A DNA stretch of 64,000 bases from Rhizophagus irregularis. Lineage: Eukaryota. The translations under genes and the position numbers were made by a program. The stretch covers positions 3,038,001 through 3,102,000 of the forward strand of contig NC_089435.1 in NCBI RefSeq assembly GCF_026210795.1. The letters are read 5' to 3'. This document shows positions 1-64,000 of the stretch, piece after piece. The first letter of the stretch is position 1. Each line of letters opens with the position of its first letter. A model generated the notes under the pieces. That model had not been told where the DNA came from and ran no database searches. It was given only the letters and a program-made list of their open reading frames with translations.

Positions 1-3000
1 AGAGTCGAAAATAGTCAAGATAAACTTACAAGAAAATATAATAGAAATATTTTCTCAGTTAGTAAGAATAAATTATATCTTTGCTTTACACGAGGAATTC
101 AATCTGTCAAGTAAGTAGTAATTCACATTCCACGTATTAAGTTTCACGTATTAAATTCCACGTATTAAATTTCACGTTGAAATATTCAATAAACTAAAAC
201 TTATTATGATTTACTTTCTTAAGGTTATACTTTTTGGAAAATGGTCTTGAATCCATCTCAAAAAAATTTGATGATATTGAAAAAATTTATTCATTAGAAT
301 TCATTGAAAATGATAGGAAATTACTTGTAATTGGTAGTGGCGCTGAAGATGAGGAAAATTTAAAGATTATAATTTGGGATATGTATAATGTTGGAGAAAC
401 TGAAATGATAGAATTAGATGATTTTCTTACGACGAAAAATATTAGTACTCGTTTAGCTAGAACTTCAGGAAATCTTTTACAAATTGATGATAAAGGAAAT
501 ATTACATCAATTCTTAAAAAGGTCGATAAATTATTAGAACAAAAACAATTGGAAGAGGTTGAAAAGTCTTTTCCTCTTCCTCAACCTCCTGATTTGAGCT
601 TCTTTAATGGTGAAAAACTTGATGGAGGACTGGATAAAAGGCATACTATATATTATGATAAAATTACAAATCCATATTTCAAACCAATAGTTGTTGAGAA
701 AGAACCATGGGTGTTAGGTGATTATGATAGACAATCTTATTGTCTTTACCAAAATAAAAATGGATCAGTGATAGAAACTATACAACTTATAATTGGTAGA
801 TCTACTGTCCAAATTTGGCATCAAATCAATTCTGATGATAAAAATATAGACAAAGACGAACTTCCTAATAGGGGTGAACCATTTCTTGAATATATATGGA
901 CAAATGGTATTCCCGTAATTCAAGAGAATCCTAGAAGAAAATTACGAATTGAAATGTTTGAATATGGACCAAATGATGGAAAAATGAGAGATTTTTATTT
1001 AAAAGTTTATTGGTACGAAAAAGTATCAAATGAATTTGAGAGTGATGTAGATGAAATAACGAAACAAGAGAATGAAGAAAATAAAATGATAGCAGAGGAT
1101 GAAAATAAAATGATAGCAGAGGATGAAAATAAAATGATAGCAGAGGATGAAAATAAAATGATAGCAGAGGATGAAAATAAAATGGTAGCAGAAGATAAAA
1201 AAATAAATGAAAAGAAATGGAATGAGGAAAGGAAAGAAAGAATAATTCGGCGGTATGAAGTTCTTGATAAAGCTAATGCAGTCAAATGCGCATGTAAAGC
1301 ATTGGAATATATCAATAGGCGCACAAAATTTCTTGTAAATTATGTAAAAGAACATCGCGTAAGTGTTTACTGTATATATAATAATTCTTAACGTAAAACA
1401 AGTATATTGATTTTTTTTTTCTTTTCTTCAATAAAGTGTGAGGAAATGGTTGCATATATTAATCGTATAATATGGAGATTTATCAAATACAGGCCTGATG
1501 ATTTTAAATTGCTAGATGTTAGACATAATGTTATGAAGAATTTGATTCTTGGTGATTGTGATCATTTGATAAAGTTTATATTATTTGGAAATGATGATGA
1601 TGATAAAAAAGCCAACAAGTTACACATACCAAGGAATACATTCTGGAAAAAGAGAAAGTATGTAGATGATGACACTGAAAGTGAAGAAATAACGAATGTT
1701 ATGGAATTGGCAATTTATCATTGCAAAGGTAAATTATTTTGTATTATATTATTGGGGAACATTGATTTATAATACCTTTTTTTATAAACTAGGTCGTGAA
1801 ATTAAAGACACCATTATTGTTGCCTATCTTTTGGAATATTATTCCATGCATGCAACAGATTATGCTGGTTGGATGAGTACCGTTTCTAAGGCGCTTCCTC
1901 TATTATTTAAATATCATTATGGTTCGTTATTTTAATTCTTTTTTTTGATATAATACAGAAAAGATTAAAGACTTATGCACAATTTTTATCTATAACAGAT
2001 GATTATGTTAAAAAATTATTTCGTAAAGAATGTTTTGCAAATCAAAATTACTTACAAGATCCATATAATATTATACCAGAAGAGTATCTAGAATTGCGTA
2101 ATCTTGGAGCTCAATTTAGAGCGTTTGAATTCAATTTGAAGTCAGATAAATGTAGATGGTACGATGTGACTTTTAAAATGCTAGATTATTTTAGAATTAA
2201 AATGTTTAAATTCCTTGGAGATCTTGATAACAAGGACGTTGAAAAGCAAACATTAGCTTTACGAGTGGTCCCACTTCCTGAATTTACTAGAAATTGTATT
2301 CCACAGCAGAACAAATCAAAGAAAACAATTTTCTTAAATGTTTTATTATTTTTATTTGTACCACGATGGTATAGAATTGGTCGGAATGAAAAGAATAAAT
2401 TGAGCCCTTTTTCTAGAGTAGTGCAATATGAGAACATTGGTGATATATATGACAATCCAGCAACCGAAGCAATTATAGACTTTCGTTGGCAAAGAGCAAG
2501 AACTTTCTTTTTTATCCTTTTTCTCCGATTTCTTCTCTATATCCTTTGTTTTGGATTAGTTAGTTGGGCATATTTGGATCATAGTACTGTTATAAATGTA
2601 GATTTTTTAATTGCATTAATTGTCGTATTCTACTATTTAGCAGTTTATTTATCCGCTACTGAAATTATACAATTAATTTTTCATGGACCCAGAAAATATT
2701 TTGAAAGCATATATAATATTTTTGATATATTTTCAATTATACTTCCTGTAATAGTTATGTCAATAATGATTGGAGATTTTCGTTATTCTGATGGCTTTGG
2801 AGGTGTTGAAAAAACTGATACTGGATTAATTGCGTTGATAGCTTTTGCAGTTTTTTTTCTTTGGATTGAAGGGGTTAGTCCTTGGTTTTGTAATTTTACA
2901 CTGAAGTTAATAAGTAAAATTTAATATTATTATTTTATTTTATTTTTTTAGATTTCGTATCTCCGCTTAATACCAAGTTAATATAAATTCTGAATGAATT

Positions 3001-4117
3001 ACAAAAATGATGAACAATTATTAATTATTGATCTTTATTATTTTTAATAGATATCGCCATTTACATTTACTATGTCATGATAATTACAAAAACTGTGCTT
3101 CCATTTATTTTATTTAACGTCATCGTAATACTTGCATTTGCACATACAATGTATTACATTTTAGTTTTTAATTGTTTTATATTTTATTTTAAATATAATC
3201 TAACAAAAAAAAAAAAATGTTTATTAAATATATAGGTTCATTTTACTTACAGAGTCAAAGAATATTAAAACTAAGGATTCAACATATAGTGGAACTGCTA
3301 CGAATCCTTTAAACGGTCAAGAATTTAATGTCGAAATGAAAGCTGATTTTGATCCTACAGATCGGAACGATAATCCATTTTCGTATTTTCCTATGGCAAT
3401 GGTAGCTACATATTTTTGGCTTAATGGGGATTTTGTTCAGAGAGACTCATTTGATTTTTGGGCCGTCGAAGTGTTTTCCTTGATCGCTAGCGTTCTTTTA
3501 GTAACTATTTTGCAAAATATGTTGATCGCTTTTATGGGGTAAGGCATTTTATCGAATTTTGTTTGCTGTGCATTAATATTTATTTATATATAGAATGTAA
3601 TATAATTTCATTAATTTTTTTTAGTGGTGTATACGAAGAAGCAGCTACTAAAGGTAGACAAGCTTTATTGAGGTTTCGAGCAAATCAAATAGCAAATTAT
3701 GAAGCATTATATCATATTCATTTTCCACCTATTGAACGTGATCCAAAATATATTTATTATATTGGACAATCAAAAAATTTTGAAAAATGGTGTGAAGATA
3801 GAAAAGATGATGGAGCTATTTATAAAGGTTTTGAAGAAAAATCAACTTTTACAAAATTTGTTTTTGAAGAAAAAGATTATGATAAATTTTCAATTTGGGT
3901 TTATGATGATGATGATGATATTGAAATTGAAATCAATAATATCAAAAAGATGAAAAAAGATTTAAATGATAATATTGATAATTTATTAAATAAACTTAAT
4001 GATCAAAAAAGGGATGATAATGCTGAAAAAATTGATAAGAAAATTAAAGAAATTGAAAATATTAATAATATTAATGGTACTATTGAACTTCTTATTAAGA
4101 AACTTAATAATTTATAG
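1..4117 (+). CDS. Multi-exon TRP-like/ion-transport-family membrane protein, 5' end outside the window
   Basis: ORF pieces 234-1391, 1407-1772, 1696-1935, 2094-2924, 3336-3542 and 3563-4117 are joined by GT-AG introns. They contain 'YDNPATEAIIDFRW', several hydrophobic TM segments, a pore-like 'NPFSYFPMAMVATYFWLNGD' and an S6/TRP-box-like 'TILQNMLIAFM-GVYEEA'. Confidence 0.75.
1076..1200 (+). repeat. In-frame 24-bp coding tandem repeat (ENKMIAED, about 5 copies)
   Basis: gaaaataaaatgatagcagaggat is repeated about 5 times within the exon. Confidence 0.9.
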
Positions 4118-4849
4118 TATGTACAGTATATTATAAATATTATAAATAATATTGTAGTTTTAGTATGTTTATGTTTAGTCATTTTTTTTTTCAATCTTGT
4201 GATTATATATGTTTATGCATTTATTATATTTATGTATTTTCTGTATTTATATGTACAGTATTTATATTTTATATTTAAATTTAAATTTAAATAAAAATTC
4301 ATTGTATTATTTTTTAATCCTTTATTTTTTTTTCTTTGATACATCTATTTTTTATAATAAGTCACGAGACAATTGGAAAAATTGGCTAGCTTTAGGACAT
4401 AATTCAGCCAAAAATTAATTTTGGCCGATAAAAATAAATTTAAAAAACTAACAAAAATTTGTAGATTTTTAAGTGTGCCACTCGTAAATACACCTAATAA
4501 TTCTGTTTTCCACAAGTACTTATATTAAAATTTAGAGAAATTTTAAGTACAAGAATAACCAAAATTCTATTTAGTAACCAGTTCTATCACCGCGTATAAT
4601 GGATCGTAAAAAAATTGAAAGGAGTTGTAAAAAGAAATATGAGATTTTCAAAGTTTGAGTTGGAAACTTAAAGATAATGGCATCACAGAACTTTTTTTTT
4701 TTTGAAAAAAAAGTTATAATATATAGTTTTAAGATGTAGATATTACTAAAAAAAGAAAATTATAAATTGTTTAATGAATATTTAACAAAAAGCTTTAATA
4801 TTGTAATACGCGAAAATAATTGAATTATACTTTAAAGAAATATAAATCT

Positions 4850-5650
4850 AATTATGCTTTCCAGGTTAACATTTGTAGTACATTCAGCACAATTATTGCT
4901 AATGACACATTCCTGGTAGATGATCTGAATTTTTGGGCCATGAGAAACCATCGAAGCTGCATATCGGGTGATTTACTGAAGGTGTCGCTAAGAACTTGGA
5001 GACAATATAATGAAACCTGTAAATTATAAGTTTTATAAACCTCCAAAGATCACATTCATATTATTATATAATTGCCTGTAATTACTTCTCATTTTAACTA
5101 AAAAAGATTTTGTATATTTTAAAAATATTTTACCTGATGGTCTCGATGATGAAGTTACTCAATATTTTTCAAATTCAGCTTCCAGACTTTCCTCCAATGC
5201 TTTACCGCAAAGATATATATTTGACTCCAAGATTATTAATTGCTACAGATGTTGCATTAATAGCAAGTTGGATTGATAAGAAAAAAGGAACACCTTATCA
5301 TTTTAAAGATTTACCTTTTAAATTTAATCTTATTTCTCGTGCTAGTCGTGATGGTTTTGGGATTGATAAATTTCATAAACATTGCGATAATAAGGGACCA
5401 ACTTTTCTTATAATTAAGGTTCGCCACCCAAGAGAGCGAGATAATTGGTGGATATAATCCATTAGAATGGTGTCGTACCAAAATGGTAGCAGATGAAAGA
5501 TCTCGTAACCACAAAAAATTATCAATGTAAAACGTCAAATAGTTTTTATTTTCATTAACAAATCGATTTAATCCTATATTAAGTCGAGTCAATTTTGAAA
5601 AGGAAGCAATCATTTGGAGTAAAAATGAGGGACCATATTTTTTAACACCC
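4850..5650 (+). pseudogene. Degraded BTB/BACK-TLDc family gene
   Basis: TLDc motifs 'FNLISRASRDGFGIDKFHKHCDNKGPTFLIIKV', then in other frames 'IIGGYNPLEW', 'FLFSLTN' and 'GPYF'. Frameshifts and stops are present, and the gene ends abruptly before a repeat-rich block. Confidence 0.7.
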
Positions 5651-6039
5651 AAGTAGGATTTTTAGGCGATTTTTTACTCTAAAAGGCAAAAATTTTGGTT
5701 GATCATTTCATTTTGGTCAGATTTTCACCTAAATTTTCTATTCCGATTTTGAAAATCATCCACATGCATAGTTGCCATGGATACAAAAAAAATTGCCTTT
5801 TTCGTAAAAAACTCTCAATTTAATCTTAAGTATTAGTACAAGTACTGTACATATACAAGTACAAGAGCAAGAACATGAACATGAACATGTACATGTACAT
5901 GTACAGAGAAAGTGAACATTCACTATGGAAACTTTTTGCGCAGAGTTTAACTGTGCTGCTCAAAAAGAATGTTAACTTGACAGATCATGAATAAATCAAC
6001 ATTTTTTAATAATATGTCGATCATTTTATTAAAATATAA

Positions 6040-7040
6040 AAAAAATTAATTTTTTTAATTAAAAACGTCAAACTTGACGTTTTTGTAATTAAAAAATCAA
6101 AAAAAAATTAATTTTTTTAATTAAAAACGTCAAACTTGACATTTTCGTAATTAAAAAATCAAAAAAAATTATTTTTTTTAATTAAAAATGTCAAACTTGA
6201 CGTTTTTGTAGTTATAAAATCAAAAAAAAATAATTTTTTTAATTAAAAACGTCAAACTTGACGTTTTTGTAATTAAAAATCAAAAAAAAATTAATTTTTT
6301 TAATTAAAAACGTCAAACTTTGACGTTTTTGTAATTAAAAAATCAAAAAAAAATTAATTTTTTTAATTAAAAACGTCAAACTTTGACGTTTTTGTAATTA
6401 AAAAATCAAAAAAAAATTATTTTGTTTAATTAAAAACGTCAAACTTGACATTTTTGTAATTAAAAAATCAAAAAAAATTATTTTTTTTAATTAAAAACGT
6501 CAAACTTGACGTTTTTGTAATTAAAAAATCAAAAAAAAATTATTTTTTTTAATTAAAAACGTCAAAGACGTTTTTGTAGTTAAAAAATCAAAAAAAATAT
6601 TTTTTTTAATTAAAAACGTCAAACTTGACGTTTTTGTAGTTATAAAATCAAAAAAAAAAAATTTTTCTAATTAAAAACATACAAACTTGACGTTTTTGTA
6701 ATTAAAAAATCAAAAAAAATTATTTTTTTTTAATTAAAAATGCCAAACTTGACGTTGTTGTAATTAAAAAATCAAAAAAAATTAATTTTTCTAATTAAAA
6801 ACGTCAAACTTGACGTTTTTGTAATTAAAAAATCAAAAAAATTAATTTTTTTAATTAAAAACGTCAAACTTGACGTTTTTGTAATTAAAAAATCAAAAAA
6901 AATTAATTTTTTTAATTAAAAACGTCAAACTTGACGTTTTTGTAATTAAAAAATCAAAAAAATTAATTTTTCTAATTAAAAACGTCAAACTTGATGTTGT
7001 TGTAATTAAAAAATCAAAAAAATTAATTTTTCTAATTAAA
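6040..7040. repeat. ~60-bp tandem minisatellite, about 16 copies, each with an internal palindrome
   Basis: The unit is approximately aaaaaaattaatttttttaattaaaaacgtcaaacttgacgtttttgtaattaaaaaatc and recurs on every 60-base line from 6061 to 6961. Confidence 0.95.
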
Positions 7041-8200
7041 ATAATCTTGATTAATAGTATTAAAATAAATATTTTTACGATACAGTAAAATTACAGTTTT
7101 TCTGTATAAAACTCAAAATTGGTATTCTAAATCTAACTTTTAAGATTAATTAAAGTTGTAGACCTAATAAAGTTATACATAATTACAAATTTACAGACTT
7201 ATGTAATGAATGGATAAGTCTCACACCTTAATTTCGTACTTAATTTTAACGATTTTAACAGTTTATCTATGTATGACTCAAAAACGGCATTCTAAATCTA
7301 CTTTTTAAGATTAATTATATTTGTAGCCCTAATAAAGTTACATTTAATTGCAAATTTACAGACTTTACGTAATAAATGAATAAGTCTTCCGCCTTAATTT
7401 CGTGCTTAATTTTAACGATTTTAACAGTTTATCTATGTATAACTCAAAATTAGCATTCTAAATCAAACTTTTAAGATTAGTTAAATTTGTAGCCCCGATA
7501 AAATTACATATAATGCTTGCATTTGAGATCTCTTTAATTAATAGCTCCAGAAATATTAAAAGTTCATAAAAGTCAAGAAAGTTTTGTGCTACGCAAAACA
7601 AATGTTTTACTTATAGATCGGCATAATGCATTTCTTCAATTTTAATACGTTTACACCACTTTTGATTATATGTTAACTACATGTTTTTACAATACAACAT
7701 CCCATAATTTTATCATGCAAGATACATTATGTTATATTCTTTTTATAAATCAATTTATTTTTACTGTTGCTATCATTTGCAACTTACCCAGGAATGAACG
7801 ATTTAAACCATCTAATATATCAACATTGGCATTAATCCCAGGACCAAATGATCCATCATTACATCGCATAAATTGCTCTGGTGCTATATTGGGAATTTTC
7901 TTATAACAATAGTTTTAAATAATCTTAATTATAAGTAAAAAGTGTGTAAAATTACTGCACCACAAAAATAATTAATTTTACTTATAATTAAGATTATTTA
8001 AAACTATTGTTATAATAGTAAAAATAAATTGATTTATAAAAAGAATATAACCTAATGTATCTTGCATGATAAAATTATGAAATGTATTAATCTTAAAAAG
8101 TAGATTTAGAATGCTAATTTTGAGTTTTATATAGAAAAACTGTAATTTTACTATCATAAAAATATTTATTTTTAATACTATTAATCAAAGATTATTTAAA
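7040..8200. mobile_element. Foldback-like remnant with nested inverted repeats and a CACTA/En-Spm-like transposase fragment
   Basis: Inverted pairs at ~7040-7150/8085-8200, ~7700-7765/8017-8080 and ~7904-7941/7976-8013. The peptide 'ICNLPRNERFKPSNISTLALIPGPNDP' (7770-7860) matches the CACTA (Tnp2-type) NLP..R...N......IPGP.EP motif. Confidence 0.6.
7105..7515. repeat. ~166-bp tandem repeat, about 2.5 diverged copies
   Basis: The sequence actcaaaa..g(c/t)attctaaatc..acttttaagatta recurs at ~7111, ~7277 and ~7442. Confidence 0.8.
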
Positions 8201-11200
8201 ACTGTTGTTGTGGCAATATTAATAAATTAATTTTTTTAAAAAATAAAATATTTGTTTATTATGGTATTAAAATATTTGAAAAATTATACCTGTTAGGATG
8301 TAATGTTGTATTATATATAAAATTAAATATTTTTTTTTTTATACATATATAAAAAATTTTAGAGCACATTATCTTACTATCTAGTGATCAGATTTTATTG
8401 ATCTTTGACTTATTAGATTCATCTTATTAAGTCAAATCAAATGTTATAATTTTATAATTATTAGATTAATATTTATTATAAGATATCAATTGAAGTACTG
8501 TTAATTTTATCTTATAATCTAATGATCAGAAACTGATAATTTATAGCTCATTAGATTTATCTTGTTTAGACAAATCTAATGGTTATTAGATCATAAAAAT
8601 TGGATTATTATTGGCTGAGATATTACGGTTTGAAATTTTAATAGCAATTCAAGGGACATGCTTGCTGACCGTAAAAAATTTAATAATAAATAACAGGTTT
8701 GCACAGTTTTTAATTGATTTAATAATTAAATGGTGCAAATCTGTTTTTTATTATCTAACCATTTAACAAGAAATGGTTCATGCCATTTCTTTATTAAACC
8801 ATTAAAAAAATGGTGCATACCCATTATTTGTTATCAAATTACTAATTAAAAATAATGGGTTTACACCATATTTATTATCAAATTGCTAATAATTTAATAA
8901 TGTAATAATGTGAACTCTTAAAACTTCATAGATTATATGAATTAGTTTTAACCCTTACAATTTAAGGGATAGTTAAATAAATTATAATGTTTAAAAGCTC
9001 ACTAACTTGTACTTAATTACCCTAGTTGGTTACAAGATTTGTATATCAAATCATCAGGATGTACATCTTGAAAGTAACGCAGTAATGGTTTTTCGGTTAG
9101 TGATGTAATGATTGATATACGCCCACAGAAATAGTATATAAAATTTGACGTCATATACAAGATTACGTGAGAAATTATTGCAAACACATGTCTATTTTCT
9201 ACGGAGTTTACATGTTTATAACATGACTCATCATGGTTAAGTAAAATATAGTATAAAATAGCCACTTTTTTCTCTTTATTCTCTTCAACTCCTCTCTCCT
9301 TTTTTATTACTTTTCGCTTTTCTTTTTCTTTTATTATTTTTTTCTTGTTAAGTATGGTAATAGGTAAGGTACAACCAACTCCACATCTCATTTTAAGCCG
9401 TAGGCACGACCAACTTCACGTTAAAAACTTTAAAAAAGTTAAAGCCATACTTAAACAAATTTTTTTAATAAAATTGAGTCGAGAAACCTGTGTTTATTGC
9501 TCGTTCGACTTTCCCACATTACGTATATATACGTACGTATTTTATGTATGTATGTACATAGTACGTATTGTGTATATATGTAAACCAAATAATTAGATGG
9601 GGGGATGAGAAAGCTTATTTTTGATTTTACAAAAATAATTTCTTTCTTGTTCTGATGCACATGTGCATTTTTTTTATTTGTTTTGATTTTTATGTAAATA
9701 ATTTTCTTTTATAATTTTCTTTCTTGATTTGATGCACATGTGCATAAGTAGTCGTATCTGGGGCCAGAACATAACTAAAAAAACACAGTTTACATATAGA
9801 ATTGGTCAAGTTGTGAATGTTGTTATATTATATATATATCTATATGTCCGAACGTCTCTGCTCAATTTTTGTTCTTAACAATCCAAATATTATTATTTTT
9901 TTTTTAATCCTATTAATTATAAACTGGTTGTATAAGATTATAGGTAAGTGGTTTCTTTTTTACCCTGAACGAAGCTTGCCACCTCTACGTGGTGTTCAGG
10001 AGAAACAGTTGTATGTTAATAACTGGCCAAGAGCAAGCAATATTTGCAATATTTCATTTTACATATTTTTGGAATTTTTGCGCCATTTTGTATTGAATGT
10101 CACGTAAAAATGTTTATTCATAATATTAGCATCATGTTACAAAAGTTAAGGATTCTTGTTGAACTCATTAAAATAAGTTTTTTTTTATTAAAATCAAGTT
10201 TTTTGTATTTCCTGAATAACTACCATTACAGTATAACCTTAGAAAATCTTTTCCCATGTGAAATTACATCTATATTAGTTGCTAAAATTATGCTTTCGTT
10301 CCAACTTTTAAAAGGATATGAAAAGCTTGTTTTTTGTATGCATAATAAAATTTTATAAAAAAAAAGTGACCCTAATCACTTTTAGTAGAATTGTAGAGTT
10401 AAATGATTAATCAAGCCTCAACTTTCGTTGATTAAACTAGTGAAACAAAAAAATAAACAAGAATTATATAACAGGGTTCTATTATACTACTAGTTATTAT
10501 AATGATTTTTTTTATGGCCTTATTGCCTTCAGATCCGTTATCTGTCATCCGACGAATCCGTTTAGTTCATCTGATTATCCGGATATCTGTCAGTTTTTAT
10601 TTATTTCATTTTAACGTTTTCTTTATATTAATTACTAAAGTTTATTTTTTTTCTCACCTTTGTTTTACAGGAATGGACTGATAGATACATTTTTCAGCCC
10701 ATTTGATTTCTTTCTTCCTTTTTGCCTCTTGAACTTTATTATTCACGCTAACAGTTGGTAGACTTTTCTTTCTCCCATAAAACCGTATCTCTTTCCACTT
10801 CTAATTTTTTATTTCCTCTTTTAGATTAGCCGATAGCCAGGTGTGTTAGAGACGCTAATAGTTAGAAATCCCATTTAAGTATTTTGTTTCATTTGTTTGT
10901 TCGAGGGTTTCTTGTTCTTTTTGGCCATTAATAACAGTCTTTTTTGGATTGATGAACAAAAGATTCAAGACTTTAGGTCCATTTCGACGTTAAGGTTTGT
11001 ATTTCATTTCGTTTAAAAAATTTTTTTTGCTCCTTCAACTATTACTAATCTTCTTTTTATAGAGTGGTTTTATTTCCTGAGCGGGTTTACTTAAAAACTG
11101 AATAAAAAAAGAAAAAGAAATAAAAATTACGTTCCTAAAAGAAAGAAGAAAACTGGTTAACGATGATCGAGGAGCAAAAAAAACTCTTTCAAATAAATGA

Positions 11201-11439
11201 AATACCTACTTCAAAGTCAAAAGTTCTGAAAGAAACATAATCTGAACTGTTTCTGCAAAAAAAAAAGAAAGCAACGGTTGGCAATAACAGAAAAAAAAGT
11301 CTTAAAACACAGACATACTCTTTATTCTATTCAAAGTCCCAATATATTGCTATAAGAAACAAAATTGATAATAATAGCTAAAGGACAAAAAAAGCTCGAC
11401 CTAAATAAAAAATAAAAAAGACCAAACCATTCTTAAATA

Positions 11440-11636
11440 CAGTGACACCTCTATAAGTGCACCCTCTATAAGTGCACGCACTATATAAATTCTCTTTAAG
11501 TGCACGGTGGACCTGATCCCAACTTATAAGAGCTCTTAATATTTTACTCTCTATAAATGCACACCATCTCTAAGTGCACATTCTACTATTTTTTTACTAT
11601 GGTCCCAAGGGGGGTGCACTTAGAGAGGTGTCACTG
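11440..11636. mobile_element. Tc1/mariner-pogo-type MITE
   Basis: TIRs of about 25 bp (cagtgacacctct[a/c]taagtgcaccc) with TA on both sides (11438-11439, 11637-11638). Internal taagtgcac repeats. Confidence 0.9.
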
Positions 11637-11856
11637 TACAAAAAAGAGAAAAAGGTTAGTAAGCAAAAAATCTTTCAACCGAAATGAAATATTTACTTCA
11701 GTGAGTTCAATTCAAACAGATTTTTGTGTTAATAGAGATCCTGGATCTTTCTGTAAAAAACAAGCAATCTCATGCGCCTTTTACTAACAAAGTTGTTAAA
11801 GTTGTGAAGGATAATTGCGCAGCTAAGAAAAAGGTCCAATTTGTTCCATCGTAAGA

Positions 11857-12209
11857 AGTAGTATGAAAACCCCAATTCTGGCTCACCCCCACCATATAAT
11901 CTAAAATACTACCACTTTATATAATCTAGTTACCACCATCATATAATTTTAATTACCACCATATAATCCACCTACCACTTTTCATATAATCTAGTTACCA
12001 TCATATAGTTTTATTACCACCATACAATTCTATTACCACCACACAATCTGAAAAAATTAACCGAACAAGAAATAGGATTTCAAAGCCAACGGAGCCAAAA
12101 AAGGTAAGGAATATTAACCCATCCAGGAAACCAGCCATGGAGTCAATAGAGCGGAATAGCAAGGCAAGCAATTTCCCTTATACCGAGAAAAAATGTAATT
12201 GAATAAAAG
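11857..12209 (+). repeat. Left terminal inverted repeat (353 bp)
   Basis: Reverse complement of 23428-23865 apart from an 85-bp difference. Contains (t)accacca-type subrepeats. Confidence 0.95.
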
Positions 12210-12248
12210 GTAGGTACCAAGTAACTATACAGATAAATAGTACATAAC

Positions 12249-12695
12249 ATGGTATATACCGCAGAAAAGTTAGCAACAATCTTTGGCTGCACAGTCTCTG
12301 ATCTTATGGCTATCAATAGAGAGATTCTAAAAAGCCACCAAACCCCGTACGCAGTATCAGTAATCCCCGAACTTGTGGGCCATATCCTGGAATACATTCC
12401 AAGTAGAAATTTCGGGACACATCTTCTAGAAGTCAGCCCAATCTGGAGAGCCGAAGCTGAACGAATACTCTGGAAGCGGCATAAAGAAGCCGAGGAGGCA
12501 TACGACAAAGCAGTAGAAAAGAAGGAAAAAGCAAATGATGCTCTTGGTCGATCAGAGGAGGAGGGTAATAGAAATCGTGACCTCCGTGAACTTGAATGGG
12601 AGGCATATCAAAAGGCTTGTAAAGAGAGAACAAATGCTGCAGTAGAGCATATTATGGTAAAAGAAGCTATTTGCCGTTGTAGCTTACAACTATAA
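12249..12695 (+). CDS. Element-encoded F-box-like protein with coiled-coil tail
   Basis: 'VIPELVGHILEYIPSRNFGTHLLEVSPIWRAEAERILW' fits the F-box consensus (LP.E....I..yL......l..Vs+.W). Confidence 0.55.
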   Translation: MVYTAEKLATIFGCTVSDLMAINREILKSHQTPYAVSVIPELVGHILEYIPSRNFGTHLLEVSPIWRAEAERILWKRHKEAEEAYDKAVEKKEKANDALGRSEEEGNRNRDLRELEWEAYQKACKERTNAAVEHIMVKEAICRCSLQL

Positions 12696-12857
12696 GTTAC
12701 TTAAGGATAGAGTATACATCAGGACGAGGATGTGCTCAGTGACTCGGAGGACAATCCCGATGACTCAGATGGTGAGGAATAGTTTAGGAAGACAGTACTA
12801 ATCTGTCTCCCTCTTTTTTTACCCTCATAGGGTAGGCGAACAATTAATTTTATTTTC

Positions 12858-12910
12858 AGAAAAAATGTAATTGAATAAAAGAGGAGTATAAAAAGTTTAC
12901 AAGATGTCAA
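12858..12910 (+). promoter_or_regulatory. Putative element promoter/leader motif upstream of pPolB
   Basis: The 24-bp sequence agaaaaaatgtaattgaataaaag (12858-12881) is identical to the inner ends of both TIRs (12186-12209 and reverse complement 23428-23451). Confidence 0.6.
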
Positions 12911-15900
12911 CACATCAAGCAAGAAGTGCCCAACACAGACAAGTCACCCGATCAGTTCTAGCTGAACTCAAGCAGGTACCTGTCAAGTCCATCCCATATC
13001 CCCGCTCAAATGCAAAATTGCAGGAATATGAGGATGAGATCCGCCAAATCCATGAAGCACAAGCGGCGGTAACCAATGAAGAGATAACCCGCATGATGCA
13101 AATTGATCCAGACCCACATTATGAGGTAGTCTTTGAACGTCGTGATCAGGTACGTATAGGAAAGGAGTTAACAGACTCAAACTTTACGGCTGATATTGCT
13201 ATAGGAACACCTGGAGAGCATGACTATGCTTCATTTCTTACAGCACACAGTCAAACAATCCAGAATATTCTTCAGGATGAAAGAAATCGATTGGGATCAA
13301 TAAAAGTAAGAATTGGAATATTTGCCACAATAAGACGTTTAGATTCTTACCTTGAGGGATTATTCGGAGATGGTAACTTTAGTGAAGATGATGGAGTAGA
13401 GTATATCTACAGATATAACATACCATTTAAAACTCGCAATATGCCAATCCTACCATCAACAGATATTAATGGTACATTTAACTTTGCATTAGCAAGAATC
13501 ATGCAGAAAGTAGAAGACTATGTAAATTACGGATCAGGTTGGGAATTCTATCGTGTAGAAAAAATATTTATAGAAATCTCGCAATTCCAACCACCCACAG
13601 GAGCAGGACATATACCACTCCCAAAAGATCTTGCCACGAAAAAGGGAGTAGTAAATCCAGCTAATGATGATGACAAATGCTTCCAGTGGGCAATCCTAGC
13701 AGCATTACATCCAGTAGAAAAGAACGCAGAAAGAATTTCCAAGTATAAGGAGTATGTAAATGAGTTAAACTTTGAAGGTATCGAATTTCCAGTACAAGCT
13801 GATGAGGTAATTCTAAGAAGATTTGAGCGACAGAATCCAACTATTGCCCTCTGCATCTGTGAATGGCGTGACCACCGCCTATGCCCAATATATGTTACTG
13901 ATAGGGATGATGCAGAGGGCCGTAAAATAATAGATTTAGTACTTATCAGTAACGGGGAAAAGCAGCACTATTGCTGGATTAAGAATATGAGCCGTTTAGT
14001 AAATAAACGTACAAAAGATGGACATGCAACATTTGTCTGCCGATGGTGTATCTCCCACTTCACACATCAACAAGAAATCCATGACAAACATGTAGCAATA
14101 TGTCGAGGATTAAAGAAAACCCCACAAGCAGACCGAATGCCATCAGTAAAGAAAGGAAATGATATATATGAATTCAAGAACTGGAAACGCCGCATGCAAG
14201 TCCCATATTACTTTGTTGCAGACTTTGAAGCCCTAGTAATGGACATACCACCCACAGATGAAGACAAAGATAAGAAAACCAAGAAAGTACAAGAGCAAAT
14301 CCCCTGCTCATACTCGTATATTAAGGTAAGATATGATGGTGTAAGTGAATCACAGAAGATATTTACAGGAGAAAATGCAGCACAAAAATTTGTAATCGAA
14401 ATGCTAAATGAGGCTAAAGCAATCCGTAATGAATTCAGAAACCCAATGGAAATGATGCCGTTAACAACCCAAGAGCAAGCAAGTTATGATAATGCAATAA
14501 ACTGCTGGATATGTCGTAACCCCTTAGATGGAAATAAAGTAAGAGACCACTGCCATATTACAGGAAGGTATCGAGGTGCAGCACATAGAGGATGTAATCT
14601 TGACTTATCCATAAAACCTCGTGAAATGCATATCCCAGTAATCTTTCACAATTTATCAGGATATGATGGACACATAATTATGCAAGGAATTGGTGCAATG
14701 GAATGTGAGGATGATATTGATCCTATCCCTTATAACATGGAAAAGTATATGGCATTCAAGTTAGGTTCCCTCCGATTTATAGACAGCTTACAATTCATGA
14801 AATCAAGTCTCGACAAATTAGCATCCAATCTAGGTGCAGAAAAATGTAGAGCACAAGAATGTAGTAATCCACAACACTTATGGCGAATTGATGCAGGTAG
14901 ATGCTTTGCACATCCCGAAAACTTTAAGATAACACGAAGTCAAATATCACCTGAATTACTCGAGATTTATCTTAAGAAAGGTGTCTACCCGTATGAATAC
15001 ATGGATGACTGGAAAAAGTTCGAGAAAACTAGTTTACCACCTAAAGGAGCATTTTATAGCAAACTTAATGAAACCCACATTAGTGATAAAGAATATGAAT
15101 ATGCACAGTATGTATGGGAAAAAGCAGGATGTAAAACAATGCAAGATTATCATGACATTTATCTCAAAACTGACGTCCTCCTACTAGCCGATATATTTCA
15201 GAATTTCCGAGAAATGGCCTTGAAAAAATATGGGTTAGATCCTCTCTGGTATTATTCAACACCAGGCTTCGCATGGGATGCACTATTCTTAATGACAGGG
15301 CAAAGATTGGATCTTATAACTGACCAGGACATGTACATGATGGTAGAACAAGGATTACGTGGTGGAATCTCTATGGTAAGTAAACGATATGCTCGTGCAA
15401 ATAATCCAGGTATGGGAGAAGGTAAATGGACCGCAGATAAGCCCAAGTCATCTATTCTATACTTAGACGCAAATAACCTATATGGATGGGCCATGTTGCA
15501 ATACTTACCTACAGGTAACTTCCACTGGATAAAGGAGGAAAACGAGTTATCTAACATTCAAAGGCAAATAGAAAGTAATGAAATACCAGACAATTCTTCT
15601 GAAGGATATATCCTTAAAGTTAAACTGGAGTACCCTCAAGTCCTCCATTCACAACACACAGATTACCCCCTTGCACCAGAACGAATGAAGGTTAAGAAGG
15701 AATGGCTTAGTAAAAAGCAGCAGGAAATAATAGCACGCTCAGGACAACGATACACACCCACAGATAAGCTCATCCCTAACCTATTTGATAAGGATGAATA
15801 TGTAGTTCATTATAGAAATCTCCAGTATTATGTTAGCCAGGGCTTAGTAATCAAGAAGGTCTATGAAGCTATAAAATTCGAGCAGGCTCCATGGATGAAA

Positions 15901-16801
15901 CCATATATAGAATTTAACACCGCCGAACGTGCTAAGGCTAAGAATGATTTTGAGAAGGACTTCTATAAACTCATGAATAATAGTGTATTTGGTAAAACTA
16001 TGGAAAATCTCAGGAAACGTGTACGTGTCTCAGTAGTACAACCCCAAACCCATCCCAAGAAATATAAAAAGCTTACCTCAGATCCTGCATTCAAGAGTCG
16101 TAAAATATTCTCAGAAAATCTTGTTGCAATCCACCGACGAAAAGTGGAGGTAATGCTTAACCGTCCAACATATGTGGGTATGAGTGTGCTTGACCTCTCG
16201 AAGCTCTGTATGTATCAATTCTACTATGATACTCTTAAAGTACGATATGGTGAAAAAAATCCAGTTATGTTATACAGACACAGACTCACTTCTTGTACAA
16301 ATCCAAACTGAGGATATCAATGCAGACCTCATAGATATGGCAGACCAATTTGACTTCAGTGATTATCCTAAAGATCATCCTGTACGAAAAGCATTAGGTG
16401 ATAAGACTGACATAAATATGAAAATCCCAGGGAAATTTAAGGATGAATGTAATGGAGCAGTTATAGCAGAATTTATTGGCCTCCGTCCCAAAATGTACTC
16501 CATTCTCAAGGTAGGGGATGAGACCACCAATCCAAAACATGGTATCCGTAAAGCTAAAGGTGTCCCCTCAAAGGTAGTTAAAAAAGAGTTCCACCATGAG
16601 CGGTATAATAAGGCACTCTTTGATCCTAAACATAATGATACAGTCACCTTTAGAGCAATCCGATCTGATAGACATGCCATAAATGTTATAGAAATGTCGA
16701 AGGTGGGGTTATCCCCTATGGATGATAAAAAATGGATTGCACAAGATAATATCACAATGTATGCACATGGAGATTATAGGATACCACAACTTGAAAATTA
16801 A
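12904..16801 (+). CDS. Protein-primed family B DNA polymerase (Polinton type), split by one frameshift at A7 16253-16259
   Basis: GSGW; OTU-like 'DDKCFQWAILAALHP...QHYCWI'; exonuclease 'VADFEA', 'FHNLSGYDGH' and 'YLKTDV'; 'KGVYPYEY'; polymerase motifs 'LDANNLYG' and 'KLMNNSVFGKT'. 'YTDTDS' lies in the +1 ORF 16184-16801. Confidence 0.95.
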
Positions 16802-17856
16802 TATAATATATGAGTAGGAGGCAGCATAGTATCAGATGGCACAACTAATAATTCTTCTCGAGTAAATATTTTTTTAGGTCCATCAGATAACCTATATATA
16901 ACCGGCTGCCCATCAACAACTGTGGAAGATTCAATTGTATAAACTTTAGTAGACCATATTGGATCAGTTGCACGTCTCCTACCTTGGTAATCTGAGTTAT
17001 CAAGTAAGTATCTCACAAGAGAACCAGCTGGTAAACGTATTTCTTCTGCACCTACAGGTCTATCCTTCCGAATTTTTGAAGGTAGTGCATACACTTGATC
17101 TTTCTGGATTGCCTCAACTGGAGACATACCTAGCAGACGAGTATTAGAATTATTTAGCTCATTCACAATATCAGAAAGGTTCTTAACCCAGGCAGTATTC
17201 ACATCTTCTGTAAGGAGTTCCTTTGCATCCTGTATTTTGAAAAGTCTCTCTGCTAAAGTTCGATTATACCGTTCAACAATAGCCTGACTCTTATGAGTAG
17301 TACCCACCCGAATACGCACACCTTTTTCATCCATTAATCGGATAACTTCATCCTTAAATTCTGATCCCCCATCTACTTGTAAAACTCTTGGCCAAATAAG
17401 CGGGCAGTCTGCTTTACCATAGATCTTTTTAAATGCCTTAGCAACACGTGCAGAGCTGCGATCTTCTAAAGGTACTGAAGCTTTATATCGGCTAGCAACA
17501 TCTACAATATTCAGACAGTATTTATACAGCTTTCTATCTACAGTATCATAGGGCATATATAAGATATCTGCTTGATGATACATATTTGGTCGAGTAATCT
17601 TATTAAAAGAAACCTGTGGAACATACTTGGGTATAGGTGAGTGTATTTGCCATATAGCCTGTTTATGCAACCACTCTGTAATATCAGATATGTTAAAATC
17701 ATGGCCTTCAGCTTGCACTTTAGCCCAAAGTTTTTCAGGAGTACGATAATATCCACATGGATGGTAATAGATTTGTTGAAGGATATAATTTTGTTCGATT
17801 TGTTTATTAAATGTAGGGTCTATAAAAATCTGTGGAACTGGCAATGGAAGATACAT
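16798..17856 (-). CDS. Retroviral-like (rve) DDE integrase, Polinton type
   Basis: 'QADILYM' (D), 'LQVDGGSEF' (D), 'AIVERYNRTL' (E). Polinton-like N-terminus 'LQQIYYHP' and C-terminal 'WSTKVYTI...YRL...FTREELL'. First ATG at 17856. Confidence 0.93.
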   Translation of the reverse strand: MYLPLPVPQIFIDPTFNKQIEQNYILQQIYYHPCGYYRTPEKLWAKVQAEGHDFNISDITEWLHKQAIWQIHSPIPKYVPQVSFNKITRPNMYHQADILYMPYDTVDRKLYKYCLNIVDVASRYKASVPLEDRSSARVAKAFKKIYGKADCPLIWPRVLQVDGGSEFKDEVIRLMDEKGVRIRVGTTHKSQAIVERYNRTLAERLFKIQDAKELLTEDVNTAWVKNLSDIVNELNNSNTRLLGMSPVEAIQKDQVYALPSKIRKDRPVGAEEIRLPAGSLVRYLLDNSDYQGRRRATDPIWSTKVYTIESSTVVDGQPVIYRLSDGPKKIFTREELLVVPSDTMLPPTHILY

Positions 17857-20180
17857 CGTTAAAGACACAGATTACAAAGCTTGCACATACATTGCAATCA
17901 CAAGAGCAATATATAAAATACCTGTATGGTGTAATCGAGGGTCATGAATCTGAGATAGAAGAACTTAGGCAAAAAAATGCTGAGTTGCGTGCAAAGCTTA
18001 AGAAAGCATTAGAAACGGCATCACTAAAGGAGGAAGGGCTTCAAGCATTAGAACGTCAGCTGATTGAAGTTGATACTCTAAATATTCAACTTAAAGATCG
18101 AATAAAAGAACTTGCTAATAGACAACGGAAAAACATGGCAGCAATTCCTCCTGACCCTATTACAGAAATCTTAAATAATCGGACAACTATAGCAAATAGT
18201 GTAGCTGGTATTCGTATTCACCTTGATCGTACAACTATAGCAGCACACCCTCATATAAATCATTTATTTAACACTGCAAATGATAGTCTTGATGCCATTA
18301 TCCGATATGCTAATGAGTTGCGAAATATTATAGAAGATCAAGATAATATGGAGGATAGACTTGAAGGTTTGTTAGATGATGCACATAACCGTGAAGAATA
18401 TCTTAGACATGAACTTAATAATACACGTGCTACTATACTGAGAACAAGACGTACCTATGAGGATGCATATGCAAATGAAGTGCGTCATCGCCAACATTGG
18501 GAAGTCCTTGCACAAAATACTCAGATCCAATTGGCTAACATCCAGGCTCAATATGCTAACAGTCAAATTCAACTAGCTAATGTCCAGAGAGAACGTGATG
18601 AGAGTAGAAGAAATGCTCATAGATTATTACAGCGCTATAATACTGAAACAGAACGAAGTAGAAGGCGGGCTAATGGTATCATTCAGCAAGCTCGAGCATG
18701 GAGAGGGCAATTTTTAAACTGTCGTAATCATGGTCAAAATTTGCAAAATCAGGTCAATAATTTGAATCAACAGATTCTAGCATTACAAAATAACCCTCCG
18801 GTAATACAACAACCGATAATGGCAGGATATGCACCTAAAAAATTTAGAGGAGCATCTGGTGAAGATCCAGAACTTTGGCTTCAAGAATTCAGGCAATGGT
18901 GTGAGTCTGCTGGACTTGATCCTGCTGCTAATGCTAGAACTCGTGTTAGGATTCATGGGGTCTTTGAGACTTTACTTGAAGATGATGCTAGAGATTGGTA
19001 TGAAACACATATCAAAGGAAAAAATTGGGAATGTGTAAATCTTCTGGATAATACTGGTGTGGCCAATCTTGCTGCTTTTAATGCTTTGAATAATGGCGCT
19101 ATACAGGCTGTAGCGGCGAATCAATTTCGTGGAGGGGCTAATGTATTACATGGACAAGCAGCTGCAGTTAATACTATTACTGGTGCTAATTTTATACCTG
19201 ATCATACTGTATGGGATGAAGATTGGTCAATAGTCGAGGGTCGTCCTACTGATATAGCTGTTAATAATCCTAATGCTAATAATGGAGGTACAATTGTGGC
19301 TCCTGGAATACGTATTGGACAATTAATATATCGTTTTAAGCATTACTTCCCTACTATAACATCTGAAAAGTCTAAGCTTGCATTTAATGCTATTGTTCAG
19401 GGTAGTGATACTGTAAGCCGATTCTATTCTAAATTACGAAGAATGGTTAGACTTGCATATCCAACTCTTCCAGAGGTAAATCAGAATGAATTAGTACGGC
19501 AACAGTTCTTAAATGGTCTTTCCAGTGAAAATAAGTTGGATGCGCGACGTATTGGTTTAGAAAATTCAGTTGCATCTATTCTGAATAAATTGGAAGAAGT
19601 TGAGAAATACAGGACAGATATGCCACCTACTCCTATAGTTACATATCAGGGTCCAACTTTAGCGGATATTGAGAATCTTATAAATTCTAAAATTCCTATG
19701 ACTACGGCTAGATCATCTGCAGTACCAGTACCATCTTCTAGTCCATTTTCAAGTCCTCAAAATGATACATCATTTCAGAGATTACTTGCTTTAGCATATA
19801 AATTAGGTCTTCCAAGAGATATCGATATAAGTAAAGTAACCCTTAGTGATCTTGAAATATTTATTGATACAGAACTTAATAAAAATTTACCATCTGACCA
19901 TATTTACCGTGGTAATCAGGTATTTGGTATAAGTTCAGGTACACGCAAACCAAAGAAATCAAAGAAATGCTCAAGTTGTGGAAAATCTGGTCATACTAAG
20001 AGTTCCTGTCCAAAATCTAAGAAGGGAAAGAGGAAAACAAATTATGCACATGACTCCTCTGATTCCTCTAACTCTTCTGATGCCTCTGACTCCTCTGACT
20101 CCTTTGATAGTGATTCAGACTCTGGACATGCCTGCTATGGATTAAAAAAAAAAGCCTACAGAAAGGAAACGTGTAGATAA
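17844..20180 (+). CDS. Gag-like protein: long N-terminal coiled coil, Ty3/gypsy-like capsid domain and CCHC zinc knuckle
   Basis: 'PKKFRGASGEDPELWLQEF', 'LLEDDARDWY', MHR-like 'IVQGSDTVSRFYSKLRRM', 'RQQFLNGLS', and the knuckle 'CSSCGKSGHTKSSC' (CX2CX4HX4C, 19968-20009). Confidence 0.85.
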   Translation: MEDTSLKTQITKLAHTLQSQEQYIKYLYGVIEGHESEIEELRQKNAELRAKLKKALETASLKEEGLQALERQLIEVDTLNIQLKDRIKELANRQRKNMAAIPPDPITEILNNRTTIANSVAGIRIHLDRTTIAAHPHINHLFNTANDSLDAIIRYANELRNIIEDQDNMEDRLEGLLDDAHNREEYLRHELNNTRATILRTRRTYEDAYANEVRHRQHWEVLAQNTQIQLANIQAQYANSQIQLANVQRERDESRRNAHRLLQRYNTETERSRRRANGIIQQARAWRGQFLNCRNHGQNLQNQVNNLNQQILALQNNPPVIQQPIMAGYAPKKFRGASGEDPELWLQEFRQWCESAGLDPAANARTRVRIHGVFETLLEDDARDWYETHIKGKNWECVNLLDNTGVANLAAFNALNNGAIQAVAANQFRGGANVLHGQAAAVNTITGANFIPDHTVWDEDWSIVEGRPTDIAVNNPNANNGGTIVAPGIRIGQLIYRFKHYFPTITSEKSKLAFNAIVQGSDTVSRFYSKLRRMVRLAYPTLPEVNQNELVRQQFLNGLSSENKLDARRIGLENSVASILNKLEEVEKYRTDMPPTPIVTYQGPTLADIENLINSKIPMTTARSSAVPVPSSSPFSSPQNDTSFQRLLALAYKLGLPRDIDISKVTLSDLEIFIDTELNKNLPSDHIYRGNQVFGISSGTRKPKKSKKCSSCGKSGHTKSSCPKSKKGKRKTNYAHDSSDSSNSSDASDSSDSFDSDSDSGHACYGLKKKAYRKETCR

Positions 20181-21054
20181 AAAGCCTACTGATAAGAAAA
20201 AATCACAACTTGAAAGGCAGCGTATTATCTTTGAGGTTTTTATACAACTCTTAAAGCTTCTGGTTCAATCTTTCGTTAATGCTGTACCAAAAGAGACTGT
20301 TATATCTGCTTACAATGCTCTGAATGCTGAATTCATTAATTATAAAGAACCAGTACTCAGTCAGCTTAAAGGAGAACCCTCGATAAAAACACGTGAAAAA
20401 GTTTGGGATAATGTTAAGGACCTTTTCACATCTATCCTTCATCCTATGATTTCGGTTGTAACTAATAGTATGGCTGCAAATTTAATCCGTAAAAATGATG
20501 ATGTTATATGTAATAATGACTTATGGTCTTCTATAGCAGGTATTGGAATTGTTAATCGCAAGTCTGCTAGTGATGTAGTCACTATTAAGACCAAAGTAGT
20601 CGCACCTGAGAGTGAAAAATCTTTAGTTATTCCTACGACAATTTTCGATACTGGTTCTGATAGTTCTCTGATATCTAACAATATTGTAAAGCGCCTAAAT
20701 CTTGACGTTGATAGAAGTAATGCTCCTGACCTTAGTGGTGTTGCAACAAAATCTGATACTATTGGGACAGTATATGGTCTTGGTATTCTTGTATATGATG
20801 GGGAGAACTCTAAAAAAATTGAAGATGACTTCATGGTTGTTAAGAGTGATAAGGACTTTTTATTGCTAGGTGTACCTTGGATTGATCGTGCTAATGTCAT
20901 TCTAGATTTCCAAAATCGGCAACTGACCATTCCTCTATCATCACGTAAAAAAATTACCATTCCAATTTCTCTACATAAACGGAAAACTAACGTGATTTCC
21001 TTGCAGATGGATACTATCGACTTAAAAAAAATTCACACTCTCGAGGAAGATTAA
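20146..21054 (+). CDS. Retropepsin-like aspartic protease; its frame opens at the A10 tract overlapping the gag 3' end
   Basis: 'TIFDTGSDSSLIS' (D at 20647) and 'LLLGVPWI'. The frame is open without stops from 20146, right after TAA 20143-20145, well upstream of the ATG at 20446. Confidence 0.85.
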   Translation, partial: KKKPTERKRVDKKPTDKKKSQLERQRIIFEVFIQLLKLLVQSFVNAVPKETVISAYNALNAEFINYKEPVLSQLKGEPSIKTREKVWDNVKDLFTSILHPMISVVTNSMAANLIRKNDDVICNNDLWSSIAGIGIVNRKSASDVVTIKTKVVAPESEKSLVIPTTIFDTGSDSSLISNNIVKRLNLDVDRSNAPDLSGVATKSDTIGTVYGLGILVYDGENSKKIEDDFMVVKSDKDFLLLGVPWIDRANVILDFQNRQLTIPLSSRKKITIPISLHKRKTNVISLQMDTIDLKKIHTLEED

Positions 21055-21173
21055 CCTGTCATCTATGTGGAGCAAGTTTTGACTTTCCCTCTAAGTTAAA
21101 GCGTCATCTTGCTAGGAAAAATCCATGTGTTTCCCAAACTTCTGCGGCAATGATGGGCAGTGGCGGGCAGTGA
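21021..21173 (+). CDS. Short zinc-finger frame (not in the ORF track), -1 relative to the protease
   Basis: Reads LKKNSHSRGRLTCHLCGASFDFPSKLKRHLARKNPCVSQTSAAMMGSGGQ*. There is no ATG between the upstream stop (20988) and the finger. An A_AAA_AAA heptamer lies at 21024-21030. Confidence 0.6.
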   Translation, partial: LKKNSHSRGRLTCHLCGASFDFPSKLKRHLARKNPCVSQTSAAMMGSGGQ

Positions 21174-21285
21174 CAGGGCAGTGCCCAAATTTTTTCAGCA
21201 GTGACGGGCAGTAACAGGGTAGTGCCCAAATTTTTTCGGCAGTGACGGGCAGTAACAGAGCAGTGCCCAAATTTTTTGGCGGTGA
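21157..21285. repeat. 41-bp GC-rich tandem repeat, 3 copies, between convergent genes
   Basis: Unit approximately gcagtgacgggcagtaacagggtagtgcccaaattttttcg. Confidence 0.85.
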
Positions 21286-21301
21286 TTAGCCTTTACAAAT
21301 A

Positions 21302-21814
21302 TTACATTTGCCATGTTACTCTGATTTCTAGGTCTTTACGGGTTTCTATGAGTTTTTCAATGGCATTTCTATTTTTAAAATATCGACTACATCTGATATC
21401 TAGCTTTTGAAGGTTTGGTAATATATGCAGGATTTCACTTAGCAAATCTCTAACGTCACCTTTTCCACCATAGTATTGATAATCTATTATGCTAAGTTCC
21501 TGAATATTGGGACAAGCTTGTAGCATTTTTACAATACAAATGGGCCATAATTTTACCCCATCCATATTAAGCTTTCTGATATATTTTCCACATACTGTTC
21601 CTGGTTTTGTAAGATGTTTATACATTTGGAACTCCTTCACATTATAGCGGTTATAAAGGTCTACTTCACCCCATAGGAGAGAGTTTGCTACTACAGCCCA
21701 TTTTCGACACACTAATGCATAATTGCAAAGATAATGCCAACGGGAGTAAGTACCTTCATATGAAGTTTTGAATATCTTTTCTAAAAGTTCAAAAGATAAG
21801 CTATTGTTTGTCAT
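21302..21814 (-). CDS. F-box/LRR-like protein carried by the element
   Basis: F-box 'LSFELLEKIF...LCNYALVCRKWAVVANSLLW', followed by LRR-like 'IRKLNM', 'CPNIQELSI' and 'LPNLQKLDI'. Confidence 0.8.
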   Translation of the reverse strand: MTNNSLSFELLEKIFKTSYEGTYSRWHYLCNYALVCRKWAVVANSLLWGEVDLYNRYNVKEFQMYKHLTKPGTVCGKYIRKLNMDGVKLWPICIVKMLQACPNIQELSIIDYQYYGGKGDVRDLLSEILHILPNLQKLDIRCSRYFKNRNAIEKLIETRKDLEIRVTWQM

Positions 21815-21918
21815 GGTATCTCATATGAGATATTGATGGTGAAGTTTTATTTAATTAGATTTTTTCTTAGGATAAAATAATTTGAACATTTCTTTTCTAT
21901 CAATAGAAAAAACCAAAC

Positions 21919-22710
21919 ATGCTTACTTTTAGTGAACTTACTCCATCTCTTACTGTTACTGAATTTAAGATCAATGTTGAAGGGCTTGATTACACCGTGC
22001 TTGGTCATAAGCTTGAACCTACTAAGGATGTTATTGCCATTAATAGCAACTTTATTCATAAAGCTTTTGAGGGTTATGAACAGTACTTGTCTAAACCAAA
22101 AGGTGAGAGGCGATGCAGACGAAGTACACCTGACAATCCATTAAATAGACGGCGACGTACAGGGGATGGTAGCACTTTTAATGCATGCATTGAGTTTGTT
22201 ATCATCTTAGCTGATACTGTACATACTATTCGTTATTTTCCTAAATCTGGTAGTATACAAGTTTTCGGGTCTTTTGATCCTGTTGCTATCTTCTTACGTT
22301 ACCTTTCTGAATGTTCCCTACCTGAATTTTCTTCTGTAGAACTTGTGGGTGAAAATAAGGCTCTCCTGCGCAATTATAAATTTGTGATTAATATTGGGGG
22401 TGATAAGTTTATTAATCTTTCTACCTTAGCATATGCTTTAGAATCTATAGATGGTATTCGTGAGATTCTTCCCTTTCCGATAAAGTATATTAAGAATGAT
22501 GCAGGTGATATTCATTCTAAAATTGCTATAATCTTTACTTCAAAGATTCGGGTACATATCTGGCCTAAATCTGGTAAGGTTAATATATTTGGCACTAAGA
22601 CTGAATTGGATGCTGATATGGTTTATAAGTTCTTACAGAAGTTGTTTTCTAATCCGAATGATTTTGGGGATTTTATTTGTGATGCACCTATTCCAGATTG
22701 TGAGAGGTAA
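21919..22710 (+). CDS. TATA-binding-protein-like protein of asfarvirus (ASFV B263R-like) type
   Basis: Two TBP-like repeats, 'IRYFPKSGSIQVFG' and 'VHIWPKSGKVNIFG'. Also 'RRRRTGDGSTFNACIE', 'AINSNF.H...GYE' and C-terminal 'PIPD', all colinear with ASFV pB263R as I recall its sequence. Confidence 0.75.
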   Translation: MLTFSELTPSLTVTEFKINVEGLDYTVLGHKLEPTKDVIAINSNFIHKAFEGYEQYLSKPKGERRCRRSTPDNPLNRRRRTGDGSTFNACIEFVIILADTVHTIRYFPKSGSIQVFGSFDPVAIFLRYLSECSLPEFSSVELVGENKALLRNYKFVINIGGDKFINLSTLAYALESIDGIREILPFPIKYIKNDAGDIHSKIAIIFTSKIRVHIWPKSGKVNIFGTKTELDADMVYKFLQKLFSNPNDFGDFICDAPIPDCER

Positions 22711-22731
22711 AAAAAATGGTTTCACTGAGAA

Positions 22732-23403
22732 CTAAAAACCCTCTATTTGTAAAATCCAGCAATCGCATTCCTGACTTCTTGTTGGCATAAGACATTCGTC
22801 ACATAGAGTTATAGCCAACTCATTTTTTAGTCTATCCAGCTGACTCTCGGTGGTCGGTGCAAGATTCTGATAGTATTCATTGAATTCATTCTGCTCTACT
22901 TCATCTATGTCTTCATCTGTGTCTTCGTCCATATCTTCATCTCCTTTAATATGGTAGATGCTGAATTCATTTCTATATTCATCATTAGGATTCGTGAATA
23001 TTCTTTGTATATTGTAATCTATAATGTTGAATGTTGTAGGTTTCTTTTTTGATAATATTTCTACTAAGTCTAATAATGCATATGCTAATTCTTTATCCTC
23101 TGAGAAGTTCTTAATGATATCTGAAAATCTTTCATATATTGCCATCTCATCTGGTAGAATAGAATATCTTATTCGTGATAAAAGTGATGGATGTATCCAT
23201 ATATCATCACCTTCTAACATCTCATCAAATATTTCTACTAGCTCTTCTAATCCAGATACTAACATACTTTCTTTGCTAAATTCAGAATCTAAAGCTTTTA
23301 AATATGCTATATCTAAATACCACATTATTTCCTTTACCCATTCTTCTATGTTGAGTTCAAACTGGCCTAGTATACGTCTTAGTAATGGTCTGTATTGTGA
23401 CAT
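22732..23403 (-). CDS. Hypothetical acidic protein with a C-terminal Cys cluster
   Basis: Intronless 223-aa ORF starting 25 bp inside the right TIR boundary. Ends 'CDECLMPTRSQECDC'. Confidence 0.65.
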   Translation of the reverse strand: MSQYRPLLRRILGQFELNIEEWVKEIMWYLDIAYLKALDSEFSKESMLVSGLEELVEIFDEMLEGDDIWIHPSLLSRIRYSILPDEMAIYERFSDIIKNFSEDKELAYALLDLVEILSKKKPTTFNIIDYNIQRIFTNPNDEYRNEFSIYHIKGDEDMDEDTDEDIDEVEQNEFNEYYQNLAPTTESQLDRLKNELAITLCDECLMPTRSQECDCWILQIEGF

Positions 23404-23427
23404 CTTGTAAGTCTTTTATATGTGAAT

Positions 23428-23865
23428 CTTTTATTCAATTACATTTTTTCTCGGTATAAGGGAAATTGCTTGCCTTGCTATTCCGCTCTATTGACTCCAT
23501 GGCTGGTTTCCTGGATGGGTTAATATTCCTTACCTTTTTTGGCTCCGTTGGCTTTGAAATCCTATTTCTTGTTCGGTTAATTTTTTCAGATTGTGTGGTG
23601 GTAATAGAATTGTATGGTGGTAATAAAACTATATGATGGTAACTAGATTATATGAAAAGTGGTAGGTGGATTATATGGTGGTAATTAAAATTATATGATG
23701 GTGGTAACTAGATTATATAAAGTGGTAGTTAAATTATAGTAAAAGTGGTAGGTGGATTATATGGTGGTAATTATATTATATGATGGTGGTAACTAGATTA
23801 TATAAAGTGGTAGTATTTTAGATTATATGGTGGGGGTGAGCCAGAATTGGGGTTTTCATACTACT
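23428..23865 (-). repeat. Right terminal inverted repeat (438 bp)
   Basis: Reverse complement of the left TIR with about 85 bp of extra subrepeat around 23700-23815. Confidence 0.95.
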
Positions 23866-25964
23866 TAAGATCACTCTTAATGGTAGATTGCGTGATGAAT
23901 CAAGTGACACCTGAAAAAGTAATTTCTGATAACAACAAGCGCACAAAAGATACTGAAAGTACGAATAGTAGGGCAAGGAGATTGGTTAAAGGATAGATGT
24001 CTAGTTTAGGGTTTTTTTATTGTTCCTCATGTATGTAGATAGGTATCGCCTTTAACAGGCATTTCATTATATATATATATTTTTTCATATGTATAGTATG
24101 TTTTCTTTACAAAGCTCTAATAAAATAAAATTGGGTTAGCAAAGAAAAATCCTGAACGAGACTTACCATAAGAAGTAAGATTTTCCATTATTTTTTTTTT
24201 TTTTTTATAACAAAGGAAAAATTTTATTAAAAAAAAATTTGAAAACTCAAATTATACATCATGATTACTCTAGCTATTAAACAAGATCGAATAAAAACTA
24301 GTGAAAAGTTGGTGACTTAAGATTTTATGTTCAAAGGAACTATCTACCATCATGCCTGCCCAAATAGGTTCTTAAAATTTGCTAATAACAAAGCTAAAAG
24401 CAACAATACTACTATTCGTACATCCTTTGGTGAATAACCATGAGAGACTTTTCCACCACAACACCTTGAAATACTCCACAACTACATAGAAATAATAAAA
24501 TTTTTCTATGCATAAGTAACAAACTATATAAAATAAAACACAATACAACACCAATTTCTAAATGTTACTATAATTTGTTATAAAAAAAAAAGTCATATGA
24601 TAAATAACAACACATAACATTTAAATTTTTCAAAAGCTACCAATAATTTTCTTAAAAAATAACCGCATACATATAAAAAAAAGGTATACAAAAACAGTAA
24701 ATACGGCTGAAAACTATAAATAAAGTTTTCAAATTAAAATTTCTAAAAATAAAAATCAAAAATCATTTTTCAAAAATAAAACTGAAAATACATGCGAGTG
24801 AAAAAATACAGGACCATTGTCAAAAAATAATTTTTCAAAAAACTGAGAGCCTACGGGATCAGCAAAATATCCGATAAAAGCTTACTGTGAACTTACGGGA
24901 ACAGAGCCTATTGAGAGCCAACGGGATCAACTATCAAATATATAATTTTCCATAAAGACGTAATAAAAATATGATCCAAAACTTAAAACAAACACATGAT
25001 AAAATTTCATATTTGACTACTAATAAATCTCGATCAACAAAAACTATTGGTTGATCTTCAATTTTCGATCTACTAATAAATCTCGATCGGCAAACAATAT
25101 TGCTTTGATTTTCAATTTTTCAATGAAATACACGACAGGAAATTGCCTAAAATATTTATTGATCATCAAGGTCACGTGTATACTCCAGAAAATTTTCCCA
25201 TGAAAGAAAGACAATATTCTTTAACAAAGAAAAAAAAAAGGGAAAATATAAAAAATTTCAAATGTAAAATATAAAATATTAAACATTTCAATAAATACAT
25301 AAAGTTTTAAAAGAAAAAAAATCTAATAAAACTAAAATGCCTCTTTCTAAATAAACTTGTAAAATTGTTTTTTGTAATTTTCGAACTAAGCGTCAAAATA
25401 AATTAACTAGTATAACACACTAGTATTCTTAAGCCAAGTAAAAGGGCCCACTGCATATTTGTGGAAATTATTTTTCGTATATTATCAAAATACTATAAAG
25501 TTTTTTCTTTTACAAAAAAACTATTGCTACCAACAACTGGCTTAAAAACTGCGCTATCATAAAAAACAAGAAATAAAAGAAAGAGTTTAGGTTTACAAAA
25601 AAGGGACAACTCTTAACAGAATACTTTACAACCATATAAAACACAAGAACAAGTAAAAAGAATGTAAAAAAATAAATTTATATTTTTCTAAAAAATTTTT
25701 ATAAAATTTCGAGTCATTTTAATCCCCAGCAAAGGCATATGTGTTCTTCAAAAATTTTTGGTATGTAAAGGAAGGAGAAAGAGTTTTTTCCCGATCAAGA
25801 TTTTCCATTATTTGGCGATAGTATGATTTTGAAGTGGTGATCATCCTGCATGACCTTCCTTATTCATTCACTTTTTCGCTTAATTTGTAGTTTGTCCTCT
25901 GATCTTCATGCAGATTTTCATCTTTTTGGGAATGCACCATGTGAACTTCGTAGTTGAATCTTAT

Positions 25965-26100
25965 ACTATAGCTATATAGCTATATAGCTATAGCTATAGC
26001 TATTGCTATTGCTATTGCTATTGCTATAGCTATATAGCTATATAGCTATTGCTATTGCTATAGACGTTGTTATTGCAATATTGCAATATTGCAATATTGC
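25965..26100. repeat. Compound microsatellite (TATAGC/TATTGC/AATATTGC)n
   Basis: Directly visible in the sequence. Confidence 0.9.
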
Positions 26101-26673
26101 TTCTTTGATATCATTAGAATAAAATTACAAAATATTCATTTTTGTGCCACTTTTACTACATATTAACTTGCGGCATCAAGCAATAAGTTTTATATTTGTA
26201 TTTAATTTTGTTGATCGTTATTGATTTTCAAAGAAATAAAATATTCAAATATATTTCTTTTTTTCGTTAAAAAAATTAAAACGTGTAGATGATCATGCAG
26301 ATCTTGTGATAATCAATTAAAAAGTGTTAGACGAAATTTTTTTTCAAAAATTTAAAATTTTTTCTTTTTTTATAAAACATCATAAATTTTTTTTACATTT
26401 TTTTCTATTTGTAAGATTAAATATTTGGATATTACATAATTACAAATTAAATTTATAAGACTTTCTTTTAGAAAATAATGTGATATTTCATAAAAAATAT
26501 TTTTTCTTACTATTTTTATTTTAAACTACTTGAATTTATAATTAATGAAAGAATTAATTTAAAATTCATGTTATTTCAAATTTTTGTCAACTCAGTTCTT
26601 AATTTTCATATTACATTTTTTTTATATAAAATTTTTTTAAATTAAACTTCTTTTCCAAATACATTATAATCTT

Positions 26674-27625
26674 CACTTTGGACAAATGAAATTAACTTTA
26701 TTTATTAATTAAAAGTTGTTCAGGCAGGTTGAAACCACTTGAATATTAATTTTCATGAATGTAGGTGTAGTGCTTAAAGAAGATTGCATTTTTCTTGATA
26801 ATATTAACTCTCTTTTCTATTTTTTTTTAATTTAGAGCGTAATATCTCCACTTTGGACAAATGAAATCAACTTCATTTATTAATTGAAAGTTGTTCAGGC
26901 AGGTTGAAACCACTTGAATATTAATTTTCATGAATGTAGGTGTAGTTCTTAGAGAAAATTGCATTTTTGTTGATGATATTAACTCTCTTTTCTATTTTTT
27001 AATTTAGAGCGTAATATCTCCACTTTGGACAAATGAAATCAACTTTATTTATTAATTGAAAGTTGTTCAGGCAGGTTGAAACCACTTGAATATTAATTTT
27101 CATGAATGTAGGTGTAGTGCTTAGAGAAGATTGCATTTTTGTTAATGATATTAACTCTCTTTTCTATTTTTTTAATTTAGAGCGTAATATCTCCACTTTG
27201 AACAAATGAAATCAACTTCATTTATTAATTGAAAGTTGTTCAGGCAGATTAAAAGCACTTGAATATTAATTTTCATGAATGTAGGTGTAGTGCTTAAAGA
27301 AGATTGCATTTTTCTTGATGATATTAACTCTCTTTTCTATTTTTTTTTAATTTAGAGCGTAATATCTCCACTTTGGACAAATGAAATCAACTTCATTTAT
27401 TAATTGAAAGTTGTTCAGGCAGGTTGAAACCACTTGAATATTAATTTTCATGAATGTAGGTGTAGTGCTTATAGAAGATTGCATTTTTGTTGATGATATT
27501 AACTCTCTTTTCTTTTTCTTTAATTTAGAGCGTAATATCTCCACTTTGGACAAATGAAATCAACTTTATTTATTAATTAAAAGTTGTTCAGGCAGGTTAA
27601 AAGCACTTGAATATTAATTTTCATA
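26674..27625. repeat. ~174-bp tandem repeat, about 5.5 copies
   Basis: cactttg(g/a)acaaatgaaat occurs at 26674, 26849, 27021, 27194, 27369 and 27542. Confidence 0.95.
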
Positions 27626-29465
27626 AAATTTTATTTTTTTGTAGCTGTATTAACTTTAAAACACTTATTACAACTTACGTCATTATTTTATTTATTTATT
27701 TTATTTTATTTTATTACTAGAAGATACGTCATTATTTTAAATAATAAGAATTAATTTATATTATTGGCTAATTATAATCACATGATACTAAGGATTTTTT
27801 TTTATTTTTATATTTGATTTAATAATTTAGTAAAATATTATTAAAATCAAATTCATATAAATGCAACTAATATTAATAATTGTAATTTAAGCAGTAAATT
27901 CATTAACCAAATCGTGTAAATTCTATGCTTAAATTATGTAATTTCTGTGATCAAATCAATATAAATTCGGCATAAATTATGGTCAAATCATGCAAAATGA
28001 TACATTTTTGTGATATGGAATTGTGCATTTTTCCGTATCCCTATATAGATTAGAAACATTATTTTTAAGAAAAAATTGTATAAAACCTTATTAAAAACAT
28101 GATTTTTTATAGGTTTAATTATAATAAAATTTTATTATTTGGTAATATTTTACATACAATTCAATTTATTTATATCAAAAAATTTTTTTAATTATAAATG
28201 TTATGTTTGGGGGACGAAGTCCCCTGGCAAATCGCATATTCTAGTTATTGGTTAAATTTCAAAAAAAGTAGACATTCCGATTTCTGATGTTTTACGATAA
28301 TCCGTTAAACTAACTGTTTATCCATCTATCCGATTCTTTTAAAAAAATTTTATCTGGATAACGGATATCCGATAATTATCCGGATAAACGCTTATCAGAT
28401 TGACACACTAGAGATGATATGTGTCATGAACATATTGATGATATTACAGTAAAGAAGACTTTACATTGCGTTTGAAAAAATTAAAGAAATCAGATAATAT
28501 TCTTGACTTATTTTTATTCATGTAATTTTATTTTCACGTTCAGATAATAATAATATTATTTATCTTATATCTAGATTAAAAGAACACTACTATTATTATT
28601 GTAATTTTTTTTTAAAAAAAAGTCAAAAATATGAATTCATCATTTATAATTGACTTGAAATAAATAAATTTAATGTTTGAACCATTAATCATTATGCACT
28701 GATACACATTTATGTAAAATGATTTTCAAGTGTTAAAACTACTACACGCTAGACATGTTTTACGATGCAATGTCTTTAAAGGCTTTTAACCAATAACGTC
28801 ATAGAACATTAGAATATGCAAATATTTTGTATAGTATTTTGGAAACTTATGGTTTTAATAGGACTAAATTACTTTGTTCTAGAAAGATAATCGTTCTTGC
28901 ATAATTTACATAATTTTGGAATATTAATAATATGCGAATATAATTGTTTAGAATAGTTTTACAATTAACTTCACGTAGGAACAAATAGAAGAAAAAACCA
29001 ATGAGATGTAGTACAATATCTTGTTATTATTCAATCTACTTTTTTTTAATGAAATTACTATATTTGGTGTTCATTGTGAGGTTTAGAATGATTATACTAC
29101 AAAAGTAATTATACATCTCAATTTGTCGTACACGGTTAATTTTTTGACCGTTTCCTTTCTTGTTAATTTGTACTTTCCATCATTATCTTCTATGCTGAAA
29201 GATTTATTTTTATTACGCCAATTACTTAGATATTTCCACTAGTTAGTCATATGAATTACAAACTAAATAAATAAACGGACTTTTCCGTAGTACTATGGTA
29301 AATCCTTAAGATTCCATGAGAAAATCTAGAAATACTTTCCGTATTACCAACAAAAGGTTCAAACTCCTGGTAATTCAGATATAAATAAAAATACGTATTT
29401 CAAATTTTCCAAATTCATTGTCTTATCGATACTTGTTTATAACATATATTAATTAACTTAATAAA

Positions 29466-32400
29466 ATGGAAATTGTAAATACAAATGATGAAAATTCTTT
29501 CGATCCAACACCAAGATTAAAATCTAGTCCTATACAAATTAAATTTATTTCTTTTAATGTGAATGATGAAAATTGTGTTTATTGTGGAGAAAAATATATT
29601 AAAGCGCTTTTAAGTTACCAATATTATTGCCAAAAATGTTTATCACGTTATATTAATGATATAACCGAAAATGATATTTATTTGGATGTACACTATACAA
29701 TGGACTTGGAATGTAGTGAACATGAAATAAGTAGGACAAAAATACCACAAAGTATTCAAGAATGCTGTGGAAATTGTGTGAGAATTTTATGTTTTAAACA
29801 AACAAATGGATATATTATTGATTTTTACCTTGATGAAAACGATCGCACTCTAAACAATAAGGTGATTGAAAGTGAACAAAATTGTAAATTATGTGGAAAG
29901 TCAATATATCAAGGAATATATGAATGGTATACTGACGCTAAATTATGCTCAGATTGTTATTTAATTTCTTCTGGATTGATAGAATCAACCTTGGATAAAA
30001 AGCAAATTTCAATTCTTTACTTACCATGGTGGCATAATAATCATAAGTGCAATATTTGTAATTCAGAGTTAACATTTACATCAGACTGTCAAAAGTATTG
30101 TGCATATTGTATTATATTTTATGTTGGATGCAGATATTGTTTAACAACAAACATTCTTTTTGGACCTACGGATCAATCTCAATGTAAAAAATGCAAAAGA
30201 AAATCGCCCATAAATAGTGTTATCGATGATTTTCTTTTTAATAATAATCTTATAACATGCGATAGTTTAGATTATTTGAAGTCAGCTGAATTTGAAAATA
30301 TTGTAAAAAACATTAATAAATATTTTACACCAGATAATATATTACGGTCTATATTTAAAGAAAAAAAACAAGCAAAACAAAATGATAAGTGGATACCATA
30401 TTCTCAATTTAAAGATGTAAAAGAAATGACAAAGGGAGGATATGGTATTATATATACAGCAACTTGGTCAAATAAAAATAATAAAAATGAAATTGTCATT
30501 TTAAAAAGATTTGAAAATTCTAAAAATAATGGCAAATATTTCTTAAATGAGGTAAAATATTTTAAATATTTCTTATATAATTTATATTAAATAAACTAAA
30601 TTTTTAATTTAATTTATCTTTAAATTTAAATAGTTAAAATCATATTATCATTGTTTTAAAGACGAAAAGGGTCATATCATTGAAACTTATGGCTTTACAA
30701 AAGTTCCTGAATTAGAAGATTACATATTAGTTATGAAATATGCATCAGGAGGGGATTTACATAAGCATTTGCAGAAGGATTTTGAACGTATTACATGGAA
30801 TAGAGAAAAATTACGTATTTTACATCAAATTTCAATGGGGTATTTATATTTTATATACAGTATTTATTAATTTTTTAAATTTAAGTTATTAATTTTTTTT
30901 ATATCTTTTAGACTTGAAACTATTCATAATAAAGAATTTATGCATCGAGATTTCCATAGTGGAAACATATTATTTGATCCAAAAGGTAAAAGAACATTAA
31001 ATGAAAATTGGAGATCTAGGATTATCACAAGCTGTAAATAGTGAATCATCAAATAATGAAGTATATGGAGTAATACCTTACATTGCACCGGAAATATTTA
31101 GAGGGTCTATATTTTCTAAAGAAGCTGATATTTATAGTTTGGGTATGATTATGTGGGAACTTACAACAGGTTGTAAACCCTTTGATAATGTTAAACATGA
31201 TCATCATCTCATTTATAAAATTCTTGACGGAGAACGACCTAAAATTACAGAAGATACACCAGAATGTTATGCTAATTTAATGAAAAGTTGTTGGGATGCT
31301 GATCCTAAAAAAAGACCTTCTATAAAAGACATTCGTTTGACTTTTGGTAGGTGGACATTTAAAAGGGTTAATGATGAAGAATTTAGACAAGGTGAAGCAA
31401 AAAGAGCGAAATTAATAAAATCAAAGAAGATTGGGCCGGAATTTGCTGAAAAACGTCATTTAGAAGCTATTTATACAAGCAGGCCATTAAGTGCTTTAAT
31501 TTCTAAATGTTCATCCATATATTCATTTTCAACAATTTCATTTGGTAAGCGGTGTATTTCAAAAAAAAAAAACTTAAAAATGTCATCTATAAACTGTAAT
31601 TTATAAGAAATATGTTATACTCCTTAGATTCCAATTATATCTCAGAATTAGAGAATAATAAAGACATTGAAAGGTATTTAAAATAAAAAAATTTATTTTG
31701 AATTATGTAATTAATTATTCGAATTTATTAATTTCCGTTTAGTTTATCAGGACCGGGAAAACCTATAATGGAGGTCACTGTAGTACCCGGCACACTAGTA
31801 AAATCCATTGAATTTTTTATATATACAATTTTTAATGAAGCCAAAATGTGTGGATTAAACTTATCTGTTTAAGTTTAGAGTTGAATGCATGATTTATACA
31901 CTCAATTTAGATTTTTATATATTCTGTGTAACACAAAAAGGTGGTTCGCATAATTAGTAAATTTTTTAAAAAGTGGTTCGCGTTATTATAAAATTTTTTT
32001 CGGAAAATTTAATGATCTCAGTTAATATTGATATTAAAAGAATAATTTATGATTCATTTTATTTTTCAGACATTTCTGTATGATTTGTTAGATTTTTAGT
32101 TTAATTAAGAAAAATTTTTATTAATTTGGGCAAAACCATCATTTTACTATTGTCCGGTGACCTTTATTATAAGTTTTCCCGGTCCTAGTTTATCGCTACA
32201 AAATTTAAATTCTAATTACATCTCAGAAGAATTAGAGCTTGATATAGACATTGAAAGGTATTTCAAATAACAAAAAGAAAAAAAAAATTCTTAAATGATA
32301 CAACTAATTATTTGGATTTATTAATTTTTAATTAGTTTATCATCTCAAAATTTAAGTTCTACAATTCAAAATTTAGATTCTAGATATATCTCAGCAGAAT

Positions 32401-32751
32401 TAGAGCTTGATATAAACACTGAAAGGTATTTAAAATAATGATAAAAAAATGCTTTTAAATGACACAATTAATTATTATTTAATTTACCGTATAATTTTTT
32501 ACTTAGTTTCAAATCACAAAATTTAAGTTCTACAATTCAAAAATTTTCAACCTTTTTAAAAAAAGAAGAAATGAAGAATTTTTAAATGTAGAACCTCATG
32601 ACAATAGTGGTAAATATTCATTTGGCTCGATGTTATTTTATTCTACTTTCATTTTAATCAATTACATTAATATTTAATTTTTTTCATTTAAATCAAATAT
32701 AAAATATTATTTATAGGAAAACGTATTAAAACTAATTTTAATTATCCATAG
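29466..32751 (+). CDS. Cys-rich N-terminal domain plus tyrosine-kinase-like protein kinase; multi-exon, with an apparent frameshift at ~30980-31001
   Basis: Many CxxC pairs, 'KGGYGIIY', 'HRDFHSGNIL', 'IGDLG', 'GVIPYIAPE', 'DIYSLG'. HRD and DLG fall in different frames within one exon. Repeated short 3' exons. Confidence 0.8.
31749..32186. mobile_element. MITE with an 8-bp TSD, inserted at a splice acceptor
   Basis: TIRs aggaccgggaaaac[c/t]tataat..aggtcac. TSD AGTTTATC at 31741-31748 and 32187-32194. Confidence 0.88.
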
Positions 32752-34032
32752 AACTATAGAAGTAAAATATTTCATTATCCTGCAGATACAGAGTGTATAG
32801 AAATATTTAATAATTTTTTATTGGACTTTCTCACTATAATAATTTAAAAAATTATTGATTTATTATTATTTTTTTTTGGCTGTATTATTTTTATTATAAA
32901 ATATATTTAAATAAAAAAAAGGAATATTTATTTTTACTACATCGCAGACTGGCCTGATCCAAACCTAAAAGGCGAAAGAACAAAAAAAAAAGTTAGGACT
33001 GATCGAAAAAAAATAATTAGGAAAAGAATATTACTATATAGTTTATAGAGAGAAAAAAAATTAAAAAAAATCCGGTTAAAGAAACAAAATCAGTTAGTCA
33101 GTTAAAAGAAAAAACCAAAAGAAAAAAAAATATATATATATTGAAAAAAAAATTTTCGGTTTATGCTGCGGCTAATCGCATCTCAAGCCATAAATTCACA
33201 AAGGAATAATATCTATTCAAGAACGTTTTAGTTAGTATATATATAATACAACGCATCTCAACAAAAGGAATACAAATTTGAAAATGGGAGTCATACTCTT
33301 CAAAGTAATCATTGAACCTGCCTCTTGATCTTGAGGATCTTACGAGGACCCCTCATTATTGACAGGACTTGTAGACATATTCGGAATCGGGTTTTCTTCT
33401 AGTGCTGATGGAAGATTTTGGTTTTGCGATTGACTCATTTGGGCTAAGTACTGGTCCTACTCCTTTCACCGGTTGATTGAGCATTCATCCATGGCAAATT
33501 TAACGATTGACCATTAGTATTATTACGGTTGGTAGACACCAATGATATGTCCTCCAATTTAACTACGTGCTTTCCAGCGGTTATTTCTTCTTGGGTCGTA
33601 TCATCAATTACCGGAGGTTCATATTGAATCAAACCCACGATAATGGCCGTTGTGGACTTCATGTTTTGATTGATGGAATTGGTTTTATTCGAAAGATATC
33701 TAATGTTTGGATCGTGATTAACTTTAACCCAAAACTCCCGGGTTCTCAGTCTCCAAGGTTTTCCTCGACATAAAATTCCAATACAGAGCTTCCATTGACA
33801 TTTCTGACAGTTTTGGTAGTGATACCTACCAACATAACACTCAAGCATTGTATCCCATCGATCACCTTAATAGAGGTCGCGTTGATCTTATTATTTTATC
33901 AAATAATAAAGATAATGTTTAGCAATTTAGTAATAGAAAAATAATATTAATTTTATAAAAACTCATCGTATACCATCTTCCGCAGGCTACAAATTTCCTC
34001 CTTAAACATATCACGTCCCCCCTTTTCAAAAT

Positions 34033-34845
34033 TAGGGTTCCGATCGGTTTCGGTAATTACCGAACCGAACCGATCGGTTTTCGGTTTTCGGTCGGTAATT
34101 GCATCAAAAATTACCGACCTAACACTTCGGTAATTTACCGATCGGTTCGGTAATTTCGGTTTTCGGTATCGGTTTTATCATTTATCGAACTGATTTACCG
34201 ATCTGACTTTATATTTTGTGATTGGCAAACTGATAATCTTTTTTAGTCCATATATATATAGTTTTTTTTTAATTTTTCTTTTTTTTACAGCAAATTTCAA
34301 AATATACGGGACACTTGAGAAATTTGATTGTCGGGTTGTCGGGTAGCCGGGTTACTCGGCAGTAGGTTGTTTATTAGAAAAGTATAAATAACACGTGACG
34401 AGTATAATGAATAGTAGTATATCAGATTATATAATAACCTACTGCCGAGTAACCCGGCTACCCGACAACCCGACAATCAAATTTCTCAAGTGTCCCGTAT
34501 ATTTTGAAATTTGCTGTAAATAGTAACGCGTTTATTATTAATTGATAACAATCATACAATAGATTACAATTTTATATAAACACCTAGCGTATACTAAATC
34601 CAAGGATCTCAATCTTAAATTTGTTTATTGATAGGATTTATTTTTTATATAGGTTTTGTAATAAATACATCGAGGAGTAGTAAATTCGGTAAATCGGTAT
34701 CGGTAATCGGTAATTACCGGCCGGTTTCGGTTATACAGTTTACCGATATCGAAAATTCGGTAAATTATCGATTACCGATACCGAAATTCGGTTTCGGTTT
34801 CGGTATGACTCAAACCGAAACCGAACCGTACCGATCGGAACCCTA
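34033..34845. mobile_element. Non-autonomous hAT-like element
   Basis: TIR tagggttccgatcggt, 8-bp TSD TTCAAAAT (34025-34032, 34846-34853), and dense subterminal tcggt(a/t)/accga motifs. Confidence 0.9.
34288..34516. mobile_element. Nested Tc1/mariner-type foldback MITE
   Basis: Perfect inverted arms 34284-34368 and 34436-34520 (85 bp including flanks), with CAG...CTG ends flanked by TA. Confidence 0.85.
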
Positions 34846-37396
34846 TTCAAAATCTTCAATCTGAGTCTCAATATTCTTGTCTGAAGGAATAAATGCTTTT
34901 ATCCTTTTTATCTTCAAATAAATTATTTTCGTCGTCCAACCTTGACACAGCCGTAATCTCTTTAACCGTATATTCTTGTGTAAGTCTTTCGTTGGAATCA
35001 TGTATGTAACAATTGTAGAAATCTTAGATGGCATTTTTTTTTGTATAATATTTTCGTTAATAAACACTGAAAATAATACCTATTTTACGATGTTAACCAT
35101 ATTATTTTTTTTTCAAATTAATTCAAATTAAAAAAATTCTTTCTCAAAAAAAATTTTCGTGAGGCTTCAATCAATATTATCAAAAAAAAAAAAATTTCAC
35201 GAGGCTTCAACAATTTTTCCATAATTTATACTTTCTTATACGGACATACAATACAGTTTTTTTCGCAGGAATCATCAATTAACTATCATTTTTTGCTATA
35301 GCTCTACTTAAAATAGAAAAAAATCATATATTTTGCAAGTTAAAAAGCCAGTTTTAAAAAAAAAATTTTTTTTTTTGACACGTAATATTGTTTCAGATCA
35401 AACATTTTTTTCTCAAGTGTTTGATTATGCAAAAAAAAAATCTTAATATTTCTTAATATGGAACGAAATGATAAAATTTACAAGATAAAAGCTAGTATTT
35501 GAAATAAAATGACTTTTTTTTTCCGAGAGTTGCCATAATCGTATGGGACAATAGGTTAATATAATAGTTCATTCAATAAATCATATACAAGCCCACTTAA
35601 TTTTCACATTCACAAGGGGTATAACAAATTAAATCTACTGTATCACACGTTACACGTAACATATTTATTTTATTATTACAAAAAAAATAATATGCGTTCT
35701 ATGGAGGGAGAGTGAGGTGAAATAATATATAATCCACACAGAATCGAAAGGAAATACGATTACATAAATAACACTTGCGTTACAAGGTAGTGTAGGACTT
35801 GTTCTATATCCTACGATAACTTAATCGTTATTTTTCTTTTTTTTAATTTTTTTATAATTATGGTTTTAACTTTGATTTAATTCTGAATAATAATAAAATG
35901 TTAAAGAAATATCTTTATAATAAATGTTAAATACACATTTTATTAGTCCGAGGTGTAACGAAGAACTATATACTTCTACGAAACTAAAAAGGATAAATTA
36001 TATTTATAAATTACGTATATACGTAATTATTATAAGCATAGAGAAAAAAAGTAGAGCTTGGTGCAAAAATTAAACTCGGAAAAGTTATTAAGTTTATACT
36101 GATTTACTTAAAACTTAAATATGTTAAACTCGGTTTTATTATTTTCTTTAAATTTTGCATCAAAAAACACATTTAAGTGACACGTTCTAGAATAAAGTTC
36201 TCTGGACATGTAACTATTAAAAAATAACTATAAATTAAATTGTAAAATAAACTATTTTTAATGAAATTGTTAATTCTCATTAAATTATTTAAACCCTCTT
36301 GTTAATTGACATTTATTTTATTATTGCTATTTATTGAATTTCATTATTACTTCTTCATATAAAATACTATTATGAGTTGGCATGAAATACTTTTTCTTAA
36401 CATTATTAAGCAACACCATTTTTCATTGTACAATCATTGTTCAAGCATCACTTATTATATCACTTAAATGAATTCCCGAAATTTTTTCATACAAAAAAAT
36501 TATAATTCAAGAAGGTTTTATAGATATACTTTTTTATTCAAGTTATACGCAGACGAAAAATAAGTTCATTTTTACACATAGCAGCTTCATTTAAAGCCAA
36601 TAAAAAAAAAAGTTAATTTTGCTGTTGTTTAGCGAAATAAATGTACATAAAATAATTGTAAGAGTGAAATTAAAAACTGGGTTAGGTTCAGGAAGCTTTA
36701 ATGAATAATTTATTAGAATTTTTGATATTGGTGAGAAGGCAAAGGGTATAGAATTATAATCTTAAAATCCGTTATATTTATTAATCGTAAAAATAAAAAG
36801 TATTCTCAAGCTTTTAAAATTCTTAATTTGTTATTGATTGTGTTGCTTTCTATGACATCATTATCCAATCATATTGTGAGAATTTCTAAACCAATATTGG
36901 CCAATTCTTTCTACATATAGCGCCAATAAAATATAATTTTCTCATTAAATTAAAGAATTACAAAATGATAAATCGAAATTTTATAACCTTTTTATAGATT
37001 AGGCTTTTTATTACAAAGATTTATTAATCAGATTTTTTAACATAAAATATAGTTTATTTTATTGTGATAAACTTAATTATATAAATAATAAATCGAGATA
37101 CAAAAATTCTATCAAAAAAAAAAGATATTAATTGTTCATAGATGCAAGCCTATTTATATTGGCAGCTACTCTAATCTTTTCATTCATCAAGATCGATTCG
37201 AACTCATAATATATTGTGCATCAATAAATAAAAGCTTGAAACCAGTTTATATAGCACAATTAACAGTCATTCTCTGTATCTTATAGTACTAAAAATTCAT
37301 TGATTAAAACTTACACTTAATTCCTTTACCACTCGAAGTTTGCTACTATAATACATTTTATTTACACACTTTCCAAATTCCTAGTATCCATCATAG

Positions 37397-38788
37397 TCAC
37401 TTTTTATTAAAATCTAAATCTTTATCTAAATATTTAAAATACTCTAAAGTTAATTTTGCAATCTGATGTCCTCTTTTAGCTGCCATTTTATATAATTTTA
37501 TTGCTCTTGTCTTATTAATTTCGGTTCCGATTCCTTTATGATAACAAAGCCCAAGTAGAAATTGAGCATTTAAATACCCTTGATAAGCTGATTTTTTATA
37601 ATATTTAAAAGCTTTTATTTCATCTTTTTCTACACCTTCACCATCGTCGTAACAATTTCCTAAATTATATTGTGCAAATTTATTTCCATTTTCTGCCGCT
37701 TTTTTATACCAATAAACCGCTTTTTCTAAATCATTTTCTGTTCCAATTTCATCTTGATAACAATTACCTAACATATTTTGTGCTGGTGAATATTCTTCTT
37801 TTGCAGATTTATAATACCATATAAATGCTTTCTTACTATCTTCATCTACTCCTATTCCATATTGATAACATATACCTAAATTAAATTGTGCTTCTAAATT
37901 TATACCTCCATTAGCAGCTTTTAAATACCATTCAATTGCTTTCTTTTCATCTTTAATAATTCCTATCCCATTTTGATAACAATAACCCAAATTATTTTGT
38001 GCTCCTAAATTTCCTCCTTCTGCTGATTGTAAATAAAATTCAAATGCTTTAAAGTCATCTTTAACTTTACCCATACCATATTGATAACAGAATCCTAAAT
38101 TATTTAATTCTACCAATTTTTCTTTCTCTTTAGTTAAATCTATTTGATTATTATTAGAACTTTTATCAAATGATTCAAAATATTTTTCTATAGTATTTAT
38201 CTCATCATTACATATACAAATTTTTAACCCATTAAAATTTTCATACTGATTATGTGACATCACTTGTACATTTTCTAAATTATTAAATTCTTTAGAAATC
38301 AACTTTCTTTTATTTAAGATAATATCTTTATAATAATATAAAGATAATAAATATTTTCCAATAATAATATTAATTAATTGATACATACTTGTTTTATTTT
38401 CATCCTCCTCCTCCTCCTCATCATTATTTATATTATCTTTATTATTATTGTTTTTATTATTATTAATTGATATCATGTATAATTCTAATGATTTATTTTT
38501 ATTAATATAAATATTAGAATCATTTATATCATATTCATAAAAGAATCCAATTAAACTTGAAAACCAATTTTTATTCTCTTTATGATTTTCCATTAATTTT
38601 AAAACTATTTCAGGATTTTTATTTTCTTGATTATCAAAAAATTCTTTCATCCAATCCTTTAAAATATTTTCATAATTACTATAATTATTAATTGTTATTA
38701 ATTGATGATAAAATTCTTTTAATAATTCTCTTAAGAAAATTTCTTCTTCTTCATCAATTTTTGAAATATCATTATTATTTGAATACAT
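37397..38788 (-). CDS. Sel1-like repeat protein
   Basis: About 6 repeats of AQ.NLG.CY..G.G...D..KA..WY.KAA..G. Confidence 0.92.
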   Translation of the reverse strand: MYSNNNDISKIDEEEEIFLRELLKEFYHQLITINNYSNYENILKDWMKEFFDNQENKNPEIVLKLMENHKENKNWFSSLIGFFYEYDINDSNIYINKNKSLELYMISINNNKNNNNKDNINNDEEEEEDENKTSMYQLINIIIGKYLLSLYYYKDIILNKRKLISKEFNNLENVQVMSHNQYENFNGLKICICNDEINTIEKYFESFDKSSNNNQIDLTKEKEKLVELNNLGFCYQYGMGKVKDDFKAFEFYLQSAEGGNLGAQNNLGYCYQNGIGIIKDEKKAIEWYLKAANGGINLEAQFNLGICYQYGIGVDEDSKKAFIWYYKSAKEEYSPAQNMLGNCYQDEIGTENDLEKAVYWYKKAAENGNKFAQYNLGNCYDDGEGVEKDEIKAFKYYKKSAYQGYLNAQFLLGLCYHKGIGTEINKTRAIKLYKMAAKRGHQIAKLTLEYFKYLDKDLDFNKK

Positions 38789-41758
38789 TTGTTTGCGTTA
38801 TTTTTTCTTTTTTTTTTAGGAAAAAACTTTAAAAAACTTTTTTTTTACGTCATTTTACAGGTCGTACGGTTACACTGCATCATGCTTTTTTTGTATTACG
38901 TGTTGTACTTTGATTAGTTTTTGTTTTCGCAGTCAATTTAGGTATGATTTGCGATATATTGTAAAAGAAATATAATTGTAACTGCTAATTTCTAGTTATA
39001 GTTATTAGGCAGGGCGTTCCAATATCAGTCTCCAGGCCCCATAGCCTATGGTCAGTCCGTCAGGGATTGAAAATGTGCTATGTATTATATATTGATCGAC
39101 ATGATCAATATAATAAGCTAAAAAAAAAAAAATTTACATTTCACGAAATTTCTTATTTGCCCACCTATCTTTGATCTGACCGCAAAACATCTCATCCAAT
39201 CCAGCAGTATTAAATGCCATTCAATCATTACAACACAATGAATTTATACAGAAATCAGTTCATACATCTAGCGATGTAAGAGATAAACCTAGAAAAGAAT
39301 ATACTGTGAATTACACATTTTATATCAATATTCATATTATGCCAACATGTGGAACAACCAAACTTGTAACATACAGTATTTACGTAAAAATGAAAACGGC
39401 GACTTTTAATGTATTATCGATAAATAAAAGCAAGCATATGTCATGCTAAATGATTTTTTAGATAATTTTGAAACTATATAAATCAGCCTTTTATTTATTT
39501 TTTTCTTTTTGCAAGGTAGTGGCAATTTGTAAGTTTATTAGATGATTGTACAAAAATCTACCTATTAAATAAAACGCTCCGTATATACAGTATATATACA
39601 ACTGATACGACTTATTTAATATATTTATTGATTTTACTTAACTTTTCTTACTTTAAGAATCGAACCCAAAAAAATAAATACTTATTTTTTCGTGATTTAA
39701 TCACCTACCATTTTACAGATTGCTCCTGTACCCTACCCTCACCATCCATATTATTTGAAGTAGCTTCGCAGCAATATGAGTCCTGTAATCTATGGTTTTA
39801 AAATCAGACTTTAATAATAAGAATAAAATTTAAGATTGTATTATATTATTATATATTAAAAGATAAAATAATAAAAAACTTTTTTATATTAACAACTTAT
39901 TTCAAAAAAAAAACTCATTCATTCCATTGGTTTTCATTCTTTTATAACATGTTTGTATCAGGCGGGTTGCCAAAAATATCTAGAACGAATGGCCTGAATT
40001 TCATGCACTGAATTATAAAAGGTGGTAGAGATTATAAATATACGAAATAACAAAATAATATTGTACGGTATGAAAATACAGTATATAAGGTGGTACTTTA
40101 TTAGAAGATGGAAGATAAAAAAATAAAAAAATAAAGAAAAACCGGAATTACAATCATGCTAAAACTTTAAATACAAATTATTGTTAACTTTACGTTATTT
40201 CGGCTATTTTCGATAGATTATCAGATTATCGTAAATTTTATTGAGTCGTACAAAATGCCATTTTTTGCTGGCCAGAATTAAAATTAAATACGCCTCTATA
40301 TGTGATTAAGCGTATTTTGATTTTTGGTTGACGTGGAATTTTCTACACTAATCTTTTCATATTTGTTATAGTGAATGAAAATTTAGTTAATTTGAGTTTA
40401 ATGTATTAAAAAATTAAATCACAGAAATAAATAAAGAAAACAAGTTGTAAACGAAGCCAATTCTGAAAGTTAAGATAACTGAACTCCAAAAACAAAAAAA
40501 ATCAACTAAAAATGAATTGGTTTATTAAACTTATTCTGCAACATAAAAATTAGTTATAGATAAAAGTTGTAAGTTATATCCGTCAATCCAGAAAATTATT
40601 AATTGTAAATATTCATTAAATTTTATTTGCTTTTGTTATGTAGGTATTTATTTATTCCTGCTAAACCATTTAACTTTCACAGCAGTTATCCAGCTAGTAT
40701 TTTTGTAGTGGTTGAAATCGCCAGATTTTGCACAAAATAATAAAGATAATCATTATGGCAGTTCTTATCAATGACTTTTTGCTAAAAAGAATTCAAAAAT
40801 TAAAATTCTTTTGTGAGAAGAAAATTTTGTCAATAATGTTTATTTTTCATCACATTACGAACCTATGCATACGAATATCTCAAAGATGAAAATAATAAAA
40901 TATCGTAATAGTTCATAGTCTGTACCAAAATATAGAATGAGTTATGCCAGCTCATATATTACGTTTAAATAACAGTATTGTTACCTGATTTAGTTACCTT
41001 TTCAGGATGTGAATTACAAAAAAAAAAAAAATTCTTTTTTAAATTCTGCTTTAACGAATTTTAAAAAGTTTGATTGTTACAATGCGATGAATTGTTCTGT
41101 TTAGATACTACATTTTTAGAATTATAATAAATAAAAGCAAGCTGACGAGACTTACATTATTTATGATTTTTATAATTATATTTTTATTTTATTAATACGA
41201 AATGAAATAATTATTACTATAAGCTAAATTTCTACCAGAAACATGTAATCATTCATCGTTCTTTATTTACATACTAGTTATAAATATTTATAGAAGCAAA
41301 GCTATTAAACATTTTCTGCCTTTATTGACAACCTTATGGAGCAGTATAAAAATAGTAGTTTATTAAATATGGTTGTCTCCACTTTCATATAAAAGTTCAA
41401 AGTTATATTGTGCAATAATGTGCCCTCTTTTAGCTGCTATATTATATAATTCGAATGCTTTTGTTTTATCAACTTCAGTACCAATTCCAAATTCATAACA
41501 ATATCCAAGTTCAAATTGTGCATCTAGATTGCCTCTATCAGATGTTATTTTATATAATTTAAATGCAATTTCAGTTCCAATCCCTTTATTATAACAATAT
41601 CCAAGTTGTTATTGAGCATATAAATATCCTTGTACTGCTGATTTTTCATAACATTCAAATGCTGTAACTTCATCTTTTTCAGTTCCTTCTTCACTATTTA
41701 TTTTATCTAGATTATATTGTACTACTTTTTTATTTCCATTTTCTGCTAATTTATTATA

Positions 41759-44700
41759 CTAGTAAATAGCTTTGTTTAAATCCTTTTCTGTACCTTCACC
41801 ATTTTGATATAAATATCCAAGATTACTTTGTGCATCAGTATTTCCATTCTCAGCTGCTATTTTGTATAATTCAAATGCTTTTGTTTTATTAACTTCAGTT
41901 CCAATTCCAAAATCATAACAATATCCAAGTTGATATTGAGCATCCAAATGTCCTTGCTCTGATGATTTTTCATAATATTTAAAAGCTTTAATTACATCTT
42001 TTTCTACACCTATACCACTTTTATAACAATTTCCCAATTTATATTGTGCTAATTTATTTCCATTTTCTGCTGCTTTTTTATACCAGTAAACAGATTTATT
42101 TAAATCTCTTTCTGTGCCTTTACCATTTTCATAGCAAGCTCCAAGATTATTTTGTGCAAAATTATGTCCTTTTTCAGCTGCCTCTTTATATAATTCAAGT
42201 GCATTTGTTTCATTAACTTCAGTTCCAATTCCAAAATTATAACAATATCCAAGTTGATATTGAGCATTCAAATATCCTTGCTCTGCTGATTTTTCATAAT
42301 ATTTGAAAGCTTTAATTTCATCTTTTTCTACACCTATACCACTTTTATAACAAATTCCTAAATTAAATTGTGCTAATTTATTTCCATTTTCTGCTGCAAT
42401 TTTATATAATTCAAATGCTTTTATTTTATTTACTTCAACTCCAATTCCTTTATAATAACAATATCCAAGTTTACATTGAGCATTCAAATATCCTTGCTCT
42501 GCTGATTTTTCATAATATTTGAATGCTTTAATTTCATCTTTTTCTACACCTATACCACTTATATAACAATTTCCCAAATTAAATTGTGCTGTTTTATATC
42601 CATTTTCTGCTGTAATTTTATATAATTCAAATGCTTTTATTTTATTAACTTCAACTCCAATTCCTTTATCATAACAATATCCAAGTTGAAATTGAGCATC
42701 CAAATATCCTTGCTCTGCTGATTTTTCATAATATTTGAAAGCTTTAATTACATCTTTTTCTACACCTATACCACTTTTATAACAATTTCCCAAATTATAT
42801 TGTGCTGTTTTATTTCCATTTTCTGCTGTAATTTTATATAGTTCAAATGCTTTTACTTTATTAACTTCAGTTCCAATTCCAAAATCATAACAATATCCAA
42901 GTTGAAATTGAGCATCCAAATATCCTTGCTCTACTAATTTTTCATAATATTTGAAAGCTTTAATTACATTTTTTTCTACACCTATACCATTTTTATAACA
43001 ATTTCCCAAATTATATTGTGCTGTTTTATTTCCATTTTCTGCTGTGATTTTAAATAATTCAAATGCTTTTATTTTATTAACTTCAATTCCAATTCCAAAA
43101 TTATAACAATATCCAAGATTACATTGAGCATTCAAATATCCTTGCTCTGCTGATTTTTCATAATATTTGAAAGCTTTAATTTCATCTTTTTCTACACCTA
43201 TACCACTTCTATAACAATTTCCCAAATTAAATTGTGCTAATTTATTTCCATTTTCTTCTGTGATTTTATATAATTCAAATGCTTTTACTTTATTAACTTC
43301 AGTTCCAATTCCAAGATCATAACAATATCCAAGTTGAAATTGTGCATTTAAAAATTCTTGTTCAGCTGATTTTTGATATAATTGAAATGCTTTTCTATTA
43401 TTTTTTTTCACACCTTTACCATTTCTATAACATAAACCTAAATTAAACTGTGCAGCCCTATTTCCACTTTTTGCTGCCTTTTGAAAATAATAAAATGCTT
43501 TACTATAATTTTGTTTTGTTCTAATACCATTATAATTATTAAATCCAATTTGATTTAATCTATTAAAATAGATTGTTTTATGAATTTTAATTTCTATACT
43601 TCTGTTTTTTTTAGCATTAGTTTTCTTATTATAATTTTGTTTAAGAATATATTTTGCAATAATACTTCCATTATTTGCCGCTTTTTTGTACCAATTAAAA
43701 GCTTGAACTTTATCAATTTCTATTCCAACTCCATAATAATAACAATTTCCAAGTTGATATTGAGCATCTATGAAATTTTTTTCTGCTGATATTTTATAAT
43801 ATTCAAATGCTTTAGATTCATTTTTATCTATTCCTTTACCTAACCTGTAACAATTTGCAAGATATAACTTTGCAGTTGTATTTCCATTATTGGCTGCATT
43901 TTTATACAATTCAATAAATTTATTATCATTATTTTTAGTTCCAATATTAAATTCATAGCAATATCCTAAATAAAATTGTCCAACAATACTTTTATTTTTT
44001 GCAGCTTTTTGATACCAATTGAATGCTAGATTTTTATCTTCTTCAGTTCCATATCCGTATTCATAACATTTAGCAAGATAAATTTGTGCTATTGAACAGT
44101 TATTTTCTGCTGCATTTGAAAATGATTCAAATGCTTTATTGTCATTTTCTTCTATTCCAATGCCATAATAATAAAATAATCCAAAAAGCCAAATATAAGC
44201 TGATTTATTTTGATTTTTCGTTAGCCAATTAATAAGATCATTTATAATTTGATTACATTTCAATGTTATTTCAATTATTTGTTGAATTTGATCAAAATTA
44301 TAACCTTTATCATGTTTATTAATGATAAATGCAATTAATTTGTCAACTAATGAATCATTAATAATATCAAATGACGAATCTTTTGACGAATTCGTCTGAA
44401 ATGATGTGCTAGATTGATTACTTTTAAGACTCATTATCCCTGATCGAATAGATGCCTGACCTTGTAAACTGCTAATATTATTTAGTATATCTGAAAAATC
44501 ATTTATATCTAATTCATCATTCATATCTGAATTAACACTTATATTTGATTCATCATTTATATCTTGATTATCATAATTAATATCTGAATCATCATTTATA
44601 TTTGAACTACCATTTATACCTAAAATTTCAAGATGTTTGTCGGGAAAAACTATTGATTTAAGAATTAAAACAACTTCTTGCATATTTGGACGCTCATCTG

Positions 44701-45860
44701 GTTCATATTTCCAGCATTCTAGTTATTAATATAAATAGTATCATTAATATTTAATACACTCTCCATTGAAACCAAATATTGTGTATAATCATTACCTGTG
44801 TATAAGTTACTATAATTAATAAGTGTGTCATCAATAATTTCTTCTCGTTTACCATTTATTATAGATAACATTAAACCTTCGTCATAGTTTAAATCGGAAA
44901 ATGGTTGATTGCCACTTGATATCTGCCACATTAATATTCCAACACTATATACATCAGATTTTTCGTTTAACTTGTAATCTTGATCATTTAAACTTTTTGG
45001 ATCAACAAAGGGTATTATACCACAAATTTTCGATGTACTGTTACTTGACGCTTCAGCAATTTTTTTTGACAACCCGAAGTCTGCCAGCTTGATCTTTTTT
45101 TGATGAACAAGTACGTTATCTGCATGCTATAAATGGGTGAAGAAAACTTATTAAGCATATTTTATTAAAAAAGAAAAAGTTTATTTTAAAAGTTAACTAT
45201 ACCAGATCACGATGAATAATATCATTTTCATGTAAAAATGCTACTGCACTAGCTAATTGAAATGATAACTGATATTTATCATTCCAATTGAGTTCATTAA
45301 ATTTCTCTTTTAAGTAAGTTTTTAATGTATCATTATCAGCATATTCTAAAACTAACACATATTTTTTTTCTAAATATAATACATAAAGAAAATAAGTAAT
45401 TATATACTGTATATACTGTAACAATAATAATATACTGTATATGTTAATACTTGCCGTTTTCTATTTTTGTAATGCCATAGAATCGTAAAATATTCTCATG
45501 AACGTCGACTTTTTTTTGTGATTTTATCTGTAAAGAATTTAGTAAAATAAATAAATAAATAAATAAAAATTATAAAGTTTTAAAATTAATAAAAATAAGA
45601 ATATTAAGATTCAATACCTCATTAACAACTTCTTTTAGCGTTATTTTATCACTGTTGAAAGTTTTTAAAGCGAAAAAAGTATCAGAATTTCTCCATTTAG
45701 CACGAACGACACTCCCATATGAACCATTTCCTAACGGTTCTAAATTTTTAAATTCTGAATAATCGTAATAGTTAATGTATTCGTCAACAATTGATTTTTC
45801 TAACCAATCAATATAAATATTTGAATCTTTAGGGTCGGTTTCTTTCGTTTCTTTTGACAT
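41759..45860 (-). CDS. Tyrosine-kinase-like kinase fused to a long Sel1-like repeat array; multi-exon
   Basis: Exons contain 'LGNGSYGSV', 'ALK', 'IIHRDL', 'KLADFGLSK' and 'SDVYSVG', followed by about 20 Sel1 repeats in 41759-44683. Confidence 0.9.
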
Positions 45861-46339
45861 TTTTTGCAACAGTTTATATCAGAGTATTTTGTAAATTAGC
45901 TTTTTTTAATGCATGAAAAAAAGCATGTGACTTGTCTTGTACTACTGTAAAATATATGATTTTAAACTTTTATGGTATAACCGGCTAATACCGGCTAATT
46001 AGCCGGTTAACATTAACCGGTTCCAACCGCTATTTTTTAACGCCAGAAGTAAATGAATGTAAAATTTACTTCATATAGTTAAAATAAACAACCGGTGTAA
46101 CTGAAAAAGGATTGTGCTACAATAATGAATAAGAAATGAGACTATAATTTTTAAAGTAATAAAAAAAATGACAAATGAAAATAGTTAGTATGGCGCAAAT
46201 TTCATTACGAATTAAGCATTCCCAAAAAAATATGAATATTAAAGTGAATACCGCAATTTTAAATTTGATTTTTTGAAATCTTTATTATAACATTTATTTA
46301 TACCTATCAAAGAAGTTAATAAGGAAAATAAAGAAAATT

Positions 46340-46990
46340 GATTATAAAGCTGCGGAAGATGACAATAATTCTTCAAGTGGATTATATTTTTTTATTAATA
46401 AATTAGATCTTAAATTTCCTCCATTCATCATGTACTTCGATGTTTCTGGATCTTAGGTTATTCCAAATATGCGTATTGCTGAAAAAGTACTCGAACTCAT
46501 AATTGTAAATAAATGATAAGTTATTTTATCAAAATAAATACTGCATATATTTTTTTAAAAAAAAAAAATACTTCATTTAAGAAATCATCACCAATATTTG
46601 AAGAATTTTTTAAGCTTTTTAATGCAACGTGAACTCCCTCTTTTTTCATTTTTATTAAGTGGCGACGAGACATCTTTTTCTTTTGCAATTTCATAATCCT
46701 CATAATCAAGAAAATAGCGATTTCTTTATACGCCATCATCCAAATTTGTATTAATATACCCATCTAAATAAAATAATAAATCGCCTTATAAATAAACAGT
46801 ACTGAAATCGCCATCAGCTAAATATTTAATATTTCTTAATCTATTATAACTTGATTATAATTCAGTTGAGCTTCTTGTCAACAGATAAATTTCCGCTAGT
46901 CCAATTCGGTTGTAATAATTTACTAATGCAAGTCAGACAATTAATACCGGTTTTTGGTCGTTTACAATCGAAACATGCTACGTATTTATG
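46340..46990 (-). pseudogene. Degraded tandem copy of the neighbouring kinase gene
   Basis: Shares 'CKRPKT', 'NWTSG' and 'HVALKSLKNSSNI.DDFLNEV' and the intron position with 47850-49427, but has deletions and stops. Confidence 0.85.
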
Positions 46991-47104
46991 TATGTTGGTT
47001 TTCAATAAATAACCTATATAAGGTCATCTGGCTTATCTTGTATTACATTAACGGAGTTGATTAATTCCGAAGAATTACACAAGAGAAATTCTTTTATTCT
47101 ACAT

Positions 47105-47348
47105 CCCTATAAAAAATGTTTGTCCGATAAATATTCGGAATATTCGGAATGGGGTTTCCGGACACTCGCACGCTATTATACAATATTTGTTACAATTTAT
47201 TACAAGATGCGGAGATTGAGAATTTTTAACCATATAAAAAACGTCAATATCATGATGAATGTCCAATAAATGTCAAGTAAATGTTCGGAACGGGGTCGAT
47301 TTTCTAAACAAAAAACCGAACAGTGTTTGGACAATATTTTTTATTGGG
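47105..47348. mobile_element. Small CCC...GGG-ended MITE (CACTA/CMC-like)
   Basis: Imperfect TIRs ccctataaaaaatgtttgtcc / ggacaatattttttattggg, with a 3-bp TSD CAT. Confidence 0.55.
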
Positions 47349-47849
47349 CATAGAATATTTTTTTTACATATAATTAAATAGATATTCTCAACATATTATG
47401 TCACATATATCAAATGTGGTTTCTACTTTATGCACGATGCCGATCCTACTGTAAACCGTATAAATAATCTTCACGTGATCATATAAAACCGCGCCTGGGG
47501 TGTTCAAGTTCGGATTTTATTTATTTTTATTATTAATATTCAAAAAAATAAACTAAGATTTTTATTGTTTATTAACAAAAAAAGTTTATAAGGAATTTAG
47601 AATTATATATATAATAAATGATTACAAATTTTATATCTACCTATGCGAAATACACCATATTTTTAAAATGTATTATCAAAAAAAAAAAAAAATTCGAAAT
47701 TTTTATATATAAAGTAAGTAATCTAGAATAAAAAATTTCCAAACTTCCACTAGCCCTGATTTGGTTGATTCTTCGCAATAAATTAAGAAAAAGTTTTTGC
47801 AAAAATTAATGGTACAAAAAATAATAAATAATTACAAATACATTATAAT

Positions 47850-49427
47850 CTCAATTGACTACTCTTTAAAATTTCTTTAAGTCGGGAATTCTAAAGTTTT
47901 CTAAGTTGAAAATTTTTTTTTAAAAAAAAGTATAAAATTAAAATTTTTGAAAAATAAGAAATATTATAATAAAACATGTTAAAAAATTTGATATAATTTT
48001 TTTTTTACCTAAATTTTCACTTAATAATGTTATTTCATTAATGATTCCTTTTTTTTCATCTATTATGAATTTAGTGCTTAGTTCTTCCTGAGATAAAATT
48101 TCATTTATTTTTGCGGAGTACTCGATTTTTCTGCTTGTGTAACAAGATAATGGATGATTCTTTGTAATTTGTTCATTACCTAAATAAAATGTTTTAATAA
48201 ACTTTTTGTAATAATATGATTCGAATAATTAAATGAAATAAAAAATTTATAACTTACTAGGAATATCTATACTTTTATTGCCGTAGTCTTTCGGATAATA
48301 ATCATACCAAAAAAGAACAATTTGATGTAATTCTTCAGTTGTTAGTCTTTTATTAGGATCAGAATCCCAACACCTCTTCATTAATCTTGCATAAACTGGC
48401 AATGTACCTTTAACAATTTCTGGTCTCAAACCTTTACAAATATCTAAAGAAAGATTAAAATCATGAGGTCTATTGTTGAAAGCAGGAATACCAGATGTAA
48501 ATTCCCACATAATAATTCCAAAAGAATAAATATCAGCTGCTTTAGTATATGGTTTCCCACGTAATATCTCTGGTGCCATATAAGGAATTACTCCATAAAT
48601 TTCATTCGAATTAATAGTTTGATTTACTGGTCTACTTAATCCAAAATCGCTTATATAATTTGAACTATAGGCATCAATACTATATAAAAGAACATTTCCA
48701 CTATGGAAATCACCATGAACTAAATTACATTTATGTAAATTTAGAAGTGCATGCGCTATTTTCGTTAAATTATAGTATTTTTCAATCGGATTATATTTTT
48801 TTATTAATAAATTAGATCTTAAATTTCCTCCATTCATTAAATCCATTACTACCATGTAATTCAATGTTTCTGGATCTTGAGTTATTCCAAATATGCGTAC
48901 TGCTGCACATGAACTCAAACATGGTAAATGATTTTTCAACTGAATATTAATTAAATATAAATAAATAATAAAGTTGTTTTATCAAAATAAATATTACATA
49001 TATATATATATATATTAAAAAAAAAACTTACTTCATTTAAGAAATCATCACTAATATTTGAAGAATTTTTTAAGCTTTTTAATGCAACGTGAATTCCCTT
49101 TTTTTCATTTTCATTAAGTGATGGCTTGACATCATAATCAATAATATAACGATACCTTTGGACATTATCAACAAACCCATCTAACCAAATTGCCTTATAA
49201 ATCGTACTGAAACCGCCATGAGCTAAATATTCAATATTTCTTAATCTATTAAAAGGAATCCATTCTATAAATTCACGATAACTGTTTACTTTCAATTGAG
49301 ACTCTTGGATAAACTTGTCGATGTATTTATTTCCGCTAGTCCAATTCAGTAGTAATAATTTACTAATGCATTTTTGGCATACGTCACTGGTTTTTGGTCG
49401 TTTACAATAGAAACATATGTCAACCAT
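47850..49427 (-). CDS. Tyrosine-kinase-like protein kinase; multi-exon
   Basis: 'WTSGNKYIDKFIQESQ', 'LAHGGFSTIY', 'VHGDFHSGNVL', 'ISDFGLS', 'GVIPYMAPE', C-terminal 'HPLSCYTSR'. Confidence 0.88.
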
Positions 49428-49756
49428 GTTTAAAGAAACACTGAAACTACAAAATAAATTATTAAGTAGTGTGTCGGTGGAAGTTTTAGGACGCGGTTAG
49501 CCTTTTCTGGTGGTTGATTTGGTTTGATGCCCTTTAATACGTTTTAGGCAAGATTTTTCAAGCAGAAAGTACCAATCAAAATTGAATTTTGTGGATATGC
49601 CGATCAACATTGGGGGCCAATCACACCAAGTCACGTGCTAGTAAGGACCAGAGCTGTCTATCGCACGGTACATTGGAAGTCGTAGATACATTATTTGATG
49701 GCGGGCGGTACTGACATGCGAGCAACTTAACTGAAGATGGCAAGGAAGGTTTTATC

Positions 49757-52700
49757 AGGGCCCCTGAATGCCACTGTGGCGCATATATGAAACCTCGTCC
49801 TTGACAGTTATAATAAGTGTACATAAAAATTTTAATAAAGAGTGTACATATATTTTAAAATTTATTATTAAATGTACTACATAAATTTATATATAATTTT
49901 TGCGTTCTAATAGAGTGTACAGACAAAGTTGAATCAAAAGCAAATACAATGTACGACAAAAGTTTATTGATAAATCACATGTACACTAAAGGTTATAGAA
50001 GGAAAAAAAACTATTTTAAAACTATTCATCGTTAGAATTAGCATTATTTTTTCTCATCCGCATTATTTTTTCTGCTTCTTTAATGGATTGTTCAAGTTCG
50101 CAGGACTTTCCAACAAAATGGAAATATGTCGCATATTGAAGATCTCCTAATTTTAGTGTTTTTCCTAACCAGTGAGAAGTACCATGATATTCTTCTAATA
50201 CAGAACCCAAATGTGCAATGAAACGAAATGGATTAGACTCACATGTGAATTGTGTACGGTCTTTGCTTATAATCGGAATAAATTTACATGCTGAATCCGG
50301 CTTGAGATCATACAAGCGTGCATGAATTTTTCCTTCGTTTAAACCAGATAATAAATCTACACGAACATAGCTTGATCCAATTTTCTTAAATTTGTAAAAA
50401 ACCCATAAATTTTGAAGAATAATAAAAAAATTTAGTAAAAATAATAAAAATTTAAAATAATTTACCTCAAATACTGCAATAATTTCAGCAATGACAATAG
50501 AATGACTATTTTCGCAATAATAATAAAAATCTCCTCTTTTGAATTTAGATGATTGTGGATTTATTTTTGTGGAATCAAAGACCTTTTTGCATGCAGTTTT
50601 CCATCGTGTAATTCGTCCTTTTGTTCTTGCTTGATGTTCAGTATTACTTAATCGGTCCTGACGAACGGCAGCCATAATATCCATTGTGCCTAGTTCAGTG
50701 ACTACTGTGAGATTATTTTTATTGAGTGTAGCTTTATTTCCAACTTTTTTCTTTTCCTTTTGAGTAAAGTAATCATATTTTTCTAAAGTATCAAATAATT
50801 TATTAAAACATTGAAAATAAAGAATAATAAAAAATTAAATTCAAATTACCTCGATAATATGACATTGCTTGCATTATTGCTAATGGACTCAATTCATGAG
50901 TTTTTCCAAATGCCTTATTTATCTTTTCAAAAAAATTATCCTCAAAATCCAGTTCCAAAGTTGATTGAGTATTTTCATTATCCATTTCATCTAAATCATT
51001 ATTAGGAACGTCAAGATGTTCAGGAAATTTGGATCTATTCAATATGCGTTGTTGATGTCGTGTGAGCAATTTGCCAATATCACATTCATTATCCAATTCA
51101 TCCTCTGATTCACCCTCAAGTTCATCAGTTTCACTTGTGTTCTCCATAGGTATATTATGATTATTTATTTTTTTAAGTGAATGTAAGGATTGTTGAATTA
51201 ATTCTGAAAAAATTTCCTTATTTACTACTATGCCAAGACTGCGAAGTATAATTTTCATAGCATACGAAGTCTAAAATTTCAGTAACATACAATTAATAAT
51301 AATAAATGATGGATAAATATAAGATAATAATGTAATATATACCTTTTCTATCATATTATCAATATCAAAAATTGATGGAAAATCCGTCAAATTTTTTGGC
51401 AATTTTTCTTTAACTGTGGATAATTTGATATTATAACCATCATTATTATCTGTTCTGATTAAATCACCTAAGATTATATATATAATTAATTTAATTATTT
51501 TTAAAATAACTAATAAGTTTTAGTTAAATTACTAATCTTTCATTTCAATCATAATATTTTTTAAAATTTTTTCATTCATTGATAAGAAATCTAGTACGGT
51601 AAAATCTTCAATAATCCGTCATGCACAGCCAAATATATGCTCAAGAAAGGCAGTAGAAATCATCCACGGACATAAAGGATAATTTGAATAAAAATTTGGC
51701 CATTGTTGAATTAATAATATCAAGGTTAATCCCAGATAGATAAAATCATCGCATGATTGCAAAGATATTCCAAATTTATTTCCATTACACGTGGCTTGAT
51801 TTGCTTTTAAAAAATGTTGTACTCCTGCAAAAAAAATGCATGCGCCCCAAGCAAATCCTACACGATCTATATGGGCCATGCTATGTGATTTCCATGATTC
51901 GAACAAAATTCCACAAAAAAAATGGTAACAAGCGTCACCATACATTTCGTCATCATTATTTTTCACAGAATAATCTGTAAAGCCTATGAATAATAAATAA
52001 ATTATTAATTGTATTTTTTAACTAAAATTACTTCACATTTTACTTGCCTTTTAAAACAGATGATGAAAAAAATCTCTCAGCTGATTCATCTGCCTGCTTA
52101 TCTTTAGGATTAAGAATATTACTTGTTAAACCTGAATAAATTTCAGAATTTTCTTTTAAAATCCACAAATGTTCAGTAGACATAATGTAATATCCAATTG
52201 GACACACTCTTGTCCACTATTATGCATATTTCGTCCTTAATAATCAAATAAAAATTTATTTATATAAAATCAAAATATAATTTCAGCATATATTTACAAT
52301 ATTTTACCCTTTTTCACACAATGATAAATATCCGTTCCACAAATAAATGGTAATGAATTATCCATCAAATGTAAGGCTATAGGATATTTCATTTTACTGA
52401 ATATAGAAGTATTCTAATAAAAAAAAGTCCATTTTAATTATTGCTATTTAAAATCTTTTATTAAAGATCTTACCTTTTTAAGTGCAAGTTCACGAGTAAA
52501 AGTTGGATCTTCGCTATAAACTTCACCTAACCAATTCCGATCAAGAGTAGCACCATCAAAATATAAACCAATTGTCATAGCTCCTGCACGATTTAATTCT
52601 CTCATAATTAAATTGTTATCATGTGTATTAATTTCTGCTTTTTCCGTTTGGTCTGACGGATTGACAGCAATCACAATTGGCGGTATTCCAGGAATACAAG

Positions 52701-54630
52701 CTGAAAGAGCATAAACTGTAATATATGTTGCTTTTTTAAAATTGCTAATTTTATTATGAAGTTCCTCTATTGTCATTGTTGTTGGAATTATAGTATCTTC
52801 AATAGGCACACATCCAATCCATTTTTGCCGCTGTTTACAAACTTCAATCAATTCTGCAACTTTTGTTTGATCTTTTGCGCATATTGTAGGACCAGCATAA
52901 TCATATGCTTTACGCCACATTGTAATAATATCTGGAAAACTTGATGTATTTATTCCATATATATTATAATAAATATCTGATTCATTTCTTTTATGCCGTA
53001 AAAATCGAATTGTTGGTCCAGCCAAATTTGCTGTGAGCCAACGTGTTGCTAAAGTGCTAATAGACATAAGCACAACTAAAAAATCAATAAAACTTTCATG
53101 ATACTCTCCAATTCCTCTCATAGAAGTTACACCACGTTGCAATTTATCAATAACTTTCGTTACAGCTTGTGCCATTCCAACAAATATAGGTCGATTTTCT
53201 TCCAATGTTTTGTCAATTAAAAAGGTTATACATTGGCTAACCCAATTCTCAAGCCCATGGGTCTCAACTGCTTCAATAATACGTCCAAGTGCTGGATATT
53301 TGTTAACTATTACATAATAGGAATGATCTGATACTTCTTTTTCAACATATGTGCATAATTGTTGTAATTCTGTTGATTTTGTATGTCCAGGTCGATGTTT
53401 AAGTGAAGTAATTATTGTTTCATGCAGCTTTTTGATATAGTATTGAGCCCAACTATCTCCAAATTGAGAAATAATACTTGCAGGTATTGGTTGACCTTCT
53501 TTCAGGAGAAACAAACAATCAATTTGTGCAATAAGTTCTTGATAACGTCGATTCCTTTTTTGTACAGCATCCATTTGTGCTAAAATACCACATTTGGAAC
53601 AATATTTGGATGTTGTATAACCTTCACATTCGTTGCTTTTGATATATCCATGTGCCTTAACATTTTTATCAAAAAGATTATCATCACGTAAAATTTTGTA
53701 TTTATCTGTTGATGTTCCATATCGTGCTAATGCTGCAAATGATTTAGAATAAAAACCATGGCACACTAAAAATAGAGAATTTGGATAAGATTCTTTACTT
53801 TTATTCTTTGAACATTATTAAATAATTAAATAATTACCTTTTCCTGATGATTCTAAATGCATTCCTGTATTTAAAGTTTCTTTTCGTTTACTTTCAAAAT
53901 TCAGGAAAGTGGTACGAAGTTTTTTGGAAGGATTTGATTCAGTATTCATTATGTTATCTTTATGCATATTTGTTTCAAGATGCTGCCATAATCGATAGCC
54001 ATCATTAATCCGATGTAAAGTAATAGGCGTTCCAGTATCACAATAATGACAATAAACTTGATTATTACTAAGTTTTTCTAATTTTGGATCTTTTAAGAAT
54101 TCACCAAGTATCGGTATCTTTCGATTACTTTGAGTTTTAGTTTGGGCTTTTGGTTTTATTGCCTGTTTAGCATTTATAAAGAGTGTAGAATTGTCTTTTT
54201 GTATCTTTCTCTCTGTGGAAGGACTATCATTTACTTTTACAGGAAAATTCAATTTTGTTTGTACATAAGCTTTACGTTTCACTGTTGCTGTTTTTTCTTC
54301 CATTTAAAACATTTAAAACAAAGAACGTTGAAAAAAAAAATTATAATTGCTAACCATAAAAATATTATATAACGCGTACATCATATGTATTACAAATCTA
54401 TATTCAATTGTACATCATATACATCTGTTCTTTATGTCATGTACTACGAATTGATCTTAGATTAATATAAACCGTACAACAAAAAATTTTTGATAATCAT
54501 ATTAAGTGTACTTCGAACGTCAAGCCACAATACCATCAAAAAAGGCAAATTGTGTAACTGTACGATGAACACACAAAAAAATCTAGCCTGAGTGTACGAC
54601 AAGGTCATTATATATGTATTCAGAGGCCCT
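49757..54630 (-). mobile_element. P-element-like DNA transposon (~4.9 kb)
   Basis: TIRs agggcc[c/t]ctgaat. Flanking direct repeat GTTTTATC (49749-49756, 54631-54638); equally readable as CAGGG ends with a 6-bp TTTTAT TSD. Confidence 0.8.
50022..54303 (-). pseudogene. Multi-exon P-like DDE transposase, inactivated
   Basis: N-terminal zinc finger 'CHYC...QHLETNMH'; 'KDQT', 'YFDGA', 'DIYHCVKKGRN', 'DKQADESAERFFS', 'LEHIFGCA*R'. In-frame TGA at 51619-51621 and a frameshift near 52215. Confidence 0.7.
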
Positions 54631-56371
54631 GTTTTATCTTGGTTTACTGGGGTATAGTACGGAGGGTATTAATCTGTCTTTAGTTAGATAATTTTCTTAG
54701 ATATGTTGCAAATATCATAAGGTTTTTTTTAGCGATCTTGCTTTTCCTTCCCGAATTTGTAATATAAGTAGTTGTATAGATTTATTTTTTTTCTTTAATT
54801 TATTGGTTGCAGCGGTAGTTCAAGGGGGATGAGTTTTAGGATGATCAAGTAAATTAAGAATTTTAAAAATTCCTTTTTCAAGATAATTCTAATAAATGAA
54901 TCTCATTCATCATCAAGAAACACGTTATTGTAAAATTTTCTTTAAAGTGCAACAAATAAAATATTTATGATCAATTAATTTTATTTAAAATTTATGGATT
55001 TGGTAAAGTATGATAGGCGAATATTTAAATTTAACGAAAAACTTACTAGTATTTAAGAATCATGATTCAGATATTCAAATTTTTAAAGTGCATCTTTGAT
55101 ATAATTTTTTAAGATCAAAATGCTCAAAAGTCATGCACCATTACACCACATGAACGGTTGTTGTTTAAAAGTGGAATGGTTTATATTAAAAAAGGGAAGG
55201 CTAAAATTTAGATCGTTAAATTGATACTAAATTGAGGTAAGGGTGCGCCACTTGACCCAAAGTTTATAAGTACAATTTCACAGACGTGTTCGGTAACAAG
55301 TGAAAAAAAATCTTTCACCACTAAAAAATAAGGGCGTGAGTGGCGTGACATAAGGTGACAAATTATTAAGTCATGTGGATTTTTATAACTATTTTTACGA
55401 AGTAATACGAAAACTGAAAACCAAAACGCTACAGGGGCGATGTCATCTTTGGTGGTAAAAAGTAAAAACCAGCCCCTATATATTATTATTATATCTTCTA
55501 TAACGAACAGTCATGTGACTATATACTAATCCAGGCCAAATTTATAGTGCCGGCCAGGATTATCTAATTTTTTCGAAAATTTTATGTCAAACGAATTATA
55601 ATTCTGGCAAGACTACAAGTTTGGCCTAAATTATCCAGAAGTTCGGTATATTATATAACGAATTCACTATATACCGAACTAAACCTCAGGGTTCGCTATA
55701 TCCGGTGGCAACTGTATACAGTGTTTTTTTGTTTTAATTTTATAATAATAAGTAAAAAAAGCCCCTTTCGGCTAGAAGTGGGATTCTATAAGAATAATTA
55801 GAAAAATAAATTAACATTTTTAAACAAATTTTCTGATTTTGACCAAAATTATGATGACTTAACTAGGATGTGAAGTTTTTATCTCGTAATTACTAATTAC
55901 ATGACAAGAGAATCATAATTCTCGGTTTATTAACAAAATTGAAATTATAAATACAGTATTACAAGAATTGTGAATAATATTATTAAACTAAAAATTCTAT
56001 TAATATTGTACTGTATAAAGACGAATCTACGATATTATGCGTATTAAAGATTTATCGTTAAAATAAAATTATGTAATTAAGAATCTCCCATCTTACCAAC
56101 ATATTACAAAGCTTGATTGCCCGAAACAGGAAAAAATACTTCGATGTATCTGAAAAAAATTTTTTTACTTTTGTCTTATGATCGTAAAAATATAAAAAGT
56201 CATTTATGTAATTAGTAAGCGTTAAATTTCAAATTGTATTTATTTATTTAGAATAGGAATATAATTTATCAGATATTGTTATTACTTGCACTGTTTCCAT
56301 TGCTTATGCTGTTATTAACTTACAATTTAATACTTACACATTTAATATGTACTAGTTATAACCATTCATTG

Positions 56372-58591
56372 TCACAAACATTTAGCGATCGAGTTCATAA
56401 CTGGAAAAATTTTTTCTGTTAAATGAAATGCATCTTTTTTCCATTTAATTTCATCATCCTTAAATTTGCCTAATATAGGTTCCGCTAACTTTTTCAACAA
56501 TATATCAAACCATTTTCTGGCTTCTTCCATCTGCTTGAGATCAATATATAATAATACGATATCAAAGATGATACAATCAACGATTTGCAGATGAACATTT
56601 TTATATATATTGTATACCTCTTTCAGGATAGAAAGAGCCTCTGCTAAGTTTCCATTTTTGCGATGAGCAAATGCTAGAATTTTACTAAGTTCTAATGTAT
56701 CAAATTCTAGATCTGGTTGTTCTTTTCTAAGATTATGTAATTCGGAAACTATCTTTTCTGATCTTTTAATGAGAGAAGGATTAGCGACATTCAATATTCT
56801 AGGTTTAATTAATTTTTCAAAAGTATTAAGAAGTCGAATTCTTCTATCATTAACCTCTGGTGATTCAGAATCATCCAACTTACAAAGTCGACAATGACAA
56901 TCTATTCCAACTGATTTAAGATACCTTAATCGTATCTCTTCGCTGCTGTCAGCACTTCTGTAACTAATAATTAGCTCCTCTCCTTTTGAAATAGGTCTTA
57001 GAGATCGAATAAACATTAAATCCCCAATAAAAAATTGTGCTACATTTTTATCAATACATGAATGATTAAAATAAGATGGCAAAATCCATAATCCCAAACC
57101 ACTCAACTCAACATTTTCAATGATAATTTTATTATCCAACGCAAAAGAATTATATTTGACAATACTTCCAATTAAATCAACATTCACTAGATGCTCGTTA
57201 ATTTTATCAGTTTTGTTTAAATTTAAGCCATTGTAAAGTTGGTACACTTCCTGACAATGATAAGGTTCTGTCAGAAGTTTCTGTGTAATACGAGTTATTA
57301 ATTCTTCATTACACAAAGATGATGCAATACATGTAGTCTGATTATTTTGAATATTACTTTTCATAAAACGTCCAAGGACTTCATGACTATATACTACACT
57401 AAATGCCTTCGAGACCATCAACAAAGTATTTTCAGGAATATCACATTTTGCAATCCATCCCCTTCCTTTTCCTTCTACAGGACGAATCTCAATATCTTCA
57501 AATAAGAAATCAGCATGATCTAATCTTGGACCTTTTCTAATTTTAGCACTTTCACAAAACTCATTGATAATATGTGTATAATCATATTGTCCATTCTTGT
57601 TTTCAGAAGCTAAGATTTTCACATGTTTTAACAACTGTTCCGTACTCTGTCTAATTGGAGCAATCCTATGATCTGTAATGATTTTCATTCTTTGATGTAA
57701 ATCTTGAAGTGTAGTAATGGATTCTTGATAACGCTTAAGGTCACAAAGAGCTTTACCCCTGTGAAAAGCTGCTTTCAGATGACCAGGTTCATATTTAAGA
57801 ACTATATCTACATCATCGAGAGCATTGCGAAATTGAGACAATCGCAGAAATGCTTCTGCTCGGTCAGCGTACAATGTGACATTTTGTGGTTCCAGTTTGA
57901 TACCATTTGAATACTCATCAACAGCCGCAGTGTAATCGTTTGAAACAAAATCATCATCCCCATAACAGTAGAAATCATCAGCAGTTTTCTCTTTAATTTC
58001 CTTATCATTCAATAGATCTGTAGACCATTTTAAATCGTCAAATAGCTTATCATTATGATCGTAAATGACAACATCTTCAGGATTATTCGAATAAATTATG
58101 GTGTTATTATCAGCAGCAACTTTATAAGATAGATTTTTGATGATAAGTTGAGTACCTATGGGCAGAAATGACTTGTCGATAGATAAACAATCAATTTGAT
58201 TTTCTTTATCTTTGAGTAGACTTGTCCAATTGTACAATGCAAGTCGTTCTACATTACCCTCTGGATCTTCTACAAGGGTTAAAAGAGCGTTCATTTTTGT
58301 GAATCTGGTTATCACTCGACACAACAAAAATTTTTCGATGGGTAGCATACGATCGATTTGTAAATTTGCTATGGATACCCGAAGTTGTTGATTTAAATTT
58401 AAATCAGGTTGACTGCAGGTGTTATGAATAACATATTCATTTTTATCACCAAAATATTCTAGTTTTTTGTGTTCTTCAATTAATCGTTCCCTGCTTTTCT
58501 TTTTCGAAATATTACCAGTAGTTATACGTAAAACAGCATTTTGGAATATTTCTTCTGATAGTACTGCAGTATTTAAAAATTGAAATTTCAT
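56372..58591 (-). CDS. TPR plus SET domain protein (SMYD-like putative lysine methyltransferase)
   Basis: TPR repeats, 'GKGRGWIA', 'SYFNHSC', 'GEELIISY', post-SET 'CHCRLC'. Confidence 0.9.
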   Translation of the reverse strand: MKFQFLNTAVLSEEIFQNAVLRITTGNISKKKSRERLIEEHKKLEYFGDKNEYVIHNTCSQPDLNLNQQLRVSIANLQIDRMLPIEKFLLCRVITRFTKMNALLTLVEDPEGNVERLALYNWTSLLKDKENQIDCLSIDKSFLPIGTQLIIKNLSYKVAADNNTIIYSNNPEDVVIYDHNDKLFDDLKWSTDLLNDKEIKEKTADDFYCYGDDDFVSNDYTAAVDEYSNGIKLEPQNVTLYADRAEAFLRLSQFRNALDDVDIVLKYEPGHLKAAFHRGKALCDLKRYQESITTLQDLHQRMKIITDHRIAPIRQSTEQLLKHVKILASENKNGQYDYTHIINEFCESAKIRKGPRLDHADFLFEDIEIRPVEGKGRGWIAKCDIPENTLLMVSKAFSVVYSHEVLGRFMKSNIQNNQTTCIASSLCNEELITRITQKLLTEPYHCQEVYQLYNGLNLNKTDKINEHLVNVDLIGSIVKYNSFALDNKIIIENVELSGLGLWILPSYFNHSCIDKNVAQFFIGDLMFIRSLRPISKGEELIISYRSADSSEEIRLRYLKSVGIDCHCRLCKLDDSESPEVNDRRIRLLNTFEKLIKPRILNVANPSLIKRSEKIVSELHNLRKEQPDLEFDTLELSKILAFAHRKNGNLAEALSILKEVYNIYKNVHLQIVDCIIFDIVLLYIDLKQMEEARKWFDILLKKLAEPILGKFKDDEIKWKKDAFHLTEKIFPVMNSIAKCL

Positions 58592-59393
58592 GTTCGTTAT
58601 TTTACGACTAAGAGCAATTTATTTTAATTTCATATTTAACTCTTTTATATCTTTGTTAACTAGTAATTTAATATAACTATCCGGATAATTACTATTTAAG
58701 GTTGTTAATATAACAATCTAAAATTCTAGTCAGAATTAAATGTTCATGAGTCATTGAGAGTAATCCGTATAATTATTGGATAAAAGTAAAGGAATTTATA
58801 TTACTTTAAATGAATTGACCGAAATGACTATGAATTAGATTATTTCTTTAAATGGTCAAGGTAATTTCCGAACCCCATTTGCTTTATTATACTATCATTG
58901 ACCATGAATAAAATATTTGTAACCAGCTGAATCGCATCCTTCCTTGCGAAAATAAAATTCAAGTCACTACCGAGTAATAGGTCAGTTATTGCAAGCCTTC
59001 TTTCTCATAAAAAAAAAAATCCAATTGTTTTTAATTAGAAACTTATATAGATTAACTGTTTTTAGAACATTCAGAATATGCGACTTACCGCTCAAAAACA
59101 TCCCCTTTGCTGGAATAAATAAGATAACCGTGAATTTATACTGCATTTTATTTTAGAAAGAAACGATCTTTCATCGAAAGAAATAAATGAGAGTTGGTAT
59201 AGAGAGCTGGACAGCTGGTATAGAGAGTTGATTATGACAATATGATTTCAAAGTTCAATATTTTAGTATAGAGATGGAAAAAATCAAGCGAAAACAATTA
59301 ACTTACATTAATTGTTCATAGGTATTGCTGCATTTGAATATATTAATTGTTATAGTGTATAAATATAAAAGAGCTTTATTATTAAAAAAATTA

Positions 59394-62300
59394 TTACATA
59401 ATATATTTTGAATACTCTAAATAACTTGTCCGCTTTTCAAAAATATTCTCAGTTATGTGAGTAACTGTTTCTTCACCTAGTTCATGTCCAACGTGCTTCC
59501 ATGAAAACTGTCTAGCTTCACCACGGATAAATACTTCCGTATTATATGCAGTAAATTTATCTTCTTTATTGGGAATAATTGCATATGCCAATACAAAAAA
59601 TCTAACAAACCCATATGGGAAATTTTCTCCGTTCTCTTCATCATATTCTTCTTCCTCTTCTTTATCCTCTTCCTCCTCTTTATTGTCCTCTTGATCCTCT
59701 TTTTTATCCTCTTGAACCTCCTTTTTGTTCTCTTGATCCTTCTTTTTATCCTTTTGAACGTCCTCTTGAACCTCCTTTTTGTCCTCTTTATCCTCATTTT
59801 TATCCTCTTTATAATCTTTATTATCCTCTTTATCCTCTTTTTTTTCCTCATCTTTTTCATCTTCATCCTTTTTTTCATCCATATCCTCTTCATCATCTTC
59901 ATTCTCATCTTTCTTATCTTCATCATCATCACCACTCATCTCTATTTCTTCGTGTTCTTTGTGTGCTTTGGTTTTGGCAGAAGTATCAACGACTAAATGA
60001 TTAATAATTTCCAAATCAATTCTTTTCCCAGACCTATGTAAGAGGTTGAAATATTAAATTAGCGCTTTTAATTTTACGTACTTTTTAAAAGGATCAATAT
60101 CAATTATACATTTTTTAAACTTAAATGTTCAAACATACCAAGATGTTACGACCACATCAAGAATTGAACCACCATGGAGAGCATAATCGATAAAAGTTAC
60201 AATGATAGTTCCTGGAGTTAATTCTTCTTTAAAATAGATTGGAGGAATTGGATAGGTAGCTTTTTCTTTTGGTAATCTAATAAGTCTTGATTGTGCACTA
60301 AGTACTTTGATATCTCTGTTATCTTTACCAAAGTATCCAACGTTCTTCGGTTTACCGATTATTTGCCAAACGACATCGAAATCACTATATGTACGTTATT
60401 GAATAAATGAATTGACAATAGTTAATAATTAATAACTATATTTCGAACAACTAAATTATTTATACTTTTTTAAAGCTTACGTTTTGATTTCTTCACTATC
60501 TTCATCGTCTTCCAAAAATATCGAAAATCCAGAACGGCTCATATACTTAAATTTTGCACGTAAATTTTTTAATTTTTCGTCATTCACAACAACAGATCCT
60601 GCAACTAAATAATCATCACTCTTCAGTTCCTCTTCAAATTGAACATCATAGCAGTAAGTTTTATTGGTATTAAATTTTGTAAACCCTTTCATTAAAATCT
60701 TATCTGTTGATAAGTCTTGAATTCGACTCTTAATATCATCATCAAGAATATCATATAATGGAATTAATTTTTGTTTGTCTGACAACGACCATTGATTTGG
60801 TCCCTCATCATACGATAAGTCCCTAGAAAAACTGACCTCTGTACGAATCAAATGACCATATTCCGAAAAGACCTTAATCAAAGATTCATAAGGTTTTGCG
60901 TTATCTAAAGCATCATTAATATCTTTTATCAAATTTTTGGATGGTTTGCTTATTTGCTTTTCCCATACAATTTTCTCATGAAAAATCTTGCATTGATTAA
61001 CAAAGGTATTACGTAGATATAAATCATATATTCTACTTTTTGATAGCTTTAAAAATGGAATTTGAGATTGAGTTTCTTTCAAAGTAGTTTCGCAAATGTA
61101 ATCAATATAATCTTTGGAATTTAATAAAATGGAAACTTTTAGCTCTGTACTATCTATATTATCCCCAATTCAATTAGTGGTACGGATAAAAATTCCAAAG
61201 CGGGCTTTTTTCCAGTTTCAAGTTTAAAGTGAGTCACTACCTTGGCATATTCCAATTTATATTCTTTAATCCAGAATGGTAAATTCAGGTGTATATTACC
61301 ATGTGTCCAACTTTTCATGGTGATTTCTTTATGAAATTTTGTGATTCCTGGAATTAAACGAATATCAAAGTAGTTGTAAGGGTTCTCTATTTGATTAGCA
61401 GGGATCACTTTTTCATATGCAATAATAGCAGTATGTTCATTCTTGAATATTTGAGTCAGATAAGTGATCTAGAGTACAAGTTTAAAACGGTTTATTATGT
61501 TACTTTGCATAAAAAATAAAAAAATATACAGAAACTCTCAAACATACATACCAAATCCTTCATATCATGTATAGGGTTGCCATCTAAATCTTCGACGTTT
61601 TTTACGATCGCTGAATTGAATAAACTTCTGCCTGAACAACTAGCTTCTTTAATGGCCCATACTATTTGTGCCTTCAGCTTATCAAGGTCTAAATTTTTAA
61701 CGTCTCTAATGATCAAAGATCCTCCAACTAGTGCTTCTCTTGTAAGAAATTCAGACTGGTCTTTGTCTTCAGAATGCTTGACAAAAAATTCACCAAAATA
61801 AGAAACTTTAAAAATTGGAATAATAAGTTTGATGTCTGACATTGCAACATGAGATAGGCGACCTCCGATTTGTTTCAACTTCAACAAATCACTACCACAA
61901 CAAATTGAAAATTTTTGTTCAAATAAGTCCCACGAATTTAATAAATTATCTTTAATTAACTCATCTTGAATTAACTCATATACAAATTGATCGTTATATC
62001 TTTTTACTTTCAATTGCCCCCCTTCAATAATTGGTCTGAAAGGAATAAGGTTTCTATCAATATAAAAGAGACCATAATTCAATTTTAGGAGCCGCAGACA
62101 TTCTATTTCATCTTTGTGCAATGAAAAATCCATTTGAGCTATTTGATCTTTAATATCATTAATGAAATGTGTTGGTAGAGAAGTAGCAGTATTAAAAGCA
62201 TCATCAGGATCACAATACTTAATTGTATTTTCTATTATAATTTTTAATATTGCAATAATTTTACTAATTTTTTCATCATGGTATCCTGATAAACGTGATA

Positions 62301-62541
62301 AACGCAAAAGTAACGTATGAATAGAAAATAATAAATTTAGCCCACATCTATTTTCATTAATAATTTTACGAAGTTGATTAAAAATAATGGGGTGATTAGC
62401 GAAAATTTCATTACAATCAAAAAGTAAAAAATAAATCTCTTTCTCCAATCTGAAAATATCTATTAATGCACCATATTCTTTGTGTTTGTTTCTAATAATG
62501 ATGGATGATGGATTATAAGTTTGAAGTTGAATTAAACTCAT
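59394..62541 (-). CDS. Multi-exon hypothetical protein with an acidic low-complexity C-terminal tract; apparent frameshift at ~61163-61166
   Basis: ORFs 61495-62541, 61154-61408, 60477-61082 and 59394-60014 are linked by GT-AG introns. One extra G in the G4 run would join 61154-61408 to the frame of 60477-61082. Confidence 0.6.
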
Positions 62542-64000
62542 TCTTCATTGAGCAATAAACTCGTGAGTAAATTACAAGAAAAAAAATTAATTATAATATA
62601 TATTTTTATTTATTTTTATATACTCCTTAAATCAATAAATCAGCTCAATATTTATTAAACAAGAATCTAATGATATCACAATATTAAATCCAGGTAATTA
62701 TAACTATTGATTACTTGATGTGATTAATAACGAAAAACTCCTACGCAACACGAAAAAAACGAAACGACATAAATAGATGATTTCACGTGCGATTGCACAA
62801 TATTTGTTCATTAATTTCTAAGTAGGACAATAAGTTTTGGTACGACGTGAGGCAAGAGGTTGTCTAAAAAAAACCATTTATATAAATACTAAACTGAACC
62901 AAATTAAAATTTATATTTCATTATTTTGTATTGAAATTCAAGCATGATTTAAATTGATTATCAATGTTAATTTTTATTATTATCAGTTAAATATGTAATA
63001 CAGTATCTACTGTACATCTCGCCCTTTTTGAACTATTATTACTAATATTGATAGGTTATTTATAGGCTTTTATATCTATCTCATTAATAAATACTAATTA
63101 TTATTAGGAACCGTGGGATAAAAATACAAACATACTTAAGCTCCTTTAATATCATTACTTTATATCATTAATTCATTATATAAAGTTATGGCAAATAAGA
63201 GCGACTTAAAGAGTTTGCCTTGATTGAAATTGTTTGGGTACGATGTGAAATTTCAGGAACGTAAAATAGATCCAAACTTTAAAATCGAACACTGGTAATT
63301 AATGTTTATTTTGTAAATGAATTTATTATATGTCAAATTCTTAAATTTACTAACTTAAAAGTTCTTGTTAATTAATTATTATAGCTTAATTCAACTTACA
63401 TCGGACCCATAGCTGGATTAAAAGTTAAAAAAGATTCCCTTTTTAATTTTAAAAAATTCGCAAGTTCCAGGCATATTATCAAATATGAAAACCCTCTATA
63501 GGTAATAAAAACATAAAATTTTATAGTCTATTTATAGATGAAAGGCAGTTGGGGTTTGCAACCCATAATTCAAAATCTATGGTTTTTAGGTGTATATATG
63601 GAAATAGAAATGTTGGGGAAAAAGTACAAATTTCATATTTTCATATAAGCCCTAAATCAAGCAAATCATATAAATTTTTTGACAAAGCTTGAAGATTTCG
63701 AAGATTGAAAAATATAAACACATTTCGCTTCTTTCCTCCTACTAATTAGTAAGCCTTATTTCAGTTATTTGACATATAGCACTAAACTTATTTCATTTCT
63801 GGTTTATATATATATTTAATTTTCATTTTTAGTTGTATATTAACTGTTGGATTCCTTTTGGTCAGGATTATATTTTATTAGTTTTATTATTTTCGAGTTT
63901 CTTCATACTGCATATTCATCGTTTCGATCGTATTTTTTCGGTTATATTTTATTTTCATTTTCGTTCGTTATATTATCGGCTTCGATTATTTTTTTTCGGG

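Follow-up and report, generated by a model that had tools for sequence, protein, structure and literature searches.

A multicopy Polinton of Rhizophagus without a recognisable jelly-roll module carries a Gag-protease gene lacking reverse transcriptase

Polintons (Mavericks) are DNA elements in which a protein-primed PolB (pPolB) copies a linear form from the terminal inverted repeats (TIRs) by protein priming, after which the integrase inserts it, usually with a 6-bp target site duplication (TSD). The TIRs serve as replication origins, and the double-jelly-roll (DJR) capsid is a protein of at least 350 aa. Where elements package their genomes in Gag capsids, they do so in connection with reverse transcription.

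Not all Polintons possess a virion module. Polinton-1_GI (P_Gi1.1) of Rhizophagus (Glomus) intraradices, 11,954 bp long, is tabulated without MCP, penton, ATPase and protease (Table S1, PMC4028283), and an HHpred survey detected neither MCP nor penton in it, while a second G. intraradices Polinton of 11,019 bp in the same table retains the ATPase; the word 'gag' is absent from the main text of that paper. Nine of 72 Polintons are recorded without MCP, PRO and ATPase, so a shell is not required for mobility. The Fig. 5 legend of Starrett 2021 (PMC8502044) gives PolB elements the labels 'TBP' and 'Matrix/Capsid/NC/Pro' and does not discuss them. In the main text of that article 'Gag' and 'retropepsin' occur once each, in this legend, and no analysis of conservation, selection or mechanism is given there for such genes. 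Our literature search, which mostly covered papers at the level of listings, returned no paper analysing a Gag-encoding Polinton beyond that legend.

The window analysed here is a 64,000-nucleotide stretch of the Rhizophagus irregularis genome (NC_089435.1, positions 3,038,001 to 3,102,000). Positions 11857-23865 constitute a 12,009-bp Polinton/Maverick with termini AGTAGT...ACTACT and the 5-bp TSD TAAGA on each side. Its features are as follows:

11852..11856, no strand: left TSD TAAGA, 5 bp (sequence)
11857..12211, + strand: left TIR, 355 nt, beginning AGTAGT, with internal 19-22-nt repeats (repeat analysis)
12249..12695, + strand: 148-aa ORF, F-box-like by eye only, in a region variable among copies; no F-box Pfam match at E<=1
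12904..16801, + strand: protein-primed-type PolB with an EndoVII/HNH-like insert (motifs; PHROG matches)
16798..17856, - strand: rve integrase, 352 aa (PF00665, E 7.9e-9, exceeding the curated cut-off)
17844..18818, + strand: long N-terminal coiled coil of Gag, residues 1-325 (helices 3-312 in the model)
18819..19640, + strand: predicted capsid (CA) of retroelement type, two-lobed, carrying an Asn/Gly/Ala-rich insertion of ~85 aa and its own Met at the start
19968..20009, + strand: one CCHC zinc knuckle within the basic NC region, with a Ser/Asp-rich linker behind it (motif)
20144..20153, + strand: A-run at the Gag/protease (PR) junction, A10 in the window copy, which puts PR out of frame
20146..21054, + strand: spacer (no known family) and retropepsin, the C-terminal part of Gag-PR; FDTGS at 20644
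21030..21173, + strand: C2H2 finger without ATG, in the -1 frame after an A8 run at 21024 (zf-C2H2, E 1.3e-4)
21157..21279, no strand: tandem array of a 41-nt unit, with three units in the window copy and two in runs X1 and X2
21302..21814, - strand: F-box/LRR-like ORF, 170 aa (PF12937, E 1.6e-4, under the curated cut-off)
21919..22710, + strand: TBP-like ORF, 263 aa (3 of the 32 members of its family match Pfam TBP, at E 0.008 or weaker)
22732..23403, - strand: acidic 223-aa ORF; no significant Pfam, PHROG or PDB-sequence match
23426..23865, - strand: right TIR, 440 nt, final letters ACTACT; in run X4 the element meets another flank precisely at 23865
23866..23870, no strand: right TSD TAAGA (sequence)

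The TIR arms are perfectly complementary except where an 85-nt repeat is duplicated on the right, and by analogy with other Polintons the left one is a likely replication origin. GC content is 36-40% within the element against 15-35% over the remaining window. A first-pass annotation of this DNA had described a TIR- and TSD-bounded 12-kb unit with almost fully accounted coding space, and both statements hold: ORFs fill 95% of the space between the TIRs, with no non-coding gap above 208 nt. Rfam and tRNA searches gave no match. The long TIRs with AGT-repeat ends and the short TSD support a Polinton anatomy.

The annotated pPolB and integrase are likewise borne out. Exo I/II/III and Pol A/B/C motifs, which identify a protein-primed-type PolB, are present in the former; its region matches PHROG endonuclease VII (E 7e-7) and DNA polymerase (E 0.0025) families and none of the Pfam PolB families. 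The retroviral-like (rve) integrase contains the D,D,E motifs; 2,270 relatives were found, with no match in a search of viral contigs. The window copy is frameshifted in two genes by single-base changes in A-runs, at 16253 in pPolB and at 20144 in Gag-PR. The extra base of pPolB is missing in four of four runs and in X4, and the frame is open in four of four.

Of the two ORFs called F-box-like by eye, the one at 21302-21814 retains this assignment through its Pfam match and the one at 12249-12695 does not; BLASTP found them unrelated to each other. Several runs have loose contig ends at 12487-12788. The TBP-like label receives weak, indirect support, as the ORF has distant relatives (22-27% identity) at six viral loci, on giant-virus and other viral contigs, and all five of those scanned match TBP (E 1e-4 to 0.08), in addition to the three family members listed above. 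PDB sequence searches with the TBP-like ORF, pPolB, the 223-aa ORF and the F-box ORF gave nothing useful.

The Gag-PR unit overlaps the start of the integrase gene head-to-head by 13 nt. Its N-terminal coiled coil, for which we infer a matrix-like role, is 41% identical to that of a relative, L002 (dN/dS 0.37). The fold of the CA region was examined by structure prediction, in which residues 75-120 of the model have pLDDT <50. In VIA, ranks 1-34 of 50 are retroviral, retrotransposon or domesticated capsids, the domesticated proteins PEG10, dArc and MOAP1 being among the best structural matches. The top match (rmsd 2.3 A over 85 residues) has a Z of 9.5, within the range that the tool calls common for helical proteins, the first unrelated row has a Z of 5.3, and HERV-K Gag aligns over 182 residues across both lobes. 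All matches listed by Foldseek in the PDB are retroelement-type capsids (best E 0.025 and 0.12), the top BFVD rows are mostly Gag (E>=0.1), and an Atlas match scored 0.93 with 115 of 256 features shared. Pfam Retrotrans_gag was matched at E<=0.1 by 10 of 15 aligned family members; the match in P0295 lies above the curated cut-off. The ~85-aa insertion is lineage-wide. A PDB sequence search with the single CA yielded no useful match, and a three-copy complex prediction, in which the alignment was not used (score 0.00), carries no weight in either direction. The modelling thus supports a retroelement capsid fold, as the first-pass annotation had expected, with modest individual scores.

The downstream protease is a retropepsin, as previously proposed (FDTGS; Asp_protease_2, E 4e-4; best PDB sequence match Ty3 Gag-Pol, E 0.0019), with its frame open from 20146 and not from 20446 as first noted. 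Among 46 proteins with the motif, the Gag/PR junction is in frame in 34 and soon stops in 12. An intron-less in-frame Gag-PR measures 1069 aa, the size found in 3 of the 15 cluster members listed; judged from these frames, Gag and protease are one CA-NC-PR polyprotein of this length in sister copies. The annotated zinc finger is indeed of the C2H2 type; no ATG precedes it in its frame, and it is a candidate frameshift extension of PR. No stimulatory RNA structure was found behind the A-runs at 20144 and 21024 (z -0.42 and 0.03), therefore programmed frameshifting at these sites remains speculative.

No jelly-roll virion module was recognised, in agreement with the first-pass annotation. Neither a DJR major capsid nor a penton was matched among the ORFs in Pfam, PHROG or PDB-sequence searches, the FtsK/A32 packaging ATPase of polintoviruses had no Pfam or PHROG match, general Pfam and PHROG searches gave no adenain-like cysteine protease, and a Walker A motif is absent from all six frames of the element. 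At 223 aa, the largest ORF without a family assignment is shorter than a DJR capsid, and so is the longest gap, of 208 nt.

The element is present in R. irregularis in copies of 98-100% identity. A 9,442-nt contig of run X2, spanning 12868-22351, joins the pPolB, integrase, Gag-PR and TBP-like genes, and linkage of Gag and integrase is also seen in the neighbouring accessions GBC27048.2 (Gag) and GBC27049.2 (integrase) and in the tags OCT59_030060 and OCT59_030058. In two families of ~65% identity, Gag and integrase proteins are paired by equal-sized contigs (6578; 7249 and 5708). L002, with 67% CA identity, retains the head-to-head overlap. The layout is not universal, since in L001, with a CA 70% identical, the 450 nt upstream of gag contain another small ORF in place of an integrase. 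In P0081 the PR, the C2H2 finger and a 53%-identical integrase share a single frame, so that in one relative integrase and Gag-PR are tied together; the P0081 search gave two weak finger matches. In run X4 18685-22734 is uncovered; as the scan took in ~69% of that run and no contig bridges the gap, this does not point to Gag-less copies.

Insertion polymorphism is evident from an empty site in runs X17 and X18 and a new flank in X4. As such sites exist and Mavericks have been reported as recently expanded (10.1101/2021.03.30.436303), the family looks recently active, hence material exists in standard cultures. Element sequence is present in RNA libraries, with cover in runs X19 and X20 too sparse for an expression level, and one probable RNA run contains spliced minus-strand contigs across gag, indicating antisense transcription over this gene.

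The Gag-PR family was seen in Glomeromycota (Rhizophagus, Glomus, Entrophospora and Paraglomus), Gag searches of viral contigs and prokaryotic genomes gave no match, and one metagenome scan gave two short loci. The longest of 149 hits has 913 aa, and at E<=0.001 none of 41 long representative hits matches RT, RNase H or integrase; in the distant Glomeromycota relatives, seen as proteins, an RT may follow in another frame. Comparisons of CA gave dN/dS of 0.24, 0.29 and 0.25 at dS 0.9-1.0. On these ratios the capsid is under purifying selection, which the first-pass annotation had named as a check.

Based on these observations, we conclude with high confidence that this is a multicopy Rhizophagus Polinton, without a recognisable jelly-roll module, that stably carries an RT-less Gag-PR. 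We propose that the linear element would be copied from its TIRs by protein-primed pPolB and inserted by the integrase with a 5-bp TSD. Gag-PR would be translated as one polyprotein (coil-CA-NC-spacer-PR) and matured through self-cleavage by PR into a Gag particle. NC would co-condense the element genome as the particle assembles, so that no packaging ATPase would be needed. Such a particle may carry the genome from one nucleus to another within the coenocytic mycelium, or through fused hyphae. That Gag-PR forms particles is probable; that these carry element DNA has slightly less than an even chance. Gag particles normally take RNA, and this counts against the proposal, as do the modest single fold scores, the divergent layout of L001, the mobility of capsid-less Polintons, the two frameshifted genes of the window copy and the antisense transcription over gag.

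A serious competitor, although short of probable, is that a capsid-less Polinton keeps Gag-PR under selection as an accessory gene, which does not package the DNA genome and serves instead in carriage of element mRNA or protein between nuclei (Arc/PEG10-like), in escorting the integration complex or in blocking competing retrotransposons. The likeness of CA to domesticated PEG10, dArc and MOAP1, the capsid-less Polintons on record and the other host-modulating cargo (F-box, TBP-like) fit such a role, and purifying selection is compatible with any function. However, the element retains CA, the NC knuckle and the catalytic DTG motif as a set, whereas restriction-type Gags usually lose the protease, and the presence of Gag-PR coincides with absence of the entire DJR module. 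It is very improbable that the particles package element RNA, which a host Ty3/gypsy RT copies in trans as a retro-like second route. NC knuckles do bind RNA and element sequence occurs in RNA libraries, but the element lacks LTRs and RT, its genes lie on both strands between the TIRs, the majority form keeps an intact pPolB, and spliced transcripts would give intron-less copies, yet the DNA contigs are colinear.

A functionless hitchhiking remnant of an LTR retrotransposon inserted in one Polinton is largely refuted and very improbable. Nested retrotransposons do occur in integrated DNA viruses of a related kind (Ngaro in EMALEs, PMC8547959), 12 of 46 Gag/PR junctions are out of frame and L001 lacks the adjacent integrase. 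Nevertheless, the low CA dN/dS is maintained at dS near 1, the integrase/gag overlap is unchanged at 67% identity, 1069-aa frames are open in three copies, and no LTR, RT or internal TSD was found: the sole YxDD-like match in the element sits inside pPolB, no RT family was matched, and none of the 20 largest repeat families shown contains long direct repeats flanking gag. On these sequence grounds Gag-PR is not a recent nested retrotransposon, as the first-pass annotation had argued. Still harder to credit is a divergent jelly-roll capsid or penton among the small ORFs, with Gag as extra cargo. The 223-aa and 148-aa ORFs are candidates, the sister G. intraradices Polinton retains its ATPase, and A32-like ATPases are present in Glomus and Rhizophagus assemblies; against this stand the limits on ORF and gap size, the missing Walker A and the negative HHpred result for Polinton-1_GI.

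Beyond the single element, we tentatively suggest, though we consider it rather doubtful, that a lineage of DNA viruses without RT exists in Glomeromycota, with protein-primed PolB, Polinton integrase and linear DNA in a protease-matured Gag capsid, i.e. a shell swap from Varidnaviria to Ortervirales. The wider Gag-PR family would then be their capsids, and A-run recoding would set the Gag:PR ratio and, in some members, load a finger-integrase fusion into the particle. With this element one can test directly if DNA made beforehand can be packaged as a genome by a Gag shell, and how capsid replacement happens across viral realms. In arbuscular mycorrhizal fungi, with their nuclei in one cytoplasm, it would also be a candidate vehicle for DNA transfer between nuclei.

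The first-pass annotation mentioned a catalogued ~12-kb Glomus Polinton lacking ATPase and protease, and Polinton-1_GI bears this out. It shares with the present element host genus, similar size (11,954 versus 12,009 bp) and missing genes, and on this likeness the two probably represent one family. For the 'MELD viruses (and related elements)' of Fig. 5 in PMC8502044, matched from the legend, the gene set is probably already labelled, which limits the credit for novelty. With canonical Polintons/Mavericks (polintoviruses, adintoviruses) the element shares AGT-repeat TIR ends, a TSD, pPolB and rve integrase; it differs in having Gag-PR and a 5-bp TSD, and neither DJR MCP and penton nor FtsK ATPase and adenain are recognisable in it. 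In common with Ty3/gypsy (Metaviridae) and retroviral Gag-PR are the two-lobed CA (modest fold scores), the CCHC NC and a retropepsin downstream of Gag, in the order CA-NC-PR, whereas RT, RNase H and LTRs around gag are absent, the integrase is of Polinton type on the opposite strand, CA bears the ~85-aa insertion and a 300-aa coiled coil precedes it. As with Ngaro in EMALE virophages (PMC8547959), a Gag-like gene lies within an integrated DNA-virus-like element; there, however, a whole retroelement (RT, RNase H, recombinase and its own repeats) interrupts the virus, while here Gag-PR alone is retained, as a fixed gene.

The element spans 12,009 bp (11857-23865), begins with AGTAGT, ends with ACTACT and is bordered on both flanks by TAAGA. 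Its TIR arms measure 355 and 440 nt, the difference being the duplication of an 85-nt repeat, and ORFs take up 95% of the space between them, which bears out the first-pass annotation of a single, nearly all-coding 12-kb unit bounded by TIRs and a TSD. The GC content of the element is 36-40% versus 15-35% across the remaining window. In a tblastn search its proteins matched the whole window only at the element itself, and annotated Rhizophagus irregularis proteins match them at 98-100% identity. The flanks contain kinase-like and Sel1-like host genes (by eye). Other features outside the element are:

10982-11222: a 53-nt imperfect inverted repeat, possibly a second small non-autonomous element
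11438-11638, just left of the element: a MITE-like unit of 201 nt whose 27-nt arms form an inverted repeat (96%), its borders coinciding with loose ends in other runs
29457-49496: a host-typical cluster of kinase-like and Sel1-repeat ORFs (by eye)
50022-54303, minus strand: multiple long ORFs that have no clear host-gene character, possibly another transposon-like unit

Contigs of sequencing runs X17 and X18 contain an empty site whose joint carries some 30 further letters, and in run X4 a different flank is joined exactly at 23865; together, the empty site and the X4 junction confirm the element ends. This suggests recent mobility. Both empty-site runs are probable RNA runs, and the approximately 30 letters do not occur in the window to the right of the element (11847-11856 / 23873). 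Possibly the element was inserted into a transcribed host sequence, or target DNA was lost on its insertion.

The long ORF pair 12904-16801 contains Exo I-III and Pol A-C motifs, and the integrase scored above the Pfam rve cut-off, so that both annotated enzymes, pPolB and integrase, were recovered. Within the pPolB ORF pair lies an insert resembling endonuclease VII (E 7e-7); one group of pPolB proteins is described as having an HNH insert (10.1101/2023.08.22.554363). The ORF is split at 16253 by one extra base in an A-run, which is missing from the main contig in all 4 runs and also in X4. Contigs of X18 omit intron-like stretches at 17538-18454 (minus strand) and 13150-13492 (both strands), with GT..AG borders in 7 of the 10 joints tested (5 minus, 2 plus) and GC..AG in one. 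The intron 17838-17921 takes out the integrase start; from the next Met the integrase has 261 aa, which is also the size of several NCBI gene models. The 5' half of gag is thus overlapped by minus-strand transcripts. The TBP-like ORF (21919-22710) has relatives in six viral contigs (L003-L008; 22-27% identity), two of them labelled GVMAG, and this similarity suggests that the gene may have been exchanged with giant viruses.

The proposed Gag-like fold was corroborated by structure comparison. The model of Gag residues 326-599 (CA) forms two helical lobes (mean pLDDT 68, under 50 in domain residues 75-120). A comparison with 48,161 PDB representatives placed nothing but retroviral, retrotransposon or domesticated capsids in the first 34 of the 50 best rows examined, including the PEG10 CTD (Z 9.5; 85 residues at rmsd 2.3 A) and HERV-K Gag (Z 9.4, 182 residues spanning both lobes), the earliest unrelated row having Z 5.3. 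Foldseek gave the same kind of matches at weak significance (lowest E-values 0.025 and 0.12). Sequence searches agreed: Retrotrans_gag was found in 10/15 members at E<=0.1, one relative exceeds its cut-off, and the Atlas score was 0.93. The top sequence matches were PEG10 (E 0.017) and Ty3 Gag-Pol (E 0.0019), the latter agreeing, along with FDTGS, with the annotated retropepsin. This motif and a CCHC knuckle lie downstream of CA, and the protease frame is open from 20146. In the nearest cluster, 3 of the 15 members listed have 1069 aa, the size of the intron-less in-frame fusion, and an X19 RNA-library contig (depth 2.4) lacks the extra base at 20144; the working gene is therefore coil-CA-NC-spacer-PR. 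Two homopolymers of the window copy are either sites of real defects or assembly errors.

A lysine run ends 22/26 distant and 21/24 near protease-complete ORFs (related sequences, hence non-independent counts), compared with 7/120 integrases, 11/66 TBP-like proteins and 35/123 other hits. In the window, a C2H2 finger that lacks an ATG follows it in the -1 frame. A second run, the A-run where NC meets PR, leaves the frame open in 34/46 proteins and leads to an early stop in 12/46, many NCBI rows being gene models. Judged by sequence, both runs look like recoding sites; no stimulatory RNA structure was found behind either. Protein P0081, from a 1,934-nt metagenomic contig, joins in one frame, devoid of RT, a retropepsin, a lysine run, a C2H2 finger and an integrase of Polinton type (53% identical). 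This arrangement, seen in 1 of the 120 integrase matches listed, hints that relatives may produce Gag-PR-finger-integrase polyproteins.

A profile search yielded 885 representatives, the best 150 of which were examined; 11 of 14 checked were named, all from Glomeromycota (Rhizophagus, Glomus cerebriforme, Entrophospora), and a separate search added Paraglomus. The longest relative among 149 has 913 aa, and the CA insertion region is kept in 43/43 aligned rows. For the near-identical family, in which alone linkage to pPolB was seen, the Gag-PR module belongs to the element. A 9,442-nt contig of the rhizosphere metagenome X2 is continuous from pPolB to the TBP-like gene. In 4 runs, summed contig depth, which is not copy number, is level over the element and exceeds that of the flanks by a factor of about 10 to 70. 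Neighbouring accessions (GBC27048.2/GBC27049.2) join Gag and integrase, and neighbouring tags (OCT59_030060/030058, RhiirA1_447915/447920) join Gag and the TBP-like gene. In two families of about 65% identity, Gag and integrase proteins are paired indirectly by equal-size contigs (6578; 7249 and 5708). The related contig L002 (CA identity 67%) has the same head-to-head overlap of gag with the integrase start as the element, whereas in L001 (70%) the 450 nt upstream of gag hold a different small ORF and no integrase. That ORF (L001:142-417; 92 aa, two short repeats), occupying the place of the integrase, matched no Pfam family.

Polintons replicate by protein priming from their TIRs and are inserted by their integrase. 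We tentatively favor the view, plausible but far from secure, that Gag has been swapped in for the virion module and packages the element DNA. Such a swap would best explain why the element keeps CA and NC along with an unbroken protease motif while MCP, penton, ATPase and adenain are unrecognised. The Gag module would then functionally replace the usual one, which is workable because Gag co-assembles with its cargo and requires no pump. The element's own DNA would be that cargo, a useful one since the element lacks RT and LTRs and its genes do not all lie on a single strand. No Walker A occurs in any frame of the element, and searches of its ORFs against Pfam and PHROGs matched no family of capsids, ATPases or adenains. 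The element probably has no jelly-roll, though this is short of proof, as the only two unassigned ORFs (223 and 148 aa) are known by sequence alone; that one of the element ORFs hides such a fold seems very improbable.

The CA dN/dS values (0.24, 0.29 and 0.25 at dS 0.86-1.04) indicate purifying selection in 3/3 pairs, all those tested; we consider it improbable that Gag-PR is a relic. A selected role other than packaging is a possibility to be taken seriously, if a doubtful one. It is also improbable, if marginally less so, that Gag particles package RNA with RT supplied in trans. As annotated, the module has no RT or LTRs. No RT, RNase H or integrase was matched in 41 long hits (protein sequences only). 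A frameshifted pol may lie beside the distant relatives, which are known from proteins. Identity as an LTR retrotransposon, considered for the element, was rejected, as RT and LTRs are absent.

The observation is real, stable and unusual, and its significance would rise if Gag particles carry element DNA. No analysis of a Gag-encoding Polinton was found in the literature searched, which left most subscription journals outside coverage, nor is one described in passages of PMC11296320, 10.64898/2026.06.19.733378, 10.1101/2021.03.30.436303, PMC11161782 and PMC8547959. The element is a member of the Polintons; as far as tested, it has no recognisable virion module of the polintovirus kind. The ~12-kb Glomus Polinton without ATPase and protease that the first-pass annotation mentioned agrees with an entry in Table S1 of PMC4028283: Polinton-1_GI, an 11,954-bp element from Rhizophagus intraradices scored as having neither MCP nor penton, ATPase or protease, beside an 11,019-bp sister with ATPase. 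The figure legends of PMC8502044 name Rhizophagus (Fig. 3) and list TBP and Matrix/Capsid/NC/Pro (Fig. 5). Judging from this legend wording, the gene set had probably been labelled once already and not followed up, and the element family is likely the one drawn in that Fig. 5.

Follow-up and report, generated by a model that had tools for sequence, protein, structure and literature searches.

A TATA-binding protein of the ASFV pB263R type in a capsid-less Polinton of Rhizophagus irregularis

A Polinton without capsid genes has been described before: Polinton-1_GI (Glomus/Rhizophagus intraradices, Repbase) is 11,954 bp long and was reported to lack the MCP, penton, ATPase and protease genes (PMC4028283), and its lack of a capsid has been interpreted as a loss in favour of a transposon lifestyle (PMC7805220). 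The literature searched, outside which lie the original 2006 description and Repbase, ascribes to Polinton-1_GI neither a TATA-binding protein (TBP) nor viral promoter signals nor a gag-protease module. Another capsid-less element with terminal inverted repeats (TIRs), the pacmanvirus lostcity transpoviron pltv, has AAAATTGA promoters and is linked to Asfarviridae; it is a 7-kb episome with a helicase, is found in virions, and the excerpted report does not mention pPolB, integrase or TBP (PMC11788076). PgVV, the Polinton-like virophage of Phaeocystis globosa virus, carries its helper's early promoter ahead of the polymerase gene and others, and relies on the helper to be transcribed; unlike the element described here it has a capsid and a mesomimivirus helper, and 'TBP' and 'TATA' do not occur in the available text of its preprint. 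The polymerase of the yeast VLEs pGKL1 and pGKL2 is protein-primed. These VLEs are also fungal elements with TIRs and have a poxvirus-like early promoter (PMC6211774), but they are cytoplasmic and bring their own RNA polymerase and capping enzyme.

Two further reports provide the viral context. In ASFV, the core early motif AAAATTGAAT lies 15–16 nt ahead of a TA initiator (PMC8906413) and has been attributed to the D6/A7 factor, poly(T) tracts are terminators, and B263R is an early gene whose product has been proposed to work at late promoters together with TFIIB (PMC7163114). An Asfarviridae-related endogenous region in R. irregularis, mentioned in the preliminary description of the present locus, is indeed in print: a 1.5-Mb GEVE in strain 4401 (GC 36.6%), sister to ASFV and the abalone virus, which is a single degraded insertion without an MCP and occurs in one of five strains (PMC10640383).

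The window, that is, the whole 64,000-nt stretch of R. irregularis DNA that we analysed (NC_089435.1, positions 3,038,001 to 3,102,000), contains an element with the features expected of a Polinton/Maverick: an RVE integrase, a short target-site duplication and long TIRs whose ends are of the AGT type. Polintons follow an AGT end rule, and this one reads AGTAGT...ACTACT. Its inverted arms are 100% identical, it is flanked by a TAAGA duplication, and its GC content of 0.369 steps down to 0.266 in the flanks, which bears out the Polinton setting that had been proposed for the TBP gene. Its parts are as follows.

11857–23865, no strand assigned: entire Polinton element, 12,009 bp, GC 0.369 (inverted arms, GC step, empty site)
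11852–11856 (+): target-site duplication TAAGA (5 bp), left copy
23866–23870 (+): target-site duplication TAAGA (5 bp), right copy
11857–12209 (+): left TIR, begins AGTAGT
23428–23865 (-): right TIR, holds an internal duplication of about 85 nt
12249–12695 (+): 148-aa ORF, no significant family, F-box-like by eye only
12904–16801 (+): protein-primed-type family B DNA polymerase (pPolB) with an endonuclease VII insert
16798–17856 (-): RVE (retrovirus-like) integrase (Pfam rve, E 7.9e-9, above cutoff)
17844–20180 (+): gag-like ORF with coiled coil, putative capsid domain and CCHC knuckle (weak Pfam)
20144–20153 (+): A10 run at the change of frame from gag to protease
20446–21054 (+): retropepsin-like aspartic protease, frame open from the junction (Pfam Asp_protease_2, E 4e-4)
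21302–21814 (-): F-box/LRR-like protein (Pfam F-box-like, E 1.6e-4)
21919–22710 (+): pB263R-type viral TBP, 263 aa, intronless ORF (sequence match, fold, tree)
22732–23403 (-): acidic ORF of 223 aa, C-terminal Cys cluster, converges on the TBP gene, no family matched

All 16 element ORFs of at least 70 aa were examined, and nine were scanned in Pfam. None of the 16 encodes a double-jelly-roll MCP, penton, packaging ATPase or cysteine protease, nor an RNA polymerase or capping enzyme, and no helicase, a transpoviron trait, was found among the element ORFs. Only the 148-aa and 223-aa ORFs have no family assignment. A role for the 223-aa product as a TFIIB-like partner of the TBP found no support, and a second subfamily of the element has a different gene at that place. 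The polymerase was recognized by its Exo and Pol motifs in the translated sequence, its library matches being weak (PHROG, E 0.0025) and PDB matches absent. It is split in the window copy by a frameshift at an A run (16253), where contigs of five of eight runs have one base fewer and the other three have no depth. By size, host and gene absences, rather than by sequence, the element very likely belongs to the same family as Polinton-1_GI.

While it has no capsid genes, the element does carry a gag-like and protease module. Matches of the gag-like ORF to Pfam are weak (E 0.04 and 0.02), its Atlas neighbours carry Retrotrans_gag/Ty3_capsid (0.92–0.93), and its single-sequence model has a pLDDT of 39, a fold search with it being uninformative about a Ty3/gypsy CA fold. 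Together with the retropepsin, and with no reverse transcriptase, it forms a fixed module in the window (17844–21054) and in three soil metagenome loci (L006, L008 and L019). The two genes join at a run of nine or ten A residues after a conserved CYGL, and the frame relation varies between copies (+1, -1 or in frame), which suggests that the run may be a slippage site; contigs of five of eight runs have one A fewer at 20144, the other three having no depth. The integrase and gag genes stand back to back with overlapping starts (17844–17856 in the window; a 10-nt gap in L006 and L008), so that the promoter of each must lie within the coding sequence of the other. After the protease gene there is a direct repeat of about 41 nt (21179–21300), with T6 runs at 21190, 21231 and 21272; one run has one unit fewer.

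The element has multiplied recently, and it has many near-identical copies and an insertion polymorphism. Near-identical TBP proteins named Rhizophagus irregularis occur at many loci (among the 15 members listed of a 56-member cluster), and contigs of two of the four runs examined join the flanks directly, leaving an empty site. Element contigs are about 12–20 times deeper than flank contigs in runs X4, X11 and X16, a ratio that does not give a copy number. Two RNA libraries from a single study also yield low-depth contigs over element genes; at depth 2–6 and unstranded, they may derive from DNA and are no gauge of expression.

The ORF at 21919–22710 runs from ATG to TAA over 263 codons with no break in frame, and it encodes a viral TBP of the ASFV pB263R type with the two-repeat TBP saddle fold. 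End to end, it shares 78 of 256 residues (30%; pairwise E 2e-30) with ASFV pB263R, likewise 263 aa long, and 71 of 254 (28%; E 5e-17) with the abalone asfa-like virus homologue. The colinearity of motifs claimed in the preliminary description holds: all of the named blocks are present in order, the spellings given being mostly those of the window protein, and their ASFV counterparts are ALNCNFGH, GYE, GDGTCFNSAIE, FPSTGEIQVPG, NFKFQIN, PYPIREIK, GKINILG, YTFLKDL and PVPD. A profile of 45 family rows matches ASFV pB263R at E 1.3e-32 (library size) and finds 553 proteins at E ≤ 0.001 among 1.84 billion representatives, including the abalone B263R cluster (E 6e-25). A second profile, from 70 distant matches, returns ASFV pB263R, pacmanvirus A23 PACV_239 and an Elysia B263R-like protein.

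Its link to cellular TBPs is remote, given that the window protein, scanned singly, matches no TBP family in Pfam (PF00352) at E ≤ 1, and that neither it nor its 45-row profile matches any PDB chain by sequence at E ≤ 10. Solved cellular TBPs are reached by sequence only through the profile of 70 distant relatives (best E 1.8e-7), of which 24 match Pfam TBP at E ≤ 0.01. The AlphaFold model (pLDDT 88.7, 45-row alignment) superposes over residues 1–256 on archaeal and yeast TBP (Z 13.6, rmsd 3.0, 178 aligned), in agreement with the two TBP-like repeats first noticed; in a PDB structure search, ranks 1–44 among the matches listed are all TBP-containing entries. The best named viral match of the model is abalone B263R (TM 0.76, E 3.5e-17). 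Intron-bearing database models of the gene are mutually inconsistent and were taken as prediction artefacts; one RNA-library contig, at depth 2, spans the commonest predicted intron unspliced.

Conserved residues fit a working protein. N42, F87, Q114 and N152, drawn from both repeats, are shared with ASFV pB263R and kept in 45 of 45 rows, and the acidic D197 of the second stirrup is kept in 39. The putative DNA face retains the aromatic residues F87, F107 and W215, which would be equivalent to the kinking phenylalanines of cellular TBP. Where cellular TBP has DNA-facing V and T, the window protein has Q114/F116 and N222/F224, with the Q and N also present in ASFV pB263R; with these residues, a canonical TATA box is probably not what the element TBP recognizes. 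Compared with ASFV, the protein has a shorter linker following its first IQV motif.

To place the protein, we built trees with FastTree (215 rows) and IQ-TREE (52 rows chosen by hand from those 215); the IQ-TREE run had not settled (bootstrap correlation 0.974), its root was imposed on the pacmanvirus-type rows and it includes no cellular TBP. A cellular root is missing because no archaeal TBP outgroup was found in the plasmids searched. Both trees place the window TBP in a 15-row clade with Entrophospora and soil proteins (100/100), which is sister to two rows (97/91) and lies inside the ASFV side, itself split from the pacmanvirus-type B263R proteins with support of 100/100. Genomic context is known for seven of the 15 rows. 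The asfarvirus origin proposed for the gene is supported; the clade is a separate lineage within ASFV-side diversity and not a recent copy from ASFV or the abalone virus, and the simplest reading is a single capture from an ASFV-side asfarvirus. With ASFV and the abalone virus the element TBP shares motif order and fold, and like B263R, an early gene in ASFV (PMC7163114), it stands behind an early-type promoter; it differs in its separate long branch and in residing in a 12-kb integrating element that has no RNA polymerase or TFIIB. A sister subclade (P0064, P0080, P0084 and Entrophospora P0087) and the nearest outside rows (P0094 and P0128) could represent further elements or the donor virus. 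Scans of IMG/VR with the family alignment, P0064 and the polymerase found no relatives. Entrophospora assemblies hold several TBP-family paralogues (P0087, P0089, P0097, P0101, P0116, P0119, P0252 and P0253), and the gene is therefore multi-copy in another genus of Glomeromycota.

The TBP is a conserved gene of this capsid-less fungal Polinton. In 26 of the 32 soil metagenome loci that have a relative of the TBP gene, this relative is accompanied by one or more other element genes. L008 (TBP identity 55%) has the order pPolB, integrase, gag, protease, F-box, TBP, ORF223; it is the only metagenome locus to reach the polymerase, so the architecture of the whole element is documented in few copies. 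The protease-TBP pair is also kept in a second, AT-richer subfamily, whose other cargo differs (for example, ankyrin and F-box genes). Across nine TBP genes, dN/dS was 0.19–0.59 in 35 of 36 pairs (35 being computable), with dS up to about 2, which together with the conserved context indicates that the gene is under purifying selection and has long been kept in the family. On their minus strands, loci L013–L027 of the second subfamily carry arrays of F-box-like, ankyrin and small genes lacking assigned function, several with a T-rich run and TATATA near the start; these may serve as late promoters or terminate the preceding gene.

Signals resembling those of ASFV surround the element genes.

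12188–12208 (+): promoter-like motif AAAAAATGTAATTGAATAAAA, left TIR, upstream of the 148-aa ORF
12860–12880 (+): the same promoter-like motif without mismatch, ahead of the DNA polymerase gene
21845–21865 (-): variant of the promoter-like motif with 2 mismatches, ahead of the F-box gene
23429–23449 (-): promoter-like motif, right TIR, upstream of the 223-aa ORF
21881–21887 (+): early-promoter-like core TTTGAAC, 31 nt before the TBP start
12814–12820 (+): T7 run, terminator-like, 118 nt past the 148-aa ORF
16869–16875 (+): T7 run, terminator-like, 67 nt past the polymerase stop
22823–22828 (+): T6 run, terminator-like, 112 nt past the TBP stop
22709–22716 (-): T8 run, terminator-like, 15 nt past the 223-aa ORF stop

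The 21-nt motif is identical before the 148-aa ORF, the polymerase and the 223-aa ORF, and everywhere outside the element at least four mismatches separate it from the sequence. For a wider count, 79 upstream regions from the window and the metagenome loci were dereplicated to 32, leaving out protease ORFs, which were counted with gag-protease, and skipping two antisense shadows. The pattern WTTGAAY, fixed only after the upstream sequences had been viewed, occurs 12–50 nt before the ATG in 17 of the 32 (dinucleotide-shuffle mean 1.37, maximum 5, 300 shuffles) and is missing from the other 15. Controls gave 5 on the opposite strand, 1 of 15 host ORFs and 2.5–3.5% of random windows. Exact ATTGAAT, the last seven letters of the ASFV core, was found in 7 of 32 against 0.52 expected, a count that includes three near-identical window copies, two of them sharing the TIR. 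In all 17 motif genes a TA initiator lies at +12 to +18 (shuffle 12.9, P = 0.011). The motif precedes the TBP gene in seven of eight dereplicated cases and integrase and gag in none of four; no conserved late promoter was found before either of the latter.

Runs of T are scarce in the coding strands of the element. In 37 hand-picked element coding sequences (30,720 bp), T ≥ 6 occurs once against 9.1 ± 2.5 expected under synonymous shuffling, A ≥ 6 being at its expected level (58 versus 60.8) and T ≥ 6 nearly so in 11 host ORFs (13 versus 15.8); for T ≥ 7 the element depletion (1 versus 2.6) is not significant. Within 150 nt after the stop codon, T ≥ 6 follows 25 of 34 element genes and A ≥ 6 follows 12 of 34. 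This downstream signal is weaker than the coding-strand depletion because host ORF ends also favour T over A (6 of 15 versus 3 of 15). Transcription by Pol III, which also stops at poly(T), was judged unlikely, as Pol III is not expected to transcribe kilobase protein genes. In the GEVE, AATTGAATA was counted 18 times and its reverse 25 times, with 7, 32, 22 and 14 for controls, which is no excess in a non-positional count over a degraded region. The element end motifs were found 0 times in the GEVE supplement sequence, where 60-letter rows may hide matches, and the supplement file searched carries no TBP annotation.

Considering these results together, we lean towards the view that the element is a capsid-less satellite, equipped with a working TBP of its own and transcribed by the RNA polymerase of a fungus-infecting relative of the asfarviruses. 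The element would wait integrated in the host chromosome. On infection, the helper polymerase and its early factor would read the WTTGAAY promoters of the pPolB, TBP, F-box and cargo genes, and transcription would end at poly(T). TBP would be made early, like B263R in ASFV. Since the ASFV early motif is attributed to D6/A7 and B263R is placed at late promoters, the element TBP would most likely serve a second stage, in which TBP, the helper polymerase and TFIIB would start the genes lacking the early motif, integrase and gag-protease; alternatively, it may pull the post-replicative machinery of the helper onto the element. New copies would be made by pPolB and inserted by the integrase, and spread from cell to cell would need a helper particle or a Gag-like shell. 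We infer transcription by a helper polymerase on the same grounds as for PgVV and the pacmanvirus transpoviron, and the GEVE lineage is a plausible donor of the TBP and a plausible helper. The preliminary description had suggested a virophage- or satellite-like lifestyle on account of the TBP. The satellite part of that suggestion gains support, independent of the TBP, from the promoter-like and poly(T) signatures; the virophage part, taken strictly, fails, because capsid, ATPase and cysteine protease are all missing. Against the satellite reading, no helper virus has been observed, and the GEVE occurs in one of five strains, yet element copies are numerous.

What else could maintain viral-looking signals in a chromosomal element? 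It may be an autonomous nuclear transposon whose captured TBP reads the element promoters and recruits host RNA polymerase II, the signals persisting through use by the TBP or another element protein, or as relics. We consider this unlikely, but the recent multiplication of the element and the restriction of the GEVE to one of five strains (PMC10640383) keep transcription by a host polymerase in the nucleus a live rival. The many near-identical copies, the insertion polymorphism with its empty site and the reported low-methylation Maverick copies (PMC8647823) mean that the element may move without a helper; the low-depth contigs in the two RNA libraries, DNA possible, also suit nuclear transcription, and D197, conserved in 39 of 45 rows, could bind a TFIIB. 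Several observations fit it poorly. The TBP gene itself sits behind the motif in seven of eight cases, and the ASFV early motif is attributed to D6/A7 and not to TBP; Pol II offers no reason for purging T6 from coding strands; and Q114/F116 and N222/F224 stand where cellular TBP has its DNA-facing V and T, with Q and N as in ASFV. The same promoter and terminator evidence would equally suit a helper-activated defence, in which the TBP is a decoy that soaks up the TFIIB or late promoters of the virus, cuts virus yield and so protects the fungus. The shorter linker after the first IQV motif and the F-box and ankyrin cargo, which may fit interference roles, lend this some appeal; we nevertheless think it improbable, as (near-)invariance of the ASFV-shared residues, including N42, F87, Q114 and N152 in 45 of 45 rows, fits a working factor, and integrase and gag, being without the early motif, need some second-stage factor.

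The helper need not be a giant virus: a linear plasmid in the cytoplasm, similar to the yeast VLEs and equipped with a minimal poxvirus-like polymerase, could in principle fill the role. VLE promoters have ATNTGA 20–40 nt before the start codon (PMC6211774), and ATTTGA upstream of the TBP gene fits, but the AATTGA variant before pPolB does not; moreover, VLE 3′ ends are tied to stem-loops rather than poly(T) (PMC6211774), the TBP is of asfarvirus type and no such plasmid was seen here, so that we give this version very little credence. Least credible of all is a neutral passenger, a viral gene captured once and carried without function. Several database copies are indeed truncated or modelled with introns, but this reading is already contradicted by the selection signal (dN/dS 0.19–0.59 at dS up to about 2), and the TBP is kept behind the protease in two divergent subfamilies that differ in other cargo.

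The Polinton family and the use of helper promoters by satellites are already known. What appears to be new is that a basal factor has been captured, that asfarvirus signals occur in an integrating element of a fungus and that a gag-protease module stands in place of a capsid; we found no report of a TBP, such a module or giant-virus promoters in fungal Polintons in the literature searched, and the 2006 description or Repbase may annotate some of the ORFs. Extending the satellite reading, we tentatively propose, while doubting that it will hold in full, that the widespread capsid-less Polintons of mycorrhizal fungi are satellites of a living asfarvirus, with helper promoters and poly(T), a late programme under a private TBP and Gag-protease replacing the jelly-roll capsid. 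The GEVE report states that, as of its date, fungi were not known to be infected by any double-stranded DNA virus (PMC10640383). If the asfarvirus-like signals, the selected viral TBP and the recent multiplication have been read correctly, an asfarvirus-type virus would still be infecting the fungi that partner most land plants, and the element would be a reporter for finding this giant virus, not yet isolated. A satellite with its own basal transcription factor would be a new way to exploit a helper, and the element TBP would offer a small, safe model for the role of asfarvirus TBP.

The remainder of the window has features of its own. Immediately to the left of the insertion site is a high-copy repeat (11422–11650) whose joints and loose ends are numerous in other runs. 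AT-rich tandem arrays occupy 5964–7044 and 26494–27663; their periods are approximately 61 and 175 bp, and a short palindrome lies in the 61-bp unit. Host genes with 108-bp (36-aa) repeats, Sel1/TPR-like by eye, are found at 37397–38788 and 41376–44683 (-). At 34284–34520, an 88-nt inverted repeat (99%) with a 61-nt spacer coincides with a local GC peak and is possibly a small non-autonomous transposon.
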